From contig CAZKYX010000002.1 of the NCBI GenBank assembly GCA_964557125.1, positions 25,828 to 89,827 of the forward strand: a stretch of 64,000 nt of DNA. The letters run 5' to 3'. Below, in pieces: positions 1 through 64,000 of this stretch. Under the pieces are notes generated by a model that did no database searches, was not told where the DNA came from, and was given only the letters and a program-made list of their open reading frames with translations. The translations under genes were made by a program, and so were the position numbers. This DNA comes from an uncultured Gammaproteobacteria bacterium (lineage in GTDB: Bacteria > Patescibacteriota > Microgenomatia > Levybacterales > GWA1-39-11). How positions within the stretch are numbered: position 1 is the first letter of the stretch; the number at the start of each line of letters is the position of its first letter.

Positions 1-902
1 AGAAAGTAAATGGAGTTGCTCCGGACATGACCACAAAGAGAGTATATTTTGAGGATTTAACTCCAATTTACCCAATCCAGCAAATGGTTTTATCAACCAA
101 AAAAGTACCCCTTTCAACAAGAATTATTGATATAGCCTCACCAATTGGATTTGGACAGAGAGGAATGATAGTAAGCCCTCCAAAAGCAGGAAAAACAACC
201 ATTCTAAAAGATTTGGCAGCAGGAATTGCCGAAAACTACCCTAAAGTTCATCTCATGGCTGTTCTTATTGGAGAGCGCCCAGAAGAGGTTACTGATATAT
301 CCCGCTCGGTAAAAGGAGAAGTTATAGCTTCAAATTTTGATGAACCACCAGAAGCTCAAACAACATCAGCAGAAATTGCACTGGACCGCGCAAAAAGACT
401 CGTTGAGACCGGAAAGGACGTTGTTATTCTTCTTGACTCAATCACTAGGCTTGCCAGAGCATACAACCTTTCAATTGAGCCTTCGGGAAGAACCCTAACT
501 GGAGGATTTGACCCAGCAGCATTATGGCCTGCAAAGAGATTTTTTGGAGCTGCTAGAAAATGTGAAGAGGGAGGGTCGCTTACCGTAATTGGAACAGCCC
601 TTGTGGATACGGGTTCAAGAATGGATGACCTTATCTATGAAGAATTCAAGGGAACTGGAAATATGGAGCTACATTTGGATAGAAGACTTGCTGAAAGACG
701 TATTTACCCATCAATAAATGTCGAGCGCTCAGGTACTCGAAAAGAGGAATTGCTTTTGGATGAGAAGAACTATAAAAAGATTGCAACCATGAGACGCATG
801 ATGGACGTATTGGGACCTGACGAAAGAACTCAAATTCTTATCGAAAGACTTTCACAAACAGATACGAACGAAGAATTCCTCAATGGCCTCGGGAAAGAAT
901 AG
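1..902 (+). CDS. rho: Transcription termination factor Rho, C-terminal ATPase part (5' end upstream of window)
   Basis: Frame is open to base 1. Walker A PPKAGKTT, LLDSITRLARAYN and the RecA-type core match Rho. EDLTPIYP resembles the Rho linker. Confidence 0.9.
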   Translation, partial: KVNGVAPDMTTKRVYFEDLTPIYPIQQMVLSTKKVPLSTRIIDIASPIGFGQRGMIVSPPKAGKTTILKDLAAGIAENYPKVHLMAVLIGERPEEVTDISRSVKGEVIASNFDEPPEAQTTSAEIALDRAKRLVETGKDVVILLDSITRLARAYNLSIEPSGRTLTGGFDPAALWPAKRFFGAARKCEEGGSLTVIGTALVDTGSRMDDLIYEEFKGTGNMELHLDRRLAERRIYPSINVERSGTRKEELLLDEKNYKKIATMRRMMDVLGPDERTQILIERLSQTDTNEEFLNGLGKE

Positions 903-905
903 TAC

Positions 906-1008
906 TTTAATTTTTAAGCACAAATTTAAAATTTTTAATCAATTTTAAAATTCAAATTTATAAAATTTCTGTTTTGATTTCAAATTAAAAATTAAGAATT
1001 AAAAATTA
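906..1008. repeat. AT-rich ~95-bp intergenic element, copy 1 of 5
   Basis: AATTTTT-type heptamer run ending in attaaaaatt, related to copies at 42685, 50000, 58178 and 60934. Confidence 0.6.
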
Positions 1009-1054
1009 CACTTCAATTGACATATCAAGCTTCAATTGATAAACTGTCTCTTCC

Positions 1055-2230
1055 ATGCGAAGAAGAAGTCCCATACGAAGTGTGGGAAGATTACTCAAAA
1101 CATTAGCCTCAGGAAAATCCTTTTTTCACATCCTCATACCGGGAGTTATATTTTTCTATAAAGAATTTGTTGGTTTTATCTCCTTCTTAACTACCTATTT
1201 TAAGGCAAAAATCATGTTTTTCTCCAATATTTTTGAGAAGAACAAAAATGTAGTCGTAAAGTCAGTACTTATCAAAAGAGGGAAGAGAAATCGCTTTTTT
1301 CTTCATGTCAGTGCCATGGCGGTGCTTTCAATTGGAGTTCTTATTTCTCCCTTTATTTCAGATACGAATAAATTTGGTCAAAGTAATTCACTCTTAAGCT
1401 TTGCACAGGGGCTTAACGAGACTCAAAGTCTTGCACCTCAAGATGTATTCCAAACACGCGCAAGTGATAAGCCTCGGTCTGAAGTACTTGTGTATAAGGT
1501 GCAAAAGGGAGATACATTATCAGGAATTGCTCAGAAATTTGGAATATCAGAGGACACTATTAAGTGGGAGAACAATTTAAGTGGAGATTCGTTAACCGTT
1601 GGCGATAGCCTCAAAATTCTTCCGGTTTCGGGAATTGCGCACAAAGTATCAAGTGGAGATACTATTTATACTATAGCTAAAAAGTATGATGCAAATGCTC
1701 AGGCTGTAGTCGACTTCCCTTTTAATGATTTTGCAGATCCACAGACCTTTTCTCTTGTTGTCGGGCAGACGGTTATTGTGCCTGATGGAGTAAAGCCTGC
1801 TGCCCAGCCAAGCTATATTGCAAGGCAAAAATTTATACCGAGTGGTTCTGTAGTAGTCTCGGGTGCTGGTTTTACATGGCCTGTTGGGGGTACTATGAAT
1901 CAGTATTTTGCATGGTATCACCCTGGAATTGATATTGGAGCATCGGTAGGTACACCTGTTGTGGCTGCTCAAAGTGGTGTGGTTGTGGGTGCTTATACCG
2001 GTGGGTGGCATGGAGGGTATGGAACCCATGTTATTGTCTCAGGGGATAATGGGTATGGTTCTTTGTACGCTCATATGAGTGCTGTGAATGTAAGCGTAGG
2101 TCAAAAAGTTACGGCTGGTTCAACACTTGTTGGATGGGTAGGAATGACCGGAAGAACAACTGGTCCTCATCTACATTTTGAAGTACATAGTGGAGGTGGG
2201 AATCTTAATCCGTTATCGTTCTTAAGATAG
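1055..2230 (+). CDS. LysM-domain M23 family metallopeptidase (true start may be the ATG near 1214)
   Basis: Two LysM-like repeats (YKVQKGDTLSGIAQKFG, HKVSSGDTIYTIAKKYD). M23 motifs HPGIDI and GPHLHFEV. One TM segment. Confidence 0.85.
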   Translation: MRRRSPIRSVGRLLKTLASGKSFFHILIPGVIFFYKEFVGFISFLTTYFKAKIMFFSNIFEKNKNVVVKSVLIKRGKRNRFFLHVSAMAVLSIGVLISPFISDTNKFGQSNSLLSFAQGLNETQSLAPQDVFQTRASDKPRSEVLVYKVQKGDTLSGIAQKFGISEDTIKWENNLSGDSLTVGDSLKILPVSGIAHKVSSGDTIYTIAKKYDANAQAVVDFPFNDFADPQTFSLVVGQTVIVPDGVKPAAQPSYIARQKFIPSGSVVVSGAGFTWPVGGTMNQYFAWYHPGIDIGASVGTPVVAAQSGVVVGAYTGGWHGGYGTHVIVSGDNGYGSLYAHMSAVNVSVGQKVTAGSTLVGWVGMTGRTTGPHLHFEVHSGGGNLNPLSFLR

Positions 2231-2237
2231 AGGGTTT

Positions 2238-2340
2238 AGTTAGGAAAGCGTACAGCGTACAGTTTAAGAATAAAGTATAAAGAAAAGGGATTTATTCTTC
2301 GAGCGGAGCCTGCCTAGTCCGTGAGACTGGTCGAGAAGGT
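2238..2340. repeat. Cassette junction repeat, long form
   Basis: agttaggaaagcgtacagcgtacagttt...aataaagtataaag...ttcttcgagcg...ggtcgagaagg recurs at 50921-51026. Shorter relatives lie at 31615-31672 and 33561-33622. Confidence 0.7.
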
Positions 2341-2361
2341 AAAAAAGAAGTAAAAAGAAAT

Positions 2362-2470
2362 ATTTTTTTCTTGTACTTTCGGCCGTCGAAAGTACCAAAG
2401 CCTCTTGTCATGCTGTGCTCCATGTATTTAAAACTCCATTTCACTCACGAAAATTCCGGACTAGTCCCGC
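2362..2470. repeat. Element E copy 1 (GTACTTTCG hairpin plus CAAAGCCTCT block)
   Basis: Perfect 9-bp stem gtactttcg/cgaaagtac at 2373-2395, followed by ccaaagcctct and cactcacgaaaattccggact. Homologous copy at 29851-29950. Confidence 0.7.
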
Positions 2471-2581
2471 CATGGCGGGACGTCGCCTACAAATTTTTCC
2501 ATAAATGGAATGTTCGTTCCATTATGTTTTGCATACAATACTCACAGAATGACAAACATATATATGGGGAAATAATTGGGA

Positions 2582-2608
2582 GGGGTTGCGGTTTTGAAGC
2601 GCAACCCC
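2582..2608 (-). terminator. GC-rich hairpin after the 2621-3114 mini-operon
   Basis: ggggttgcg / cgcaacccc 9-bp stem, 12 nt past the stop codon of the minus-strand ORF. Confidence 0.45.
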
Positions 2609-2620
2609 TGTGTAGTTCGG

Positions 2621-2809
2621 TTAGTTTTTTGATGCACTCGAATTTTTTTCTGGTGCAAAAAGTGATGATGGAGGCGGGCGGAAATCAAATTCCTTACTAC
2701 AGACCCGACAGGTCACTCTTTGGCCAAGTTTGGCTTCGTAGTGATGCCAAGCGTTACAATGTGGGCATTTTGCCGAGCGTGATTTACGCTCCGAAGATGC
2801 ATTACTCAT
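2621..2809 (-). CDS. Small zinc-ribbon protein
   Basis: CPHC...CRVC motif pair. ATGA start/stop overlap with the upstream ORF. Confidence 0.5.
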   Translation of the reverse strand: MSNASSERKSRSAKCPHCNAWHHYEAKLGQRVTCRVCSKEFDFRPPPSSLFAPEKNSSASKN

Positions 2810-3114
2810 TTCTTGTTCTCCTTTTCAATTTCTTTAAGAGTCTTTCTATACATGTTGAAACTTGGAAAAACCCAAAGAAAGAGCGCGAGTGATAGACAGC
2901 ACACGGCAATTGAAATGCTGTATAGGTGGAATTGGAGGGCAAGGTTTAAACCAACTAAAAATTCACAAGTACAACAGATGAGTGCAACGAAAAAGCAAAG
3001 CATTGTTCGTCGTGGTGGTTGGATCTTTTTAACTGGAATGCTGATGAGAGTCCCAAGTGCAGTAAAAATGCTAATTATGCAGATGCAAAAAATAGCGAAG
3101 GTGATCCAAACCAT
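2806..3114 (-). CDS. Small membrane protein (about 3 TM)
   Basis: Hydrophobic helices. GGAGAGG RBS 5 nt upstream of the ATG. Confidence 0.5.
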   Translation of the reverse strand: MVWITFAIFCICIISIFTALGTLISIPVKKIQPPRRTMLCFFVALICCTCEFLVGLNLALQFHLYSISIAVCCLSLALFLWVFPSFNMYRKTLKEIEKENKK

Positions 3115-3211
3115 TTTCCTCTCCTTTCCTAACCGAGTTGTGAATGAACCATTTTCAAATCCTATTCGCCAGCAGCAATTGCTAGGGTAGAGTCTGAACG
3201 TTATTGAAGGT

Positions 3212-3219
3212 ATTATACA
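3212..3219 (-). promoter_or_regulatory. Extended -10 (TGTATAAT) for the 3114-2621 operon
   Basis: Plus-strand attataca equals minus-strand TGTATAAT, about 95 nt upstream of the ATG. Confidence 0.4.
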
Positions 3220-3385
3220 TCAAGAACTTGAATTAAGAAGCAAGAAGTAAGTATAAAGGGAAAAGTTTGGACACATAGTTCTCGAGAGTACCTCGAACAA
3301 TACTTCGACAAGCTCAGTACAAGTATTCTTCCAACGAATTGAGAAGTTTTAAGTATTAGCCATTCAACTATTGTCTAGTGCCTAG

Positions 3386-5545
3386 CTACTGAGTTGGAGT
3401 TGGAGAAGGTGTCTCTTCAGCGCTCGTTGGGGTTGGAGTAGCCTTGGTGGTTGGCGGTTCTGGTATCTTGACTCTCGGGTCTTGTTCTGGGAAATCTGCT
3501 TTCTGTTGACTCACTTCAAGTGGCGTTTTGTCCTCAGTTGGTGCAACTGATGTATCTGTACCATTTGCTGCAGCCTCACCTATCTTTGTCTGAAGTGCTT
3601 TAATTTCTTCATCAATTTTTGCGAGATTTGTAGCGTCGTTAATGACGAGTTGTCTTACGACTTGAAATTGTTGAACCGCATTTTGTAGGTCTCCCTTTTG
3701 CTCATATGATTTTCCTAGGTTGTAGTAGGCGTTGGGGTAGTCAGCTTTTAGCTGAGTAGCTATGGTAAATTGGTTTTGAGCAAGATCGTACTGTTTTAGT
3801 TGATAATATACTCCTCCTAATTCAATTCTTAAGGCTGGGTTGCTTGGATTTAAAGATATCGCCTTGTTAAGTGATTGTATGGTGAATTGTTCTGCATTTT
3901 GTCCTACCCCAATAAGATTTCTGTAAATTTGAGCTAAATTGTCCCAATTTATGGCACTTTCGCCAGAGAGGGTAACTGCCTGTCGGGCACTGTTAATACT
4001 CTGTTGTAGTAGTCCTAGGATATTTTGTTGAACTTCTTGTGATGGAGCAGCGGTTCCTTGCTGTGAATTTACAAGACTTGCAGCAAGTGCCAAATTTACC
4101 TGAGAGAACACTCTGTAATAGTCACTTCGGTATGGAAATTGTTCTATTGCTTCTGTCTGGAGATTGTAGGTCACAGAGCCTGACTGCAATGCTTCAGGCT
4201 GAAGAGATTTGGCAAATTTAATATCAGATAGAAGCAGTTGTACGTATCCTTTTCTTGCTGCTGTACCAGAACCTATCATAAAGAATAGTATAAATACGGC
4301 TAGTAAGACGGCACTCACGAGAGCAATAAATGGAAGCACATAGTTATCCGTTTTGCGTCTGGTGGAGTCCTCAGTGAGAGAGAATAGACCCTTTTGGAGG
4401 GTAACTAGATTTACAGCAACTTCTGCCACCTTTTTTGAATTGGTGAGATTTAAATGCGTAATGTAAAGTGCAAGGAGCGCAATAAAAAGAAAAATCATAG
4501 AGTACGAGAAGGGTATTGCAAAGCTCAAGAGCGCTGTTGTAGCTGTAGCAAGAAAGAGTGGGTTAATAACTGATGTTTTTGTTTTTACGAATTTAAATAC
4601 TATAAATAGGAATGCTACAAAACCTAGTATACCTGTAGATGCTACAAGTTCTAGAACGAAAGACGAGGAGAATGGAAAAGCCAAGTTCCAAGCTGTCGAT
4701 GAGTTAAAAGATGGAAGGATGAATTTGGTAAAGCTGGTAGAAAATGTTCCAAATCCACCACCTAATAGGAATGATGGTAAGAGTCGTTGTGCATCTTGAC
4801 TTACTGAGGCAAGTGCAATTTGAAATCCATGGTTGTAGGGAAGCAGTATGGGTTTTTGTGCTTGATTTATAATCTGATAAAAAATTGCTCCTATACCAGC
4901 ACCTATTACGAGAGCAGAGACTGCTTGAATCATTTGGTCAGCCCTTCTTGTAATGGCGGCTAGCTTTCCTGTTCTTATTATGTGTGTGAGGGAGGCAACG
5001 CACAATACAAAGAGAGGGGTAAGAAAAGCTAGTTGTTGTATTTGAGAGCCATTTGGATTGAATAGTTCATTGTGAGTTGCGGCAAAAGGCAAGGCATATA
5101 TTTTGAATTGAGAAAGAACGGTTAGAATTGAGGACAATACGCTTCCTATTATAAGAGAGGTGAGGGCAATGGTGAAAGAAGTCTTCTCATTTATGAAATT
5201 AACGACAGTAAAGAAGAATAAAATAAGTAAGGCAACCGGTACTGCTTGAAGAACAGAGTCAAATTTATTTGGCGAAATAACAGCTGAAACGATGATAATA
5301 ACAGTAAATATAAGAAGGGGAATATTTAATGGATTGAGCAGCAACGTTATTTTACCTTCAACAACGCTCTTGACCCCCCACAGTATAAATAGGATAAGGG
5401 AAGCACCAATTATAAGTATCTGCTTTGGAAATGAGTAGAAGTCAGTTGTATTGGTGAGAAAGAACAACGGAAATAAGAAAAAAACCGTAGAAATAAGAAT
5501 GGTTGATATAGATGAAAGGTATGATACGGCAGCTTTTTTGTCCAT
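3386..5545 (-). CDS. Polytopic membrane protein, O-antigen ligase-like, with C-terminal TPR repeats and a Pro/Thr tail
   Basis: More than 10 predicted TM helices. TPR-like YYNLGKSYEQKGDLQNAVQQFQ and YYQLKQYDLAQNQF. The family call is from architecture only. Confidence 0.65.
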   Translation of the reverse strand: MDKKAAVSYLSSISTILISTVFFLFPLFFLTNTTDFYSFPKQILIIGASLILFILWGVKSVVEGKITLLLNPLNIPLLIFTVIIIVSAVISPNKFDSVLQAVPVALLILFFFTVVNFINEKTSFTIALTSLIIGSVLSSILTVLSQFKIYALPFAATHNELFNPNGSQIQQLAFLTPLFVLCVASLTHIIRTGKLAAITRRADQMIQAVSALVIGAGIGAIFYQIINQAQKPILLPYNHGFQIALASVSQDAQRLLPSFLLGGGFGTFSTSFTKFILPSFNSSTAWNLAFPFSSSFVLELVASTGILGFVAFLFIVFKFVKTKTSVINPLFLATATTALLSFAIPFSYSMIFLFIALLALYITHLNLTNSKKVAEVAVNLVTLQKGLFSLTEDSTRRKTDNYVLPFIALVSAVLLAVFILFFMIGSGTAARKGYVQLLLSDIKFAKSLQPEALQSGSVTYNLQTEAIEQFPYRSDYYRVFSQVNLALAASLVNSQQGTAAPSQEVQQNILGLLQQSINSARQAVTLSGESAINWDNLAQIYRNLIGVGQNAEQFTIQSLNKAISLNPSNPALRIELGGVYYQLKQYDLAQNQFTIATQLKADYPNAYYNLGKSYEQKGDLQNAVQQFQVVRQLVINDATNLAKIDEEIKALQTKIGEAAANGTDTSVAPTEDKTPLEVSQQKADFPEQDPRVKIPEPPTTKATPTPTSAEETPSPTPTQ

Positions 5546-5733
5546 AATTTACTGTAGCAAACTTTTCAAAATAATGTCAACCCTGCTAAAGTAGCTCAAT
5601 TGGCACCTTTTTCCCATGTTAGAAAGTAGAGTACAAATTTATAGATTGATACATTAATTAACAATTTGATAGCAGTGAAAATAATATATTTTCACGTACA
5701 CTTTTATTATCCAATTTACCCTATTTTGAGGGC

Positions 5734-5763
5734 TTGACAAGCACAAAAAATAGTATCTATACT
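5734..5763 (+). promoter_or_regulatory. Sigma70-like promoter TTGACA-18-TATACT
   Basis: TTGACA at 5734-5739 and TATACT at 5758-5763, upstream of the 5805 ORF. Confidence 0.4.
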
Positions 5764-5804
5764 GATATCAGTATATCCCTTTTCAGGGACGGCAGGCATT
5801 GTGT

Positions 5805-6332
5805 ATGACAAAGAGAAAAAGTGTTAAAAGAGTTAAGGCACAGTCTTCCGAAGAAGGATATTTGCAGGCTGATTTTAAAAAGATTATGGGGAGAAACGAT
5901 AAGATATTGATTGGCCTTGTGAGCGGAGTTATCCTAATACTATTGATAGTTACGGGAGTGCTACTTTTTGGCAGAGGAAAACAAATTGACCGTGACAATG
6001 CAAATCTTCCCCCAGAGCAGCGCCCTATTCCAACAAAGGCTGTGCTTACTCCTTACCCTTCCATTCCTCCCACAACGGACTTTACAGTCGTTATTAATGA
6101 AAAAAGAATCTATCCTGCAGATATTGCTATTACTCATGGCTATTCAGTCATCCTTCTTAATATTGGTCAAAAGGACTTGGATATCGTTGGAATAGGCGCA
6201 AAAGACGCAATGCTAAATGTAGGAGTTATTAAGAATGGAGAGGAAAAACAAATTAAATTTGATGTAGCTGGTGTATATAAATTCAAGAATCAAGCACAAC
6301 CAAATCAGATAGGAACGATAACGGTGAGATGA
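5805..6332 (+). CDS. Membrane-anchored protein with a cupredoxin-like C-terminal domain and no obvious Cu ligands
   Basis: Single TM (ILIGLVSGVILILLIVTGVLLF). The beta-rich tail ending GVYKFKNQAQPNQIGTITVR resembles the cupredoxin_1 pattern. Confidence 0.5.
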   Translation: MTKRKSVKRVKAQSSEEGYLQADFKKIMGRNDKILIGLVSGVILILLIVTGVLLFGRGKQIDRDNANLPPEQRPIPTKAVLTPYPSIPPTTDFTVVINEKRIYPADIAITHGYSVILLNIGQKDLDIVGIGAKDAMLNVGVIKNGEEKQIKFDVAGVYKFKNQAQPNQIGTITVR

Positions 6333-6335
6333 GAT

Positions 6336-7439
6336 TTGAATATCGAATATAGACAAATTATGAAAACTGCCCAACAAGATAGAATTAAGAATATCGAATA
6401 TAGAATATCGAAGATTGAGAAGAAAGGTAAGGCCCAATATTCAAAAATCAATATTCAAAATTCACAATCCAGCACCGCTGGATTTACTTTAGTTGAGATT
6501 CTTGTTGCAACAGCGGTACTTTTAACGCTTTTGAGTGGAGTAGTGTTGACTCTTAACCCAATAAAGCAGCTCAATAAAGCAAAAGATGCGACCCGTTCCC
6601 GTGATTTGCAGTCAATTAAAGTAGCCATTGATACCTATTATCAAGATACCAATTGTTATCCTCATGAAATTCCATTTGGAAATGAGTGGAGAGTGAGAAA
6701 TGCAAATGGACAGGACACGATATATATGAAGGAAGTCCCACAAGATCCTGACTGTACTGACTCCAATTCTTCTTGTTATGCATATAGGACAGTCGAAGAT
6801 ACGAATGATTCTACGTATAGTTGTCCTCAGTGGAATGTTCTCTTTGCGCCAGTAACAAAAGAATCGTCTCTTACGAATGTTTGTCCACTCACCTCACTTT
6901 CAAATTGTATTCCAGCAGGATACGACCAAGGAACATGGGCATGTTCACTTTCAGGAGCAGTTGACTGCGATTCATTACTTGCCGTATCTAGTCTAACTGG
7001 TGGGGTAGAGACCGTTGGACCAACAGCAACCCCAACCCCTGGCCCAACAGCAACACCAACACCAACCCCAACACCAGACCCACAATCAGGAACATTCCCA
7101 TTGCTGCAAGGTGGAACGCCTGACCTTTATGAAGTAACAATAAATCATTTGTGGGCATATCCACTTGAGTCACAATCTTGGAGTGTAAAGGTAAGCGATA
7201 GCGTTGCACAAGTAGAGCAGGTGCAAGTGGTTGTGACTTCAGATGGTGGCGCACAAGCGACATTTAATCTAAATCCCCCAAGTGGTTCACCTAATAATGA
7301 GGGTAGTTGGACTGGAGTCAGACAGGTAGGAGCAACTGAGACATTTGAAGATACCTATTATGTAGAGTTCTTTGCACGTGATGCTTTGGGAAATACCAAT
7401 GGAAGCACAGTACTACCTATAAGAACAAGCGGACAATAA
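6336..7439 (+). CDS. Type IV pilin-like protein (prepilin N-terminal motif) with Pro/Thr linker and C-terminal beta domain
   Basis: The G|FTLVEILVATAVLL class III signal motif is present. The leader before it is unusually long and encoded by GAATATC/CAATATT heptamer arrays. Confidence 0.75.
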   Translation: MNIEYRQIMKTAQQDRIKNIEYRISKIEKKGKAQYSKINIQNSQSSTAGFTLVEILVATAVLLTLLSGVVLTLNPIKQLNKAKDATRSRDLQSIKVAIDTYYQDTNCYPHEIPFGNEWRVRNANGQDTIYMKEVPQDPDCTDSNSSCYAYRTVEDTNDSTYSCPQWNVLFAPVTKESSLTNVCPLTSLSNCIPAGYDQGTWACSLSGAVDCDSLLAVSSLTGGVETVGPTATPTPGPTATPTPTPTPDPQSGTFPLLQGGTPDLYEVTINHLWAYPLESQSWSVKVSDSVAQVEQVQVVVTSDGGAQATFNLNPPSGSPNNEGSWTGVRQVGATETFEDTYYVEFFARDALGNTNGSTVLPIRTSGQ

Positions 7440-7441
7440 AT

Positions 7442-10400
7442 ATGAACACAAAAGACTTAAGAATGATGAGAACAATAGTTGTTAATAAGAAAATTTTTAT
7501 AGCTTTCTTTATTTCTTTAGTCACTTTATTTTTATTTGTTTCTAGAGGCAACGCTTTTAATACTAATATCGTTAACACTGATCTTGATCCTTTTTCCGCT
7601 AACCCAATGATGGCAGTTACAATTGGAAACAATAGTTTTGCCAAAATAGTTTCACCAAGATCTTCAGCAAACGGCTATGGAATTCAGTATCAGGAATGTA
7701 GTGATGATGCATGCTCATCGCGCTCAACAACTACGCTTTCCGTTGGAAGAGTAGCATCAGTCGACATTGCAAACTCTAGTGGCGATGGCTTCTCAAGAAT
7801 TCTGTTTGAAGATTACGTAAATAACGATTTGATATTTGTGCAGTGTCAAAACAGCCAATGTATTAGTAATATTCAGACAAATATTTTAAATGGAACCGCA
7901 GGTCTTGGTAGTGAAGGACAGGTAGAAGTGGCAAGTGATGGGTTTGCAAGACTTCTTTATAGAAATCAGAGCGGAAATCTGATATTTAGACAATGTACAA
8001 ACGCTGCATGTTCTACAGGTACATCTACAACTGTTGATGCAGGAACAACAGCAAGTTCTGGAAGATTTAAGATTGGAAGTGATGGGTTTGCAAGGATTGC
8101 ATTTATACCTGCAAGAGGGACAATTCGATTCTTTAAATGTACTAATGCAACTTGTAGCACAAAAACGACTACAAATCTTTCCATTACAGATGCGAATATT
8201 TCCAGAATTGATATAACCAGTGGAAATTTGCCAATGATTTTGTATAGGGATACAACAACTACTCCTACATCAAATGATGTAAGGCTTGTTCAGTGCACAA
8301 ATGATACGTGTGGAACCACAACAGACAATCTTATTGGTTCTCTAACCGATGGTACGTATCATGATGAACAAGAACTATTCATAGGAAATGATGGGTTTGC
8401 AAGAATATTCTTTAACACCAATAATGGTGGTGGTACAGCAAACTACTATGGAAGATTTATCCAATGCGGAAATGCTGCGTGTAGCTCTATAACAGCGGAT
8501 AATATCATTACTGGACTCAATAATGGATATGAATTGAACATGGTAAAGGGAAATGATGGGTATCCGCGCTTAGTTTATAGAAATGCGCCAAGTCCACAGC
8601 AAGTAATATTCGGTCAGTGTGTCAACGATACCTGTGTAACACCGGTTCCGACCGCTTCAGGTCAAACAGCAGTCTACGGAGGTACATACACAAGAACAAG
8701 CACTGATAATTCACCTTGGACAGTTAACTTTACAGCTGCAAATACCAATTATTATCAGGTAAGAACGGGTAGCACAACAGCTACTGGTACACAAGTTATT
8801 GTTGGTGCTGCTGCAAACGGGGCAAATTCAAAATCAATTAATTGGAATGCAACAGGTCTTGTCAATGGTTCCAATAGTCTTTACCTATTTGTGTCCGGTA
8901 ATAGTGGTTCTTCTTGGTCAAGTAATTATGCATTTACAATGCTTCGGGATGATACTGCACCAACCGCTGCAACCTCTATAAGCACAACACCTGGTACTGT
9001 TAGCGGAAATTATACGGTTACTTTTACTCCAAATGATGCAGCAAGCACCGGAAGTAATGAAATGAGTTATTACATAAGAACGGCTACTGGCGGCGGCGGT
9101 ACCCTGCTAACGAGTAGCGTTAAAACTTCAACATCTGGCAGTCCAAAAACAACGGCCTCAATTACAACTGACACTTTAGTACAGGGATCAAATACAAGAT
9201 ATGTCAGAACATGCGACGGAGCAAATAGGTGTACGGATACCTCATTTACAGTCACAGCGGGAATTCCCCCTACAAGTGTAACAGCTGTTGCTTCCGATCC
9301 ACCACCTGTTCTCAAATCGTTCAAAAACACCCTAAAGGGTAGTGCAAATCCAAATGGTTCTACTGCCCGAGGACATTTTAGATTATATACTTCAGTTCCA
9401 AATTGTACCCTCGACACAAATGGAACAAGAGTACCATCATCAGCAGGAAATGATGCAGTGCTTGGAGCTGGAAGTTCTCCTGTAGCATTTAGTGTAGGAA
9501 CAACTGTACCTCTTGTAAGACAGACTCAATATTGGTACTGCGCATACGCAGATAACGATGCAGCAGGACAAGGGAATCCTAGTACCGCAGCAGCAGCTGG
9601 ATACCAGACATTTACCACCCCAGATGGACCTGCTGGGGGATGTGACCCTGCCACAACTGGTGACCTTACCATTACCGATGCTTGTACATTCCCAGCAACT
9701 GACTTTGATGGGGTTGATGCAGGTGGAAATACTAATACAAATACTGCTCGTATCACTCTTGGTGCGGGTGGTAATGTGACTATCCTTGCAGGTCAAAAGG
9801 TTGCAAGAGGTAGCATATCTTTCAGCGGAGGACTACTAACGCTTCAAAATGGTAATGGGGGAATTATAAGAGGTGGAGTATACCTATTAGATGCTGACGG
9901 GGATGGGTATATAGATAATAATACGAGTCGTTATGTAGGTATAGCTCCTCCAGCGGGATATGTAAGACGCAATTATCTTGCCTCAACAACTTATTCGGGT
10001 TCTAATTATGACTATGCAAGTAAAATGTATGCTGTAAGTACATTTGACTGTAATACAGCAAGTGCGATAGAAGGTGTAAATGTGGCAAATCTTGCTGTAG
10101 ATGCTGACCAAGATGGGTATTATACCGGTGCTACAGGTACGTCTTGTGTGGGGGGAACATCAACTGTAAATGGCAGGACATATTATAGAGTAGCAGACGG
10201 GTCGTATTCAAAGATAATAGGTAGTCCTACAGGGGGTGCCAATGCAATTGCTGGAAGTGACTGTTATGACAATACAGGAGAGCCTTGTAAGCCAACTATT
10301 AATTCTGTAGGTTCTGCAACCCAGACAAGTCTTCTTGTTACATTTACAGCAGGTGCTGGTCCTGCAGCTACTGGTTCTGCGCTATTATGGTGTGACAGAA

Positions 10401-11875
10401 CTGCAAATGCATCATGTGCTCCAAATATCAGAATTGCGGGTAGTGTAACTTCACCATATACCCATAATGCAACTATTACATGCGGAAAGAACTATGCTTA
10501 TAAAGTCACCAGCCAAAATGCGTCCGGCGAATCAGACTTTTCGGCAGATGTAGTGGGTACTACAAGCTCTTGCGCATCTGCCCCAACTGTAGCAACCGAT
10601 ACTGCAACGAGCGTTACCGGTACAACAGCAACGCTTAACTCTACAGTTGATCCAAATAGTCAATCCACAGATATTATTTATAGATATCAGGTAGGTAACA
10701 CATCAACCTGTAACAGTTCAACTCCAAGCACTCAGATAAATGGTCCGACAGGACTTACAGGTACAAACCCGCTTTCCGGAGGTACAACACAACTAGTGCT
10801 TACAGGTTTGACTGAGAATGTGCAATACTCATTCTGTGCAACGGCAAGCAATGGTATAGGAGGTCAACAATATGGTTCGCCTTCACTGCAATTTACAACT
10901 CCAAGGACTTTCTATGACACTTTTACAGGTGCCGATGCTACAAATCTTAGCTCACATGCGCCTGATACAGGTAGTGGTTGGGTTTCACTCATAACGGCTG
11001 GTTCAGCACCCGGAAATACCATTGTAATCAACACTAACAGAATAAGACCGGGGGGAAGTGCAGCGAGTACAGGGTCTGTATACAGAACTACAAGTTCAGC
11101 TGCTGATGCAAACTATAAAGTTATGGCAACTTATTCTGTTGGTTCATCAAGTGATGACTATGTGATCCTTGCTGGTAGGATACAAGATGCGAGCAATATG
11201 TATGCTGGTGAATTCAACAATACACAATCAAGGCTATATAAAAGGGTTAGTGGAACGTGGACACAGCTCGGTGCTACTGGACTTGGTATTGCAACTGGAT
11301 CTATAGTTACCCTTAATCTAACAGGTTCTAGTATTGCCCTTTTGGATGATGGAGTTTCAGTCGTTGAGGCAAATGATGCCGCAATATCTGCTGCCGGATA
11401 CGCAGGTGTTGGATTTGGGGGAGTTATAAATGCGACAGGAGATACGATAACGCACGCTCTTGATAGCTTTGAAATAGGTGATACGCCTTTACCGTGTACT
11501 TCAAGTAGATACCTTGATCTTGATAATGATACATATGGAGCAGGTGCATCAGGATGCTGGGTTCAGAGTTCAACTGTCAATACTGATTGTTACGACTCTA
11601 ATAATCTTGCAAGACCAAATCAAACCTCGTTCTTTGCAGCACATAGAGGAGATAGCAGCTTTGACTATGACTGTGATGGTGGTTCAACAGGAGTAGACAA
11701 TAGTTATGGAACTTTGAATTTCTTTATCTACGACAGTTGCGGTGGTTCAAATCCACATGAGCCAACTTGTGGATCTTCGTCAGTCGAGTTTGTGTCAGGC
11801 CCTGATCAATACAATGATAGATGCTGTTCCCCAGTGTGTAGTGGGAATCTCATATCACAAGTAACCTGTAGATAG
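7442..11875 (+). CDS. Giant secreted Cys-repeat protein (1477 aa)
   Basis: N-terminal TM/signal. Six repeats of DGFARI.F...QC.N..C type. Later DADGDGY / DCYD MopE-like Cys-rich motifs. The start lies 3 nt after the pilin stop. Confidence 0.85.
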   Translation: MNTKDLRMMRTIVVNKKIFIAFFISLVTLFLFVSRGNAFNTNIVNTDLDPFSANPMMAVTIGNNSFAKIVSPRSSANGYGIQYQECSDDACSSRSTTTLSVGRVASVDIANSSGDGFSRILFEDYVNNDLIFVQCQNSQCISNIQTNILNGTAGLGSEGQVEVASDGFARLLYRNQSGNLIFRQCTNAACSTGTSTTVDAGTTASSGRFKIGSDGFARIAFIPARGTIRFFKCTNATCSTKTTTNLSITDANISRIDITSGNLPMILYRDTTTTPTSNDVRLVQCTNDTCGTTTDNLIGSLTDGTYHDEQELFIGNDGFARIFFNTNNGGGTANYYGRFIQCGNAACSSITADNIITGLNNGYELNMVKGNDGYPRLVYRNAPSPQQVIFGQCVNDTCVTPVPTASGQTAVYGGTYTRTSTDNSPWTVNFTAANTNYYQVRTGSTTATGTQVIVGAAANGANSKSINWNATGLVNGSNSLYLFVSGNSGSSWSSNYAFTMLRDDTAPTAATSISTTPGTVSGNYTVTFTPNDAASTGSNEMSYYIRTATGGGGTLLTSSVKTSTSGSPKTTASITTDTLVQGSNTRYVRTCDGANRCTDTSFTVTAGIPPTSVTAVASDPPPVLKSFKNTLKGSANPNGSTARGHFRLYTSVPNCTLDTNGTRVPSSAGNDAVLGAGSSPVAFSVGTTVPLVRQTQYWYCAYADNDAAGQGNPSTAAAAGYQTFTTPDGPAGGCDPATTGDLTITDACTFPATDFDGVDAGGNTNTNTARITLGAGGNVTILAGQKVARGSISFSGGLLTLQNGNGGIIRGGVYLLDADGDGYIDNNTSRYVGIAPPAGYVRRNYLASTTYSGSNYDYASKMYAVSTFDCNTASAIEGVNVANLAVDADQDGYYTGATGTSCVGGTSTVNGRTYYRVADGSYSKIIGSPTGGANAIAGSDCYDNTGEPCKPTINSVGSATQTSLLVTFTAGAGPAATGSALLWCDRTANASCAPNIRIAGSVTSPYTHNATITCGKNYAYKVTSQNASGESDFSADVVGTTSSCASAPTVATDTATSVTGTTATLNSTVDPNSQSTDIIYRYQVGNTSTCNSSTPSTQINGPTGLTGTNPLSGGTTQLVLTGLTENVQYSFCATASNGIGGQQYGSPSLQFTTPRTFYDTFTGADATNLSSHAPDTGSGWVSLITAGSAPGNTIVINTNRIRPGGSAASTGSVYRTTSSAADANYKVMATYSVGSSSDDYVILAGRIQDASNMYAGEFNNTQSRLYKRVSGTWTQLGATGLGIATGSIVTLNLTGSSIALLDDGVSVVEANDAAISAAGYAGVGFGGVINATGDTITHALDSFEIGDTPLPCTSSRYLDLDNDTYGAGASGCWVQSSTVNTDCYDSNNLARPNQTSFFAAHRGDSSFDYDCDGGSTGVDNSYGTLNFFIYDSCGGSNPHEPTCGSSSVEFVSGPDQYNDRCCSPVCSGNLISQVTCR

Positions 11876-11945
11876 GATGAGCATTAAAAATCTCCTGAGA
11901 ATTTGACAAGCATATCTCTGCTGTCAACAAACTACCAATTTAATT

Positions 11946-12578
11946 TCAGTAAATAATAACCAATTGAGGACTTCGTGAGCCATTAGAAGTGGGTTTTGGT
12001 GTAGGTTGAGCTTTTTCTTCCATAGTATTTCCAGTCAAAATAAGACGTTGTAGGAATTCAAATGAACCTAACTCTGGAATAGTTGTCAATTTATTATTTC
12101 TTAAATCTACTGAAGTTAGCATTTTAAGCTCAAAAAGTTCTTCGGGGAATTCGGTAAAATTATTATCACTCAAATTAAGTTCGCTGAGGTTATTAAGTTT
12201 ACTGATTGTGCTCGGTAGACTAGAGAGATCTTGTCCTGATAAATCTAGAGTACAAGCAATTTCCGGTGTTAGGAGAGCATCTTCGATTGAGGTAAAGTTT
12301 TTACAAGATCCATGATACTTTTCAATCCTTTCGTTAACTTCTATATCGCTTTCGGTTAAAGGTGTTGGGGAAGGAGTAGGAAGTCCATTTCCTTCTTTTT
12401 TATCTCCACCCATAGAGAGCTTTATGTTTCCCGATTTGTTTTGCAAATACAAGAAAAGGGTGATGCCGACGACTCCTAAGAGGATAAATACTGAAATGAG
12501 GGCAAGAAGAGCGTTACTTTTTGAGCCTTCAGGAGGGCTTACTTGAGTCTGCGTGGGTGGTTGGGCATTTGGATCCAT
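11946..12578 (-). CDS. Membrane-anchored leucine-rich repeat protein
   Basis: TM segment followed by LRRs (LDLSGQDLSSLPSTISKLNNLSELNLSDNNFTEFP...). Confidence 0.8.
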   Translation of the reverse strand: MDPNAQPPTQTQVSPPEGSKSNALLALISVFILLGVVGITLFLYLQNKSGNIKLSMGGDKKEGNGLPTPSPTPLTESDIEVNERIEKYHGSCKNFTSIEDALLTPEIACTLDLSGQDLSSLPSTISKLNNLSELNLSDNNFTEFPEELFELKMLTSVDLRNNKLTTIPELGSFEFLQRLILTGNTMEEKAQPTPKPTSNGSRSPQLVIIY

Positions 12579-12729
12579 AAGATTGGGTTATAGATTGCGG
12601 GTTTTAGGTTTCTGATAAAACACGCTTGATTAATTATTGCGACGTTCAAACGAATTTGTCAAGTATTAAGTTGGCAGGGTTGCACCCTGCCATGTTACAA
12701 AAAGGCTTTATGTGATATTTTTGATGCAA

Positions 12730-13410
12730 TTAGTCTTCATCCTCAATAATCAGAGTTGCAAGGGGCACTGTGGTTCTTTCATCAACCATTTCTACAAAGT
12801 TCTCATACGAGAGAAGAGGAGATGTCATATTTGATGTAAAAAAATCAAGTATAAGTTGTGTGTCAATCCACGGTCTTTGAATGGTATTGGTGTAGGTAGA
12901 ATAACTCGAATACGGATACTCTTTTAAGTTGGCAGGGTTGCACCCTGCCAACTTGAGGGGGTTGCGGTGGATGTATCGAGAAAGATGGAGCAGATACTCG
13001 TCATTTTCGATATTTACAGCTTTATAGACTCCTTGGAAGAGGCCACCAACCCTTTTGTACTTTTTATTGAAGTACATTGAATAAGATGTGCAAACAGCTC
13101 GGACAAATTCTGTCATACTAGATCTTGTTTGTTGTTGTAATAAGAGATGAAAATGATTTGGCATAAGGCATAGGGACATAAGTCTAACTTCATCGTAAAA
13201 CGTTTTACGCAATCGTATTCTTTTATCCGGAAACAGCGAGCTCATTCCTAATTTTGCCTCATCAAGAGGGGAGAGGTATATTTTTAGTAGATTAAGAAAA
13301 ACACGATAGTCATAATCCTCAAGGAAAATGTTTCTTTTTTCTACTCCACGATTGTAAACATGGTAGAAGGAATCTTCTGCGTATAATTTGATGCTATTTC
13401 TGGTGGGCAT
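12730..13410 (-). CDS. IS200/REP-associated (Y1, COG1943-like) transposase
   Basis: YHVYNRGVEKRNIF, LMPNHFHLLLQQ (HUH-type) and YIHRNPLK..YPYSSY motifs. The ATG at 13410 is preferred over the TTG at 13440, which would read through a hairpin. Confidence 0.8.
   Translation of the reverse strand: MPTRNSIKLYAEDSFYHVYNRGVEKRNIFLEDYDYRVFLNLLKIYLSPLDEAKLGMSSLFPDKRIRLRKTFYDEVRLMSLCLMPNHFHLLLQQQTRSSMTEFVRAVCTSYSMYFNKKYKRVGGLFQGVYKAVNIENDEYLLHLSRYIHRNPLKLAGCNPANLKEYPYSSYSTYTNTIQRPWIDTQLILDFFTSNMTSPLLSYENFVEMVDERTTVPLATLIIEDED
12926..12954. repeat. REP-like palindrome embedded in frame in the transposase gene
   Basis: aagttggcagggt-tgc-accctgccaactt forms 13-bp arms and encodes KLAGCNPANLK. Confidence 0.8.
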
Positions 13411-13487
13411 ATAGTGGCAGGGTGCAACCCTGCCAAACAATTATTGATGCGTAAGAATGAATTTGTCAAGAGGGTGAGGAGGGAAAG

Positions 13488-13496
13488 TGGTATAAT
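13488..13496 (+). promoter_or_regulatory. Extended -10 TGGTATAAT
   Basis: The exact TGGTATAAT lies 12 nt upstream of the 13508 ATG. The same 9-mer heads several cassettes. Confidence 0.45.
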
Positions 13497-13507
13497 TATC
13501 AGTTATT

Positions 13508-14476
13508 ATGAAAGAAAATTTGCCACAGGATGCAACAAATCAGTTAGCAAGTAATTTTGAGCTGATAGAAGACGAGAATTTTTTTGGGTACATACGCAAA
13601 GTTGATGAGAGTCTTGTTCCATCAAAGAGGGTTGATGGGTTTTATCGTCTCGGACTATCTCTTCATCCGTTGATAGATTATTTTCCGGAGCATGAAAATC
13701 TACCGAATAGTGCACGGGTATATAAGCAGGTACAAAAAATTGAAAACCTCAATAGGCTACGGATTGTACATTTGAAAAACGTTTATGAGCCCAATTCGGA
13801 ATATTCTGAAAGGGTTGTTGATAGGTTAAATTCTTTCGTTGCTTTTGGCTATCTATACGGAAGAGCTCAGATTCTTGATGAGCATTACCCAAAAAAACAC
13901 CAGTTAGACCATGCTCTCAATAAAACAGCCTCTCTTTGGGGTGAGCATCCAATGAGCAGGTATATGGCAGAGTTAAAAGAGAGTAGGGGTAAGCCGGAGG
14001 GAGCACATAGATTGCTAAATCCAGAGCAAATTGAATTTGATGTGCAGGAAGGGATATTAAAGGAAGGACGAGAGGTACAATTGAGGGAAAAAACTAGTCA
14101 AGCTGGTATAATGCTCCCCACATTGGATGAAGCAAAGCTTCAATTGAATACAAATGACTTGGTAGAGATATTCCTTCGCATAAAAAAGGCATCGCAGAGT
14201 AGAACTTTCTATAGGTGGGAGGATTATGCAGATGGTGAAGTTGTTGAGGCTGTAAGATTTATACAGGCAGTAGGTGTAGGAAAAGAGACGGAATTTAGAC
14301 TCAATGACAGAGATTATAGCCCACGCGATTTTCTAAAGGATATTAATTATGTAGGGAGCTATATGCTAGAGCTTCAAGAGAAAATGAAGATTAAAAGAAT
14401 TGATTGCAAGTTGTCACTTGGTGATGTTTTTGAGTTGAAGAGAAGAGCGGTTGAAAAGCGCAGCGTGCTGCGGTAA
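13508..14476 (+). CDS. Hypothetical protein (322 aa)
   Basis: Long ORF with backbone-like composition. No motif recognised. Confidence 0.65.
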   Translation: MKENLPQDATNQLASNFELIEDENFFGYIRKVDESLVPSKRVDGFYRLGLSLHPLIDYFPEHENLPNSARVYKQVQKIENLNRLRIVHLKNVYEPNSEYSERVVDRLNSFVAFGYLYGRAQILDEHYPKKHQLDHALNKTASLWGEHPMSRYMAELKESRGKPEGAHRLLNPEQIEFDVQEGILKEGREVQLREKTSQAGIMLPTLDEAKLQLNTNDLVEIFLRIKKASQSRTFYRWEDYADGEVVEAVRFIQAVGVGKETEFRLNDRDYSPRDFLKDINYVGSYMLELQEKMKIKRIDCKLSLGDVFELKRRAVEKRSVLR

Positions 14477-14500
14477 ATGGCGATTGGTGGATGGTGATTG

Positions 14501-14685
14501 GATTCTTCACTATGTTCAGAATGACAGGGTAGTCATCCTGAGTGTAACGAAGGATATTGGGATTCTTCGGCTATGCCTCAGAATGACAATAAAACCATAT
14601 TTCAGAATAACAATAAAACCATATTTCAGAATAACCAAGAGGTCATCCTGCCTGCCCGCCTCTGGAGGGAGTGTAACGAAGGATC
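14501..14685. repeat. Cluster of GTCATCCTGA...GAAGGATC-type palindromic elements plus a 24-bp tandem duplication
   Basis: gattcttcactatgttcagaatgaca, gtcatcctgagtgtaacgaaggat, gattcttcggctatgcctcagaatgaca, gtcatcctgcc...gtaacgaaggatc. aataaaaccatatttcagaataac occurs twice in tandem. Confidence 0.8.
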
Positions 14686-14969
14686 TATTCAACAGAATTC
14701 AGGTCCTTCCATGTAGGATTATGGGTATTTATTAGTTCTAATTTCTTTGTTCTCAACCAGCCTTTAATTTTCTTTTCCGCTGAAATAGCCTCAGTAGCAG
14801 TATTAAATTCTTGAAAATAGACCAGCTTTTCTACGTTGTATTTAGAAGTAAAACCAGATACAAGCTTATTCTTATGTTCATAAATCCTACGTTCTATGTT
14901 GTTCGTAACACCTGTATAAAGTACTTTATTGGATTTATTTGTTAGTATGTACACAAAGTATTGTTTCAT
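14685..14969 (-). CDS. GIY-YIG nuclease family protein (YhbQ/UPF0213-like)
   Basis: YFVYILTNKSNKVLYTGVTNNIERRIYEHK is a classic GIY-X-YIG module. Confidence 0.85.
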   Translation of the reverse strand: MKQYFVYILTNKSNKVLYTGVTNNIERRIYEHKNKLVSGFTSKYNVEKLVYFQEFNTATEAISAEKKIKGWLRTKKLELINTHNPTWKDLNSVE

Positions 14970-14975
14970 ATGTAT

Positions 14976-15074
14976 ATAGATCCTTCACTTTCGTTCAGGA
15001 TGACACGAATAGATCCTTCACTTTCGTTCAGGATGACACGAATAGATCCTTCACTTTCGTTCAGGATGACACGC
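14976..15074. repeat. Tandem 33-bp repeat x3 (atagatccttcactttcgttcaggatgacacga)
   Basis: Three head-to-tail copies at 14976, 15009 and 15042, lying between the GIY-YIG start and the giant gene stop. Confidence 0.9.
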
Positions 15075-15075
15075 G

Positions 15076-18000
15076 TCAGTTCACGATTAAATAATTGAAT
15101 TGTATATCCTTATTGATTACGGGGCCTGAGACACCCACAGTAAATGAGCCTGATTCAAACTCTGAGTCTGGCACTTGGCGGAGAAGGTAGAGTACCTTAT
15201 TTTGAGTATCTCCAAATGGGGTAATGTAAATGAGTGAATCCTCCGTTACATTCGGATTATAAATAGTAAGCTCTGGCTTATTCTTCTTGAGTGTTGCAAA
15301 TCCGGCAGAACCGGTAGCTGTTGCTTCAAGGTCTGAGGTTGCATGTGCTTGTCCGACGATATTAAAGTTAAGTTTTGCAAACGTTCCGCTTCCTGAGGCT
15401 GAAAGGGAGCCACGAACGTCTAGTAGGTTGTCTGATGAGATTGCCGCGCTACCGCTCGCAATGACAGAATTGGGGCTTCTTGCAATGACAAGAGCATTAT
15501 CTGCAAGAGGAGAAATGAGGTTTGTGGCTATAGAGTTTGCGGTAAGAATACCATTGAATACCCCATTTTGAGCTGCAATATTTCCTAATACATTTAGGTT
15601 ACCTGCAATGTCCATATTCCCATTGGTATCTATTTTTACGAGTCCCGCTAGGAAGTTGACTCCGCCTTGACGAAGAGGCTGGATTTCAAGGTCAGCTCCG
15701 AGGGTATTGATGGCATTGTCTCCGATAACAAAGCTATCCCCAATTGAGATTTGTTCCATGGCAGTAAGTGAGGTAAAGGTAGCCGGTCCAAGAGCTACAA
15801 TACCTTGCTCAAAAATACCGTAATCGGCCGTTAGATTGCCAACATGCAATGAATCTACATTTCCACTCGCTAAATTGCCAGAAAGGCTAGCCTGCTGCTG
15901 ATTTTGGAGTTGATTGGCGATACGGGTATCAAGCCCGTCAATGTTATTTGCATAAAGCGTTCCTGAGATGGTTGCATCATTTGTAGTAAGACTTCCTGTT
16001 GCAAGACTACCGGAAATACTTGCTGATTCAAAAAGAGCAACCTCAGAAGAGAGGGTGCCACTGAAGCTAGCATCCCCATTATCATTAATTTGTGCAACGA
16101 CCTTACCAGTAGTAGTATTTTTTAGTTTGATATTGTTTGATTCTATATTTAGCGCAATCGTCCCATTATTTCCAGTTGGTGAGATGATATTTGTTCTTAT
16201 TTGCTCAGAGTCTGCAACGGGTGAGGTAAAGTTGCCCGAAGCTAGAAGCTGTGTAACAGTTTGGTTAATATAGTTTTTAAGACTGATCCCAGCAATAGAA
16301 ATGTTTTCAGTTGATATGTTAAGAGATGAAGCCGTTGCATTTCCTAGGTTACTCATTGATGAGTTAAGACTTGAGATAGTACCTGACGCAAAGTTAAAAG
16401 AGTTACCTGTCAACGTGCTAATCGAAGCCGTTGAGGCTTGGAAGGTGTCTGTAATAAGCTCACGAGTATTTACAAGTCCTGACTTAATTTGTGCTACAAA
16501 GACTTTACCGTAGGCCTCCATTTGGTTAACGTTATTATTATTTACATCCTTTAAGACCCACTGACCTGATTCCCTATTAATAGTCAGAGTATTGTAGTAA
16601 GGATCTGCTCCAATATTGTTGTCATTTGCGCTACTTCCATTAACGGTTGGTGGTGGTGCGATATGACCCTTTATAACTCCAGTGTATGTTTTCCACTTAT
16701 CATGGTCAAAGCGGGGAGCCGTAAGTCTGTAAGAAATCTCTACTGGTCTATCTGCAAAGAGGGTAATAGTGCGATTTGCACCGTCTTTTTTATACCATGT
16801 TTTTGCTTGTGAATTGGGAGATAAAAGTACTGATACATTTGAAATATCTGGGTCAATAATACGATTAAATACCCAGTGACCCGACTGGTATTCAAAATGG
16901 TTAAAGTCCAGTTTGTAGGCGTATCCCCCAACCGAATTATCATACCCAAGTACAACTTTACCAGTATATTCTTCCTTTACTCCAACCATTGAAGGCATGT
17001 AAGTAGCGTATCCTTGACCATCAATAGTGTAGGGAGGGTCAACGGTTCCTGCATTAAGTTTTCCGGTTGCTGCAGGTCCAACATCAACCGTTCCATCGTT
17101 AAAGACTCTAAACACATTTTGTCCTGAGCGGCTTGCCGCTATAAGGTCACCTGAGCCTGATGCTTGGTCAACGACGAGGGCGGCGTAGCTGGTTCTACCA
17201 GAGAAGCTTGCAACCGGCCCTGCGTCATTACTAAAGACATTAAGCTTTCCTCCGAATATTGAACCTGTTGGAGATTGCAGCGTGCCTATGTTAACTTTGC
17301 CATTTGAAGTGAGGAAGAGACTTCCTAGATTGTTTGCAGGTTTGAACCAAATATCTCCAGTTGTGGTCCCTCCAAGCACAAGGGTGTTATTTCTTACGGT
17401 TTGGAGTGTTCCATCTCCTCCAATTGAGATACCGTTTCCAGAGCCACCTGAAGCTAGGGTAGCAGAGACCGAGGCAAATGGGGAGGCTGAACCGTTGATA
17501 TTTAGTACTGAAAATTTTGCAGAGCTAGTTGCCTGTGCTCCGATTAATATATCCAATGTATTATTTATGGGAGAGAGAGCGCCAGTATTTGTAGTAATTC
17601 TCCAGTTAGAAGAGCCGCCACCGCCTCCTGCACATGCAACTGTACCTGTAACTATCCCATTTACAACGTCAGATATACAAGTATTACCTCCAGTTACTGC
17701 TGCTCCAAATGTTCCATTCATTCGAAGTCCATTGGTTGAGGAAAGCTGTAAATTCAAAACACCGGAGCCATTTCTCGGTACGATATTTATGTCCCCAGTT
17801 GAACTTCCTCCAAGTACTAGTGTTTGGTTGCGGGTCGATTGTAGGCCGGCAGCTGCATCAACTGCAAAACCTGCAGCAGATGAAGCCGTTCCATCATTTT
17901 TAACTACAAATCTTGTAACGCCTGCTGAGGAGGCAGCAATAATATCATTATTAAGTCCAACTCTATTGATAATAAATCCAGCATTTGAGCCAATTCCGCC

Positions 18001-21000
18001 GGTTACAGAAAGTGCTGCTGGAGTGTTGGTTGATGCTCCAACATATACACCTGTATCAAAATCAGATGACAAAATCAGGTCGCCTGAACCATTGGGCGTA
18101 ATAGTTAGAGGTAGATTTGTGCCCGTTGTAAGGACTGCTGCAGCATTTGAGAATGTTGTTGTTGCTCCTGCAACAGTCAAGTCACCGCCTGCTGTTAGTA
18201 GTCCTGTACCTGTTGTAATTGGTCTATTGGTAGTGGTATTGATTGAAAGGGTTGATGCGTGTGTTAAATTGAGAATTGGACTGGCACCGGTAAGACTAAT
18301 TGTGGTTGAAGCAAGTGAGGTTGTTGAACCATTTACGGTAAGATTTCCACCTAGGGTTGTAAGTCCTGTACCTGTTGTAATTGGTCTATTGGTAGTGGTA
18401 TTGATTGAAAGGGTTGATGCGTGTGTAAGGTCAATTGTTGGACTGTTTCCTGTCAGATTAATAACTGTTGAAGCAAGAGTTGTCGTCGAGCCATTTACTG
18501 AAAGGTTGCCGCCGGTAGTCAAAAGGCCTGTACCCGTCGTTATTGGCCTATTAGTAATCGTGTTAAAGTTAAGTGTACCTGCAACAGCTGTATCAATTAT
18601 TTGGCTTGCACCGGTAAATTGGATAACCTGGCTTGCAAGCTGAGTTACACCCGTAGTGCTCCCTCCAATTGTTAGGGTATTATTTCTGACAGATTGTATG
18701 CTCCCATTTCCTGACAGGTAAATTCCCTTATTTATATCGGTACCTGAAGTTGCAGAGACTGATGCTACAGGTGTAGCTGTACCATTTATATTGAGAACTG
18801 CGAATTTTGCAGAGCTTGAAGATGTGCTTCCAACAAGCAAATCTAAGGTATCGTTAATTGGTGATAATGCTCCGGATGAAAGCCTCCAATTTGAACCTGC
18901 TACACCACCTCCGCATGCACCCCAAGAAGCAGTCGCACCACCGATTAGACATTGTCCTGTGCCCGTTGATGCTGAAAGGGTAATTGGACCGCTTGCAAGA
19001 GTAAGACCGGTAAGACCTGATGCAACTCCTGCAGAGGAAAGATTGATGTTGCCTGCAACATTAAATGCATCATCCGTTTTGAGTGTGTCGCTTGCGGACC
19101 TGTAAAGCGTGACACCATTTGCATCAGTGCCGAACTGAATACCTGCAGCAGTCGTATTTATCTCATCCCAAGTCCCATCGCAGTCAAAACAAATTCCGTA
19201 GTTATTGTCTGCACCTTGTGGGACATCAAGGTATATCGAATATTGGGAAGTTGTCCCCGTTGTATTTGCAAATCCTTCCCACTGGACATTAAGACCATAA
19301 GAATTGACGACGGGTGAGCCTCCGAGTATGAAAGGTGCATCTGGGAGAGCATATAGAGCAGACATATTTACGGTCGTGCTTGTAGCTGCGGTTGTCCAGA
19401 AAGATGTTTCACCAACAATACTTTTTTCTACAATCGTGCCTCCAGAGCCATCACTACTAGCAGAAGCAAACCCATAAATAGCTGTAAGATTTCTGGATCC
19501 ACTTAAGTCTTCAGCTCCGACCGCTGATGAGTAAATCCCATATAGTCTTTCAGTTCCTGAAGATGATGTGGTTGAGACAGCATTTTTAATTCCATAACCA
19601 TTTCTATTAGTACTGCTGCCTGTAAGACTAAGTCCATTTTTGATACCAAAAAACGTGCCCTCATAGGATCCGCTGGTGTTATTGGATAAGTCAATGCCTG
19701 AAAATTCACCGTAGTCGTCTGTTGGTGTATGAGTAAGGTTAAGGTCAAGCAATTGGCCATATGTATCATTAGTAGTAATAGCAGTAGTGATATCTACTGC
19801 TTCTCCTGTAGTAAGAGAATTTGCTGCCAGTGATAATACCGTACCGGTTGTTGATGTGCTTGGGATACTGACAGTTCCTATGCCATCTTTGGGAAGAAGT
19901 ATAATATCTCCTGTTGTTGTGCCCCCCAATGTTAGTGCATTAAAGTCAGTCGATTGGACCGCTCTTCCTACACCTTCAAGTGTGAGATTTCCTGAAATTG
20001 TTGCAAAACCTCCAGCGCTCAAATTGTCATCTGTTCTTAGTGTGTCATTGGCTGCTCTATATAAATTAACCCCATTTGCATCAGTGCCGAATTGTATTCC
20101 TGAACCAACTGTATTTTGGTCCCAAGACCCATCACAGTCGAAGCATAGTCCATAATTATTATCTGCACCCGTTTGGGGTTCTAGGTAAATACCAAAAGCT
20201 GTTGAATTCCCAGTTGTTGAAGTATTAGGTTCAGAGATCATTAATCCGTAAAGTCCAATTGTTCCACCAGTTGTAAGCGAACCCTCGACAAATGCTTGGA
20301 GACCTATCACGTCAATTGTTGCTCCAGTATTATCGCTATCAGTACTATATGCAGAGTGAAAATAACCACCCGTAAGGTATATATTTGCATTTGTGTCACC
20401 TCCTCCATTTGCTAATACAGCAGAATATATTCCCGTTGCACTTCTTTCACCTGTTGATATGCTATTTGTAATATCAAGAGTTGAAGATATGCCGTTAAGG
20501 TTATCACCCAAGTTAGAAGAGTTTTGTATGTAATTTTGTATACCAATTATATCTTTGTTGCTTGCATTGGAGGTTACATTCAGCCGGTTATTTATTCCCA
20601 AAACATCACTATTGGCAATTGTTCCGCTATCATTAGTAGTTAGGTTAAAGCTGCTGAAAAGATCATTTGTTGTTGTTGGGGAGTGGGTAATGTTAATATC
20701 CATCGCGCTTGTATAACCTCCTGTCGTTGGTGAGAATGTACCAGATAAATCAAGAATCTTTCCTGTTTTGAAATTTGCTCCCTGGATAGATAGAGCTGCT
20801 CCAGAGCTGGCATAATAATCAATAAATGTAGAACCTGAAATATAAAGATTATTGTCTAGTGTCGCATCTCCTGAGACAGACAATACATTAGTGGCAAGAC
20901 TTGGTGCATTGACACCTGACGTTTCAATAACTGATAGAGTATCGTCTGTACTTGTAATATATGCAAAATTCTTATTGATAAATACTTGATGAACTTCATT

Positions 21001-24000
21001 CATATTTATTGCACCTACACCATTTTTTATAACAGCAGCTTCAGTTGGCGATACTGGATCTGATATATCTATAAGAGTCAATGAATCGTCTTGGGTACTA
21101 GCTACATATGCATACTTTCCGGATACATAGACTTCATCGGGTGAATTTAGCTCTGTTGCTCCAATACCGTCAGTGATGGTTCCAATTTCCATTGGCGAAA
21201 CTGGATTTGATATATCTATGATAGAAAGTGAGTTTTCGCCAGTCACATACGCATAGTCATCTTCTACATATACAGAAATAGCACCATCCAGTTTAGTAGC
21301 TCCGACACCGTCTTTAATTGTACTAAGTATATTTGGAGAGGCTGGATTGGTTACATCTATTATACTTAAAGAATCATCTATTAAACTTGTTACGTATATA
21401 TATCCGTTGGCAAAGTATAATCCATATGCTGCGTCTAATTCGGATGAAGTCAAAGTTCCAACCTCAGTTGGTGATGATGGGTTGGTCACATCAAATATTG
21501 ATAAAGCATCTTCGTTATCACTTGTTACATACGCATAACCGTTGTTAACAAATACTTTTCTGGCTCCATAAAGTTTTGTTGCTCCAATACCATCTTTTAT
21601 GGTACCTACTTCCGTTGGTGACGTCGGATCGGAGACATCAAATATAGACAGAGCAGCATCTTCATAACTCACAACATATGCATACTTTCCGACAACGAAT
21701 ACACCTGTTGGTTGATCAAGTTCTGTGGCTCCGGCACCATCTGTTATTGTTCCAATTTCAGTAGGGGATGTAGGATCTGATATATCTATAATTGATAGAG
21801 AATCTTCGCCAGTCACATATGCATAGCTTCGAGATATATAAACATCTTGTATTCCAGATAGTTTTGTTGCTCCCGCTCCTTCGGTTATGGTACCAACTTG
21901 AGATAGGTGAGGTGTTATTAATAAACCGCCACCAGCTATTGTAAGCTTTTTTGTAGGATTGATTGTGCCAATTCCGATATTTCCTCCTGATCCATTTTGA
22001 GGCATGACAATGAGATTGCCACTGATAGACGCAATGGCTGGACCTGTACCGTTCATATTTAGCACTGCAAATTTGGCGCTGGTAGTTGACTGTGCGCCAA
22101 GCAGAAAGTCTTGTGTTATATTCCCAGGTACAATTGCGCCTAAATTAGTTGTAAATGGTGAGTCTGTCCCCCCAGCAGAGCATGATCCCCAAGTGGGAGT
22201 TGTCCCTCCCAAAAGACATTGCGTACCTGTCCCGGCCGCCGCTTGATATACCTGTCCTGAGGCATTAGCGTAGATAATTCCACCGCTTTGCCCAGTAAAG
22301 GAGGATACATTTAATATTGAGCTAACCGTAACGTTTTCAGCAGTAAGAGTGCCGGCATTATCAAGCGTGACAGATCCAAGTATTGAGCCATTGGTAGTTC
22401 TGCTGAGCGTTGTCGAGGTATTGCCACTTGAAAGGGTGAAATAATCAGTTGCATCAGCGGTATTTGTGACTCTTAATGTGCCATTAACATCAAGCGTTGA
22501 GAGTGGAGAGCTGGTATTAATTCCAACATAACCTCCCGCATTGCGAGGGAGAAGTGCTATGTTACCAGTGGTGCTTCCTCCAAGACTAAGTGTGTTGTTT
22601 CGGGTCGTTTGAAGAGAGCCATCCCCTCCAAGAACTAATGCTTGTCCACCAGCATTTTGTGCTGAAACTGATGCAGTGGGTACTGTAGAACCGTTAATGT
22701 TGAGCACTGCAAATTTGGCACTTGTTGTTGCCTGAGAACCGAGAAGAAAATCTACCGTGGAATTAACTGGGACGATTGTGCCGGAAAGTACTTGGAAAGG
22801 TGAATTTGGTCCACTGGCACCGCAGCCGGTACAACCGGATGTAACGTTAAGCGTTGCAAAGGTTCCATTCCCACTCGAATCGATTATGGTAGAGCCTCCA
22901 ACGAGAAGACCACCTGAAACCAAATTGAAAGAATCACCACTTGAAAGATCAATCCTGTTGGCAGCTCCTCTAAAAAGCTGTGCGTCACCACCTAGTACTA
23001 TCCCTCCCGTTGAGCCTGTAATGGGGAGCTGAAATTGTCCCGCTTGAGTAAGTCTTGAGAGCTCAGTTGATACATTTTGAAATATAAAGTCAGCGTTGCT
23101 GGCACCCATTGTTTGAAAGGTAAGAGAGGTAATACCGCTGGTTTTTTGATTTTGAACAAGATAGGGGTCAACAATATCAGCAGTTATTTTTCCGCCACCA
23201 TTAGCTCCAACTATCAAATTGCCATTATTATCAATTCGAAGAACCGTTCTTCCGGCTTGGCTTGCTACAATAATGTCACCAATGCCTGCATTATCAACAA
23301 GAAGAGAGGCAAATGAAGAGCGTGCAGAAATTGAGGCAGTTCCCGTCGTGCCCGTCAGTCCTCTTACATCAAGTGCCAACTTAGTAAAGGGGGATGAGGT
23401 ATTAATACCAATTCTTCCGTCATTGGCAATAAAGAGGCGAGAGATTAGTCCGGCATCCCCTTGACCTGTGGAAGCGGTTTGGAAATTAAGGCTTCCCCCA
23501 TTGAGAACATTAAATAGAGCAGAAGGGGCAGAGCCTGTTGGCACTTGAAGAGAAAGATTGCCGGAAAATGAGGCTGTAGGGGTTCCTCCTGTGTTAATTC
23601 CAGTAAAGGCAATTTTGGCTGTTGAGGTAGCAACACCTCCTATTAGCAAATCAAGTGTGTCATTGATAGGGGATAGTGCACCATTGGTAAGTCTGAAAAA
23701 GCTACTTCCACCGCTGCCGCTTCCCATTTGGGTCCAAGATGTACCGTTGCAGTAGTAGTAGGTATTTGCGGGCCCGTCATAATACATTCTTCCGGCAGTT
23801 GCAACAGCACAGGCTCCGGCATCTGATTGGATGGATGGACCAAGTGATAAAGTTGATGAAATAGAGGCTGTTCCAGCTACATCAAGGGTAAAGTTGGCTG
23901 TTCTTTTACCGATAGCTACATTTCCATTGGTATCAATTACAAATTTTGTTGTTCCGCCTTGGCTAGCAGTAAAGATATCTCCCCCCACACTTTGATTGTT

Positions 24001-25887
24001 AACGATAAATGCGGCTGTTGCTGATTCTGAGGCCAATACAGCAAATTTGTCATCAATTTCTACAGCTCCTTGGCTGATGTTGCCAGTCGTACCAAGATTT
24101 ATCAGCGGCTTTTCAAGATCAATTTTTCCCAGCCCATCAGGTATTAGGATAATATTTCCACCAGATGATGAATTAGTTGCCAAGACAAGCGGTTGTCCGG
24201 ACAGCTTAAATTGACCTCCTGATGCGGTAAAAGTAGGAGCAGCACTTCCGCCGATTGTAAGATTTCCTGATGCATCTAAGGCCAAAACAACATTGGTGGT
24301 TGCAGCGGTTCCAGTAATAGGCGGAAGGCCTTGTAAGAATTCTGAGTTGGTAGCATAGGCAACTGTTGCTATTCTTTGCCGAGGGGTTAGCTCAGGTGTT
24401 GAGGCTATAGTAACACCAAGCCATGTATTTATGTTGTCAGAGAATACCGTTGTTGGGATAACCGTACCATTTCCAAGAATTACTGAGAATATACCGTCTT
24501 GATCTGGTGTAACACTGGTGAGTACCTCCTGCCAGAGGAGTGCGGCTCCAGATGCGGAAGCATCATCGTAAATAGCAAAACGAATATTTGTCGAAGTTGT
24601 TATAGGATTGTCTAAGTTATCAGTAAGCCTTCCTTGAAATGACAAAACACGAGGTGGAGCAACAGGTGCAGCGAAAGATGGCAGTATGTCTTTGTTACCA
24701 ACAAGGTTTTGGTACAGTGCAATCCCCACCCCTGAGGCAAAGACTATCAATATTGCAAAATGAAGGTAGTGGGAAAATGTATAGGTATGATATTTTTTGT
24801 ACCAATCTGGTCTGGTATGACGCATATGATGCCATATTCTTTTGTGAAAAGGGGAGCCTTGAAGCTGAATTGCTTGAGGTGCATAAAACTCTTTTTTAAT
24901 ATTGCGTATTCCAAGTAGATCGTGAAGTTTTAACTTTCTTTGAAACTCTAAGACTTTTTTTGCGTTAAGGGTTTTTTGTGCAACGTTAAGAGGTAGCGTG
25001 TTAAGCGCCTTCTTGCCAGTTATCATAAGCGCTATTGCCTGCGCTGTTTTTTCTTCAAAAAGAAGATAGGGGAGAACAAGGGTTTTTTGAAGGAGTCTAA
25101 GGGGGGCAAATTTTGAATAAGAGATACTGACTGGTTCATTTACCGCTGCTGTTTTTGTTTTGATGTCAGATAGCGCTATGGTTGGCTCAACAGCTTCAAG
25201 TTTTGCTTCAACTGAGGACAGTATTATTTCTTGTGGAGAAATGAGATTTTGCTTGGTAGCAAATTCCAGATATCGTCTGAGAGAGGAGAGCTTGCGATTG
25301 ATGGTTCTTGGAGCAGCTCCTTGGATATCAAGAAGTCTTTTTTTGTAACCATCCAATACCTCTTGGTTAATATGATAAAAATTTGCCTGCTTTGTTAATG
25401 GATTTTCAAGAGTTGGTAGGACTGCGGTTTCAAACCATCTGGCAAAATTTTGTATGTCATTGATATAGTTCTTTATAGTTAGATGCGATGAGCCAAAGAC
25501 ATAGAGGTAGTCTTTAAAATCTTGGATATGCCAGAGATCGGGTTGTAGGTTGTAGGTTGTAGGTTGTAGCAAGAAGGGATTTGCTTCAATTACCTTTTCT
25601 TTCACAAGCATTGTGCTCAGTTTGCGAATGGAGGATATGTGTCGGTTGATTGAACGTAGCGATATGCCTTCTTGCACAACTCCGTATTTGATAGCCCCAC
25701 CTTGTGTCTGCTTGTAGAGCTGAATAGTATCCTCTGAAATGTCGGTTGGGCTAATTGTTCTTCCAGTTGTCCTTTCAAACCACTGAATAAAATGGCGAAT
25801 ATCAGAAAGATAATTTTTTAAGGTGATTGGTGATACCTTTTTCTTTTCTGAAAGTAGTTGTGATTTAAAGAATTCTAGTAGTTCCAT
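15076..25887 (-). CDS. Giant surface protein (3603 aa): two N-terminal integrase SAM-like domains, a TM, then repeat-rich ectodomain with LVIVD-type repeats
   Basis: N-terminal ITLKNYLSDIRHFIQWF and LTIKNYINDIQNFARWF...RTINRKLSSLRRYL. TM YLHFAILIVFASGVGIALY. Eight repeats of LSIIDISDPTSPTEIGT type. Recurrent SAKFAVLNINGS modules. Confidence 0.9.
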   Translation of the reverse strand: MELLEFFKSQLLSEKKKVSPITLKNYLSDIRHFIQWFERTTGRTISPTDISEDTIQLYKQTQGGAIKYGVVQEGISLRSINRHISSIRKLSTMLVKEKVIEANPFLLQPTTYNLQPDLWHIQDFKDYLYVFGSSHLTIKNYINDIQNFARWFETAVLPTLENPLTKQANFYHINQEVLDGYKKRLLDIQGAAPRTINRKLSSLRRYLEFATKQNLISPQEIILSSVEAKLEAVEPTIALSDIKTKTAAVNEPVSISYSKFAPLRLLQKTLVLPYLLFEEKTAQAIALMITGKKALNTLPLNVAQKTLNAKKVLEFQRKLKLHDLLGIRNIKKEFYAPQAIQLQGSPFHKRIWHHMRHTRPDWYKKYHTYTFSHYLHFAILIVFASGVGIALYQNLVGNKDILPSFAAPVAPPRVLSFQGRLTDNLDNPITTSTNIRFAIYDDASASGAALLWQEVLTSVTPDQDGIFSVILGNGTVIPTTVFSDNINTWLGVTIASTPELTPRQRIATVAYATNSEFLQGLPPITGTAATTNVVLALDASGNLTIGGSAAPTFTASGGQFKLSGQPLVLATNSSSGGNIILIPDGLGKIDLEKPLINLGTTGNISQGAVEIDDKFAVLASESATAAFIVNNQSVGGDIFTASQGGTTKFVIDTNGNVAIGKRTANFTLDVAGTASISSTLSLGPSIQSDAGACAVATAGRMYYDGPANTYYYCNGTSWTQMGSGSGGSSFFRLTNGALSPINDTLDLLIGGVATSTAKIAFTGINTGGTPTASFSGNLSLQVPTGSAPSALFNVLNGGSLNFQTASTGQGDAGLISRLFIANDGRIGINTSSPFTKLALDVRGLTGTTGTASISARSSFASLLVDNAGIGDIIVASQAGRTVLRIDNNGNLIVGANGGGKITADIVDPYLVQNQKTSGITSLTFQTMGASNADFIFQNVSTELSRLTQAGQFQLPITGSTGGIVLGGDAQLFRGAANRIDLSSGDSFNLVSGGLLVGGSTIIDSSGNGTFATLNVTSGCTGCGASGPNSPFQVLSGTIVPVNSTVDFLLGSQATTSAKFAVLNINGSTVPTASVSAQNAGGQALVLGGDGSLQTTRNNTLSLGGSTTGNIALLPRNAGGYVGINTSSPLSTLDVNGTLRVTNTADATDYFTLSSGNTSTTLSRTTNGSILGSVTLDNAGTLTAENVTVSSILNVSSFTGQSGGIIYANASGQVYQAAAGTGTQCLLGGTTPTWGSCSAGGTDSPFTTNLGAIVPGNITQDFLLGAQSTTSAKFAVLNMNGTGPAIASISGNLIVMPQNGSGGNIGIGTINPTKKLTIAGGGLLITPHLSQVGTITEGAGATKLSGIQDVYISRSYAYVTGEDSLSIIDISDPTSPTEIGTITDGAGATELDQPTGVFVVGKYAYVVSYEDAALSIFDVSDPTSPTEVGTIKDGIGATKLYGARKVFVNNGYAYVTSDNEDALSIFDVTNPSSPTEVGTLTSSELDAAYGLYFANGYIYVTSLIDDSLSIIDVTNPASPNILSTIKDGVGATKLDGAISVYVEDDYAYVTGENSLSIIDISNPVSPMEIGTITDGIGATELNSPDEVYVSGKYAYVASTQDDSLTLIDISDPVSPTEAAVIKNGVGAINMNEVHQVFINKNFAYITSTDDTLSVIETSGVNAPSLATNVLSVSGDATLDNNLYISGSTFIDYYASSGAALSIQGANFKTGKILDLSGTFSPTTGGYTSAMDINITHSPTTTNDLFSSFNLTTNDSGTIANSDVLGINNRLNVTSNASNKDIIGIQNYIQNSSNLGDNLNGISSTLDITNSISTGERSATGIYSAVLANGGGDTNANIYLTGGYFHSAYSTDSDNTGATIDVIGLQAFVEGSLTTGGTIGLYGLMISEPNTSTTGNSTAFGIYLEPQTGADNNYGLCFDCDGSWDQNTVGSGIQFGTDANGVNLYRAANDTLRTDDNLSAGGFATISGNLTLEGVGRAVQSTDFNALTLGGTTTGDIILLPKDGIGTVSIPSTSTTGTVLSLAANSLTTGEAVDITTAITTNDTYGQLLDLNLTHTPTDDYGEFSGIDLSNNTSGSYEGTFFGIKNGLSLTGSSTNRNGYGIKNAVSTTSSSGTERLYGIYSSAVGAEDLSGSRNLTAIYGFASASSDGSGGTIVEKSIVGETSFWTTAATSTTVNMSALYALPDAPFILGGSPVVNSYGLNVQWEGFANTTGTTSQYSIYLDVPQGADNNYGICFDCDGTWDEINTTAAGIQFGTDANGVTLYRSASDTLKTDDAFNVAGNINLSSAGVASGLTGLTLASGPITLSASTGTGQCLIGGATASWGACGGGVAGSNWRLSSGALSPINDTLDLLVGSTSSSSAKFAVLNINGTATPVASVSATSGTDINKGIYLSGNGSIQSVRNNTLTIGGSTTGVTQLASQVIQFTGASQIIDTAVAGTLNFNTITNRPITTGTGLLTTGGNLSVNGSTTTLASTVINLTGNSPTIDLTHASTLSINTTTNRPITTGTGLTTLGGNLTVNGSTTSLASTTISLTGASPILNLTHASTLSINTTTNRPITTGTGLLTAGGDLTVAGATTTFSNAAAVLTTGTNLPLTITPNGSGDLILSSDFDTGVYVGASTNTPAALSVTGGIGSNAGFIINRVGLNNDIIAASSAGVTRFVVKNDGTASSAAGFAVDAAAGLQSTRNQTLVLGGSSTGDINIVPRNGSGVLNLQLSSTNGLRMNGTFGAAVTGGNTCISDVVNGIVTGTVACAGGGGGSSNWRITTNTGALSPINNTLDILIGAQATSSAKFSVLNINGSASPFASVSATLASGGSGNGISIGGDGTLQTVRNNTLVLGGTTTGDIWFKPANNLGSLFLTSNGKVNIGTLQSPTGSIFGGKLNVFSNDAGPVASFSGRTSYAALVVDQASGSGDLIAASRSGQNVFRVFNDGTVDVGPAATGKLNAGTVDPPYTIDGQGYATYMPSMVGVKEEYTGKVVLGYDNSVGGYAYKLDFNHFEYQSGHWVFNRIIDPDISNVSVLLSPNSQAKTWYKKDGANRTITLFADRPVEISYRLTAPRFDHDKWKTYTGVIKGHIAPPPTVNGSSANDNNIGADPYYNTLTINRESGQWVLKDVNNNNVNQMEAYGKVFVAQIKSGLVNTRELITDTFQASTASISTLTGNSFNFASGTISSLNSSMSNLGNATASSLNISTENISIAGISLKNYINQTVTQLLASGNFTSPVADSEQIRTNIISPTGNNGTIALNIESNNIKLKNTTTGKVVAQINDNGDASFSGTLSSEVALFESASISGSLATGSLTTNDATISGTLYANNIDGLDTRIANQLQNQQQASLSGNLASGNVDSLHVGNLTADYGIFEQGIVALGPATFTSLTAMEQISIGDSFVIGDNAINTLGADLEIQPLRQGGVNFLAGLVKIDTNGNMDIAGNLNVLGNIAAQNGVFNGILTANSIATNLISPLADNALVIARSPNSVIASGSAAISSDNLLDVRGSLSASGSGTFAKLNFNIVGQAHATSDLEATATGSAGFATLKKNKPELTIYNPNVTEDSLIYITPFGDTQNKVLYLLRQVPDSEFESGSFTVGVSGPVINKDIQFNYLIVN
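25541..25568. repeat. (GGTTGTA)4 heptamer array inside the giant CDS
   Basis: Encodes LQPTTYNLQP in the linker between the two SAM-like domains. The same array is intergenic at 40914 and, as its complement, at 42281. Confidence 0.85.
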
Positions 25888-26645
25888 GGGCAGTTATAGT
25901 ATTAGTGTGAAAAGTGTTTTTGAGAGTTTTCATCTCCCGTGAAAAAGTTAACAAAAATGGGTGCGGTGGTATTCCCGAAAAAATAGTACTTAGCCTCAAA
26001 ATTATACTGATTATATCGATTATACATAGCCTCATTCCAGATTAAAGAATATTTATTATGATGTCAAGGGCCTAGAGTAGTTAGATGATACTCATTGATA
26101 TGCTTAGTACTATTCATGAAAAAATATAGGCCAAAATATGCTCAATTTTCCCAATGTAAAAATATATTTAGTGACTTTCCACGGCTTTCGGGAATAAATA
26201 TGTCAGATTACGGTAATTCGGGGATACTATATCAAACTATAAAATAGTATCTTTTTTGGGGCTGATATAGTTAGACCTAATCATACAATATCAAGCGTTA
26301 ATTAGGTGTAATTGCCATCAAATTCTGTAAATTGTTTTCACAGAGCAGGCTGAATGTCGATAAAAAAATAACTATTGGTTTTTGTGATGTCTTGTTATGA
26401 AAAGAAAACCGTCCATATTTAATAAATATCGGCCTTTATTTATCAGTAGCCATTTGTGAGTGATTTTAATTGGCATATATGCTTTGGACTGCTATAACAA
26501 TCTAATCGCGGATATTTACTGAGAGAGACTGAAAAAGTGTAGAACTATAGTAAATATATTTATCTTTTTAGGGGTTTTGTATATACGATACATACAAAAA
26601 TAACTTAGTTACTATGAGTTAACAAAATGTGGTAATTGATAGGAG

Positions 26646-27623
26646 TTAGATTTTTCTCTTAACTTTGAGATAGATGCTGATACCTACAAATATCAAGATG
26701 ATAAGCACAAAATAGAGATACGTTGGAAAGGCAAAAAATGAAGTTGAGGCTGTAGTTGTACTGTTTTCATCGAGTTGAATAGCAACGGTTGCTTTATAGT
26801 ACCCAAGCAGGAAATTCTCAGGCCAGAAGACGATTGGATTGGCTACTTTTACTTTTGCAACTTCTGAAAGATATTTTTCATTTGTACCTACCTGATTTGC
26901 ATCAACAAGATATCTTTCCGAATTGGCAAGTACATACTGTGGAAGAATTTTTATGTTCGCTATCTTTTTACCAAATAGATTTTTTATAGTTATTGAACCT
27001 GTTGGGACAATCAGATGTGGGCTATCATTTTGCAAAAGTAGGTTGAAAGGTACTGGTCCTGAAGAAAAGAAAGGTTTTGTTTTGAATTCTGAAATAATGC
27101 CGCTTGAGGATAGCTTGGGTCCAATTGAGACGAGAATATTTGTTCCAATGCCTGCAGGTATTTGACTTGCATTCGTATCGCTGAGCTCAATACCTTCAGA
27201 AAGAAATACAAGTGAAAAGTAATAATCGCCAGCAGGATCTCCTTTGTCCAAATTTATATTTATCGTAAGGTCTCGAGTTTCATTTGGGGCCAAGGTAAGC
27301 CTATTAATTTTTTTCCCGTTATCGAGTATTTGAATCTTTCTTTTAATAGCTTGAGGTAGACTATCTTCATTGTCAGGCAAATACTCAATAGTCCCATTCT
27401 TTTCATCAGTCATTTTGATGGGTAGCAGTTGTATTTTGAGCTCAGCAGGAAGATCCTCAAAGTTTTGGATAGCTACGGTTGTTTCAGGTGAGGATGGGGG
27501 GGTAGCTTGAATTTCAATAACTGACGGGAATATACCAAGAGAGAGTGCTTCAGCACTGATAGGTTTTGTAGACAATTTGGAAAGGAAGAGTAGTAGTATT
27601 AAGAAAATCACTAGTTTTTTCAT
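26646..27623 (-). CDS. DUF916/DUF3324-like cell-surface protein with C-terminal TM anchor
   Basis: Signal peptide, two beta-sandwich-like halves, C-terminal TM plus KVKRKI. Same architecture as 54582-55565. Confidence 0.6.
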   Translation of the reverse strand: MKKLVIFLILLLFLSKLSTKPISAEALSLGIFPSVIEIQATPPSSPETTVAIQNFEDLPAELKIQLLPIKMTDEKNGTIEYLPDNEDSLPQAIKRKIQILDNGKKINRLTLAPNETRDLTININLDKGDPAGDYYFSLVFLSEGIELSDTNASQIPAGIGTNILVSIGPKLSSSGIISEFKTKPFFSSGPVPFNLLLQNDSPHLIVPTGSITIKNLFGKKIANIKILPQYVLANSERYLVDANQVGTNEKYLSEVAKVKVANPIVFWPENFLLGYYKATVAIQLDENSTTTASTSFFAFPTYLYFVLIILIFVGISIYLKVKRKI

Positions 27624-28005
27624 AGATATCTCTACTATAGCATTTTCGAAAGTCTCATTCAGGATGTGTTTGCGGTATTAAATCATTTGAAGTCAATTTT
27701 CTAGTATTTTTCAGTAAATGCGGTAAATCAATGGATAAATGAGGGGATTGTTTCATGAAAAAGAGAGACGAGATTTACAAAAATCTTGCCAAAATTGGCA
27801 ATACATCAAAGTATATCAATATTTAAGTGCCTATACTATACCTCTAAATGGCAATTAAAATACGCGAGTGATAACCTTTCAAAATAGCACTTTGGATTGA
27901 TATAACGGTCTAATCTTGTTTTGGATAAAAGAGAGTAGAGAAGTTGTACGAGTGATTATACAGGGTAGAAATGATGTTCCTTTTGGGAATCTAGCTTCAA
28001 AAATA

Positions 28006-28803
28006 CTATATCGAGGGTATAGCTATAAACATTATATTATTTTGGTATTGTCCAGCTGCTTGTGAGCTTGATACGTTGGCTTTGTACGTAATTTGTGTTT
28101 GTCTCCCACGCCCAACATTAGTGCTGGACATAACGGTTTGGGATAGCTCAGCAGATTCACTTGAGGCAAACTGCTTATAAAAGGTTGAGGTCGCAAAGGC
28201 AGCAGGGCAGTCAGTACCGACAATATCATCGCATCGGTAGCCAAAGCCATAGGTAAGTGCACTAGTCCAAGCTGAGGCTGTTGTATGCGTGCAGGTTCCT
28301 GAATCACAGGTTGTATCAGGGATATCAACTCCGGTTGAATTCATTCTAAGCGGATGATTTTCATTTGCTAGAATTTGATAGCCAGCAGCAGAGCCGTTAT
28401 TTACCGTAAGGGTATTTGTGCGTGTGACTGGAGTGCCTGGAGCGAGTACCCCAAAATCAATAAATAACGACGATATTGAGAAGGCAAAGGCTATTCTGGA
28501 GTTAACATACTGAAACCCAGCTCTGACCGTGTAATTGGCCCCAGTATAGAGGCCTGGGGCTATTTGTCCAACGGTAATGCCAAGGCCATATTGAGAATTG
28601 GCGGCTTTTCCTGCAGCGGTATTCAAGTTCCCAAAGTGAATAGTGTAGTTACTGTTAGACATGGTCTCGGCATCAATAGTCCGAGCCCAAAATATCAAAA
28701 AAAGGGCAATGTTAAGCATTAAGAAAGGCAAAGAATATCGAGGTTTGAATATCGAATATCGTATATTGTATATTGATTGTAGGATAGTGAATTTTGAGTT
28801 CAT
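28006..28803 (-). CDS. Secreted beta-rich protein, WxL-like C-terminus (true start possibly the ATG at 28719)
   Basis: Signal-like MLNIALFLIFWARTIDA. C-terminal AGQYQNNIMFIAIPSI. The first 28 codons are read from a heptamer word array. Confidence 0.55.
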   Translation of the reverse strand: MNSKFTILQSIYNIRYSIFKPRYSLPFLMLNIALFLIFWARTIDAETMSNSNYTIHFGNLNTAAGKAANSQYGLGITVGQIAPGLYTGANYTVRAGFQYVNSRIAFAFSISSLFIDFGVLAPGTPVTRTNTLTVNNGSAAGYQILANENHPLRMNSTGVDIPDTTCDSGTCTHTTASAWTSALTYGFGYRCDDIVGTDCPAAFATSTFYKQFASSESAELSQTVMSSTNVGRGRQTQITYKANVSSSQAAGQYQNNIMFIAIPSI

Positions 28804-29177
28804 ATGAAGGATTTGGTTTTTTTGATTATTCCTTGAAGAAGTTTGGACACAATGATTTGCTGCTGAATAATTTCTTCATAGTCCTTTGAGCTTATATAAG
28901 TTAAATCTCTACATATTAGAAGCTGATTCTGGATTTCATTAACTGACCCGAAGGCTAGATAATAAAAGTAAACCTTGTCCTTATATGTTTTTCTGCCGAA
29001 ACCCTCAGCTATATTATTCGTAATAGATGTAACTGCGCGTTTCATTTGATCCGTTAATGAGTATAATTCTTCTTTAGGTAAGCTTCTGGTTAGCCTATAA
29101 ATCATTAATACAAGCGTGTGTCCCTCCTGCCAGACATGTAGGTCAGTGAAGGAAGATATGCTTTTCTTTACTTCCAT
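28800..29177 (-). CDS. Four-helix-bundle protein (23S rRNA intervening-sequence / Avd-like family)
   Basis: FTDLHVWQEGHTLVLMIYRLT...QMKRAVTSITNNIAEGFGR is typical of this family. Confidence 0.8.
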   Translation of the reverse strand: MEVKKSISSFTDLHVWQEGHTLVLMIYRLTRSLPKEELYSLTDQMKRAVTSITNNIAEGFGRKTYKDKVYFYYLAFGSVNEIQNQLLICRDLTYISSKDYEEIIQQQIIVSKLLQGIIKKTKSFI

Positions 29178-29200
29178 ATTCGATATTCAATATTCTAAAA

Positions 29201-29827
29201 TCACTTCTCTGCTTCATCATGCAGAGAAGAGGCTTCTTCGATGATTTCATCAATAGCTTCAATTTCTTCCTGTTCTCTCTGATTGCCATCTTCTCGCAGA
29301 GCTGTAGCTTCAGTGATAATATCATCTGTTTTAGCTTCAATTTTATCAGTCAACAAGCTTCTTCGCTCATACTCTCGGCCAAAAAAGTAGGCAATTGGGC
29401 CTATGAGGACAAGGGAGCCCAGCTTTATAAAGTTCTCAGTGGTTTTAGCTTCAAAAGCTTCCGGTATAAAGTAGAGTATAATCCCGAGAAGAAAAATGAG
29501 ACTTGAGGTAGGACGGGCGAGAAATGAGATGCCAAAGAGTACAAAGTAGAGAAAAAAGAAGAGCGGCGATGAAAGACCATTCGTTGAGCTCACAATCAGA
29601 AGAACAACGCTGACAAGCCCAAAAACCTCGGGCAGTGAGCCTGTGAAAAGTTGTTCCCGAGTTTTTGAGCGCTTGGTGAGCGTGATGTAGATAATAGAGA
29701 AAACGATAAGAATTGCTAGAATATAGCTTGAGTATTCAAGAAGCGGACTGTTGTTGATGATATATACCATCAAAACAGCTGAGAGGATAGTGATGGATTC
29801 GATGAGCATATATTTATCGTATACCAA
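29201..29827 (-). CDS. Membrane protein with acidic C-terminal tail (start TTG 29827 or ATG 29809)
   Basis: About 5 TM helices followed by an E/D-rich tail. Confidence 0.6.
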   Translation of the reverse strand: MVYDKYMLIESITILSAVLMVYIINNSPLLEYSSYILAILIVFSIIYITLTKRSKTREQLFTGSLPEVFGLVSVVLLIVSSTNGLSSPLFFFLYFVLFGISFLARPTSSLIFLLGIILYFIPEAFEAKTTENFIKLGSLVLIGPIAYFFGREYERRSLLTDKIEAKTDDIITEATALREDGNQREQEEIEAIDEIIEEASSLHDEAEK

Positions 29828-29850
29828 ATTGATTTATGCTTCAAGTTTGA

Positions 29851-29950
29851 TTTTTTTGTACTTTCGTTCCGTCGAAAGTACCAAAGCCTCTCGCCAAAGA
29901 GCGTTTTGAACGCTCATTTCTTCCATCACTCACTGAAAATCGGACTCATA
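29851..29950. repeat. Element E copy 2
   Basis: gtactttcgttccgtcgaaagtac hairpin at 29858-29881, followed by caaagcctct and cactcactgaaaatcggact. Homologous to 2362-2470. Confidence 0.7.
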
Positions 29951-30056
29951 CTTCATAAAATCAGTATTCGCCTGTCCATTTTCCGAGCGTTCATTCAGTC
30001 AGAATTTCGAGTTCAAATTCGCAATTGGCGATATACAAGGAGGATACTTATTCTTA

Positions 30057-30141
30057 GTCATGCTGAACTTGTTTCAGCATCTATATATGATCTTGAAATG
30101 AAAAGTTTCAAGACTCGTCAGCAGGAAGATTCAGAATGGCA
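30057..30141. repeat. GTCAT-capped composite palindromic element
   Basis: gtcatgctgaacttgtttcagcatc...gatcttgaaatgaaaagtttcaagac..cgtcagcag..gaatggca is co-linear with the element at 40937-41004. Confidence 0.65.
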
Positions 30142-30178
30142 ATTTTGAGGTAAATATAAAGATTTTAGAGTGTGGTGC

Positions 30179-30206
30179 CCCACCGTTCTGTAATAAGAAC
30201 GGTGGG
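30179..30206 (-). terminator. CCCACCGTT hairpin H1
   Basis: cccaccgttct / agaacggtggg 11-bp stem, 17 nt after the stop of 30223-30441. There is no clear U-tract. Confidence 0.5.
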
Positions 30207-30222
30207 ACGGGTACGTAGGATT

Positions 30223-30441
30223 TCAGGTGGGGAGAATTTTTTCTTCCTCAAGCCATCTGTCGATGGCTTTGGTTGCGGGTTCAAGAACAGAATCAAGTTC
30301 TGCCCAAGCATCACTTACAGCTTGAGCAGTAACTCTTGTAATTGCGACTTGGATCATGTGTTCCGCTTCAGCTTCATCCAGCTTTATGTGCGCCCGGACC
30401 ATTGCCTCTTCTGTGACCTTAACGTAATCTGGTTTTTCCAT
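30223..30441 (-). CDS. Hypothetical small protein (72 aa)
   Basis: GGAGAGG RBS and operon packing. Confidence 0.55.
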   Translation of the reverse strand: MEKPDYVKVTEEAMVRAHIKLDEAEAEHMIQVAITRVTAQAVSDAWAELDSVLEPATKAIDRWLEEEKILPT

Positions 30442-30479
30442 GTAACCTCTCCTTAGTTAGTCGGGTTTTCCTTTTTGAG

Positions 30480-30938
30480 TTAGAGCTTGGATTTCAGGTT
30501 CAACTTTGAGAAACCTTCTTCGGACATGCAAACATGGAGGGCATATAGCCATAACCAAGAAGAGCCGTCTACATACAGCCTTGGAAATTCCAAAACATCT
30601 TGGTCGGGAGTATCCATAAACCGTACTTTTTCAAGCGGGACTCCGGGCATATGAATGAGGATTTTCTTCCTCAAACCCGGTTCAAAGGAATTGACTTGAG
30701 GTTGTGGTTCTTTCAAGAAAAGCAGAAAGGCATATCTGCCAAAATAAAAGCCGTCCAGATGCGGACGACGATGGGTGCTTTTGACTTTTACCCCTTTTTC
30801 AGCTAAATCGGATACGAACACCTTGATATTCTTTCGGGCGTCCTCCTCGGTTGTATCAGGGATATCTGCTGTTCCGGGACTTAGGATAAGTATCCCGGAC
30901 TGGTTACCTTTCTTCAGTACTAAAACGTCTTTAGACAT
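30480..30938 (-). CDS. Hypothetical protein (152 aa)
   Basis: GAGGAA RBS. No motif recognised. Confidence 0.6.
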   Translation of the reverse strand: MSKDVLVLKKGNQSGILILSPGTADIPDTTEEDARKNIKVFVSDLAEKGVKVKSTHRRPHLDGFYFGRYAFLLFLKEPQPQVNSFEPGLRKKILIHMPGVPLEKVRFMDTPDQDVLEFPRLYVDGSSWLWLYALHVCMSEEGFSKLNLKSKL

Positions 30939-30961
30939 TGTTTCCTCGTGTTCTTCTGAAC

Positions 30962-31183
30962 TTAAGCGGCTCTTGCAGCTGCTTTCTTTTGGCGGCGATT
31001 GCGTCGCCAGTCACCAAAGCTCATATAGGCAATAAAGCCTGAGCTGGTGAGTGCGCTTACAAAAGTGCTTCCGAGTCCAGGGCCAATAAATGGAATCGGC
31101 CAGAGAAGTGCTTGAACACCCACGGTTACAACTGCAACCTTAGTGCTGAATTGCAGAGCCCCTTCGCCAAGCTTTTCTTTCAT
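30962..31183 (-). CDS. Small membrane protein (73 aa)
   Basis: AAGGAG RBS. Two hydrophobic segments and a basic tail. Confidence 0.55.
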   Translation of the reverse strand: MKEKLGEGALQFSTKVAVVTVGVQALLWPIPFIGPGLGSTFVSALTSSGFIAYMSFGDWRRNRRQKKAAARAA

Positions 31184-31227
31184 ACTTTCTCCTTAAAGCG
31201 TGTTTTTTGAACTCAATTGCTGGTTTA

Positions 31228-31437
31228 TCAGACAGTTGTAAAAACTGCCAGTATAACCCCGATGAGAAGAACTACTGCACTTGCCCAGAAGGCTTTAATT
31301 ATAAGGCGTCTGTGAGTTAGCTTGAGTCCGTCAGTTCTATGGAGAAGATATACCCATTTCTTGTATATAGGGTATCCTATGCTTAGAATCACACCGAGTG
31401 CTCCAGCTAGGATAAGTATACTAATCAGAATTTCCAC
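31228..31437 (-). CDS. Small membrane protein (69 aa, GTG start)
   Basis: AAGGAGAAAAG RBS and two TM helices. Confidence 0.55.
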   Translation of the reverse strand: MEILISILILAGALGVILSIGYPIYKKWVYLLHRTDGLKLTHRRLIIKAFWASAVVLLIGVILAVFTTV

Positions 31438-31592
31438 CTTTTCTCCTTTTTCCTACGTATGTTAAAGAGCTTCGCTTCTTTTGAAGCTATGCAAACCCTT
31501 CCGTAGCTTTTCAGCGTAGGAGGGTAAATGTACATCCAAGCTCAAAAGATACACAGCGAGTGCGTAGTTTCTAACTTAGATAGAATAGCGGA

Positions 31593-31601
31593 ATTATACC
31601 A
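31593..31601 (-). promoter_or_regulatory. TGGTATAAT extended -10 heading cassette 31437-30223
   Basis: Exact 9-mer on the minus strand. The downstream leader shares GCGAAGCTCTTT and ACGCACTYGCTGT blocks with other cassette leaders. Confidence 0.5.
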
Positions 31602-31614
31602 CGATTATACGAAA

Positions 31615-31672
31615 ATAAAAACTATGAGATATTAATAGCGTATAGTTAGGATAGGGCACAGGGTATAGTTTG
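31615..31672. repeat. Cassette junction repeat, short form
   Basis: aaaactatgagatattaatagcgtatagttaggatagggcacagggtatagtttgg is close to 33561-33622; identity about 85% by eye. Confidence 0.7.
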
Positions 31673-31696
31673 GAATTAAGGGGGGTGAGTTGGGAG

Positions 31697-31724
31697 CCCC
31701 ACCGTTCTTATTACAGAACGGTGG
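31697..31724 (-). terminator. CCCACCGTT hairpin H2 (inverted copy of H1)
   Basis: cccaccgttct-tattac-agaacggtggg, 27 nt after the stop of 31751-32113. Confidence 0.5.
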
Positions 31725-31750
31725 GACAAATTGTTGAAATTACGTAGGTC

Positions 31751-32113
31751 TTAAGCTGGGACCGCCCGTTTGAGCTTGAGCTCCTCAGCTTCGGTTGTAA
31801 TGACCTCAAGAACACACGTGTTCTTTTGGAAATACACATGACTGGTTCTCCCATGTCTGTGTATGCACATGACAGCCGGCTTGTTGATGTAGGCCTCAAA
31901 AGGCCTGCCCGACTTGTCCATGTATGTACAGGAGATGAGTTCAAACTTCCCACGAATCCTTTCGAATTCGTCAGAAGAGATCGCAATCCTGATATTGGGC
32001 AGCCGGATGTCATACCAGAAGTTTCCTTCTGTTTCGCAGCCGATTGGCCCGATGGCGAAGAGGAAATCTTCTTGGTTAACAATAAGACAACCACCGATAC
32101 TAACTGGATTCAT
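31751..32113 (-). CDS. Hypothetical protein (120 aa)
   Basis: The ATG at 32113 has a GGGAGGAAG RBS. The longer ORF-track start would overlap the upstream gene. Confidence 0.55.
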   Translation of the reverse strand: MNPVSIGGCLIVNQEDFLFAIGPIGCETEGNFWYDIRLPNIRIAISSDEFERIRGKFELISCTYMDKSGRPFEAYINKPAVMCIHRHGRTSHVYFQKNTCVLEVITTEAEELKLKRAVPA

Positions 32114-32123
32114 CTCTTCCTCC

Positions 32124-32414
32124 CTAGTTTTGAACTGGTACGTGCGGGATTGGCTTGAGAGCATTTGTATCTGCCTCACTCCAATTTCCGTCGGTGAGAT
32201 TGTTCAGAATGATTTCTGACTCAGTGATTTTGTAGTTTGCCGCTGCAAGCAGGCTCTGATGCTTCTGGATTTCTCCTTGCGCGTCGTACTGACGCAAAAG
32301 TGCTTCGGCAAGTCTGCCTTTTTCAGCTTGAATTCTGGCTGCAAGGTCGTTTGCCATTTCCATGAGCCTGTCCATCCTTTCGTCTTTGGGTTCAGGATAG
32401 GGTAGAATACTCAT
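32124..32414 (-). CDS. Hypothetical coiled-coil protein (96 aa)
   Basis: Operon packing and heptad-like sequence. Confidence 0.5.
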   Translation of the reverse strand: MSILPYPEPKDERMDRLMEMANDLAARIQAEKGRLAEALLRQYDAQGEIQKHQSLLAAANYKITESEIILNNLTDGNWSEADTNALKPIPHVPVQN

Positions 32415-32485
32415 TTAGTTTCACCTTTCTTTACCGTGCCATTCTTTTCAGGCCGTCGGTGCTCGTTTTCCACGATGCTTCTCAT

Positions 32486-32824
32486 TTAGAAAATCTGCGG
32501 ATTTAATCTGCGTATTTCTTGCAGTTCAGCTTCACAGAAAGCGTAATATGTGTTTGTTACCGATTGGTAGTAGTTTGCATATGCATTCAGTTGAAGACGA
32601 AGAGCTAGTTTTTTTGCAGCCCATGAGGTGACGATATGTTCTTTCCAGAAGGAATGGACAATCGGTAATGAGCGCCAAAAACCTGGCTTTGCCAATTTTT
32701 CGTTGAGTTCCATATCACTTTTATGTGACTCCTCATAAAACTCGACAAGGAATCTGCGAGTTCTTATATCAACATCCAGTTTTTCTTTGAGAATTCGTTC
32801 GCGCATAGAAATGTCACTTGTCAT
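32486..32824 (-). CDS. Hypothetical protein (112 aa)
   Basis: The ATG at 32824 has an AAAGGAG RBS that overlaps the kinase stop. Confidence 0.55.
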   Translation of the reverse strand: MTSDISMRERILKEKLDVDIRTRRFLVEFYEESHKSDMELNEKLAKPGFWRSLPIVHSFWKEHIVTSWAAKKLALRLQLNAYANYYQSVTNTYYAFCEAELQEIRRLNPQIF

Positions 32825-32834
32825 TTTTTCTCCT

Positions 32835-33251
32835 TTACCCAAGAACCGTTTGGAGGGTAAGAGTTTGCATCTTTGCCCTCATCGAATCGAGTTTGTATTG
32901 GGGCACGTTATGAGTGCTCTGGAAATTGCCGGTTGTGCGGACAAATCCAATTTCAATGCCCATCGTTACGGCGTGATGCACGTAGCGAGAGCATTCCCAA
33001 GTCTCAATGTTGGTGTTATCAACGATGACAGTCTTGCCTTCGTTGAGCAAATCCTTGGCGCGTTCCAGATTCAGCCCATGATATGCACGAAGCATGTCAG
33101 GGTTGAATTTGTAAACACCTCCGACCATAAAATAGTCGTCGGTGGAGCAGATGACGGCATTTTCGCCGATCTCATCCTTGAGCTCTTTTGCGCGCGTGCT
33201 TTTGCCGGATCCCGGAAGACCTTGCATGATGATAAGCTTCTGATTTGCCAA
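32835..33251 (-). CDS. P-loop NTPase/kinase (AAA_33 / polynucleotide-kinase-like), TTG start
   Basis: Walker A GLPGSGKST, then VIVDNTN. GGAG RBS before the TTG. Confidence 0.7.
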   Translation of the reverse strand: MANQKLIIMQGLPGSGKSTRAKELKDEIGENAVICSTDDYFMVGGVYKFNPDMLRAYHGLNLERAKDLLNEGKTVIVDNTNIETWECSRYVHHAVTMGIEIGFVRTTGNFQSTHNVPQYKLDSMRAKMQTLTLQTVLG

Positions 33252-33528
33252 TTTCTCCTGCCTTTCTTATGACCAGTGAAGGACTTCCTTGAACTTACGC
33301 ATACGCACAGGGTAGGGAGGAACTTCATGGTTTCCTTTCAGTTGTTTTGGTTCGGGTTTCCCCAAACCTTGACCTACGTTGCCCCGCACCACAAGGGTGC
33401 AGGACTATTTCAAAGAACCCTCTTTCGCTTAAGCTTCAGAAGGGCATGCTACCCAAAAGAGTTTAGCGATAGAGTTTTCTGCTCCCTCCATAACACAGCA
33501 AGTGCGTTAATTTAGGCACAGAATTAAT
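33252..33528 (-). promoter_or_regulatory. Long conserved 5' leader (copy B) of the kinase operon; candidate structured cis-regulatory RNA
   Basis: -10 TATAAT at 33535-33540 on the minus strand. 29-nt core GCCCTTCTGAAGCTTAAGCGAAAGAGGGT at 33417-33445. AGGTCAAGGTT plus a hairpin at 33349-33375. Confidence 0.5.
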
Positions 33529-33560
33529 AAGGCAATTATATCACGAAAGTGGGGTAAAAT

Positions 33561-33622
33561 CAAAAAACTATAAGACGTTAATAGCGTGAAGTTAGGACAG
33601 GGTACAGCGTACAGTTTTGAAC
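33561..33622. repeat. Cassette junction repeat, short form
   Basis: caaaaaactataagacgttaatagcgtgaagttaggacagggtacagcgtacagttttgaac. Confidence 0.7.
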
Positions 33623-33635
33623 TTGGGAAAACGAA

Positions 33636-33899
33636 TTATGAATTAGGGAAAAGTATTTTCCGGCCCGCCTCTTCATTTGAAGGGCGTGGCCGGAAGAGTG
33701 GAGTACGTATATGAGGCTCCTCAGCCTCAAAGTTGGTGCGGCGGTCGTGCTGCTTGACCTTTTCGCGCGCGATGTTGCGGGCGAGCTTCTTGATGCGGTT
33801 CCAGCTGCCGTTGCAGCAGCAGGGGCACCCGTAGGGACCCAGCTTGCGCCCAGTGCCATTCCCGAAGAACGGCTTCTGGTGATACCGGAACAAGTCCAA
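33636..33899 (-). CDS. Small basic Cys-rich protein (87 aa, TTG start) in a ~60% GC patch
   Basis: GGAG RBS and GPYGCPCCCNGSW. Three other overlapping ORFs exist in this patch, so the frame choice is tentative. The 3' end runs through the hairpin at 33660-33693. Confidence 0.4.
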   Translation of the reverse strand: MDLFRYHQKPFFGNGTGRKLGPYGCPCCCNGSWNRIKKLARNIAREKVKQHDRRTNFEAEEPHIRTPLFRPRPSNEEAGRKILFPNS

Positions 33900-34106
33900 C
33901 TGTATACTCCAATTGTCAATGTGATTGGCCTCAAAGATACTGCTTATATATCAGTGAGACAAACCCACGTGAATTATACAGAAAAAGAGTTGGAAATTCA
34001 ATACTATAAGATTAGGTTGCAGGTTACAGGTTACAGATTTCGGGTTTTAGGGAAATTTAAACAGCTAAATAACTAATAACTAATCACGAATAACAAATTT
34101 GTAGGT

Positions 34107-34135
34107 GTGCCCTGAGTGTTTTAAGCTCAGGGCAC
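34107..34135 (-). terminator. Hairpin after 34157-34498
   Basis: gtgccctgag / ctcagggcac 10-bp stem. Confidence 0.45.
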
Positions 34136-34156
34136 GATGTATTGGGTAGGAAAAGA

Positions 34157-34498
34157 TTAAGTGCTGATATCGATGTCTGAAAGACCCTCGGCGAGTGCGC
34201 CTAGGACTTCTCCGCTAGCTTCGGCTAGAGCTCCGGCAACGTCTCCAGCTCCCTCAAGGAGCTCTGGTAGGACTTGCCCTACTGCTCCAGCTCCATTGAC
34301 AAGAGCACCTCCCACGGCCTTTGCCCCTTCAAGGACAAGATGGGGCGGAATTGAGGTGATAAGCTCTTCAACAAGATCCGGTGAGGTTGCCATTACCTCA
34401 AATACGCCTTGGGTGGCTGCACCAACTTGATTGGCAATGCCTCCCAGAGCATTTGCAGCGGTGTTTTGGGCTCGTTTTCGCCTGTTAACTGGTTCCAC
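34157..34498 (-). CDS. Gly/Ala-rich hypothetical protein (113 aa, GTG start)
   Basis: TAGTG stop/start overlap with the upstream ORF. Confidence 0.5.
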   Translation of the reverse strand: MEPVNRRKRAQNTAANALGGIANQVGAATQGVFEVMATSPDLVEELITSIPPHLVLEGAKAVGGALVNGAGAVGQVLPELLEGAGDVAGALAEASGEVLGALAEGLSDIDIST

Positions 34499-34716
34499 TA
34501 ATTTTTCTCCTCGTAAATGTCCCCAACAATGTATTTTTTGTTGGTTGGATTTTCTTTGACTTTGTATGTCTGGCGATGCTCATGAGATACAAATTCCGCT
34601 ATCCTTTCCTCTGCCTCCTCACGAGAATTGTGTATGGATGCCACATAGGTGGTCGAATGCGCGTCAGTTCTCAGAACCAGATAGTTTATTTTTTCCCTTT
34701 CCCTTTTAATGTGCAT
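34498..34716 (-). CDS. Hypothetical small protein (72 aa)
   Basis: AGGAAGG RBS. TGGTATAAT at 34825-34833 (minus strand) lies upstream. Confidence 0.5.
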   Translation of the reverse strand: MHIKREREKINYLVLRTDAHSTTYVASIHNSREEAEERIAEFVSHEHRQTYKVKENPTNKKYIVGDIYEEKN

Positions 34717-35036
34717 GCCTTCCTACTTGTACTTGTCAATAAAGACCAAGACGAGTTAAGGCGGGCTAACTAAAACCCAAATTACGCGTGCTTTTGTACG
34801 TAAGTAGAGCTTAGCAGATAAGGGATTATACCATATTAAGCCTATAGCATATAAGGTTATAGCTTACAGGTTACAGGATGCGGATGAGTTTGGTAAATAT
34901 ATTAATTTATTAGCTAAAACCTAAAACCCGAAACCTAAAACCTCATTCAAAAAATTACGTGATATGAATCTACGGGAGCTATTTGATAGAATAGGGATGG
35001 ATAATAAATAGCTAAATAGTTAATAGCTAATAGTTT

Positions 35037-38000
35037 ATGGAAGACAAAAACACAGAGAACAAATACAATCCACAAGAAATTGAGGCTAAATGGCAGGAGA
35101 AGTGGGAGTCTGATAAGACTTTTAGTATGGATATGGATAGGGCAGAAAACCCCTTTTATAACCTCATGATGTTCCCATACCCCTCAGCTGAAGGTCTTCA
35201 TGTAGGAAATATGTATGCTTTTACAGGGGCTGATGTGTATGCAAAATTCATGCGCATGCAAGGAAAGGATGTTCTTGAGCCTATTGGGCTTGATGGGTTT
35301 GGCATTCACTCTGAGAATTACGCCATAAAAATTGGTCGTCACCCAAAAGAACAGTCAAAAAGCGCAGAGAAGAACTTTTACCGCCAACTAAAATCTATTG
35401 GAAATTCTTTTGATTGGGATAGAACAGTTGAGACCTATAGCCCTGATTATTATAAATGGACCCAGTGGCTTTTTACTGAAATGTTCCGTAAAGGGCTTGC
35501 TTACCGTAAAACGGCCCTCGTCAACTGGTGTCCAAAAGATTTAACTGTATTGTCAGATGAGCAAGTTATTGATGGTGAATGCGAGAGGTGCAGTACAAAA
35601 GTTGAGAAGCGTGACCTTGAACAGTGGTTCTTTAGAATAACAAGCTATGCTGACAGGCTTTTAGATGGGCTTGAGAATATTGATTGGACTGAAAAGGTGA
35701 AGACAGCCCAGCGCAACTGGATAGGGAAAAGTGAGGGTGCGCAGATTGATTTTCCTGTTCTTGAGGATAGAAATTTTGTACTGTTGCATGGCTATACCGG
35801 CTCAGTTGAGGCTAATTTCTTTCCATGGCTCAAAGAGAAGCTCTCAAAAGTAAGTACTTCAGTTTGGGCTGAGAATTTGCCTCACACCAACGCACCTGAT
35901 GTAGAAAAACAAGCTCAATTTGTGCTTGATAATGCTCGTTTTGATGAGAATACAGTACTTTTAGGACATAGCTTGGGAGCTGCAGTTGCGCTTAAGGTAG
36001 TTGAGAAGCTGAAGAGCCCCATAAAAAAGCTGGTGCTTGCAGCTGGCTTCATGCAGCCCGGATTTACAGACCATGCACGGCCATTTGAGGCTAGCTTTCA
36101 TTGGGAATTTGATAGTGAAGCTATAAAGAAAAATGTGGAGGAAATAATTATCCTGCGAGCTTCAAATGACTACGCTATCCCAGCAGAACGAGCTGATTAC
36201 ATAAAATCCCAAATTGGAGGAACAATTATTGATTTTGAGGCTGAAGATGAGCATATATGTGGTGAAATTGAGCCCATTGTTCTTGACAGTCTTTGTGCAC
36301 GTCTTAAAGTCTTTACTACAAGACCAGATACCCTTTTTGGGGCTACTTTTATGGTAATAGCCCCAGAGCATCCGTTGGTTGAGGCAATGGTACATGGTAA
36401 ATGGTCAATGGCAAATACTGATGAGGTCAAAAAGTACGTAGAAGAAGTTGCCGGAAAGAGTGATATTGAGAGAACCCATGCGGCAAGCTCAGGGCAAGCA
36501 GGTTCAGCGGAGGAGAAAACAGGGGTTGATTCCGGTCTTTTTGTGCTCAATCCCGCGAATATGAAAAAAATTCCAATATGGGTGGCAGATTACGTCTTGG
36601 CTGGCTATGGGACGGGCGCCATAATGGCAGTTCCCGCTCATGACCAGAGAGACTTCGCGACTGCTAAGAAGTATGGTCTACCGATTGTCCCAGTAATTCA
36701 ACCAAAACAACCAAATGAATATAATCCAACTGAGGAGCCATATATAGGTAACGGGGAGATTATAGGCTCTGATGAGTGGAATGGTTTTCACGCGCCAAAA
36801 GATATGGGGAAAGTCATAAGTTGGCTTGAAGAAAAGGGAATTGGCCTCAAAAAGAGTAACTATCATCTTCGGGATTGGCTTATTTCAAGGCAGAGATACT
36901 GGGGGGCTCCAATTCCTATGATTTATTGTGAAGACTGTGCAAAGAGATACAAAGGTCAAGTAGAAAATATGCCCGGTTGGTATGCGGAAAAGCCTGAAAA
37001 TTTGCCCGTTCTGCTTCCGGACGTGCAAAATTGGAGACCTGAGGGGACAGGCAGCTCTCCATTAGCCTCACACCCCGAATTTTATGAGACTACTTGCCCT
37101 GAATGTAAGGGAAAAGCTCGACGAGAAACAGATGTGTCTGATACATTTTTAGATAGTTCGTGGTATTTTTTAAGATATCCATCAACTGATATAGAAAACA
37201 ATGCTTTTGATATAGAAAGGACAAGGAAGTGGCTACCGGTTAATATGTACATTGGCGGAGCTGAGCACAGTGTATTACACCTCTTGTATTCACGTTTTGT
37301 CACAATGGTATTGAAAGATTTGGGATTGGTAGAGTTTGACGAACCATTTACAAAGTTCTTTGCTCACGGGCTTATCATCAAAGATGGTGCAAAGATGAGT
37401 AAAAGCAAGGGAAATGTAGTTGTTCCAGACGAATATATAAGAAAATATGGGGCTGATAGCCTGAGAGCATACTTAATGTTTTTGGGAGCTTATTCTGATG
37501 GTGGAGATTTTCGAGATAGTGGAATAGATGGAATGCATAAATTCTTGAGAAAAGTATGGAAGTTACTTTCAAATGTCACTGCGAGCGATAGCACGGCAGT
37601 CTTTGAGGATGCAGACAAGCTTAAATTTATGCACAAAACCATCAAAAGAGTCACCAAAGACATTGGGGAATTTGGGTACAACACTGCTATTGCAGGTCTT
37701 ATGGAATGGTATAACTTCCTTATCAAACAGTTAACAATTGACAAGCAACAATTAACTAGGGAGGAGACGGAAGTATTTTTGAAGCTTTTGGCGCCTTTCG
37801 CGCCTCATATGACTGAAGAGCTGTGGCAACAAACTCAGATTACAGATTACAGACGACAGATTACAGAATCTCAGAAATCAGAGATCGGAAATCAGAAATC
37901 TATTCATTTGGAAAAGTGGCCTGAATTTGAGGAAAAATATCTCGTGTCATCAACTGCGCTTATTATCGTTCAGGTAAATGGTAAAAAGCGGGGAGAGTTG

Positions 38001-38138
38001 ACAGTTGACAGTTCACAGTTAACAGTTAACAAAGAGATTGAAGAGATGGGTAAGGAGATAGCAGCAAAATATCTTGAAGGTAATGAAGTCAAGAAAACAA
38101 TCTACGTAAAAGGAAAGATACTTAATTTTGTTATATAG
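35037..38138 (+). CDS. leuS: Leucyl-tRNA synthetase with an inserted alpha/beta-hydrolase-like domain and heptamer-encoded C-terminal inserts
   Basis: HVGN (HIGH-type), KMSKSKGN, TTRPDT editing motif, RDWLISRQRYWG. Total length 1033 aa against about 800-860 aa typical. Confidence 0.95.
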   Translation: MEDKNTENKYNPQEIEAKWQEKWESDKTFSMDMDRAENPFYNLMMFPYPSAEGLHVGNMYAFTGADVYAKFMRMQGKDVLEPIGLDGFGIHSENYAIKIGRHPKEQSKSAEKNFYRQLKSIGNSFDWDRTVETYSPDYYKWTQWLFTEMFRKGLAYRKTALVNWCPKDLTVLSDEQVIDGECERCSTKVEKRDLEQWFFRITSYADRLLDGLENIDWTEKVKTAQRNWIGKSEGAQIDFPVLEDRNFVLLHGYTGSVEANFFPWLKEKLSKVSTSVWAENLPHTNAPDVEKQAQFVLDNARFDENTVLLGHSLGAAVALKVVEKLKSPIKKLVLAAGFMQPGFTDHARPFEASFHWEFDSEAIKKNVEEIIILRASNDYAIPAERADYIKSQIGGTIIDFEAEDEHICGEIEPIVLDSLCARLKVFTTRPDTLFGATFMVIAPEHPLVEAMVHGKWSMANTDEVKKYVEEVAGKSDIERTHAASSGQAGSAEEKTGVDSGLFVLNPANMKKIPIWVADYVLAGYGTGAIMAVPAHDQRDFATAKKYGLPIVPVIQPKQPNEYNPTEEPYIGNGEIIGSDEWNGFHAPKDMGKVISWLEEKGIGLKKSNYHLRDWLISRQRYWGAPIPMIYCEDCAKRYKGQVENMPGWYAEKPENLPVLLPDVQNWRPEGTGSSPLASHPEFYETTCPECKGKARRETDVSDTFLDSSWYFLRYPSTDIENNAFDIERTRKWLPVNMYIGGAEHSVLHLLYSRFVTMVLKDLGLVEFDEPFTKFFAHGLIIKDGAKMSKSKGNVVVPDEYIRKYGADSLRAYLMFLGAYSDGGDFRDSGIDGMHKFLRKVWKLLSNVTASDSTAVFEDADKLKFMHKTIKRVTKDIGEFGYNTAIAGLMEWYNFLIKQLTIDKQQLTREETEVFLKLLAPFAPHMTEELWQQTQITDYRRQITESQKSEIGNQKSIHLEKWPEFEEKYLVSSTALIIVQVNGKKRGELTVDSSQLTVNKEIEEMGKEIAAKYLEGNEVKKTIYVKGKILNFVI

Positions 38139-38216
38139 AATATATTCTTCGACTAAGGACATAGTCCGCATGGAGAAGTTCTCGACAAGCTCGAACAATA
38201 TGTGTACGATAAATTA

Positions 38217-38852
38217 ATGGAGGATTCGTCAGGTTTTGCATCTGAAATAGCCCCATTTCTTAAAAAGAATATACTTCTCATTGTTCTCTTCGGTATTTCA
38301 GTTAGCCTCATCGGAGTTGGGGTAGTTCAGTATCTCAAGCCACAAAAACCTCAAATTGAATTTTCAAGTGCGACTTCCTCACAGGTAAAAGGTGTGACGG
38401 CTACTGGTGTCAAAATTTTAGTAGACGTTAGCGGGGAGGTTATGAGGTCTGGAGTATATGAGTTGTCAGATGGGTCACGAATTCAAGATGCGCTTGTGGC
38501 AGCTGGAGGGCTAAGTGAAAATGCAGACAGAGAATACATTTCCAAAAGAGTCAACCTTGCTCAAAAAATAACTGATGGAGCAAAGCTATATTTTCCTTCG
38601 AAAAACGAAACACCAATCACAACTACAGCAAATGACAGTACTGATTCATTCATAGATTCTGCAGTTTCTAGTGGCATTAGTATTAATTCAGCGAGTCAAT
38701 CAGAGTTGGAAAGTCTTCCCAAAATAGGAAGCGTAACTGCGCAAAAAATAATCAATGGAAGACCCTATAGTTCTGTAGAAGAATTGGTAACCAAGAAGGC
38801 AATTACCCAAAAAACTCTTGATGCAATTAAGGCAAGTATTACTGTGTATTAA
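38217..38852 (+). CDS. comEA: ComEA-type DNA-binding competence protein
   Basis: TM, SLBB-like segment, and C-terminal helix-hairpin-helix INSASQSELESLPKIGSVTAQKIINGRPY. Confidence 0.8.
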   Translation: MEDSSGFASEIAPFLKKNILLIVLFGISVSLIGVGVVQYLKPQKPQIEFSSATSSQVKGVTATGVKILVDVSGEVMRSGVYELSDGSRIQDALVAAGGLSENADREYISKRVNLAQKITDGAKLYFPSKNETPITTTANDSTDSFIDSAVSSGISINSASQSELESLPKIGSVTAQKIINGRPYSSVEELVTKKAITQKTLDAIKASITVY

Positions 38853-38853
38853 T

Positions 38854-40065
38854 ATGCGCTTGCCCTTTCTATTTCTTCTCATACTTTTTTCAATTCTTAC
38901 AACTCGTTATTTTTTCTTCTTTTCAGAACGGCACGTCTACGTTGTAGGGGATAAGATTTCGATGGAGCACACTTTTTTGCAAGAGCCAAAAAGGAATGCT
39001 TTCGGACAATATTTCTTTGTCAACGATATGCTAATTTCTCTTCCACTTGGGCAACCAATTGGGTATGGGGAAAGGGTAAAGATAAGTGGGGTAGTAACGC
39101 AAATAGAAAGCAAAGACAAAGAAGCGTTGCTAACTGTGAAAAATTCCAATGTAAAAAAACTTCCAAGAAATCAATTCTTAGCAATTACAGGCATACTCCG
39201 CCAAAAAGTAATATCTGCATTTGAAATGTATTTACCGCCAAAAGAGTCGGGACTTTTATTGGGAATAGTTCTTGGAATAAAGGACAAGATAGATACCGAA
39301 TACTATCAAAGACTACGAGATGTTGGGGTGCTCCATGTGGTTGCTGCAAGCGGAAGTAATGTGTCACTTGTGGCAGGTTTTTTGCTCGGTTTTTTCTCTC
39401 TTTTCGTGAAAAGAAGGGTTGCTATACTTTTCACGGTGCTTGGAATTTCATTTTATAGCCTCATTTCTGGCTTTGACCCACCAATTGTAAGAGCATCACT
39501 TATGGCCATCTTTGCATTTGCTGCACTTGCTTTCGGAAAACAAAATTATAGCGCATATATACTCATAGTTACTGCTTTTGTCATGCTTTTTATAAAACCA
39601 GAACTTATTTCTGATAGTGGATTTCAACTTTCCTTTGCGTCAACTGTCGGTATCATTTATATAAAGCCACTAGTAGATAGAATGATGCATTTGAAAGTAT
39701 TGAAATTTGTTAGGGATGATATAGGCACAACAGTTGCAGCACAGCTTGCTACCATTCCCATCATGCTTAGCGCATTTTCCTCGTATTCTCTGAGCTCTAT
39801 TGCCGTAAATGCTTTACTGCTTTGGACAATACCGCCACTTATGGTTGCAGGTGGACTTGCAAGCATCACTTCAATAGTATGGGCGCCATTATCCTTTCCG
39901 TTCCTTTTATTGGCTCATCCATTTTTATGGTACTTCGAGACTATAGTCGATTTGAGTTCAAAATTTGCTGGAAGGCTAGAGGTTGGCAGTATACCTGTAA
40001 CTCTTTTATGCGGATACTATCTATTATTGCTAACTTGTATTTTGGCAACGCGCAAGAAGACATGA
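38854..40065 (+). CDS. comEC: ComEC/Rec2 membrane channel portion (competence domain only)
   Basis: Polytopic protein with GLLLGIVLGIKD and GVLHVVAASGSNV, typical of the ComEC competence domain. Confidence 0.8.
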   Translation: MRLPFLFLLILFSILTTRYFFFFSERHVYVVGDKISMEHTFLQEPKRNAFGQYFFVNDMLISLPLGQPIGYGERVKISGVVTQIESKDKEALLTVKNSNVKKLPRNQFLAITGILRQKVISAFEMYLPPKESGLLLGIVLGIKDKIDTEYYQRLRDVGVLHVVAASGSNVSLVAGFLLGFFSLFVKRRVAILFTVLGISFYSLISGFDPPIVRASLMAIFAFAALAFGKQNYSAYILIVTAFVMLFIKPELISDSGFQLSFASTVGIIYIKPLVDRMMHLKVLKFVRDDIGTTVAAQLATIPIMLSAFSSYSLSSIAVNALLLWTIPPLMVAGGLASITSIVWAPLSFPFLLLAHPFLWYFETIVDLSSKFAGRLEVGSIPVTLLCGYYLLLLTCILATRKKT

Positions 40066-40904
40066 AAAAGTATTTACTGCTACTTGCACTCTCACTATTT
40101 GTACTTGGAACGACGGCGATTTATCAGTATGCAAAGTATACTGATAAAAAGCTGCATATAACGTTTTGCAATGTGGGACAAGGCGATTCGATATTTATAC
40201 GCACACCACAAGGTGCAGACATTTTAATTGACGGTGGACCAGCTTCAAATGTGCTAGATTGCCTTGCAAATCACATGCCTTTTTGGGACAGGGATATAGA
40301 AATTATCTATCTTACGCATCCAGATGCTGACCATCTCACAGGGCTTATTGATGTGTTTGAAAAGTATAATGTCCTTTATTTTGGAACAAGTGATGCGCCA
40401 AAAGATACAGATGTATTTAAGCAGTTAAACCAGCATATTGCTATGGAAAGCATCAAGAAGAATTTTATTTACAGAGGCGACAGTGTGAAATTATCTGATG
40501 GAGTTGCCATCAAAACTCTGTGGCCGACCGTTGAGTATACGCATTCAGGAGAGGAGGATACAAATAACTATTCGTTGACTCAGGACCTTTCGTATGGTAG
40601 TTTTCATGTCCTTCTGACAGGTGACATACCGTTTCAAATTTTGAATTCTATAATGCCAACTCTTACTGACATTGATGTTTTCAAGCCACCTCATCATGGG
40701 TCAAAGACCGGAGTAGACGAATATACCTTTCAGCACATACTTCCAAAAGCAGCAGTTATATCTGTTGGAAAGAAGAATAGATATGGTCATCCCAACAATG
40801 GAGTGCTTGGAATTCTACAACAAAATAATATCCCATATTATAGAACCGATGAGATGGGAGATATCGAGTTTGTAACTGATGGAAAGACGTGGAAGATTAA
40901 ATAG
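40062..40904 (+). CDS. ComEC-type metallo-beta-lactamase domain protein, separate ORF
   Basis: ATGA overlap with the previous ORF. TM, then NVGQGDSIFIRTP..ILIDGG, HPDADH and PHHGS motifs. Confidence 0.8.
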   Translation: MKKYLLLLALSLFVLGTTAIYQYAKYTDKKLHITFCNVGQGDSIFIRTPQGADILIDGGPASNVLDCLANHMPFWDRDIEIIYLTHPDADHLTGLIDVFEKYNVLYFGTSDAPKDTDVFKQLNQHIAMESIKKNFIYRGDSVKLSDGVAIKTLWPTVEYTHSGEEDTNNYSLTQDLSYGSFHVLLTGDIPFQILNSIMPTLTDIDVFKPPHHGSKTGVDEYTFQHILPKAAVISVGKKNRYGHPNNGVLGILQQNNIPYYRTDEMGDIEFVTDGKTWKIK

Positions 40905-40913
40905 GTTGTAGGT

Positions 40914-40933
40914 TGTAGGTTGTAGGTTGTAGG
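40914..40933. repeat. (GGTTGTA)n heptamer array
   Basis: ggttgtaggttgtaggttgtagg lies directly after the stop codon. Confidence 0.85.
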
Positions 40934-40936
40934 ATT

Positions 40937-41004
40937 GTCATTCCGGACTTGGTCCGGAATCTAGATCCTGAAAATAAATTACAGGATTTCGTCAGCAGAA
41001 TGAC
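40937..41004. repeat. GTCAT-capped composite palindromic element
   Basis: gtcattccggacttggtccggaatc..gatcctgaaaataaattacaggat..cgtcagcagaatgac, with terminal inverted GTCATTC/GAATGAC. Confidence 0.75.
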
Positions 41005-41235
41005 TTATTAAAGTTTTTTATCCATTCAACGAGACCATTATCTATTGCTGTGCAACGCGTTTCACGGGGGTTTGGCTGATATTTTTCTGTTATAGTGTAA
41101 ATATTATCCTGTAGGTGAATATAGCGCAGAATCAGCATAATTCTTAGAGTTCAAACGAAAATCCATTCAATGTAGATAACCTCAAACCCTACAAGCTTTA
41201 GTCTAAAAGTAATCAGTAGGTGTATAATTTCCCTC

Positions 41236-42150
41236 ATGGAAAAGGAATTGTTTGATTATGGTGCGTGGAAAGTAGGGAGAGTGGAGGAATGGAAATCTCT
41301 TCCTCAAGAACAATGGATGATGACTTTTCGGGGGAGATACGCTCACGTTGATGCGGTTATGGTAGAGCTTCTCGGATACAAAGAAGAAAAGCTTGCCGAC
41401 TTTTCTATGCTTGATGTAGCAGGTGGAGTTATGTCTTTCGGTTCACCGACTGCGCATGATACGTTCCAAAAAATGAAACAGTACGCACGAAATGTAGATA
41501 TAACAGTAGTAGACGTAAATATACCTAGTAGCCTCAAAGACGCCAATCCACACATTCGATACGAAAGAAATTTAAAGTATATTAACGAGGAGTTTGATTG
41601 TGTCAGGCTCATGCGTCTTATAGAACACACGAATGAGAAAGAGTACGCTCGTATCAAAAGAATCTCAATAAATCGTCTTTCCGAGGGAGGTCTATTTATA
41701 TCAACTCAAAGAGTAATGCAAGAATACATGAATAGTAGAGGTCAAAGCGACGTCATACACAGAGGAAATCTTATCAAAATAGCACAGAAAAGAGATAAAG
41801 AAATGGTGCCAATCATGTTGTTGCCTGATTTACCAGTACCGTCTCCAGAGGTTGATTTGGAGTTAACGAAGGATTTATTCACGAAGATGGGGGAGTATAA
41901 AAATTACAGAGAACTCGTCAAAAACGGAAGCATAAAAATTGATAGGAAGCTCAGGTGGGACAGTTACTTTAATACCCTAAGAGTCTTGGGGGATTCTGAT
42001 ATCTCTATACTCAATAGTGAAGAGAGCTTACTAAAAGCAGCCAATCACTCTGATGATGACGATTCTTATACGGCAAATTTTGAACCATATATATTAAAAC
42101 AGCTTCAAGAAAATGAAATTGATGCTCCTTTTTACTTCAGAAAAAGATAG
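41236..42150 (+). CDS. Class I SAM-dependent methyltransferase-like protein
   Basis: Motif I-like MLDVAGG and a later LSEGGLFI. The assignment is weak. Confidence 0.5.
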   Translation: MEKELFDYGAWKVGRVEEWKSLPQEQWMMTFRGRYAHVDAVMVELLGYKEEKLADFSMLDVAGGVMSFGSPTAHDTFQKMKQYARNVDITVVDVNIPSSLKDANPHIRYERNLKYINEEFDCVRLMRLIEHTNEKEYARIKRISINRLSEGGLFISTQRVMQEYMNSRGQSDVIHRGNLIKIAQKRDKEMVPIMLLPDLPVPSPEVDLELTKDLFTKMGEYKNYRELVKNGSIKIDRKLRWDSYFNTLRVLGDSDISILNSEESLLKAANHSDDDDSYTANFEPYILKQLQENEIDAPFYFRKR

Positions 42151-42313
42151 ACCCAAACAAAAGCTCTTGTTTTTTTATTGTAAGAATGCTAGCCTGAGAG
42201 TAGGTGGTAGTGAGCCCTCCAAGAGGACTAGCTATTTCATAGCGGCGTAGTGGGTAGGTAGTAGATGGGGGAATTTTTCTACAACCTAAAACCTACAACC
42301 TACAACCTAATTT

Positions 42314-42685
42314 ATGAAAAAGGTATTGCTTGTTGATGATGAAAAAGAAACCTCCGTTGTTTTTGAAACAGCTCTGCGTCAAGCGGGCTATGAGGTAAGA
42401 GTCGCGGCAAATGGTCAGTCTGCTGTTGATATGGCAAAAGCAGAGCAGTACGACCTTATACTTCTTGATCAAATGATGCCTGATAAGTCTGGCAATGATG
42501 TCCTAAGAGAGCTCAAAGCAGACCCAGCAACCGCACAAATGCCAGTAGCCATGCTTACCAATTTTGGACATGAAGAAATGGTAAAAGAGGCACTAAATGC
42601 AGGTGCAATTGACTACATCCTCAAATATCGGGTAAGTCATAGTGATTTGATAACTAAGGTAAAAAGATTGTTAGGTGAAGCCTAA
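42314..42685 (+). CDS. Stand-alone response regulator receiver (CheY-like)
   Basis: VLLVDDE, LILLDQMMPDKSG and a conserved Lys region (DYILK). Confidence 0.9.
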   Translation: MKKVLLVDDEKETSVVFETALRQAGYEVRVAANGQSAVDMAKAEQYDLILLDQMMPDKSGNDVLRELKADPATAQMPVAMLTNFGHEEMVKEALNAGAIDYILKYRVSHSDLITKVKRLLGEA

Positions 42686-42785
42686 AATTAAATTTTTAAT
42701 TTTTAATTCTTAATTTTTAATGAATTGACTCATTAGAAAATTTGAATTTGATTTAAAATTTTAAATTTGAATTTAAAAATTATTA
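42685..42785. repeat. AT-rich ~95-bp intergenic element, copy 2
   Basis: Shares the 27-nt identical tail aaaattttaaatttgaatttaaaaatt with the 50000-50090 copy. Confidence 0.7.
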
Positions 42786-42793
42786 TTACTGCC

Positions 42794-43312
42794 ATGCAGC
42801 CAGCTACAGATACAGATTATAAAAAAATGTTCTCAGAGCTTATTAAAAAGCAAATGTTGATATTGGGTCCAGATATCACCCTTGCAAAAGTAAAAAATGT
42901 CCCTGGAGTAGAAGTTGACGCAACTGGTGAGGTCATTGCAATTCAGGGAGATCCTCAAGCAACGCTTCAAGGTCTTATCAATCAATTTGTTGAGCTATCC
43001 GGAATGATTGTTAAAAAGACCATGGAGTCGATTTTGACCGCATATCCAGCACTTTCAGGCACAGCGCTTCCCAGCATGATGGGTATGGCTTCAGCTACTT
43101 CGGCAGCGGCTGTTGCACCGACACCTCCAGCGGCGCCTCCTCCTTTCGTTTCTACTGTGAGCGCAACTCCTGTAGTTGCTCCTGTAGCTAGTCAGCCCGT
43201 AAATGAACCTGCTCCCATCTCCTCAACCTCGATGGATGACCTCAACCACGCCCTTGACCAACTTGCCAATTCCCCAATAGGTTCAGAGCCGGTAAAAGCG
43301 GGGACATCATAA
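42794..43312 (+). CDS. Hypothetical protein with Ala/Pro-rich C-terminal half
   Basis: The ATG at 42794 is preferred. The ORF-track TTG start lies inside the AT-rich repeat. Confidence 0.55.
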   Translation: MQPATDTDYKKMFSELIKKQMLILGPDITLAKVKNVPGVEVDATGEVIAIQGDPQATLQGLINQFVELSGMIVKKTMESILTAYPALSGTALPSMMGMASATSAAAVAPTPPAAPPPFVSTVSATPVVAPVASQPVNEPAPISSTSMDDLNHALDQLANSPIGSEPVKAGTS

Positions 43313-43355
43313 AGAATAGCTTTACAATTGTAAGAATAACTGGTTAATATTAACT

Positions 43356-43694
43356 ATGCTTGAAAAAATAGAGTTTTTAACTGTTGTGGTAAATGGGATA
43401 TCTTTTATAGCTGCTTTTGCTGCAATTGCAGCTGCTGTCATCATGTACCAAGTTACTAAGAAATTCGGAAGTGGAATTTTAGCTAAGGGATTTCAGAGTA
43501 TCGGGACGGGAGTTCTTTTTCTTGCTCTTGGAATTATCATTGATGCTGTCAATTCTTACCTTCAAATTTCGTATAGCAATATTTTTTCAGTGAGCGTATT
43601 TCTTATTAAAGGGGTATGTTTTGTAGTTGGTACCTATATCATTGTTATTGGAAGTAAAAAGACCGCCGACCGCCTCGAGAATCTAACAAAGTAA
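43356..43694 (+). CDS. Small membrane protein (about 3-4 TM)
   Basis: Hydrophobic helices. Confidence 0.6.
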   Translation: MLEKIEFLTVVVNGISFIAAFAAIAAAVIMYQVTKKFGSGILAKGFQSIGTGVLFLALGIIIDAVNSYLQISYSNIFSVSVFLIKGVCFVVGTYIIVIGSKKTADRLENLTK

Positions 43695-44008
43695 TCAATA
43701 AATAGTTAAATGGTTAGATAGTTAAATAGCTATAAGATAAAGACTATTAACCATGCATCCATATAACTATTCAGCTATTATCTCTTATCCTATAGCTTTT
43801 TTCAGATTCAAATATTTTAAGCCCATAGTTGCACACCCTCAGAAAGAAGGAGTATAATATCCCCATTCGTTTTGTCAGTCGGCCTGTACAAACGCAGTAC
43901 TTGTTTGGCTGTCAAAACTGTACATTAATAATTCGTAGGTCAGACTAGCGTACAGCCGGTAGCGGTTAGCGTTTAGTTAAGAATTCAAACAAATCAAAGG
44001 AGAAGACC

Positions 44009-44341
44009 ATGATTCGGACGTTTACACTTTTTCTTTGCGGAATATTTTTGTCGGGACAAATCATCAGTCAGTCGGTGGCTATTGCTTTAACAGGAGGGCC
44101 CAATTCGAATTCTCTAACAGGGGGGTTAGTAGGAGTCATTCTTGCCTCACCCTTCATATTCATGCTCGTGCGATATTTGCATGGGAATAAGCAGAAGCGA
44201 CAAGTAATATCTCAAAACTGCCCTAAAAGCGGCGAACACAGATGGGGTAACCCATGGATCAATTCAGAAGGACCCGAAGGAGGAGAGTTAGGCCGTTATG
44301 GTCAAACTTGCCTCAAATGCGGAACTGAAAAATTCATTTAA
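44009..44341 (+). CDS. Membrane protein with C-terminal Cys-pair (zinc-ribbon-like)
   Basis: AAGGAG RBS, two TM helices, C..C...CLKC. Confidence 0.55.
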   Translation: MIRTFTLFLCGIFLSGQIISQSVAIALTGGPNSNSLTGGLVGVILASPFIFMLVRYLHGNKQKRQVISQNCPKSGEHRWGNPWINSEGPEGGELGRYGQTCLKCGTEKFI

Positions 44342-44350
44342 GGAGATAAG

Positions 44351-44596
44351 ATGGTAACAAGTACATCGGAAATGCTTAGCTTCTATCAAAGTGAGGTACA
44401 GCCGGCGTCAGATCGAAAAGAAGATACATGGAAAAAGTATCGGAAATTCGTAGATAATGCGATGGATGTACAGGCACTTGAAGGAAGTAGCCAAGCAAAT
44501 TCTCTGAGAGAAGCTTGGCAGAACGCAAAAGAAAAGCATACCGAATCAGTTGCAAAACTATTCAGCATGCTAGATGAGCTGGCCTTGAAGGAATAG
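44351..44596 (+). CDS. Hypothetical small protein (81 aa)
   Basis: AAGGAG RBS and operon packing. Confidence 0.55.
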   Translation: MVTSTSEMLSFYQSEVQPASDRKEDTWKKYRKFVDNAMDVQALEGSSQANSLREAWQNAKEKHTESVAKLFSMLDELALKE

Positions 44597-44611
44597 AAAA
44601 GGAAAAACGCT

Positions 44612-44872
44612 ATGGCAATGACTCGTTACATTGGCAACGAAGATGTCGAAATGTTCCAGTTTATGCTCAGTCATTTCTGGGCAAATTTTCCTTGGAACGA
44701 CGATTTCGTAATAGCTTCCGGTTATTACGACCCAAACAATCCCAATGCCGAAATAATGAATATATCAAAGGTAGATCCTGAGCGTTTGAAAAATGCACGG
44801 AAACACCTTCTGCATATATTCGACAGCAGGCCTGTTAATTGGAAGCAATTTGTGATTCCTGAAATGTGGTAA
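44612..44872 (+). CDS. Hypothetical small protein (86 aa)
   Basis: AAAGGA RBS. Confidence 0.5.
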   Translation: MAMTRYIGNEDVEMFQFMLSHFWANFPWNDDFVIASGYYDPNNPNAEIMNISKVDPERLKNARKHLLHIFDSRPVNWKQFVIPEMW

Positions 44873-44876
44873 AAAA

Positions 44877-45407
44877 GTGGATATAGGTTCAAAGGAAAAA
44901 TATCCAGCAAATGCACTTTCTAACTTTACTCCTCACCCTTTCGTTTTTGATGGGGTGAAATGCAACAGCATGGAAGGACTTTTGCAGTCATTCAAAACAA
45001 ATGACCAGCCAATCCAAGAGCACATTTGTACTCTTGTAGGAATTGGAGCCAAAAGAAGAGGGCGTAACATCAACTGGTGGAAAGCTCAAACTCTTTACTG
45101 GAAAGGTGTTGCATACCCAAGAGAGTCAAAAGGGTATCAGGAGCTTCTGACACGAGCATATGACGCTCTTGGTAAGAATTCGTCCTTCAGAAAAGCACTT
45201 TTAGCCAGTCGTGATGCTGTCTTAAGGCACTCGATTGGCACAAAGGAGAAAGACAGGACAATACTTACTGAGCAGGAATTCTGTTCTCAGCTCACGCGCT
45301 TGAGGTCAATACTTCAAGATGAAGAGCGTGAGGCAAAGCTTCAAGCCCAGAAAGATGTTCCAGTAGTGCCACAATTAATTCGCGGTAAGAAAGGCAAAAG
45401 GAGATAG
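44877..45407 (+). CDS. NADAR (YbiA/DUF1768)-like domain protein, GTG start
   Basis: LSNFTPHPFVFDGVKCNSMEGLLQSFK matches the NADAR N-terminal signature LSNF..pF..dG..y.s.Eh.fQ..K. Confidence 0.6.
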   Translation: MDIGSKEKYPANALSNFTPHPFVFDGVKCNSMEGLLQSFKTNDQPIQEHICTLVGIGAKRRGRNINWWKAQTLYWKGVAYPRESKGYQELLTRAYDALGKNSSFRKALLASRDAVLRHSIGTKEKDRTILTEQEFCSQLTRLRSILQDEEREAKLQAQKDVPVVPQLIRGKKGKRR

Positions 45408-45409
45408 GA

Positions 45410-45922
45410 ATGCCAGTAAATCGAATTCGAGGCTCAAGCATAACGGTATTATCCGGCATGAAAGCCATCAAGAAGCCTATCGGTAAGCAAAAGCCGATTT
45501 CTGCTGATACTCAAGAAAGTGAAAAGTTTCTTGAGCGATTGTATCGTGCTCCACGCAAGCCCGCAATTCGCCCCCTTCCGATTCAAGAATCACTTGATAG
45601 GATACGGGATGCGGCAAAAAGACGAGCAGAGCATTTCAAGATATACCAGCAGTCTGGTGAAGAGGATATGCAAGCATATTTCTCTTTTCTCGCTGAAAAC
45701 GAACAAATCGACCTAGCCCGCGAGCACGTGAGATTTTTCATTAACTACATGATTCAGCTTGCAGGTCCAGGTGTAACTGAAAGATCTATTGGTTTGAGTT
45801 TTAGTGCACGTACCAATTCATCAATCATGAAGAAGTGGCGTGAAGAGCGGATTGCCTCAGGCATGCCGCCCCTCAAGCCTTTCACTGAAAGCTACTACAA
45901 TTACTACGGCTACGAAGACTAG
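45410..45922 (+). CDS. Hypothetical protein (170 aa)
   Basis: AAAGGAG RBS. Confidence 0.55.
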   Translation: MPVNRIRGSSITVLSGMKAIKKPIGKQKPISADTQESEKFLERLYRAPRKPAIRPLPIQESLDRIRDAAKRRAEHFKIYQQSGEEDMQAYFSFLAENEQIDLAREHVRFFINYMIQLAGPGVTERSIGLSFSARTNSSIMKKWREERIASGMPPLKPFTESYYNYYGYED

Positions 45923-45947
45923 CCACAACGACCTACGTAAATATTCT

Positions 45948-45981
45948 CCCGCCTTGCCCTTCATGCAGAAGGACAGGCGGG
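45948..45981 (+). terminator. GC-rich hairpin after 45922
   Basis: cccgcc..ccttc / gaagg..ggcggg. Confidence 0.45.
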
Positions 45982-46119
45982 GGACCACACATTCTGTTAT
46001 TCGTGATTGGTTATTAGTAACTTAGCTAGTTCTTATCTGCAACCTAAAACCTGCAACCTGCAACCTAATCTAATCTCATAGTTTTGATTTCCCCCTGAAA
46101 AGAGAGTATAATTCCCACA

Positions 46120-46395
46120 TAATATCTTTGGGAAAAATGCGCACTGCCTTAAAGGCATAGCCGTGCATTCAGGCCAAGGATCAAACCTTGCTCGTTAAAC
46201 TAACTAGGGCAGCTTGCCCTTCTGAAGCTTAAGCGAAAGAGGGTACATTGACCCACCTTCGCTAAAATAGCTTCGGGGGTCTGCATCGCTTCGCAAGAGG
46301 CGAAGCTCTTTGAAAATTCGCAGGTCAAGGTTCGAGTAACATCGAACCGCAGATGCTGAGTTAAATCGAAGCATCAAAAATATAAAGGAGCACAA
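46120..46395 (+). promoter_or_regulatory. Long conserved 5' leader (copy A); candidate structured cis-regulatory RNA
   Basis: -10 TATAAT at 46107-46112. The 29-nt core at 46215-46243 is identical to copy B. AGGTCAAGGTT plus hairpin ggttcga-gtaaca-tcgaacc at 46322-46348. Confidence 0.5.
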
Positions 46396-46839
46396 ATGTC
46401 TGACGGCTTTACTATGCTTCATGTAAGAGGCGAGCCCGGACCACGGGCTTTTTCCAACCATACCATAGCAGATATATCTATGTATCAAAATGGGAAAGTT
46501 GTGAACTTCGTTAACGGTACACAACTTCCTATAACCGATACGGGAGATGATGTTGCAAACTCAACAAACATTGCTCAAAAGGGGAGAGTTCTTGTAGAAC
46601 TCAGTCCAAGACGAGATCGGAATGGTAAAAACATTCTGGTAACACCTGAAGCATTTGCAACCTTGCAGTGTTTTGAAGACCACTCTGTGATAACACTTCC
46701 AGACGGAAACACAGTTATATCAGTGCAGGAAACCAGAGCTCAACTTGAGCCTGTTCTCAATCAACATGGTATCTTCATCCGCAAGGTTGAGGATTATGCA
46801 AAACAGACCAATGGGCCAAAAGAAATCCAAATTTTCTAG
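46396..46839 (+). CDS. Hypothetical protein (147 aa)
   Basis: AAAGGAG RBS. Confidence 0.6.
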   Translation: MSDGFTMLHVRGEPGPRAFSNHTIADISMYQNGKVVNFVNGTQLPITDTGDDVANSTNIAQKGRVLVELSPRRDRNGKNILVTPEAFATLQCFEDHSVITLPDGNTVISVQETRAQLEPVLNQHGIFIRKVEDYAKQTNGPKEIQIF

Positions 46840-46857
46840 GAGAAGTAGAGAGCAACT

Positions 46858-47127
46858 TTGAAAAAGAAAGTTCAGTCTATTATTCCAACCGAAGAAGAGA
46901 TTCGGAAAGTAAGACTTGAGCTGATACCTCACGTAAGAATGAGGCATGCAATCGCTCTTACTGATGTCCACGAACTCTTTCCGCATATAGAGATGGGTCG
47001 TATCAATGCATGCATTGAACTACTTCATCACAGTCAAGAAGTTATTTTGGGGATTAATCCTCAGGATAATAACGCGCTGTGGGTGAAGCTGGGCGATAAT
47101 GCTTGGTCACTCACCCCACAAGGTTAG
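46858..47127 (+). CDS. Hypothetical small protein (start uncertain)
   Basis: TTG start without a well-placed RBS. Included because of operon packing. Confidence 0.4.
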   Translation: MKKKVQSIIPTEEEIRKVRLELIPHVRMRHAIALTDVHELFPHIEMGRINACIELLHHSQEVILGINPQDNNALWVKLGDNAWSLTPQG

Positions 47128-47137
47128 GAGAAATGTC

Positions 47138-47413
47138 ATGGAAACATCTACCGTTTGGTGGATTTTGGGAGGCCTAGCATTTTTTGCCATAAATGGCCAC
47201 TTAGCGGTGGACAGATGGGCTGATGGTGCAAAAAGAGATGCAGTTATGAGAATGTATGGGGCAATTATAACTCCACCACTTCTATATTTCTGCATTTATT
47301 ATGTGGGATGGTCTTATTGGCTTATTCCGTTTTTTTTGGGAGCTTATGTGTTACCATTTGCCATAATCAGGCCGGACATCGACCCGCCACCAGTAGGGAA
47401 AAGGAGAAAGTAA
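47138..47413 (+). CDS. Small membrane protein (91 aa)
   Basis: TAGGAG RBS 7 nt upstream, three hydrophobic segments. Confidence 0.55.
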   Translation: METSTVWWILGGLAFFAINGHLAVDRWADGAKRDAVMRMYGAIITPPLLYFCIYYVGWSYWLIPFFLGAYVLPFAIIRPDIDPPPVGKRRK

Positions 47414-47811
47414 TGGACACCGAAGATCTAGAACGAAGGCTTATTGCTATTCAAAATCTACCAGTTCGTGCAAAGCCGGCTTGGTATGACTCACTTGAAA
47501 ACTTTCTTGAAACTGTTGTTAGTATCCACACAAAATTTGTGGGTCGTGAGCTTGAGGTGTTTGCAAAAAAGCTCAAGAAGAAAGAGCTCAGACCCTCAGA
47601 CCTACGGAAATTTTCAGAGCTAATTCAAGTAGGAAAAAAGGCCAAAAAACTGAAGAAGAAGCGGGCAAAGAAGTTGGCTTCTGCCATCAAAAGAATGGAA
47701 AAAGAGGACAGGGCAAATGCCCCTTCATCCTCGCCGTTTTTTGGTGAAGGAAAACCATCCAAAAAGGGTGGAATAGAAATTCCAAAGTTGGAGGTTGAAA
47801 ATGGCTCTTGA
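47413..47811 (+). CDS. Lys-rich hypothetical protein (132 aa)
   Basis: AAGGAG RBS and TAATG stop/start overlap. Confidence 0.55.
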   Translation: MDTEDLERRLIAIQNLPVRAKPAWYDSLENFLETVVSIHTKFVGRELEVFAKKLKKKELRPSDLRKFSELIQVGKKAKKLKKKRAKKLASAIKRMEKEDRANAPSSSPFFGEGKPSKKGGIEIPKLEVENGS

Positions 47812-48016
47812 ATTTTCCGGCAAAGATATCATGGAAGAGGAACTCCTCTTTCTTGATGAAATTCTTCCGAAGATGGAGGAGCGAAGGCAACAGATTCGGA
47901 GCATGCTTGCCCAGCTTGCTGCTCAGAATGAAGCTGCTATGAAAGCTTCCCGCCGTAGACCTTCATGGGATGAACTCATGAAGGGCTACGAGAGAGATGG
48001 AATTTCCTATCCTTAA
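47801..48016 (+). CDS. Hypothetical small protein (71 aa)
   Basis: GGAGG RBS. Overlaps the upstream stop. Confidence 0.5.
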   Translation: MALEFSGKDIMEEELLFLDEILPKMEERRQQIRSMLAQLAAQNEAAMKASRRRPSWDELMKGYERDGISYP

Positions 48017-48074
48017 CCCTTCGACAAGCTCACTGCTTGCAAGCTCAGGGTCTACGACCTGCGAATTCACACTC

Positions 48075-48106
48075 GTCCCACCGTTTCGTAAAAGAAACGG
48101 TGGGAC
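48075..48106 (+). terminator. CCCACCGTT hairpin H3
   Basis: gtcccaccgtttc-gtaaaa-gaaacggtgggac forms a 13-bp stem. Confidence 0.5.
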
Positions 48107-48291
48107 ACCAACTTCTCGATTTCACTTCATTTCACTCGAAGAATATTGTTCGAGGTACTCTCGAGAACTAAACTATTCATAGTTCGTTACTCATAATTCA
48201 TCATTCTTGCTTCTTTATCCATTTTGCATAATACTTACATTAGGTTGTTTATTGTCTAATAACTAATAACTAACAACCAATCACTAAGGTT

Positions 48292-49989
48292 ATGGCTATC
48301 TTCTTCGCTATATTTTCCACTGTTTGTTTTGGTCTTGCGGCTGTTTTTTTATCCCTTCGTTATGAACGGGCAAAAAAAGAACTGGAAGCAAAACAAAAAG
48401 AACTCTCCAGACAACTCTATGAGCTCTCAATTCTCCGCAGTGTACAAGAAAAGATAGGATATTCCCTCAGTCCGAAAGATATCGCAGAGACAATAGCGAC
48501 TACTGCCGGTAATATGTTTCGTCTCACCAGTATTTCCTACGCCATCATTGATAATAAAAATATCGTTCTAAAGACTTTTTTAAAGGAAGCTGTGGGTGAT
48601 AATTTTTCAAAAGGTGTTAAAAATATCGTGTTGTCTGCATTGTATGGAATTGATGAAAGTGTAAAGGGGCTTGCCATTGATGAGAAGGTTGTCAAAAATG
48701 ATGCACTTTTAAATAATGGAGTATTGTTTGATGGGGTACCTTTATCATATTTCAACATTCCACTGGTTCTTAACAACAAATTGGCTGGAATCATAACAAT
48801 TGCATCAAAAGATGCTCATGTGTATCAAGACGAAGACATGAGTATGCTCTATAAAATTGTAAATCAGACTCAACTTGCGATTGGAAGATTGCAGACAGTA
48901 ATTGATACTGAAAAGGGGAAGATTGACTCACTAATATCTAGTCTTAGAAGCGGTGCGATGCTCTTTCTGCTAGAGGAAGGCAAATTTAGACTGATGACAA
49001 TCAACAATGCGGCACGTAATTTTTTGAGGCTAAAAGGAGAGGCAGATACCTACGAAGTTTTGGCTGCTTTTGGGGCTAAGCCGAGCCTGATAACTGAGAT
49101 AAAGGAAATAGTCGAATTACGGAAGAGTACGTTTCACAGGAACTTGGAGATTTATGGGAACCATTTCAATGTCTATCTAACACCGGTTTTGTCTCATGCA
49201 ACAGAAGCAATTATCGGAGTGTCCCTAACCATGCAAGATATTACTGTGGAAAAGGAGTTAGAAAAGTTGCGTGAAAGCTTTACGAGCATGGTGGTTCATG
49301 AATTGCGGGCGCCTCTTACGGCTATAAAAAGCGCTTCAAGTATGATGCTTGAGACCGAGCTTTCAGATGAAGACAGAAAAAAGATGAATACGGTTATTTT
49401 TGACTCAACGGAGAGGCTGTTGCAAGATGTAAGTGAGCTTTTGGATGCAGCAAAAGTTGATGCTGGAAAGTATGAATTAAAGCTTTCAAAAGGAAGCATC
49501 GAAAATGCAATCGACAATAGCATCAAAACACTCACGTATCTGGCCAAAAACAAGTCTATTTCACTTGTAAATGACCTAAAGGTACCAATTCCCTTTTTTG
49601 ACTTTGATAGCCTTAGAATTGAGGAAGTATTGAATAATTTGATATCCAATGCCATAAAGTACAGTCACGAGGGTGGAAGTATCACTATTTCAGCCAAACC
49701 AACTGAGAATTATCTCCAGCTTGAGGTAAAAGATACTGGTGTTGGTATCCCTACCTCAAAGCTTTCAATGCTTTTCAGTCAGTTTAACCAAGCTGATAGC
49801 ATGAGGCGAGGCGAGGGGACTGGGCTTGGGCTTTATATCGCCAAAGTAATTGTCGAGTCACACAATGGGAAGATTTGGATAGAGTCAAAAGAGGGGTTAG
49901 GGACAAGCGTATTCTTTACACTTCCTATGATAAATGCTCAAGAAATGACGCAAAAATCAGCAATTGTGCCGGAGAGAGTGTTGAATTGA
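48292..49989 (+). CDS. Sensor histidine kinase (TM, GAF-like, PAS-like, HisKA, HATPase_c)
   Basis: H-box MVVHELRAPLT, N-box NLISNAIKYS, G-boxes DTGVGI and GTGLGL. Confidence 0.9.
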   Translation: MAIFFAIFSTVCFGLAAVFLSLRYERAKKELEAKQKELSRQLYELSILRSVQEKIGYSLSPKDIAETIATTAGNMFRLTSISYAIIDNKNIVLKTFLKEAVGDNFSKGVKNIVLSALYGIDESVKGLAIDEKVVKNDALLNNGVLFDGVPLSYFNIPLVLNNKLAGIITIASKDAHVYQDEDMSMLYKIVNQTQLAIGRLQTVIDTEKGKIDSLISSLRSGAMLFLLEEGKFRLMTINNAARNFLRLKGEADTYEVLAAFGAKPSLITEIKEIVELRKSTFHRNLEIYGNHFNVYLTPVLSHATEAIIGVSLTMQDITVEKELEKLRESFTSMVVHELRAPLTAIKSASSMMLETELSDEDRKKMNTVIFDSTERLLQDVSELLDAAKVDAGKYELKLSKGSIENAIDNSIKTLTYLAKNKSISLVNDLKVPIPFFDFDSLRIEEVLNNLISNAIKYSHEGGSITISAKPTENYLQLEVKDTGVGIPTSKLSMLFSQFNQADSMRRGEGTGLGLYIAKVIVESHNGKIWIESKEGLGTSVFFTLPMINAQEMTQKSAIVPERVLN

Positions 49990-49999
49990 GGAGATAAAT

Positions 50000-50090
50000 C
50001 GAAATTTTTAATTTTTAATTTGAAATCAAATCTAAATGTTTTAATGTTTAAAAATTGATTAAAAATTTTAAATTTGAATTTAAAAATTGT
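50000..50090. repeat. AT-rich ~95-bp intergenic element, copy 3
   Basis: aaatttttaatttttaatttgaaatcaaatctaaatgtt...aaaattttaaatttgaatttaaaaatt. Confidence 0.7.
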
Positions 50091-50104
50091 GTATTGATGA
50101 AATC

Positions 50105-50875
50105 TCAATATAGCTTTTTATTGTACACATCAAGTAGGAGCTTTCCGTTCTTGCCTTGAGTTGGGTCACCTGTGTAGATAGTTACTCCAGCATTAATTGG
50201 TTTGTCTTCTCGGTCAATACGTATAAATTCCTCAGCGCTCATTCTCTCTTGATTTGCCCGAATTCCCAGAATCGTTAAGTGATGTGTTACTGCCAGAACG
50301 TTTTGTTCTGCAAAGTCTCGAGTGAGGGTATTCATCCATGAGCGAAGTCTTTCTCTGACATCAGGTACATTTTCCCCTCTAGGATTGCGGTACCAATAGA
50401 GACCTTGACGCTCATAAAGCGTTTTTTCATCTGGATTGAGCGCATGGAATACTTTCCAGTCGTTATACAGAAGAGCCAGTCCGTGTTCTTGTTCACGAAT
50501 TCGTTCTTCTTCGTACGACTTAATATTTTGGAGCTCAGGCCAGCCCGTTATCATGCGATTGAGGGTCTCTTTGGTTCTTTCATAGGGAGAGTAGAAGATA
50601 ACGTCGGGTGGTTTTATGAGGTTTTTTAGCTCACTAGCCATTTTTTCTGCTTGGTGACCTGCATTTTGCGCAAGCGGAGTATTGTGATCTGCCACATTCA
50701 TGGCAAACATGTCTTTTACTTCATGGGCAAGTCGAATCGTTTCGCTGGATTCAGGGTCTTCGTTGAATGATTTTTCAAATGATTGGTAAAGCGGGTTGGC
50801 AGCTTTTAGAGGCTTTAGTCTGTTATATGCAGATTCGTCGTGTCGTATTAGGCTCAATGTTTCAGGCCATTTCAT
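50105..50875 (-). CDS. Histidine phosphatase (phosphoglycerate mutase-like) family protein
   Basis: LIRHDESAYN (RHG-type motif) and a later VTHHLT His. Confidence 0.75.
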   Translation of the reverse strand: MKWPETLSLIRHDESAYNRLKPLKAANPLYQSFEKSFNEDPESSETIRLAHEVKDMFAMNVADHNTPLAQNAGHQAEKMASELKNLIKPPDVIFYSPYERTKETLNRMITGWPELQNIKSYEEERIREQEHGLALLYNDWKVFHALNPDEKTLYERQGLYWYRNPRGENVPDVRERLRSWMNTLTRDFAEQNVLAVTHHLTILGIRANQERMSAEEFIRIDREDKPINAGVTIYTGDPTQGKNGKLLLDVYNKKLY

Positions 50876-50920
50876 AGTTCATGGGTATTATAGTACTTTA
50901 TACACTAAGTTTCAAGGGAT

Positions 50921-51026
50921 AGAAACAGCGTGAAGTTAGGAAAGCGTACAGCGTATAGTTTGATGAAAGTATGGAGAATAAAGTATAAAGAATATTTACT
51001 TACTCTTCGAGCGTGGTCGAGAAGTT
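50921..51026. repeat. Cassette junction repeat, long form
   Basis: Co-linear with 2238-2340. Confidence 0.7.
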
Positions 51027-51194
51027 TGAGAAATTTTTAGTAATTAATAACTTGATTAGGAATTAGGAATTTGAAATTAGGAATTCCCCCCTCGGCATTT
51101 GGCTTTGGGGGGAAAGAGTGACAGGTACACCTGTTTTGAAAGCCTATTCAGACAGCGAGTGTCTGACAGACTTTTTTGGCAGATATATCTGTTA

Positions 51195-51443
51195 TTATTC
51201 ATCCTGAGTACGGTGGCCTTTGAAAAACCCTTGTGGAGGGTTTGCATTGTGCGCCCCTACTGCGACATCGTACATGTAGCTTGTCACCATTACGATGAGT
51301 AAGGTAACAAAAAAGAAGTCAAGGAAGTTCATGAAATTGTCTGGTTGGATCAACTGAAGGGCTACGCTTACCAGAATGAAATCGGGTATGAGCAGTAGCA
51401 ATTTTCGACGCTCGTAGAATACCGTTTTGAACGGATTATACAT
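51195..51443 (-). CDS. Small membrane protein (82 aa)
   Basis: Two TM helices and operon packing. Confidence 0.5.
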   Translation of the reverse strand: MYNPFKTVFYERRKLLLLIPDFILVSVALQLIQPDNFMNFLDFFFVTLLIVMVTSYMYDVAVGAHNANPPQGFFKGHRTQDE

Positions 51444-51457
51444 TTATTTGTTCCTTT

Positions 51458-51655
51458 CTACCTGCAGCTCATGCCGACTGAGCCGGCATACTTGATGACA
51501 AAACAAGTTGTCCCGTCAGGCATTCTGTGAGACGAGATTTCTTCTTTCACGGTTACAGCACCAACATTTTCCCCGCAGCCGCTGGCAGCGAGAATACAGG
51601 CAGTAAGTGCTGCACCTGCCAAAAAGTAAGCCAAATTGACGTTAAAAAACTTCAC
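51458..51655 (-). CDS. Small putative lipoprotein (65 aa, GTG start)
   Basis: Lipobox-like ILAASGC and a GAGGAG RBS. Confidence 0.5.
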   Translation of the reverse strand: MKFFNVNLAYFLAGAALTACILAASGCGENVGAVTVKEEISSHRMPDGTTCFVIKYAGSVGMSCR

Positions 51656-51802
51656 TTAGCTCTCCTCAGGCTCTTCGAGCCATTTTTTAATGTTCTCGAT
51701 TCGCCCTGTCACGTATGTGAGCTGGGATTCAAGCTACGGCAAGAGTGTTTTGAGGTTTTTTCGGCATTTTACTTCCGAGTGACCTTTTTCAGCAAGCGGC
51801 AT
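51656..51802 (-). pseudogene. Possible small ORF interrupted by an in-frame TAG
   Basis: MPLAEKGHSEVKCRKNLKTLLP-TAG-LESQLTYVTGRIENIKKWLEEPEES. The TAG is at 51734-51736. It fills the only gap in a tightly packed operon. Confidence 0.25.
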
Positions 51803-51861
51803 CGGACGGTTGTTGGCTGTGTAGCTTTTGCCACATCGGCTGCATTGATAGCTTGCCTAAC

Positions 51862-52068
51862 CTACTTTTTCTCCTTTGATCTGATTTCTGTCTTTGGAGA
51901 CCATTCAGGCATTCGCCTGACATAGATTTCTATCAACGCGAGAACATATGCAACAATGAGCAGAAGGAGGATAAAACCACCTAGCTCATTCTTTCCTGCG
52001 TTAAATAACGCGCTGATTATGATAATCAGCAATGGTGTTGTGCCCAAGAGTAGTACGAAGCATTTCAT
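51862..52068 (-). CDS. Small membrane protein (68 aa)
   Basis: Two TM helices. Confidence 0.5.
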   Translation of the reverse strand: MKCFVLLLGTTPLLIIIISALFNAGKNELGGFILLLLIVAYVLALIEIYVRRMPEWSPKTEIRSKEKK

Positions 52069-52082
52069 TTAGACATTTCCTT

Positions 52083-52256
52083 CTATGTGAGTAGAGGACC
52101 TATGGTTATCTGCTGCGTCGTTGTGGCTTCTTGCTTATGAGGCTCATTGATTGGAGCTTTCCAAACAACGATGCCACAAATGACAAGAACCAGAACGAAA
52201 AACCATCCGGCAGGAGTAATCTCCCACTGAGGGTTATTAGGCTCTAAGTTATCCAC
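52083..52256 (-). CDS. Small membrane protein (57 aa, GTG start)
   Basis: AAGGAGG RBS 5 nt upstream. GTGGATAA start/stop overlap with 52249-52461. Confidence 0.5.
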   Translation of the reverse strand: MDNLEPNNPQWEITPAGWFFVLVLVICGIVVWKAPINEPHKQEATTTQQITIGPLLT

Positions 52257-52461
52257 CAGTTCCTCCTTCAATCTTGCTAGTCTGTGACTTTTTTCTGACT
52301 CGAAATCTCTTAATTCCAAGCCAGATCATGAAAAGACCTGTAGCCACATGAAATGGCATAAGCCAAGAAGTTGCGTACTGTGGGAATGCAAGAAGGATAG
52401 TCAATCCTAAAAGGATAGTGAGAATCACATACATTCGGTCCCAGAGAGACATGTTCTTCAA
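52249..52461 (-). CDS. Small membrane protein (70 aa)
   Basis: Two TM helices. Confidence 0.5.
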   Translation of the reverse strand: MKNMSLWDRMYVILTILLGLTILLAFPQYATSWLMPFHVATGLFMIWLGIKRFRVRKKSQTSKIEGGTGG

Positions 52462-52676
52462 AGCTTAGGCTCAATTTCTGAGCGCAGCTTTGCACGTTTC
52501 AGGATTTTTATAATCCAGACGATGTCGATGATAATCCATACTACCCTAAAGACGATTCTAAAATAGTCTCTTTTTGCGATGCTGCTTGGGTAGGCACTCA
52601 TGAGAATAAACGTAATGACTGCAAGTGCAATCAAGAGTGTCCATTCCCTTTTTTTAAGATTGCGAAACATTTCCAT
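52458..52676 (-). CDS. Small membrane protein (72 aa)
   Basis: Two TM helices and a 4-nt overlap with the next ORF. Confidence 0.5.
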   Translation of the reverse strand: MEMFRNLKKREWTLLIALAVITFILMSAYPSSIAKRDYFRIVFRVVWIIIDIVWIIKILKRAKLRSEIEPKL

Positions 52677-52881
52677 CTCCCTTTTTACTTCTTTGGCGAT
52701 TCCTTGCTTGGATCAGTGTTCGAACTACATACGCTATCAAAAAACCTATGCAAAGGATATCTATGACTATGTTAAGTAGTTCGACTGGTGTGTTGGTCAA
52801 CAATTTGAATGTGCCAACAATAGCAGCAAGAAGGACTAGCCCTAGAAAAGGCCATTCCCAGAATGGGATAAAGCGAAACAT
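52654..52881 (-). CDS. Small membrane protein (75 aa)
   Basis: Two TM helices. First gene after the promoter. Confidence 0.5.
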   Translation of the reverse strand: MFRFIPFWEWPFLGLVLLAAIVGTFKLLTNTPVELLNIVIDILCIGFLIAYVVRTLIQARNRQRSKKGDGNVSQS

Positions 52882-52959
52882 ATCTATTTTCCTTCTTTCT
52901 CAGGATGAATTGTTAAGGTACTCCTCCTACGCTCAAAGAGCTTCGGAGGACGATGGGGT

Positions 52960-52968
52960 ATTATACCA
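52960..52968 (-). promoter_or_regulatory. TGGTATAAT extended -10 heading the micro-membrane-protein operon
   Basis: Exact 9-mer. The leader contains the hairpin cctcc-gaagctctttgagcgta-ggagg. Confidence 0.5.
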
Positions 52969-53066
52969 CAAAATAGACTCATAGTAAAATGATTAATGTC
53001 TAATGGTTAATGCCAAAAAAAAAGAGTAATGAGGTTAATTGACCATAAATCATTGGTCATCAGTCA

Positions 53067-54566
53067 TCAAAAGGCGGGAGTAGCCACATAGGTCACAACA
53101 GTACGATATTCCCCTGGAGGCACGCCGGCATCAGCTCCAACAGCGTATGACACGCTTGTCACACCATTTCCCGTAACACCGGCATTAACACCAATTGGGC
53201 CTGTTGTGTCACTTGCAAGGCCAATAGGCGTAACGGTATTTGGCCATGCATACAGACAAATTGGGTCAGTTGAGCCAGTAATATATGAATTACACGTTTG
53301 GCTTGCAGTTGAATTCCATGTTGCGGCAGTTACATCAAGACCACACGGGTGAAGTCCAAAGAAATTCTGAGCACTTGGGAAAGCAACAGGCGAGGTACTA
53401 TCGTTGAGGAAAAAGCCTGTTGCGGGATTTATAAGATGCCCACTCGAGGTAGCGGTAAGTATGTATCCATTTGCGCCGTTTGTGGTTATATCAATTCTTT
53501 GTCCTGCAATGTTGCGTATTTTTGTGTCAGTGCCACTTGGGGTATTTGAGACCGTACCAAGATTAACATCAGTTGAAGTTGAGGCTAGACCGCTGTTGGT
53601 TGTTTCAACTGCAGAGCACCCTGCATTTCCAGTGCTCCAAGCGGTTGTATTGCTGATACCGGTTATGGTAAAGGTCAGACTTGGGTCAATAGTGGCTCTA
53701 ATCGTTACTGACTCAATGGTTCCAACCGCAACGGTTGCAGAATCAAGATTGATGTCAACAGCGTCTCTAGTATCAATTCTCACCTTCCAGATGTCTGCAT
53801 TTCCACTGCTTTGTGTTTTGGTGGGGTTAATGAGTCTTGGAGATTGGGTGGTACACGCACCGCCTGACTGGGCGGTACAGCCTATGATTATGGTTACTGT
53901 TACGCCTGCACTTACCCCAGCTGTTGATTCACACATAATTTGAGGTGAGCTTACAAAAGAGTTAGCATTGCAGGTTATATTTTCTGTAACTATTGTTGAG
54001 GGAAGACCGCCTGATGCATTCAAGTTATTGAATGCAAAAAGGGTTGCAGAGGGCGAAGCAGCATTGTTGTTAGTGGCCCCTGGAAAAGTAAGGAGCACAT
54101 CGCCTCCTGCTGGTATAGCTGTTGCAGTAGTAAATTGAATGGTATGCACTGCCGTAATAGGTACAAATAGTACATCTGTGCCCGCTTGCGCTGCAGTTCC
54201 AGGTGAACCGCCAAAATAGACGGTTGTAAGAGCAGCTGACTGAGAGGCTATTGGTACGCTTCCGACAATTATGTCGCTGGTTGAAGTTCTAATTACCTTT
54301 GCTGAGTCTGAAGCAAGATAAAATGAACCATTGTTGAAAATTGATGCAGCTCCGTCTGATGAACCAAGTGTAGCGCTGAGTGGTGAGGCAGCCGAAGGGC
54401 GTGAAGTTGTTATGGTATCTCTTGCGTTTGGGAGTGAGGCAGCCTGTGCTTTTCCTACCGTAAAAAGTAAACAAACAAAGAAGAGTACTAGAAAGCATAC
54501 TTTTACAACAGAATAAGAAATTCCCATCATGTATCTATTTAAGACAAAATCAGTGCTTATTGTCAA
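53067..54566 (-). CDS. Secreted beta-rich surface protein, paralogue 1 (WxL-like C-terminus)
   Basis: Signal peptide, AASLPNARDTITTSRPSAASPL, C-terminal PPGEYRTVVTYVATPAF. Co-linear with 55676-57181. Confidence 0.7.
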   Translation of the reverse strand: MTISTDFVLNRYMMGISYSVVKVCFLVLFFVCLLFTVGKAQAASLPNARDTITTSRPSAASPLSATLGSSDGAASIFNNGSFYLASDSAKVIRTSTSDIIVGSVPIASQSAALTTVYFGGSPGTAAQAGTDVLFVPITAVHTIQFTTATAIPAGGDVLLTFPGATNNNAASPSATLFAFNNLNASGGLPSTIVTENITCNANSFVSSPQIMCESTAGVSAGVTVTIIIGCTAQSGGACTTQSPRLINPTKTQSSGNADIWKVRIDTRDAVDINLDSATVAVGTIESVTIRATIDPSLTFTITGISNTTAWSTGNAGCSAVETTNSGLASTSTDVNLGTVSNTPSGTDTKIRNIAGQRIDITTNGANGYILTATSSGHLINPATGFFLNDSTSPVAFPSAQNFFGLHPCGLDVTAATWNSTASQTCNSYITGSTDPICLYAWPNTVTPIGLASDTTGPIGVNAGVTGNGVTSVSYAVGADAGVPPGEYRTVVTYVATPAF

Positions 54567-54581
54567 TGAATAATGGGTTAG

Positions 54582-55565
54582 CTACTGTGTGGGTTGTGGG
54601 GTAGGTGGAGCCTCTTGTGAAGGCTTGTTCTTTTTATTACGTCTCATTGCGAGAATAACAAGTATTGCAACGACAATCACAAGTGCAACTATCCCAGCGA
54701 GTTTCCAAGGGAGAACGATAAAGCTGGCGACTGCTGTGAGGGGTAAATTATTGTCACTTCCATACGTTGCGTTAAGACTCACGGTATAACGCCCAAGCAT
54801 AAGCTTTTTCCCGAGATTATTTGTATATACAAGGTCAGCACCAGGGAAGATATTGTGTTCTTCAAGGGGCTGGCTTGCGCTAACTTGACCAAAAAGATTT
54901 TTTACTACAATATTTCCTTTTGGACGGATGTGGTAGTCGCTTGAATTTGTTATCTCAGTCGATATACTTACCGGTCCAAATTCTTGGAATGGATTTGCAA
55001 AAAATCTCTTTACGTTTGCCTTTTCAGCGATGGGTCCATTCACTCGAATATAAAATAGGCTAGCTAGCTGGGTATTTACTCCAGCTCCTGTTCCTTTGAC
55101 ATTAATGATATCTGTAGGCTCATATACAACTGCTGCATATCGTCCACCAGGTCTTGCATCGGACGGTACCTGCACAAAATAGCTTATTTCCTGACTTTTA
55201 CCAGCTGGAATGGTAAAAGAGCTTGGAGTGACTGCAACCCAAGCAGCTGCAGAATATTTTGGAGCGAGTGTATTGTCGGGTAAAATCTTTGGTGTCCCTT
55301 GGTTATCTTCTACGATAAAGTCTTTGATGCTTGCTGTAAAAGTGAGGGCGGTATTGCTATCGTTGATGAGTTTTAGCTTGCCTTCCGTCGTTGATCCCGC
55401 ATCCAGCTGCCTATCAGTGCTTGGAGGGACCATGGTGATGGTTCTGGGCTGTTCTTGGGCGAAAATCACCTTCGCAGTGAATAAAAGTCCAAGACTAATG
55501 AGGGTATAAACAAGCGCGTTTTTCGCGTAGTATTTTGATTTTAAAGATAATGGTAGGGCAGCCAT
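54582..55565 (-). CDS. DUF916/DUF3324-like cell-surface protein with C-terminal TM anchor
   Basis: KLKLINDSNTALTFTASI, PGGRYAAVVYEP, second domain ITNSSDYHIRPKGNIVVKN, TM followed by RRNKKNK. Confidence 0.65.
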   Translation of the reverse strand: MAALPLSLKSKYYAKNALVYTLISLGLLFTAKVIFAQEQPRTITMVPPSTDRQLDAGSTTEGKLKLINDSNTALTFTASIKDFIVEDNQGTPKILPDNTLAPKYSAAAWVAVTPSSFTIPAGKSQEISYFVQVPSDARPGGRYAAVVYEPTDIINVKGTGAGVNTQLASLFYIRVNGPIAEKANVKRFFANPFQEFGPVSISTEITNSSDYHIRPKGNIVVKNLFGQVSASQPLEEHNIFPGADLVYTNNLGKKLMLGRYTVSLNATYGSDNNLPLTAVASFIVLPWKLAGIVALVIVVAILVILAMRRNKKNKPSQEAPPTPQPTQ

Positions 55566-55675
55566 AATTATTTTAGTGACTAGATACTAGTAACTAGGAA
55601 ATAGTTTACACTCAGTTAGTTTCTGTTGTCTACTATATCTTTCTAGTTTCTAGTGTCTATTTTCTATTAACTATC

Positions 55676-57181
55676 TTAAAATGCCGGCGTTGCGACATAC
55701 GTAATAATGCTTCTATATTGTCCAGGGGGTACTCCTGCATCAACACCTGCTGCATAGGAAATACTTGTTACCCCATCTCCATTTGAGCCTGCACCAATTC
55801 CGATAGGTCCAGTGGAATCAGTAGCAACGCTTATTGCTGTTGTTGCAGTTGGCCAAGCGTATCTACACTCTGTAGTACCACCTGAACCTGAGGGCTGAGC
55901 ATCGCAGTCAATACCTCCACCGCCGCCAGATTCTGTAAAGTTGGTTGGCACATCAGCACCGCATGCATGCAGACCAAAAAAGTCATCGCTTGCAGGGAAT
56001 GAAAGGGGTGCAGCCCCATTGCTGTCATTGAGGAAGTAGCCGGTTTCTGGATTTACAAGATGTCCGCTGGAGGTTGCGGTAAGAACATATCCATTTGAGC
56101 CGTTGGTGGTAATATCTATTCTTTGACCAGCTACATTTCTCAGCAATGTGTTTATGGCTGGAGTGTTAGAAAGAACACCCAAATTTACCTCTGTAGATGA
56201 TGAATTAAGACCAGAATTCATGGTGTCTGCATACGAGCACCCTGCATTGGAAAGATTTGCCGCATCTCCATTATTAAGACCAGTTATAGTAAAAGTAAGT
56301 GATGGGTCAACTGTTGCGCGTACAGTAACAGACTCAATAGTACCTATTGCGATAGTAGAGCTGTCTAGGGTAACGCTGCCAGAGTCCTGAGTTGTAATAG
56401 CAATCTTCCATATATCAGCAACACCTGAGCCAGCAGATTTTGTCGGATTGATAAATCTGGGGGATTGAGTAGTGCATGTTGCACTATTTGAAGCTGTATC
56501 TGCGCACCCAATAAGGAAAGTAACAACTGAGCCTGCACCGATTATAGAGGTTGCTGTTGTACACGTAATAGCAGGGGCTGCTACAACAAATGAGCACGTT
56601 GCAGTGCCGGCGGCGTGTAGATTGTAGGTAATATTTGCAGCGGCATTTGCGCTCGTCAAACCATTGAACGCAAAGGTTGAAGCAGAAGGCGATGCGGTTG
56701 TAGAACCGGTTGAGCCGGGAAAAGTAAGGATAATTTTACCTCCAATTGGTATGGCAGTTGCGGTTGTAAAGCTTATGGTATGCATGGCAGTTATTGGTAC
56801 AATGAACGCTGTTCCATTGTGGTGGGTGTTTGCTGGGGATGTGCCGAGATACACAACGCGCTGATTTGCTGCTGGGGTATTTGCGGCAGACATTGAAGCA
56901 ACGATTACGCTATTTTCTGTTTGACCTGTATCGGCAAGAAGCTTTGCAGAGTCTGAGGCAAGGTAGAATGACCCATTATCTTTAATGGTAACTTGTCCAT
57001 CGCTTGCAGCTTGATTTGCATCAAGAGGGGCTGAAGCCGAGGGACGCGATGTAGAAATTGTGTCTTTTGCATTTGACAGTGAAGCTGCGTATGAGTGCCG
57101 TGCGGATATCAAAAGAAAGAGTATAAAAAATACTCCTGATAGTATCAGTCGTCGGTCCATTCTCAATGCAAATAAGTCCAT
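55676..57181 (-). CDS. Secreted beta-rich surface protein, paralogue 2
   Basis: AASLSNAKDTISTSRPSASAPL and C-terminal PPGQYRSIITYVATPAF. Confidence 0.7.
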   Translation of the reverse strand: MDLFALRMDRRLILSGVFFILFLLISARHSYAASLSNAKDTISTSRPSASAPLDANQAASDGQVTIKDNGSFYLASDSAKLLADTGQTENSVIVASMSAANTPAANQRVVYLGTSPANTHHNGTAFIVPITAMHTISFTTATAIPIGGKIILTFPGSTGSTTASPSASTFAFNGLTSANAAANITYNLHAAGTATCSFVVAAPAITCTTATSIIGAGSVVTFLIGCADTASNSATCTTQSPRFINPTKSAGSGVADIWKIAITTQDSGSVTLDSSTIAIGTIESVTVRATVDPSLTFTITGLNNGDAANLSNAGCSYADTMNSGLNSSSTEVNLGVLSNTPAINTLLRNVAGQRIDITTNGSNGYVLTATSSGHLVNPETGYFLNDSNGAAPLSFPASDDFFGLHACGADVPTNFTESGGGGGIDCDAQPSGSGGTTECRYAWPTATTAISVATDSTGPIGIGAGSNGDGVTSISYAAGVDAGVPPGQYRSIITYVATPAF

Positions 57182-57256
57182 AAAAAAGGCTATACTTTAC
57201 TATTAAAACCAGAAATAAAATTTCCTGTCAACAGGTGAATTTGAATTTGGACGTAG

Positions 57257-58132
57257 TTAGTATAGGTCGAGGAACCAATCGTGATGCATTTTATGTCTAT
57301 GTCGAAATTTATCAATTATTATAATCATTAACCTGACTCTTAACTTATAAAGAAGTAGGCCTATTATAATAAGGAGTATGAGTGCTAAGAGTCCAAGAAA
57401 GACAAGGTCGAGTCGGTACTTTTTTGCGAGATTTTCCCCTGTTTCTTTTACCGTATTTGTTATTTGTGAAGGAATGGAGAGAGCTTCAAGACTCACTTCG
57501 TGAAGTGGCGGGAGGGACTCTTTCCCTTCAAGCGTAGCGCTTGCAGTAAATGTATAAGTACCAGCTGGCACATTCTTAAATTCATACGCATAGTATCCAG
57601 TTGCATCAGCCTTCAGGCTAACCGGTTTGCCATCGATAAGCAGTGCAACGTCTGCGTTGGGCATTGTATACCCATATATCAGAGCATTCTGTCCTGCATT
57701 TATTTGCTTTTTTGAGAGACCAATCGTTGGAGGGAGAAAAATATCATTTCTTGTTATGTTGCCGGTGATTTCTTCATCAATATCTATACATGCATCTGAT
57801 TGTCCTATTCTTTTAAAATCAATTGCAGTAAGACAAAAGCCAGAAAAAGTATCAGTAATCAATATGTCTGATATAGTAAAATATCCTTTTGAGTCAGCAA
57901 CTGCAGAGCGCATAAATATGCCGCTTTGTGTCGTCATGACGATTGATGCATACGGTGACTGATACCCCTGAATACTAAGATAAAACCTTCCAACTGTTGC
58001 AACTATATCTATCGGTTTGCTTTGAGCTTTTGAGGGAAAGAGTGTCTGGGCATCAGATTGAGGAGAAGCAATAAACAAGAAACAATAAGCAATAAACAAT
58101 AAACACACAACAGAAGCAAAAAGCCGTTTCAT
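57257..58132 (-). CDS. Signal peptide plus two Ig/CarboxypepD_reg-like domains plus C-terminal TM
   Basis: SKGYFTISDI and TGYYAYEFKNVPAGTYTFTASA. TM LVFLGLLALILLIIIGLLLY. Confidence 0.6.
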   Translation of the reverse strand: MKRLFASVVCLLFIAYCFLFIASPQSDAQTLFPSKAQSKPIDIVATVGRFYLSIQGYQSPYASIVMTTQSGIFMRSAVADSKGYFTISDILITDTFSGFCLTAIDFKRIGQSDACIDIDEEITGNITRNDIFLPPTIGLSKKQINAGQNALIYGYTMPNADVALLIDGKPVSLKADATGYYAYEFKNVPAGTYTFTASATLEGKESLPPLHEVSLEALSIPSQITNTVKETGENLAKKYRLDLVFLGLLALILLIIIGLLLYKLRVRLMIIIIDKFRHRHKMHHDWFLDLY

Positions 58133-58177
58133 ATATTTAGTATTACGTATCAGTGGGTAAGTATCAAGAGCGGTATA

Positions 58178-58268
58178 AATTCAAATTTTTACTTTTTAAT
58201 TTTTGATCAAATCAAAATGTTGCAATTTAAAAAACATTAAAAATTCTAAATTTTAAATTAAAAATTAT
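58178..58268. repeat. AT-rich ~95-bp intergenic element, copy 4
   Basis: caaatttttactttttaatttttgatcaaatcaaaatgtt...ttttaaattaaaaatt. Confidence 0.6.
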
Positions 58269-58429
58269 GCAGATTTTATCTTATAGTATTTGATTTTCTT
58301 GCTAAAAAGTGTTATAATTATTCGTTTTGCTGATTGAAAAACTGCCTCACGCACTTGCTGTTTGGGGTTTGGTTTTCAGGTTAGCTAGCACATTTACAAG
58401 TAGATTGAACAAAGAAAGGGGTTTTTCCA

Positions 58430-58807
58430 TTGGAAGGAGATCGTCCTATCAACGTTGAGGATCTTATCAAGATCCTCATCAGCTCGTCTCGCTCTTCATA
58501 TCTTGGTTGCCGTCCTGAACTCATTACGGCTGCCCACATCGTTGAAGCAGGAGAAAGCGGGGACATTGTCCTCGGACATATTCTCAATCCAGCCGCAAAT
58601 TTGTCAGAACTCGTTCCTCTTCGTGGAGAGCATGAACTCGACAAGTTCAAGAACAGGGTGAAAGACGACGAAGAGGCTGAGTGTACCTTTTTCCGCCTTC
58701 GCGGCGGATGGGAAAAGTACGGCAACAATTATGCCGACAGACTTCCCAATTCACGCGGGGGGCTTTTTGCTCCAGTGACCAGCATACATCATCACGCATT
58801 GGCCTAA
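58430..58807 (+). CDS. Hypothetical protein (125 aa, TTG start) in a ~50-60% GC block
   Basis: First of three tightly coupled ORFs. TGTTATAAT at 58310-58318 lies upstream. Confidence 0.5.
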   Translation: MEGDRPINVEDLIKILISSSRSSYLGCRPELITAAHIVEAGESGDIVLGHILNPAANLSELVPLRGEHELDKFKNRVKDDEEAECTFFRLRGGWEKYGNNYADRLPNSRGGLFAPVTSIHHHALA

Positions 58808-58820
58808 GGAGGCACATTAT

Positions 58821-59045
58821 ATGGTGCAAAAAACGGACAGGGAAATCTTCTCTATCATCGAGGGACTTGTCTCTCGGCGAAAGCAGGGTTTGGATCTAGG
58901 TCCCAACCCAACGCTTACTCGCGTTGAGCGAAGGCTCGTAGCCGTTCGGCTTCGTGAGCTGGCCACAATGGTTGAGGTTCAACCCGAACGCTTCAAAGCC
59001 ATCGGCCTTGAAGAAGCTCGCCAACTCGTTGGGGTTGGCACGTGA
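58821..59045 (+). CDS. Hypothetical small protein (74 aa)
   Basis: AAGGAGG RBS. Confidence 0.55.
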   Translation: MVQKTDREIFSIIEGLVSRRKQGLDLGPNPTLTRVERRLVAVRLRELATMVEVQPERFKAIGLEEARQLVGVGT

Positions 59046-59386
59046 ATCGAAAGCCTCGTGCCAAAAGTCCGAAAGCCAGTCCGGCAAAGCCGGTAGAGCC
59101 TGTCGCCATTCAAACGCAGGTAGTAAGCCATTCGGTAGTTGTACCGCTCAAAGAGGTCACAGTAACCTGTGACCTCAAGTTTACGCTCACACTTGCAGGG
59201 GATGAGTCCCCTGAAGATGTGAACGCGCTGATTCTCGGTCGTTTTGACCAATGCGTTGCCGACAAGCGCGCACTGGTTCTCAACAGAACCGAAAGTACGC
59301 GCCGCGTTCAAAAGATGCTCGAAAGAGCGCCTGTTGGGCGTTCAAGCGTCAATCTTTGGCACTGGCCAATCATTGTCTTGAGCTAA
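59042..59386 (+). CDS. Hypothetical protein (114 aa, GTG start)
   Basis: GTGA overlap with the upstream ORF. Basic N-terminus. Confidence 0.5.
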   Translation: MNRKPRAKSPKASPAKPVEPVAIQTQVVSHSVVVPLKEVTVTCDLKFTLTLAGDESPEDVNALILGRFDQCVADKRALVLNRTESTRRVQKMLERAPVGRSSVNLWHWPIIVLS

Positions 59387-59408
59387 AGATACGTTCAATC
59401 TACTTTTT

Positions 59409-59452
59409 GCGCCCGTTGGATTTGGTACATCACCAGATTCGCGGGCGCTTTT
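59409..59452 (+). terminator. Hairpin plus T-run after the three-gene block
   Basis: gcgcccg ... cgggcgc followed by tttt. Confidence 0.45.
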
Positions 59453-59543
59453 CGTGAAAAAAGGATCAGTAATAGCTAAATAGTTGCATGGATGCATGGC
59501 TCAAAACAATTTTAATTAACTATGTAATTATCTAACCATATAA

Positions 59544-60764
59544 CTATTTCAATCCGAGGCGGTAGAGGTTGGAGGGTACCGACTCGTCATTCAAATTCGT
59601 TCTAAAAATGACGCTCAGTCCGTCAGGTGCAGGATAGAGAAATTCACCATCAAATGGGCCTGAGTATAGGGTTTGGCGATTCCCGCCATCAAATTCCACA
59701 ACTTGTATCTTTTTGTCTTTAACAAAAAGTAAGTGACTGGAGGAAGGGTGCCACAAGAATTTTGGCAGAGTTTGCCCATCTGTAGGTTCGTAAAGGAGAT
59801 AGTTTTTGTCTTCTTTTACTTGATATACATATACGTTTCCAGCCTTTAGCATGCGATTCTCAGGAGTAGAGTTGGTTGAGGGGAGGGGAGGATTGATAAT
59901 AAAAGGCATTTGAGCGCTAACTGAGGCTACGTACATGACCTTATCGCGCTCTGGCGAAATAAGCATATGGGAGAAATTTGCTAGTGCCAAAGCCTTTTCC
60001 TTTTTTGGAAGCCCATTTACAAATTTATCCTCATCTGTTTGTTTTTCGGTAAGCCATAGTGTTCTTATTTGGTTTTGTGTCACTGTTACATTCTTTGGTG
60101 CTGTATTAAGCCCATTTGTATTGAGAAGATAGACGACTGTATTAAGGCTTCCTGAGGGGGTACTTGCTTTACCTCTGGGAACGCTTACGAGGAGTTGCTT
60201 GCCGTCAGGAGAAAATTCGTACTGAGCTTTGGAGAAGGTATCAAATGAATCTGAGGCAATTTGGGTTGTAGAGGTGCCGATTGGTAAAATTGGTCTTGAA
60301 TTGAGCGAAAGGATATAGATACCGTTTTGTTCGGGGGTTGAATCATTGACAGTATATGCAATCAGGCTTCCGCTGGGGTCAACAAGAGGTGTTTGTGCAC
60401 CGAGAAGAGTAACTGCTTCTAGTTTTGGAGCAGAAGGAAAGAGGAGCGCTTCAGTTTTGGTTACTGCTTCATTTTTGATAATCACTTTCTCTTTCCAAGA
60501 AAAGTACCCATCTTTTTCTATTTTGACTTCATAGTTACCGGGAGGGAGATTGATTGTATCGTCAGTTGCCGTTGTTAGATTTTCATCAATATAAACTCTT
60601 GCACCATCTGGTGTGCTTGTAAGAACAAGAAGGCCAGTGCCAGCTATCAATTTACTTCCTTTTGAAAGATCGAGACGGTAGCCTTTTGCGTAAAGAACGG
60701 CTACGTAGGTGACAATACTCACCAATATCAGCACTATTGCTGTTGTAAAAAAAGCTTTTTTCAT
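59544..60764 (-). CDS. PEGA-domain protein with C-terminal beta-propeller-like region
   Basis: N-terminal TM and the PEGA-like LVLTSTPDGARVYIDENLTTATDDTINLPPGNYEVKIEKDGY. Confidence 0.7.
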   Translation of the reverse strand: MKKAFFTTAIVLILVSIVTYVAVLYAKGYRLDLSKGSKLIAGTGLLVLTSTPDGARVYIDENLTTATDDTINLPPGNYEVKIEKDGYFSWKEKVIIKNEAVTKTEALLFPSAPKLEAVTLLGAQTPLVDPSGSLIAYTVNDSTPEQNGIYILSLNSRPILPIGTSTTQIASDSFDTFSKAQYEFSPDGKQLLVSVPRGKASTPSGSLNTVVYLLNTNGLNTAPKNVTVTQNQIRTLWLTEKQTDEDKFVNGLPKKEKALALANFSHMLISPERDKVMYVASVSAQMPFIINPPLPSTNSTPENRMLKAGNVYVYQVKEDKNYLLYEPTDGQTLPKFLWHPSSSHLLFVKDKKIQVVEFDGGNRQTLYSGPFDGEFLYPAPDGLSVIFRTNLNDESVPSNLYRLGLK

Positions 60765-60933
60765 AATGCACTTCTATTAACAATCTTACCTAATAATACT
60801 GGTTTTTAAACTTTGTAGCAAGGGATTGGTTTTGGCTTCAAATATGTCTTAGGACTTGCAAGCATACCGGTGCATTGATATATTGAGTATAAGACAATCT
60901 CAAATGATATAGTAAGTGTATATTGTGATATAT

Positions 60934-61039
60934 TAATTTGAAATTTTTAATTTTAAATTCGAAATGAAATCCAAATGTATCAATTTTAAATTTATTTTTT
61001 ATATTTAATTAAAAATTATAAATTTGAACTTAAAAATTA
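60934..61039. repeat. AT-rich ~95-bp intergenic element, copy 5
   Basis: gaaatttttaattttaaattcgaaatgaaatccaaatgta...aaaaattataaatttgaacttaaaaatt. Confidence 0.65.
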
Positions 61040-62059
61040 ATGTATATGTTTTCAAAAAGAATTGGCATTGATTTAGGCACAGCAAATACTCTTGTGTATT
61101 TAGCTGGCCATGGTGTGGTTCTTAATGAGCCGACAGTTGTGGCTGTTAGAGCTGATGACAACAAGGTGGTTGCAGTAGGTACTGAGGCAAAGGAGATGCT
61201 TGGAAGAACCCCTGGCAATATTGTTGCAACAAGACCTTTAAAAGATGGAGTGATTGCCGATTACGTAATTACTGAGTCAATGCTTGCATACTTCATTGAA
61301 AAAGTCACCGGCAAATCCCGATTTATTAAGCCTGAGGTTATGGTATGTGTGCCTTCAGGTATTACTCAAGTAGAAAAGCGCGCGGTACTTGATGCTACGC
61401 AGTCAGCTGGTGCCCGAGCCGTGTACCTTATTGAAGAGCCCTTGGCTGCTGCAATTGGAGCAAAAATTCCAATCGCTCAGGCTACGGGACATATGATTTT
61501 GGACAGTGGTGGAGGAACAACTGACATTGCTGTTATCTCCCTTGGAGGTGTTGTTGTGCATAAGTCAATTCGAATTGCAGGGGATAAGGTTGAGGAGGCA
61601 ATCAGTAACTATATACGAAAGAAATTCAATTTGATGGTTGGAGAGCAGACTTCAGAAGAGATTAAGGTGACTATGGCAAATGCAATTCCAGCAAGTACTT
61701 CTACAAAGAAAATGGAGGTAAAGGGTCGAGATACCGTGAGTGGACTTCCAAGACAAGCTGAGATTGATGAGTTTGAGGTAAATGAAGCAATTCAGCCAGT
61801 TCTAAAGGCGATGATTTCTGCCATTCGAGAAACATTTGAAATGACGCCCCCCGAATTGGCATCCGATATAATTGATAAGGGCATTGTCCTGTCTGGTGGA
61901 ACAACGATGCTTCGCAACTTTGACAAATATATAACTCGTGAGACTGGTGTTCCAGCATATGTTGCAGAAGACCCATTGTATTGTGTTGTGAGAGGAACAG
62001 GAGTGGCACTTGAGAATTTGGAACTTTACAAACGCAGTATCAATCGAAATGAGAGTTAA
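61040..62059 (+). CDS. mreB: Rod-shape-determining actin homologue MreB
   Basis: IGIDLGTANT, DGVIADY, DSGGGTTD and LSGGTTML motifs. Confidence 0.95.
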   Translation: MYMFSKRIGIDLGTANTLVYLAGHGVVLNEPTVVAVRADDNKVVAVGTEAKEMLGRTPGNIVATRPLKDGVIADYVITESMLAYFIEKVTGKSRFIKPEVMVCVPSGITQVEKRAVLDATQSAGARAVYLIEEPLAAAIGAKIPIAQATGHMILDSGGGTTDIAVISLGGVVVHKSIRIAGDKVEEAISNYIRKKFNLMVGEQTSEEIKVTMANAIPASTSTKKMEVKGRDTVSGLPRQAEIDEFEVNEAIQPVLKAMISAIRETFEMTPPELASDIIDKGIVLSGGTTMLRNFDKYITRETGVPAYVAEDPLYCVVRGTGVALENLELYKRSINRNES

Positions 62060-62061
62060 GT

Positions 62062-62126
62062 GTCACTGCGAGCAAATCGAAGCAGTCTTAAACAGATAGT
62101 TTCGTCACATGCCTCCTCGCAATGAC
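62062..62126. repeat. GTCA-capped palindromic element directly after the mreB stop
   Basis: gtcactgcgag...ctcgcaatgac terminal inverted repeat with an inner gaagcagtct / agatagtttc pair. Confidence 0.7.
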
Positions 62127-62418
62127 TGAGAAAGTTGAGTAACTTATAGTTTAAATGTATTTTGAAATCTGAAAATTATAAAAGTATCTTGTAGTTTTGT
62201 GAAAATAATATACTAGCTTAATACTTTTCACAAAAGTTGTGAACTTGATAACAAATAAGTATCTTATATAATTATCATTAAGTCACTATTAATAAATTAA
62301 TATCAATTACAGTAATACGCAGTTTAAATTATTAAATAAAGCATTATATGAGAGTAAAAAATATACACAAGGCGCTTAAAAGGTAGTGAAAAAGTTGTAA
62401 TAATTTTAGACATATAGT

Positions 62419-63207
62419 ATGAATACAAAATTGGCTTCCGTAATAATTTTAAATGTTGATGTCACAAGTGAGAAAAAGGACATAGTCTTAAAGTATGTGG
62501 TAGAAAAGAGCAGTAAGAGGGATGAAAAGTTCTATATAGTAACACCAAATCCAGAAATTTTAATGTATGCAAAGACTCATCCTCAGTTCAGAGCAATACT
62601 GAATGATGCGAGAGTTGCTTTACCAGACGGTGTGGGTGTGCTCATGGCAGGGAGGATAGCCGGAAAAAGCATTATAGGTCGAATTACCGGTGTTGACTTT
62701 ATGCTTGAGCTTTGTAGCGAGTATGCAAAACGGCCTATTACCATAGGCTTTTTAGGAGGTATGGGGGGAGTAGCAAAGATGACTGCCGAGTGCTTACAAA
62801 AAAAGCACCCAACTCTTAAGGTCGTCTTTGCGGAAGATGAGTGGCCAACCGAGAATAAAGAAGAACGAATATCAAATGTCGATAAGAAGGATCAGGATTC
62901 AAAATCCAATATTCAAAATTCCAAACCAATTCCTCACATCGATATGCTATTCGTTGCTTTTGGATTCCCGAAACAGGAAGAGTGGATTGCAAAAAATTTA
63001 GAGAGACTACCGGTGACGGGCATGATGGCAGTAGGGGGAGCATTCGATTTTATTGCCGGAAAAATTCCAAGAGCTCCCAAGATGGTAAGAAGCATTGGTA
63101 TGGAATGGGCATTTCGACTTTTGATGCAGCCCTCACGTTTTAAAAGACAATTGGCTCTTCCAGCATTTGTTCTAGAAGTTCTGAAAGAGAGAATAAGAAA
63201 GAAATAG
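62419..63207 (+). CDS. WecB/TagA/CpsF family glycosyltransferase with a low-complexity insert
   Basis: PDGVGV and FVAFGFPKQEEWI motifs. The insert NKEERISNVDKKDQDSKSNIQNSKPIP contains the aatattcaaaatt word. Confidence 0.8.
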   Translation: MNTKLASVIILNVDVTSEKKDIVLKYVVEKSSKRDEKFYIVTPNPEILMYAKTHPQFRAILNDARVALPDGVGVLMAGRIAGKSIIGRITGVDFMLELCSEYAKRPITIGFLGGMGGVAKMTAECLQKKHPTLKVVFAEDEWPTENKEERISNVDKKDQDSKSNIQNSKPIPHIDMLFVAFGFPKQEEWIAKNLERLPVTGMMAVGGAFDFIAGKIPRAPKMVRSIGMEWAFRLLMQPSRFKRQLALPAFVLEVLKERIRKK

Positions 63208-63585
63208 TTAGATAGTAATAGCTGATAGCTTAAAAACCCCCAAACTCCTCGCTTGCTAACCACTTCAAGAATAATTATTGTTCGAGTGAAATCGAGAACT
63301 AAGAATAAATAATTTTTGGTACGTATCTAGTGCCTCAATCCCTTGAAGATTTGTTAGGTATTCGACTTTTCAATTTAATTTCGAACATAGCTTAGGTTGC
63401 AATTTGTGTCGGGTTTGCGTCCCACTTTTTTCGATAGGATGGCTGTGTTTTTGCTCTAAATTGCCAATAATAATAGGAATTTAATCTTGGTAAAAAAACC
63501 GAAAAAGTGGGACTTGACAAGGTGTGATATTCTTTGCTACTCTGAATATAGATTTGATAGTGATAGTGTTAATTTAAGGCAGAAA

Positions 63586-63795
63586 ATGGCTAATCAAAGC
63601 GTATCAATAGACAACCTTCCTGATCTACTTACTGTAAGAGAAGTAGCAGAATTACTCCGCGTCAGTCCCCTGACAATAAAACGATGGGGAAAGAGAGGAA
63701 AGCTCTCAGCAATCAGAATAAATTCAAGAGGTGATAGACGGTATAAAAAAGAAGCTGTGCTTTATCTCCTAGGTATACAACCGAAAGGGATGTGA
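63586..63795 (+). CDS. Excisionase/MerR-type helix-turn-helix DNA-binding protein
   Basis: LLTVREVAELLRVSPLTIKRWGKRGKLSAIR. The ATG at 63586 is preferred over the ORF-track start. Confidence 0.75.
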   Translation: MANQSVSIDNLPDLLTVREVAELLRVSPLTIKRWGKRGKLSAIRINSRGDRRYKKEAVLYLLGIQPKGM

Positions 63796-63848
63796 ATTTA
63801 ACCTCCGATTTATTAAATTATTAGTTCTTTTTTGCGCGCTTCGCGCTA

Positions 63849-63899
63849 AAGAAGGAAGCAGTTCTTTACTTACTTGGTATTCAGCCTAAGGGCATGTAG
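63849..63899 (+). pseudogene. Orphan duplicate of the last 16 codons plus stop of the HTH gene
   Basis: Encodes KKEAVLYLLGIQPKGM*, identical to the end of 63586-63795. 12 of the 16 sense codons differ, all synonymously. The frame is closed by a stop at 63822-63824. Confidence 0.6.
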
Positions 63900-64000
63900 G
63901 TAAAAATTCCTAATTCTTAACACTTGATACTTTATTCATGATACTTACTTCTAAGCTTCCCATTAATTAACTAATCTGCCAAGCGACTAAGCTCACTAAA

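Follow-up and report, generated by a model that had tools for sequence, protein, structure and literature searches.

Short intergenic modules such as BOX in pneumococci, BIME/REP in enterobacteria and the Correia elements occur in varying order and can form stable hairpins when transcribed. Their presence varies by strain, they sometimes carry promoters, and they are species-specific and highly repeated; the known REP families are likewise species-specific. Phage morons are self-contained expression units without a long structured leader. In rRNA operons, the elements follow each other in the order boxB, boxA and boxC, with boxC lying within the leader-trailer helix (rrnTAC; PMC10250234), and the published boxA consensus is GYTCTTTAANA (PMC5725501). 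Flavo-1 (Rfam RF01705; Weinberg et al. 2010, PMC2864571) is an orphan motif. It is described from Bacteroidetes only. Its copies in Flavobacterium psychrophilum are reported to be sense, antisense or untranscribed (PMC9723704).

The window, which is the whole 64-kb stretch of DNA that was analysed, is part of a cellular genome with genes for leucyl-tRNA synthetase, ComEA/ComEC, a response regulator and a histidine kinase. Lying in between these housekeeping genes are short operons whose small genes have no known relatives; here we refer to these operons as cassettes. A T4 gp30.3-like gene was identified among the cassette genes, the content of which varies between strains. A comparison of 20 kb of the window with a phage collection gave no match. 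The genes nusB, nusE and rho are not within the 64-kb window. Judging by its genes, the host may be an uncultivated bacterium with a small genome; it is present in the sequencing runs SRR109319xx and ERR84826xx.

The cassettes are moron-like in that each begins with its own promoter, ends in a conserved hairpin and contains small genes that vary between strains. Unlike morons, they lie among the housekeeping genes (LeuRS, ComEC) of a cellular genome and have a long structured leader in common. The modules of these leaders resemble BOX, BIME and Correia elements in their mosaic order, hairpin formation and variability between strains; the hairpin at the centre of this work (HP) differs from them in its 18-nt core, which is common to phyla, and in its low copy number. 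Judging from sequence comparison, the finding is a compact cross-phylum hairpin in an unusual rRNA-like operon frame, and not a 275-nt riboswitch. What the initial annotation of this DNA had observed was confirmed, and its interpretation was partly supported.

Leaders A and B and their common block

Two leaders, A and B, had been reported to carry an identical 29-nt core ahead of unrelated genes. We found this 29-mer (GCCCTTCTGAAGCTTAAGCGAAAGAGGGT) in two copies, at 33417-33445 on the minus strand and 46216-46244 on the plus strand, with 0 expected from 100 shuffles. The identity of the copies thus stood, and the position given for copy A (46215-46243) was one base off. The identical run is in fact 30 nt long (33417-33446, minus; 46215-46244, plus), since the preceding T is also common to both copies. 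Both copies are in the sense direction, about 100 nt past strong promoters (Table 1). As had been noted, the two leaders are nearly equal in length, with 284 nt in each from the last base of the -10 box to the start codon (ATG at 46396 in A, TTG at 33251 in B), and the proteins encoded after them indeed show no homology to each other.

Table 1. Promoters, hairpins and boxes of the cassette leaders and trailers, with their positions in the window
Feature	Sequence	Position	Strand	Remarks
Heptads, leader B	CTGTACG/CTGTACC	33596-33620	-	upstream of leader B promoter
Promoter, leader B	TTGATT-17-TATAAT	33535-33563	-	TG before -10
Module M1 (5'-proximal)	ACGCACUUGCUGU	33495-33507	-	also in leaders C (31565-31553) and F (58349-58361, +)
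Hairpin P0, leader B	GGGUA-GCA-UGCCC	33442-33454	-	upstream hairpin
Hairpin HP, copy B		33417-33445	-	stem GCCCU/AGGGU with one bulged U; 18-mer 33439->33422
boxA-like element, leader B	GUUCUUUGA(AA)	33410-33418	-	overlaps last two bases of HP 3' strand
5' box, operon B	ACGUAGGUC	33371-33379	-	runs into hairpin GGUUUGGG-GAAA-CCCGAACC (33368-33349)
Trailer box, operon B	GACCUACGU	31742-31750	-	before 3' hairpin 31728-31698
boxA-like element, leader C	GCUCUUUAACA	31462-31470	-	11/11 of the (gamma-proteobacterial) consensus
5' box, operon C	UACGUAGGA	31451-31459	-	complement of operon C trailer box
Trailer box, operon C	UCCUACGUA	30212-30220	-	before 3' hairpin 30206-30176
5' box, operon D	CGUAGGUC	43934-43941	+	complement GACCUACG at 45930-45937
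3' hairpin, operon D		~45948-45982	+	after trailer box GACCUACG
Heptads, leader A	CTGCAAC	46037-46066	+	upstream of leader A promoter
Promoter, leader A	TTGATT-17-TATAAT	46084-46112	+
Hairpin P0, leader A	GGGCA-GCU-UGCCC	46207-46219	+	upstream hairpin
Hairpin HP, copy A		46215-46245	+	invariant 18-mer 46222-46239
boxA-like element, leader A	GCUCUUUGAAA	46305-46315	+	directly after hairpin GCUUCGC-AAGAG-GCGAAGC (46288-46306)
5' box, operon A	AAUUCGCAGGUC	46315-46326	+	12-nt complement to 48056-48067; boxC-like position
Trailer box, operon A	GACCUGCGAAUU	48056-48067	+	7 nt before conserved 3' hairpin 48075-48109; strain-invariant
Variant hairpin, leader E	UCCUCC-GAA-GCUC-UUU-GAGC-GUA-GGAGGA	52917-52955	-	HP-like architecture; covariance model R1 13.7 bits, E 0.22
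boxA-like element, leader E	GCUCUUUGA	within 52917-52955	-	enclosed by leader E variant hairpin

The smaller elements that had been described around the core were recovered as well. The small hairpin upstream of it (P0) is present in both leaders, and the P0 and HP folds are mutually exclusive in each; in leader B this is because GCCC is common to P0 and to the HP stem. Further downstream, AGGTCAAGGTT is followed by a hairpin in both leaders (GGTTTGGG/CCCGAACC at 33368-33349 in B; GGTTCGA/TCGAACC at 46329-46348 in A), and the alternative pairing of the core of leader A with ACCCACCTTCGC was seen in its minimum-energy fold. Leader A folds far better than its shuffled versions (z -5.9). The partial relatives in other cassette leaders were found too: GAAGCTCTTT occurs three times vs 0.23 expected, ACGCACTNGCTGT has 3 exact matches, with 4 matches vs 0.14 expected in the one-mismatch control, and TCGYAGGTCA is exact at 43933 and 46318 with a one-mismatch copy at 33370-33379. 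Neither leader A nor leader B was found to have an intrinsic terminator on its sense strand, and their folds revealed no complementarity between HP and the Shine-Dalgarno regions.

Leaders A and B are ~63% identical over 231 aligned positions, covering the promoter region and the 5' leader up to the core, while the 30-nt block inside them is 100% identical. In the window, common modules are combined differently in five or more promoter-leader units. Leader C (31598->31437, minus strand) has its promoter and a 5' module, ACGCACUNGCUGU, in common with leader B and an 80-nt module ending in GCGAAGCUCUUU in common with leader A, and it is without the HP core; further pieces are common to leaders E (~52965->52881, minus strand) and F (58349, plus strand). 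In two strain contigs, the module of leader A that holds the hairpin earlier described as covarying is replaced by 5 nt, which leaves this part of the earlier interpretation unsupported. Since the modules are mosaic and one of them is an indel between strains, the ~275-nt leader is not one conserved RNA, as had been proposed; the conserved unit is a hairpin of ~30 nt, and the rest is a mosaic common to C, E and F. The likeness of A and B reaches past the leader on the upstream side, where it takes in the promoter and the heptads; the core stands apart in that it recurs in other phyla. By its pattern of shared pieces, the likeness outside the core is modular paralogy, promoter included.

The predicted fold of HP consists of a stem, CU/AG, a symmetric 3x3 internal loop GAA/GAA, GC/GC and a UUAA loop, and the covariance model R1 scored copy B at 48.2 bits and copy A at 50.9 bits. 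Copy B is invariant across 7 strain contigs. In copy A, GCGAAAG is changed to GTGAAAG in 6 of the 8 strain contigs, by which the inner G-C pair becomes G-U. These are the only two exact HP copies in the 64-kb window, and both are sense.

HP in other genomes and its likeness to Flavo-1

An exact search with 18-20 nt of the core gave 16 metagenome loci and 29 species-representative genome loci. Besides metagenomes, the 18-mer (CTGAAGCTTAAGYGAAAG) is found again in Bacteroidales, Saprospiraceae, Chitinophagales and Patescibacteria; hosts of the hairpin include several Bacteroidales MAGs, Saprospiraceae, Chitinophagales, two Patescibacteria MAGs (one of them Woesebacteria) and possibly Microcoleus. 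The Microcoleus loci are 99% identical and therefore of no use as a conservation profile. As a hairpin, the exact 18-mer was found in ~16 of 185,579 species genomes, usually in 1-3 copies each.

At least four contiguous flanking pairs are formed at 18 of the 39 distinct exact-18-mer sites, and at none if the partner is moved by 3 nt (binomial P 1.6e-15). The flanks differ by lineage, namely GCCCU/AGGGU, GCCAU/AUGGC, CCAU/AUGG, UCCG/CGGA, CAAGAG/UUCUUG and UCGG/UCGA. Among 24 sequences preselected for having the hairpin, 90% of the cells were paired vs 37-50% in slid registers; two-sided changes occurred at five pairs of these same preselected sequences, and 0 of 500 shuffles reached the observed score. 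On the GAA strand, 12 G-U pairs were counted vs 4 A-C mismatches, so this is the strand that folds. The other exact-18-mer sites are without flanking pairing, and one site (L044) pairs but just encodes Leu-Lys-Leu-Lys-Arg-Lys; we take all of these as chance matches. The homologues and the covariation that the initial annotation had asked for were therefore both found, with HP homologues across phyla and closing stems that covary, which supports HP as a real, strand-specific conserved hairpin with a covarying stem.

The surroundings of HP in these genomes are diverse. It precedes thyA by 32 nt and trmD by 22 nt, and also lies before a lipoprotein gene and after gene ends; other neighbours are glycosyltransferases and genes without known relatives. 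Between tandem genes it was sense twice and, three times, antisense to both neighbours. All-against-all BLASTP of the flanking ORFs from 22 loci revealed thyA as the only shared neighbour protein, seen in two lineages with opposite orientations. Neither a transposase nor a RAYT-like gene was found close to the HP copies, and the P0 hairpin and the ACCC partner were not found alongside HP elsewhere. In one Bacteroidales MAG, two HP copies are within a ~180-nt repeated unit (82% identical) that is bounded by inverted heptad arrays. Viral contigs searched with the 27-mer and the 18-mer, and a genome-contig collection searched with a 22-mer, gave no match; phage and plasmid collections searched with the hairpin gave chance-level partial matches only, and a search of the literature for the HP sequence found none.

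No match to Rfam 15 was detected in the whole window at gathering thresholds, and leaders A and B showed nothing relevant at E<=10. Comparison of Rfam with the window, the two leaders and 30 related loci yielded only tRNAs and one Flavo-1 copy. The absence of HP from Rfam bears out the earlier suggestion of a new RNA, and HP is, as far as these comparisons tell, a hairpin class in no RNA family catalogue, common to several phyla.

The base of the Flavo-1 consensus, ccG-A-Uu-GaA-Gc ... gC-GgA-aA-G-Cgg, is laid out like HP: in each, a lower stem is followed by a one-base irregularity, two base pairs, a 3x3 purine loop (GAA/GRA), a G-C pair and a C-G pair. The strings UGAAGC and GCGRAAAG are common to both, and both are without fixed orientation relative to genes. 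HP contains the basal mark of Flavo-1, the 3x3 GAA/GRA loop with a G-C and a C-G pair closing it. At one locus (L033), a Flavo-1 copy (48.8 bits) ends exactly where HP begins. On the other hand, HP caps with a UUAA tetraloop, whereas in Flavo-1 another 3x3 internal loop and then a long upper stem rich in U/A follow, and HP has neither. HP also turns up in two MAGs of Patescibacteria, of which one carries the annotation Woesebacteria, whereas Flavo-1 is described from Bacteroidetes only. The Flavo-1 model (threshold 42 bits) gave no match on leaders A and B even at E<=10, and there were no intermediate forms between HP and Flavo-1 among the sequences compared. HP thus looks like a minimal relative of Flavo-1, and not a member by the family model.

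Other known classes were considered and rejected. For a kink-turn, which has a three-base bulge and then tandem sheared G-A pairs on the bulged strand, inspection of the fold showed a symmetric 3x3 loop, and neither strand has the bulge-then-GA order. For a hammerhead ribozyme, which has three helices around the core CUGANGA ... GAAA, HP has one helix system only and no Rfam match, and the conserved A9 is absent, since HP reads CUGAAGC. Loop E, mimicry of a tRNA T-arm or anticodon arm, mimicry of 5S rRNA or of the 23S GTPase centre, integron attC and a sigma-54 promoter were all rejected by inspection.

boxA-like elements and complementary boxes of the cassette operons

The motif GYTCTTTRA has 4 matches in 128 kb (both strands), all of them sense and located in leaders A, B, C and E. 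Compared with the published boxA consensus, which was derived for gamma-proteobacteria, the element of leader C matches at 11/11 positions, those of A and B at 10/11 (G at position 8) and that of E at 8/11. A hairpin precedes the boxA-like element in A, B and C, and this hairpin is HP in B only. The boxA-like elements are then followed by a CGYAGG(UC) box.

Each of operons A, B, C and D has a 5' box with a perfect complement in its trailer, of 12, 9, 9 and 8 nt, respectively. The box pairs differ by operon, with CGCAGG/CCTGCG in A vs CGTAGG/CCTACG in B, C and D, and GGA/TCC in C vs GGTC/GACC in the other operons. Operons A, B and C end in the same 3' hairpin (GUCCCACCGUU...AACGGUGGGAC), which covaries between UUCU/AGAA and UUUC/GAAA. 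A strain with other cassette genes keeps CCTACGTA before a different 3' hairpin, with CCUACGUA at the place of the operon C trailer box. The strain replacement of the cassette begins inside a gene (30995) and ends near a 3' box. In strains with the alternative cassette, only 8 of the 9 base pairs between the boxes are kept, without a compensating change; likewise, operon A strains with an altered leader box showed no compensatory change in the trailer, which is invariant. Duplex energies were not operon-specific when each leader was paired with its own trailer or a foreign one, and D was not significant.

After the promoter, the order in these leaders is the same as in the rRNA-operon leader (and, with it, the phage lambda nut sites): a hairpin, a boxA-like GYUCUUURA and a box complementary to the far end. 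The promoter-proximal hairpin 5' of boxA and the downstream trailer-pairing box, with its complements of 8-12 nt, are both read from the sequence. The differences are that the cassettes are protein-coding while rrn units encode rRNA, that the complementary stretch is 8-12 bp here vs 25-40 bp in rRNA operons, and that boxA and the next box are 0-5 nt or 28 nt apart here vs 18-19 nt there. The rrn-type boxA does not accompany HP outside this genome either; boxA was seen beside HP at 1 of 22 loci in other genomes vs 0.37 by chance, which is not an enrichment.

Proposed expression frames and alternative explanations

Our preferred reading, held tentatively and at somewhat less than even confidence, is that A, B, C, D and E are paralogous modular expression frames in which HP would be a factor-binding module in an rrn-like layout. 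Each frame has heptad repeats, a sigma-70 promoter close to consensus and a long leader rich in structure; A-D also have a conserved 3' end. HP would serve as the docking site for a conserved factor acting in trans, be it a protein or the transcription complex, and not as a ligand sensor; its internal loop and apical part are strongly constrained in sequence, while the closing stem is free to covary. It would occupy the boxB position. In B it abuts the boxA-like element; in A, C and E another hairpin precedes or encloses boxA. Perhaps NusB/NusE bind the boxA of the nascent leader, upon which RNA polymerase would turn Rho-resistant across the ~280-nt untranslated leader and the multi-gene cassette. 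The tethered 5' box could then pair with the emerging trailer, like boxC in rRNA operons, and the outcome would be a transcript that is closed or processed and has its ends protected. We propose Nus-type antitermination and pairing of the ends because of the hairpin-boxA-boxC order and the place of boxC in the leader-trailer helix. What the sequences show directly is the elements, the order in which they stand, the complementary boxes and the covarying HP stem in different phyla; factor binding, antitermination and leader-trailer pairing in the RNA are what we infer. That everything would hold jointly, with HP as a new cross-phylum class that forms a GA-loop family with Flavo-1 and is recognised by a factor, and with cassettes on rRNA-like frames that use Nus-type antitermination and leader-trailer closure, is somewhat doubtful. 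We count against the proposal that HP elsewhere is without boxA, in mixed orientation and also after gene ends, that its sporadic spread would suit a repeat element no less than a regulatory module, and that the leader-trailer complements are short (8-12 bp).

Alternatively, HP could be a module of a palindromic element of the REP/BIME/MITE type, related to Flavo-1 and persisting as DNA or single-stranded DNA. Its presence in both leaders would then be that of a passenger of the leader duplication, and effects on the mRNA would be at most incidental. The sporadic cross-phylum distribution with 1-3 copies per genome, the mixed orientation to genes, the lack of a conserved neighbouring gene and the mosaic leader modules with their indels between strains are as expected for such an element, as are the ~180-nt repeated unit (82% identical) with inverted heptad arrays in one Bacteroidales MAG, the Flavo-1 copy abutting HP in L033 and the sense, antisense or untranscribed Flavo-1 of F. 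psychrophilum (PMC9723704); G-T wobble pairs, moreover, form in single-stranded DNA hairpins too. However, a selfish passenger should diverge like the leader (63%), whereas the block is 30/30 identical and HP is invariant or only conservatively changed across strains. Just two copies, both sense, occur in 64 kb, no transposase or RAYT-like gene was found near any copy, and free stems around an 18-nt loop that does not vary between phyla are unlike the known REP families. We consider this explanation rather unlikely. The complementary 5' and 3' boxes might, for their part, be DNA inverted repeats for site-specific inversion or exchange of the cassettes instead of RNA partners, since 8-12-bp inverted repeats bracket the coding part of four operons, cassette content is strain-variable and the swapped segment ends near a 3' box. 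Yet no inverted cassette was found for operon A (10 places, 17 contigs) or B (12 places, 27 contigs), the strain replacement starts inside a gene (30995) and not at a box, no recombinase gene is adjacent, and the box pairs differ by operon while staying complementary, all of which makes inversion very improbable.

The initial annotation had leaned towards a ligand-sensing riboswitch or attenuator, in which the leader would switch by P0/HP and HP/downstream ACCC pairings. The mutually exclusive pairings GGGCA/UGCCC vs GCCCU/AGGGU vs AGGGU/ACCC(U), the z-score of -5.9 for leader A against shuffled versions and an invariant internal loop, as a ligand pocket could be, agree with it. This reading is left unsupported, because neither leader has an intrinsic terminator on its sense strand, the downstream gene is not consistent and there is no conserved neighbour: HP elsewhere lies in 5' UTRs, after gene ends and antisense, and the genes downstream are unrelated here and in other phyla (thyA, trmD, lipoprotein, glycosyltransferases, orphans). 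In addition, HP is ~150 nt from each Shine-Dalgarno without complementarity to it, P0 and the ACCC partner were not found with HP elsewhere, and the module beside HP is dispensable in some strains. We regard it as quite improbable. An operator in duplex DNA, where a dimeric regulator would control both promoters jointly through the GCTTAAGC palindrome, is the most improbable of the explanations. Although the core contains this 8-bp palindrome, the whole block is an imperfect inverted repeat and both copies are equally far from their promoters, a site ~100 bp downstream of the -10 box is far for an operator. The operator alternative, raised in the initial annotation, is weakened by the C-to-T variant GCTTAAGT, carried in copy A by most strains, which breaks the dyad and keeps a G-U pair. 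It is further weakened by the invariant, non-palindromic GAA...GAA asymmetry, and by flanks that covary to keep pairing and tolerate G-T and only rarely A-C; covariation of this kind is not needed at a duplex-DNA site.

If HP is a repeat element, it would be an unusual cross-phylum palindromic module inside promoter-bearing repeats. If it is a factor-binding RNA module, as in our preferred reading, it would be a new and very compact conserved element common to distant phyla, including the Patescibacteria, for which, to our knowledge, almost no regulatory RNA is known, and the orphan motif Flavo-1 would gain a first lead to its function. Should the leader-trailer layout prove real, rRNA-style boxA tethering and end pairing would serve ordinary operons too, and the known role of the Nus factors would be widened.

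Shared 3′ ends and strain differences of the cassette operons

Three of the operons of small cassette genes with paralogous modular leaders, A on the plus strand and B and C on the minus strand, are closed by the same hairpin, GTCCCACCGTT..AACGGTGGGAC, which shows compensatory changes between its copies and is not followed by a U-tract. In the region of operon C (29847-30995, minus strand), 1148 nt comprising parts of the genes for 73, 152 and 72 aa together with the end of the operon were replaced in the strain contigs L058 and L062 by 458 nt (3930-4388), which encode a different 119-aa protein and carry a different 3′ hairpin. Within leader A, about 55 nt (46324-46378) were absent from two other strain contigs (L001 and L002, near position 2980); the gap takes in the GGTTCGA hairpin together with the one after it, and TATAT is found instead.

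The cassette region adjoins a gene encoding a 23S rRNA intervening-sequence protein (PF05635, bAvd-like). A 3603-aa ORF contains LVIVD repeats and, at the DNA level, internal repeats of 141-162 nt; it opens with phage-integrase SAM-like N-terminal domains.

Period-7 arrays and other repeats

Tandem arrays with a period of 7 nt pervade the whole window, where 33 were detected, at 2-5 copies each, compared with about one in composition-matched shuffles. Their units are diverse (GGTTGTA, CTACAAC, CTGCAAC, CTAAAAC, AATAGCT, AATTTTT and others), and most arrays are placed either immediately 5′ of promoters or abutting start codons that lack a Shine-Dalgarno sequence, for example those of a response regulator and of leucyl-tRNA synthetase (LeuRS). 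Three period-7 arrays (CAGATTA, TCAGAAA and AGTTAAC) were located within the 3′ part of the LeuRS reading frame, and a serine-hydrolase/alpha-beta-hydrolase domain (PF06821) is inserted at residues 248-401 of this enzyme, directly ahead of the editing domain. In Bacteroidales loci, 7-8-mers resembling the heptads of the window were observed on the flanks of the conserved core hairpin of leaders A and B. Several promoter regions also carry members of a second family of repeats, which are AT-rich and intergenic (AAATTTTAAATTTGAATTTAAAAATT and relatives) and are present in both orientations.

Coordinates of features in the window and in locus L033
Feature	Position	Strand	Remark
3′ hairpin, operon C	30176-30206		
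3′ hairpin, operon B	31698-31728		
3′ hairpin, operon A	48075-48109		
PF05635 gene	28800-29177	-	
3603-aa ORF	15076-25887	-	
LeuRS	35037-38138	+	
Arrays within LeuRS	37836-38031		
Period-7 arrays (examples)	25541-25569; 34014-34036; 34854-34877; 34914-34943; 35007-35033; 40902-40938; 42279-42309; 46037-46066; 58069-58105		
Start codons abutted by arrays (examples)	42314; 35037		response regulator; LeuRS
AT-rich repeats	903-1044; 42678-42782; 49994-50089; 58175-58267; 60919-61057		
Flavo-1 RNA	L033 1162-1265	-	48.8 bits

Neighbors of the core hairpin in other genomes

In L033, a core hairpin locus from outside the window, a copy of the Flavo-1 RNA (RF01705) was detected immediately 5′ of this hairpin; that record bears the label Algicola sp., yet Flavo-1 was described from Bacteroidetes. 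Repeats of CCACGGAGTT / CACACGGAGT, present 40-100 nt downstream of the hairpin in both L018 and L031, may represent a further shared module.

Follow-up and report, generated by a model that had tools for sequence, protein, structure and literature searches.

The stretch of DNA under study—64,000 nucleotides, referred to below as the window—carries on its forward strand, at 35037..38138 (stop codon included), the leuS gene for a bacterial-type leucyl-tRNA synthetase (LeuRS) of 1033 amino acids. The gene is a single open frame that ends in its only stop codon, no base in it is ambiguous, and the identity of its product is supported by profile, structure prediction and fold search alike. As a whole-protein profile score, the match to TIGR00396 (leuS_bact) reached 868.3 bits against a cutoff of 548.4, with the matched region split into three stretches because of the insert described below. 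The AF2 model of the full-length product had a pLDDT of 85 and a pTM of 0.76; when submitted to Foldseek, it returned LeuRS structures only, with E-values of 1e-71 to 1e-76 against 2BTE, 4AQ7 and 5OMW and target-normalised TM-scores of 0.80-0.84 against the enzymes of T. thermophilus and E. coli.

Reading along the chain (all features on the forward strand), the N-terminal half of the catalytic Rossmann core and the first strand of the CP1 hairpin occupy aa 1-241 (35037..35759; PF09334/PF00133, with T. thermophilus LeuRS alignable as far as its residue 236), with the HIGH-type signature HVGN at aa 55-58 (35199-35210). The inserted domain follows at aa 242-421 (35760..36299), after which the rest of the CP1 editing domain extends over aa 422-640 (36300..36956; PF13603, 192 bits, profile positions 21-185), bearing the T-rich motif TTRPDT at aa 427-432 (36315-36332) and HDQRD at aa 535-539, with Asp536 and Asp539 (36639-36653). 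The C-terminal half of the catalytic core, the anticodon-binding domain and the C-terminal domain make up aa 641-1033 (36957..38135; PF00133, PF08264), with KMSKS at aa 786-790 (37392-37406). In an alignment of 57 homologous LeuRS, H55, G57 and K786-S790 were invariant, and the TTRPDT and HDQRD motifs of CP1 were invariant or nearly so. The preliminary description of this DNA had called the enzyme canonical apart from its insert on the basis of HVGN, KMSKS and TTRPDT; all motif coordinates were checked, and, together with the TIGR00396 score of 868 bits, they bear out that the product is an otherwise canonical bacterial-type LeuRS. Leucylation of tRNA(Leu) and post-transfer editing are its predicted activities.

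The insert itself belongs to the YdeN/RBBP9-type serine hydrolases. Taken alone, aa 242-421 matched PF06821 (Ser_hydrolase) with an E-value of 3.7e-10 and 40.4 bits (cutoff 22), and the whole protein scored 35.7 bits against that same cutoff of 22; several Pfam families of the abhydrolase clan were also matched, along with a weak match to PF06057 (VirJ, E 0.03). Modelled in isolation with AF2, the domain had a pLDDT of 94.5 and a pTM of 0.92, and its structural neighbors in Foldseek were α/β hydrolases throughout—with TM-scores of 0.81 to YdeN (1UXO) and 0.79-0.82 to RBBP9, at rmsd values of 2.3-2.5 Å for most chains. A profile of the insert family compared with PDB sequences recovered YdeN (E 4e-25) and RBBP9 (E 7e-17). 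No homology of the insert to the CP1, YbaK/tRNA_edit, AlaX/tRNA_SAD or Dtd folds was found, the Pfam matches being confined to the abhydrolase clan. The insert is a well-folded PF06821 serine hydrolase, and the suggestion that this block of ~180 aa represents a small hydrolase of the YdeN/RBBP9 type is upheld by the PF06821 profile, the AF2 prediction and the fold search.

The residues expected of such an enzyme occur in the expected order, as had been proposed: the nucleophile elbow G-H-S-L-G with Ser312 (35964..35978, coordinates checked), the predicted catalytic acid Asp378 (36168..36170, invariant in alignment A1) and the predicted catalytic His406 (36252..36254, invariant in alignments A2, A4 and A6), all on the forward strand. 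Conservation of this triad among homologous inserts, which the preliminary description had named as a check, is likewise apparent. The catalytic Ser and His, and the HG oxyanion motif as well, are retained in almost all embedded copies, x-H-S-x-G in nearly all embedded and leuS-adjacent copies, and the His in almost every row of a 130-sequence alignment; most homologues have Asp as the acid, whereas a subset with a less certain alignment apparently has Glu. The insert is apparently a catalytically competent serine hydrolase, as judged from these residues. In a small number of homologues the elbow is changed, reading GFDLG in P0023 and AESFS in P0045.

The likely substrate-facing region has features of its own. 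After strand β6, a clade-specific loop (aa 341-359, PGFTDHARPFEASFHWEFD; 36057..36113, forward strand), delimited by its motif and by alignment with RBBP9, is the sequence counterpart of the loop on which RBBP9 bears its α-amine anchor Glu108. Copies embedded in aminoacyl-tRNA synthetases (aaRS) share the motif P-x-F-x-D-x-x-R-P-F...F-D-W-x-F-D and a 3-residue insertion here, whereas the YdeN-like outgroup lacks both. Ser76 and Tyr99, which in RBBP9 belong to the α-amine anchor along with Glu108, are represented in the insert by Leu and Phe, respectively, and the Glu108 loop is replaced by the clade motif with its D, H, R and E residues, in a region where the alignment is uncertain.

Insertion point and junctions

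The preliminary description had placed the insert just before CP1, a position that needs correcting. The Pfam model of the LeuRS editing domain resumes at profile position 21 directly after the insert, and alignment with T. thermophilus LeuRS sets the insert between residues 236 and 241 of that enzyme, in place of a 4-residue turn; judging from these alignments, the insert is inside the first β-hairpin of CP1, at its tip. The linkers that join it to the hairpin are very short (about 3 and 2 residues), and, together with the pTM of the full-length model (0.76), they point to a fixed position of the insert on CP1 in the predicted structure.

The junctions read ..FPV|LEDRNF.. and ..SLCA|RLKVF.., and intein terminal residues are missing from both—in agreement with what had been said of them at the outset. 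An intein or mobile element was accordingly rejected: there is no Hint/intein match in Pfam and no break in composition, the GC content of the insert (0.42-0.43) being equal to that of the remainder of leuS. The identical 1033-aa protein occurs on contigs assembled from two separate runs, SRR10931997 and SRR10932013, which shows that the insert did not arise through mis-assembly. The cluster to which this protein belongs (≥90% identity) has three more members of 1033 aa, on ENA/NCBI contigs of 22-103 kb, and in unrelated projects the same in-frame junctions recur at more than 100 homologous loci. Against these observations and the even composition, the chance of a chimeric assembly or mis-joined frame, which had been raised as a concern, is negligible.

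Recurrence and loss across synthetases

A scan for relatives of the module recovered them from at least 182 GTDB species. The hydrolase is built into synthetases, or encoded beside them, in well over 100 ultra-small bacteria and archaea, with LeuRS carriers in many CPR bacteria and DPANN archaea. Two positions in LeuRS are used, both flanking CP1 in sequence: the position seen in the window, in the first CP1 hairpin (site A, about 56 of 80 GTDB loci), and a second one just after CP1 (site B, 14 of the 80). IleRS, ValRS, AlaRS and GlyRS also serve as hosts: in IleRS the hydrolase precedes the CP1-like region, and in AlaRS it precedes the editing domain. The long host proteins in an exhaustive search are nearly all synthetases. 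One UvrA-like protein was met as a non-synthetase host, and the fusion partner of an SR1 copy is a YidD-like protein instead of an aaRS. The notion that the host is always an editing synthetase was dropped in view of L099, a GlyRS, which has no editing function.

Companion domains are frequent. The hydrolase is often accompanied by NUDIX, GNAT or phosphatase inserts, as in two IleRS (LMWPc, NUDIX and two hydrolase copies in L051; GNAT and hydrolase in L048), a LeuRS with two NUDIX domains and the hydrolase (L036) and P0075, with GNAT and the hydrolase. NUDIX, GNAT, LMW-phosphatase and His_Phos_1 domains are found at the same insertion sites, which thus look more like permissive cargo sites than a dedicated proofreading design.

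Search of open-access papers and preprints returned no published description of the LeuRS-hydrolase architecture. The claim that it is undescribed holds to that extent; the architecture is nonetheless common in public CPR/DPANN genomes, with a second site in LeuRS and four other synthetases as hosts. In databases, these genes are annotated plainly as 'leucine--tRNA ligase' and sometimes as 'alpha/beta fold hydrolase'. Some database proteins (P0008, P0009, P0015, P0043 and P0093) have no N-terminal half, their first residues being those of the hydrolase. The DNA was checked for P0008, and a split LeuRS was discarded in that case: the N-terminal half lies directly upstream in the same frame, pointing to a start mis-called at the junction.

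Across 47 insert-bearing LeuRS, the insert had a mean pairwise identity of 0.49, compared with 0.57 in CP1 and 0.45 in the anticodon/C-terminal region. By this measure, the conservation of the insert is comparable with that of the catalytic LeuRS domains, and the insert is under constraint. The survey of related LeuRS proposed in the preliminary description found the insert at site A or B in many of them and missing from nested relatives: at no fewer than four points, LeuRS without the insert are nested within insert-bearing groups, and their loci share the synteny of the window, with no gene for the hydrolase within 4 kb. The module is therefore dispensable, and close relatives have repeatedly lost or gained it cleanly. 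The idea that insert-less relatives keep the hydrolase as a neighboring gene failed at P0185, P0187 and P0203, where it is absent. CP1 motifs are intact in essentially all hydrolase carriers, L071 being the sole exception, so there is no evident gap for the hydrolase to fill; for the same reason, replacement of a decayed CP1 by the hydrolase was rejected.

The association with leuS extends to separate genes. Of eight close homologues that were looked up as free-standing genes, seven belong to a gene cluster containing leuS (L001, L004, L088, L102/L111, L142, L145 and L144). At L144, a tight same-strand cluster comprises two hydrolase genes in succession, a YbaK-like tRNA_edit deacylase, a Ham1-like protein and leuS—the latter of archaeal type, so that the hydrolase-LeuRS link holds where no insertion history explains the pairing. 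Free-standing YdeN-like genes of more distant relation (about 30% identity) do not adjoin any aaRS, and no toxin or defense genes were seen beside the hydrolase loci examined.

Candidate roles of the inserted hydrolase

The hydrolase and LeuRS are linked both by fusion and by gene neighborhood. We tentatively favor, at a little under even confidence, the interpretation that the insert is an accessory aminoacyl-(thio)ester hydrolase functionally coupled to LeuRS. Grafted on the tip of the first CP1 hairpin, the hydrolase would act in cis in the window LeuRS, and the same protein would act in trans in lineages that encode it on its own, directly upstream of leuS. The likeliest chemistry would be the hydrolysis of a free-amine α-aminoacyl ester or thioester made or handled by the synthetase, with mis-acylated tRNA(Leu), leaked aminoacyl-adenylate and homocysteine thiolactone as candidate substrates; this clearance or proofreading step would be added to an intact CP1 site and would be no substitute for it. 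We infer that the insert is active and on which substrate, and that its active site is accessible to released intermediates or to the 3' end of the tRNA. An added deacylation or proofreading role has real support in the gene fusion and in the conserved neighborhood with a YbaK-like deacylase and an archaeal-type leuS, and it is weakened by the GlyRS host, by unrelated enzymes at the same sites and by repeated clean loss. A broader proposal, which we consider doubtful, is that the YdeN/RBBP9-type clade constitutes an unrecognised α/β-hydrolase-fold quality-control factor for aminoacyl-tRNA or aminoacyl-adenylate, acting in cis (next to CP1 in LeuRS, IleRS and ValRS, before the editing domain in AlaRS) and in trans (upstream of leuS), as part of a CPR/DPANN habit of loading 'sanitising' enzymes—esterase, NUDIX, phosphatases, GNAT—on synthetases.

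The main alternative arranges the same facts differently, with the insert as a passenger: an active hydrolase lodged in a permissive loop of class I synthetases (the CP1 hairpin or a linker loop), with a substrate unrelated to aminoacylation, in streamlined CPR/DPANN genomes whose small housekeeping enzymes are carried along by a gene that is essential and constitutively expressed. The presence of various unrelated families of small enzymes at the same sites, at times stacked (L051, L036, P0075), fits this explanation well, as do the non-editing GlyRS and UvrA-like hosts, the SR1 copy joined to a YidD-like protein without any aaRS, and the repeated clean loss or gain in close relatives with no compensation nearby. 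It leaves unexplained, however, why seven of eight free-standing copies cluster with leuS—including an archaeal-type leuS with a YbaK-like deacylase—when distant YdeN-like genes are unlinked, and why the long hosts are nearly all synthetases; on balance, we regard it as rather unlikely. Should the fold instead be kept for a structural, regulatory or protein-binding use, with the triad as a relic, the few homologues with a changed elbow (P0023, P0045) or an uncertain acid position would be accounted for. Yet hardly any embedded copy has lost Ser, His or the HG oxyanion motif, despite the deep divergence among the copies, and conservation is similar to that of the catalytic LeuRS domains, which makes a non-catalytic module very improbable.

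Two further explanations draw on the chemistry of the family. In one of them, an RBBP9-like aminopeptidase or aminoacyl-ester hydrolase frees N-terminal aliphatic residues from scavenged peptides and thereby feeds the attached synthetase with amino acid. CPR and DPANN organisms are largely auxotrophic. Every synthetase found as a host charges its tRNA with an aliphatic or small amino acid (Leu, Ile, Val, Ala, Gly), and RBBP9, an aminopeptidase dependent on a free α-amine, forms adducts with Leu/Ile and Met (PMC8866121). A free amino acid would diffuse off, however, and therefore a fixed place beside CP1 would be of no clear benefit; the co-inserted NUDIX/phosphatase domains and YbaK/Ham1 neighbors fit poorly, and the substrate loop is unlike that of RBBP9. 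We deem amino-acid supply distinctly unlikely. The other explanation, to which we attach only a slight probability, is tRNA 3'-end cleaning or counter-defense, whereby the esterase, with NUDIX and phosphatase inserts, strips toxin- or damage-derived blocking groups (N-acylated aminoacyl groups, phosphates or pyrophosphates) so that the tRNA can be recharged. Esterase, NUDIX, LMW phosphatase and His_Phos_1 do co-occur on synthetases that bind the CCA end, and the insert flanks CP1, the domain receiving the tRNA 3' end. Still, the argument is purely inferential: RBBP9 is inactive on N-acetylated substrates (PMC8866121), GNAT inserts fit poorly, and toxin or defense genes were not seen beside the examined loci.

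Few enzymes have been studied as much as aminoacyl-tRNA synthetases and their editing domains, and a conserved, apparently active serine hydrolase recurs in five of these synthetases; in two domains of life it is also found as a gene linked to leuS. If the accessory-hydrolase role is true, this would represent a new proofreading or clearance chemistry; otherwise, it would represent an unnoticed packaging of housekeeping enzymes by minimal-genome symbionts. Single-polypeptide proteins and natural insert-less sister enzymes make either reading directly testable. There is also a consequence for annotation, given that the fused hydrolase is hidden under a plain synthetase label and at least one start was mis-called at the junction.

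Relation to known enzymes and editing systems

The closest counterparts of the insert are YdeN of B. subtilis (1UXO) and human RBBP9 (2QS9/7OEX), with which it shares the PF06821 family by profile, the fold (TM about 0.81), a minimal α/β-hydrolase core of ~180 aa, the HG oxyanion motif and Ser, Asp and His in the same order. Both of these proteins are free-standing, whereas the window copy is an internal domain of a synthetase, and the window clade differs further in having its own loop motif and 3-residue insertion after β6 and, compared with RBBP9, in carrying Leu in place of the amine-binding Ser76. We know of no substrate for YdeN. RBBP9 is an aromatic aminopeptidase that requires a free α-amine, forms aminoacyl-enzyme adducts with Leu/Ile, Met, Phe, Tyr and Trp, and does not cleave N-acetylated substrates (PMC8866121); a reference listed in PMC7730578 also reports it as a hydrolase of valacyclovir, an L-valyl ester. 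Aminoacyl chemistry in the insert may thus be proposed by analogy with RBBP9, with the qualification that the known activity is that of an aminopeptidase, not of a tRNA deacylase.

With CP1 and the trans-editing factors (YbaK/ProXp, AlaX, Dtd), the hydrolase would share the proposed hydrolysis of a wrongly made aminoacyl ester, and, like these editing modules, it is found both within a synthetase and as a separate gene. Unlike CP1, YbaK and AlaX, it has an unrelated fold and a predicted covalent Ser-His-Asp mechanism, its deacylase role being proposed by analogy; moreover, CP1 stays intact beside the hydrolase in the window LeuRS. To our knowledge, every proofreading module described so far falls within a handful of folds, and we know of no aminoacyl-tRNA editing factor with an α/β-hydrolase fold.

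Synthetases with inserted enzyme domains were known beforehand. The curated family NF040702 ('ileS_w_GNAT'), also met in this analysis, is a prokaryotic class I synthetase with an extra enzyme domain; it differs in both host and enzyme, and the window protein is not a member (47.5 bits against a cutoff of 1999), the resemblance being confined to architecture. What appears to be new, going by the open-access literature searched, is a serine hydrolase inserted in the CP1 hairpin of LeuRS. Alpha-amino-acid ester hydrolases do exist in the α/β-hydrolase superfamily, namely the valacyclovirase/homocysteine thiolactonase BPHL and the aminoacyl-phosphatidylglycerol hydrolases. These enzymes offer a precedent within the superfamily for aminoacyl ester or thioester cleavage; the sole trace of such a relationship in the insert is its weak PF06057 (VirJ) match. 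A precedent of another kind is ErdS, an AspRS-DUF2156 protein described in PMC8913301, in which a synthetase is fused to an enzyme that uses aminoacyl-tRNA and acts on aminoacyl groups.

The leuS gene and its inserted hydrolase domain

The leuS gene is an uninterrupted ORF of 1033 codons (35037-38138, + strand), and its product scores 868 bits against TIGR00396 (cutoff 548), with the match broken into three stretches. The HVGN, KMSKS and TTRPDT motifs, as well as the HDQRD motif of CP1, were all found at the checked coordinates, so the preliminary description of an otherwise canonical enzyme stands; judged from its sequence, the protein is a bona fide bacterial-type LeuRS. Its closest named relatives are 'Candidatus Levybacteria/Levyibacteriota', and the comEA-comEC-MBL synteny downstream of leuS is common to Levybacteria relatives. 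A CPR bacterium of the Microgenomates group is therefore the most likely source of the window. The window yielded no tRNA or Rfam matches. Elsewhere, it contains a giant 3602-aa ORF with LVIVD repeats and an odd N-terminal phage-integrase SAM-like domain (15076-25887, - strand) and a 1477-aa ORF without any Pfam match (7442-11875, + strand).

Within leuS, positions 35760-36299 (+ strand; aa 242-421) encode a PF06821 Ser_hydrolase domain (Pfam 40.4 bits, cutoff 22), which several abhydrolase-clan families also match. Modeled by itself, the insert reached a pLDDT of 94.5 and a pTM of 0.92, with YdeN (1UXO, TM 0.81) and human RBBP9 (TM 0.79-0.82) as the top structural matches; a sequence profile recovered the same two proteins (E 4e-25 and 7e-17, respectively). 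The hydrolase fold proposed earlier is thus backed by profile, structure prediction and fold search, and profile, fold and triad together identify the insert as a genuine PF06821 member—unrelated to any known editing fold. Its GC content is that of the remaining gene. Neither an intein nor a Hint signal was detected, in line with the lack of intein-like termini noted previously.

The same description had placed a block of about 180 residues just before CP1; the block is real, and its position needs correction. Alignment to the T. thermophilus LeuRS pairs residues 225-241 and 421-448 of the window protein with residues 220-236 and 241-268 of that enzyme, so that the 180-residue block substitutes for a 4-residue β-turn. 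Moreover, the Pfam editing-domain model picks up at profile position 21 directly after the insert, and it runs unbroken over positions 1-183 in P0021, a protein with the hydrolase elsewhere. These alignments therefore locate the insert within the first CP1 hairpin, with the T-rich editing motif following a few residues later. A full-length AF2 model built from a 57-sequence alignment (pLDDT 85.0, pTM 0.76) has the hairpin strands at 231-242 and 422-427, with the first hydrolase strand beginning at 246 and the last helix finishing at 419—leaving linkers of only about 3 and 2 residues, which imply that the hydrolase would be fixed in position on CP1.

An assembly artefact was ruled out, as an identical 1033-aa LeuRS is encoded on contigs from two different assembled runs and three more 1033-aa members of the cluster at ≥90% identity occur in ENA and NCBI assemblies (contigs of 22-103 kb). 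In the P0156 cluster, one near-identical copy is called as two genes, P0279 (201 aa) and P0276 (818 aa), both on one 22,299-nt ENA contig; the probable explanation is a frameshift or sequencing error, not a true split.

Distribution, hosts and gene neighborhoods

When queried with the insert, a word-index search recovered very little (7 matches); an exhaustive phmmer search of 1.84 billion cluster representatives returned 1304 matches at E≤1e-3, 258 at E≤1e-10 and 31 at E≤1e-30. Nearly all long matches, when mapped onto the window protein, were LeuRS, and of the 120 top-ranking full-length LeuRS matches, 67 contained the hydrolase. In a pattern scan that took one genome for each GTDB species, relatives occurred in at least 182 species. 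The architecture, of which the preliminary description knew no other example, is therefore not unique. Searches of open-access papers and preprints turned up no account of a serine hydrolase within or adjoining LeuRS or a different synthetase. NCBI and JGI name the hydrolase-bearing LeuRS matches mostly as plain 'leucine--tRNA ligase' and once as 'alpha/beta fold hydrolase'; P0242 is a full LeuRS misnamed in the latter way, and in P0008 (L087:3224-6694) the NCBI start is called at the hydrolase junction, with the LeuRS N-half running in frame upstream.

Among the 80 best GTDB loci, about 56 encode N-half, hydrolase, CP1 and C-half in one frame (site A), 14 have the hydrolase just after CP1 (site B: N-half, CP1, hydrolase, C-half), five have IleRS hosts, four are free-standing hydrolase genes and one, from SR1, proved not to be an aaRS. 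The product of this SR1 locus (L070:5428-6705; genetic code 25 with in-frame TGA) is a 426-aa non-synthetase with a YidD-like N-terminus and two tandem hydrolases. A metagenome scan gave a matching picture. Additional hosts include a ValRS (P0050), an AlaRS with the hydrolase between catalytic and editing domains (P0061), a GlyRS—a non-editing synthetase—with an N-terminal Ser_hydrolase and a His_Phos_1 phosphatase domain (L099, 3824-6667) and one UvrA-like protein. Most carriers are Patescibacteria/CPR, and some are genuine DPANN archaea. On the DPANN contig L010 (5308-8313 plus flanks), the insert-bearing LeuRS adjoins a tRNA-intron endonuclease and TFIIE-alpha and is of bacterial type (TIGR00396, 913 bits vs. 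229 for leuS_arch); at L088 (3106-4173), a free-standing hydrolase lies upstream of leuS in an archaeal rpoD-L18e-L13-S9-rpoN context. These two DPANN loci imply transfer between CPR bacteria and DPANN archaea.

The hydrolase often shares its host with NUDIX (inside CP1 or at site A), GNAT, LMW phosphatase or His_Phos_1 domains, with as many as four extra domains in a single 1759-aa IleRS. Many related LeuRS, whether or not they carry the hydrolase, have a NUDIX domain within CP1, at the position matching aa ~556-569 of the window protein (e.g., the 957-aa LeuRS at L004:5533-8406, P0017, P0008 and P0125); this holds for about 26 of the 80 GTDB loci (e.g., L009, L012, L016 and L049), the call being Pfam-confirmed in four proteins and inferred in the others from a ~450-nt gap at the same place. 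The L036 LeuRS combines two NUDIX domains with a site-A hydrolase. The hydrolase also precedes the CP1-like region in IleRS of 1176-1759 aa, at L057:5254-9678, L117:3284-6811, L060:112-3378, L048:5314-9789, L080:398-5104 and L051:4345-9621. Several of these IleRS contain other inserted enzymes as well, namely NUDIX (L060), GNAT (L048), LMW phosphatase and His_Phos_1 (L080), or LMW phosphatase, NUDIX and a second hydrolase copy (L051).

Look-ups and scans yielded eight close free-standing homologues that share about 40-55% identity with the insert. For six of them, the next gene downstream on the same strand is leuS, 5 to about 240 nt away (L001, L004, L088, L102/L111, L142 and L145). The seventh belongs to a tight same-strand cluster (L144:3501-7549) in the order hydrolase (182 aa), hydrolase (192 aa), YbaK-like tRNA_edit protein (162 aa), Ham1-like NTP pyrophosphatase (205 aa) and archaeal-type leuS; P0013, with no adjacent synthetase, is the sole exception. 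More distant YdeN-like genes (about 30% identity) occur in unrelated contexts. A rough NJ tree, indicative only, leaves classical YdeN-like proteins outside, groups most site-B and most IleRS copies, each among themselves, and scatters the leuS-adjacent free copies among site-A copies. A second, free-standing paralogue lies ~1.1 kb upstream of a hydrolase-bearing LeuRS at L021:3726-4208 and L105:1708-2190 (Nanoarchaeota-labelled contig).

Conservation and dispensability of the module

Across about 130 aligned copies of the domain, almost all synthetase-embedded members keep the x-H-S-x-G elbow and the His, and most have Asp as the triad acid, with a subset apparently using Glu; the triad first proposed for the window insert is thus conserved among its homologues. 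Mean pairwise identity among 47 insert-bearing LeuRS was 0.70 for the N-terminal core, 0.69 for the C-terminal core, 0.57 for CP1, 0.49 for the insert and 0.45 for the anticodon/C-terminal region. Lying between the latter region and CP1, the insert is, by this measure, under constraint similar to that of an accepted functional domain. The embedded clade differs from classical free-standing YdeN-like proteins in its post-β6 loop, which has a distinct motif (P-x-F-x-D-x-x-R-P-F...F-D-W-x-F-D) and a 3-residue insertion; in sequence, this loop aligns with the RBBP9 loop bearing the α-amine anchor Glu108.

The T-rich and HDxRD motifs of CP1 vary little or not at all across the 57-sequence alignment and are intact in other hydrolase carriers, L071 excepted, so the hydrolase supplements CP1 and does not replace it. 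The T-rich motif is degenerate in L071, a site-B LeuRS (YDSIPQT), and in the insert-less P0240 (TFSAHFEAFYADT), and the remaining CP1 aligns in both; the two may represent LeuRS lineages with defective editing. A tree built on the host alone shows LeuRS lacking the insert to fall within insert-bearing groups in at least four places. At the insertion site, these enzymes have only a normal short turn; the synteny of the window recurs around insert-less relatives, with no hydrolase gene within 4 kb. The module is therefore accessory, having been repeatedly lost or gained.

Possible function and comparison with known systems

RBBP9 is the one biochemically characterised PF06821 member that could be documented. 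It needs a free α-amine and leaves N-acetylated substrates uncleaved, and its aminoacyl-Ser adducts form with Leu/Ile, Met, Phe, Tyr and Trp (PMC8866121). The enzyme also reportedly activates the L-valyl ester valacyclovir (Shenoy et al. 2020, as cited in PMC7730578). Drawing on this chemistry, together with the fusion and neighborhood evidence, we tentatively favor, at somewhat under even chances, a role of the insert as a LeuRS-coupled accessory hydrolase of aminoacyl (thio)esters. Working beside CP1, such an enzyme would remove mis-acylated tRNA, adenylate that has leaked out or homocysteine thiolactone. The main rival, unlikely yet deserving serious weight, is a passenger enzyme residing in a permissive loop, as suggested by the presence of GlyRS among the hosts, the heterogeneous set of enzymes inserted alongside and the recurrent clean losses. 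An aminopeptidase supplying amino acids appears rather improbable, participation in a tRNA 3'-end cleaning suite considerably more so, and a non-catalytic role the least probable of all.

NCBIfam NF040702 (IleRS with GNAT) is an already curated synthetase with an inserted enzyme, so curators have met this kind of architecture before, and sequences of hydrolase-bearing synthetases are already public. A synthetase with an extra catalytic domain is of a known kind; the one described here is widespread but uncharacterised.
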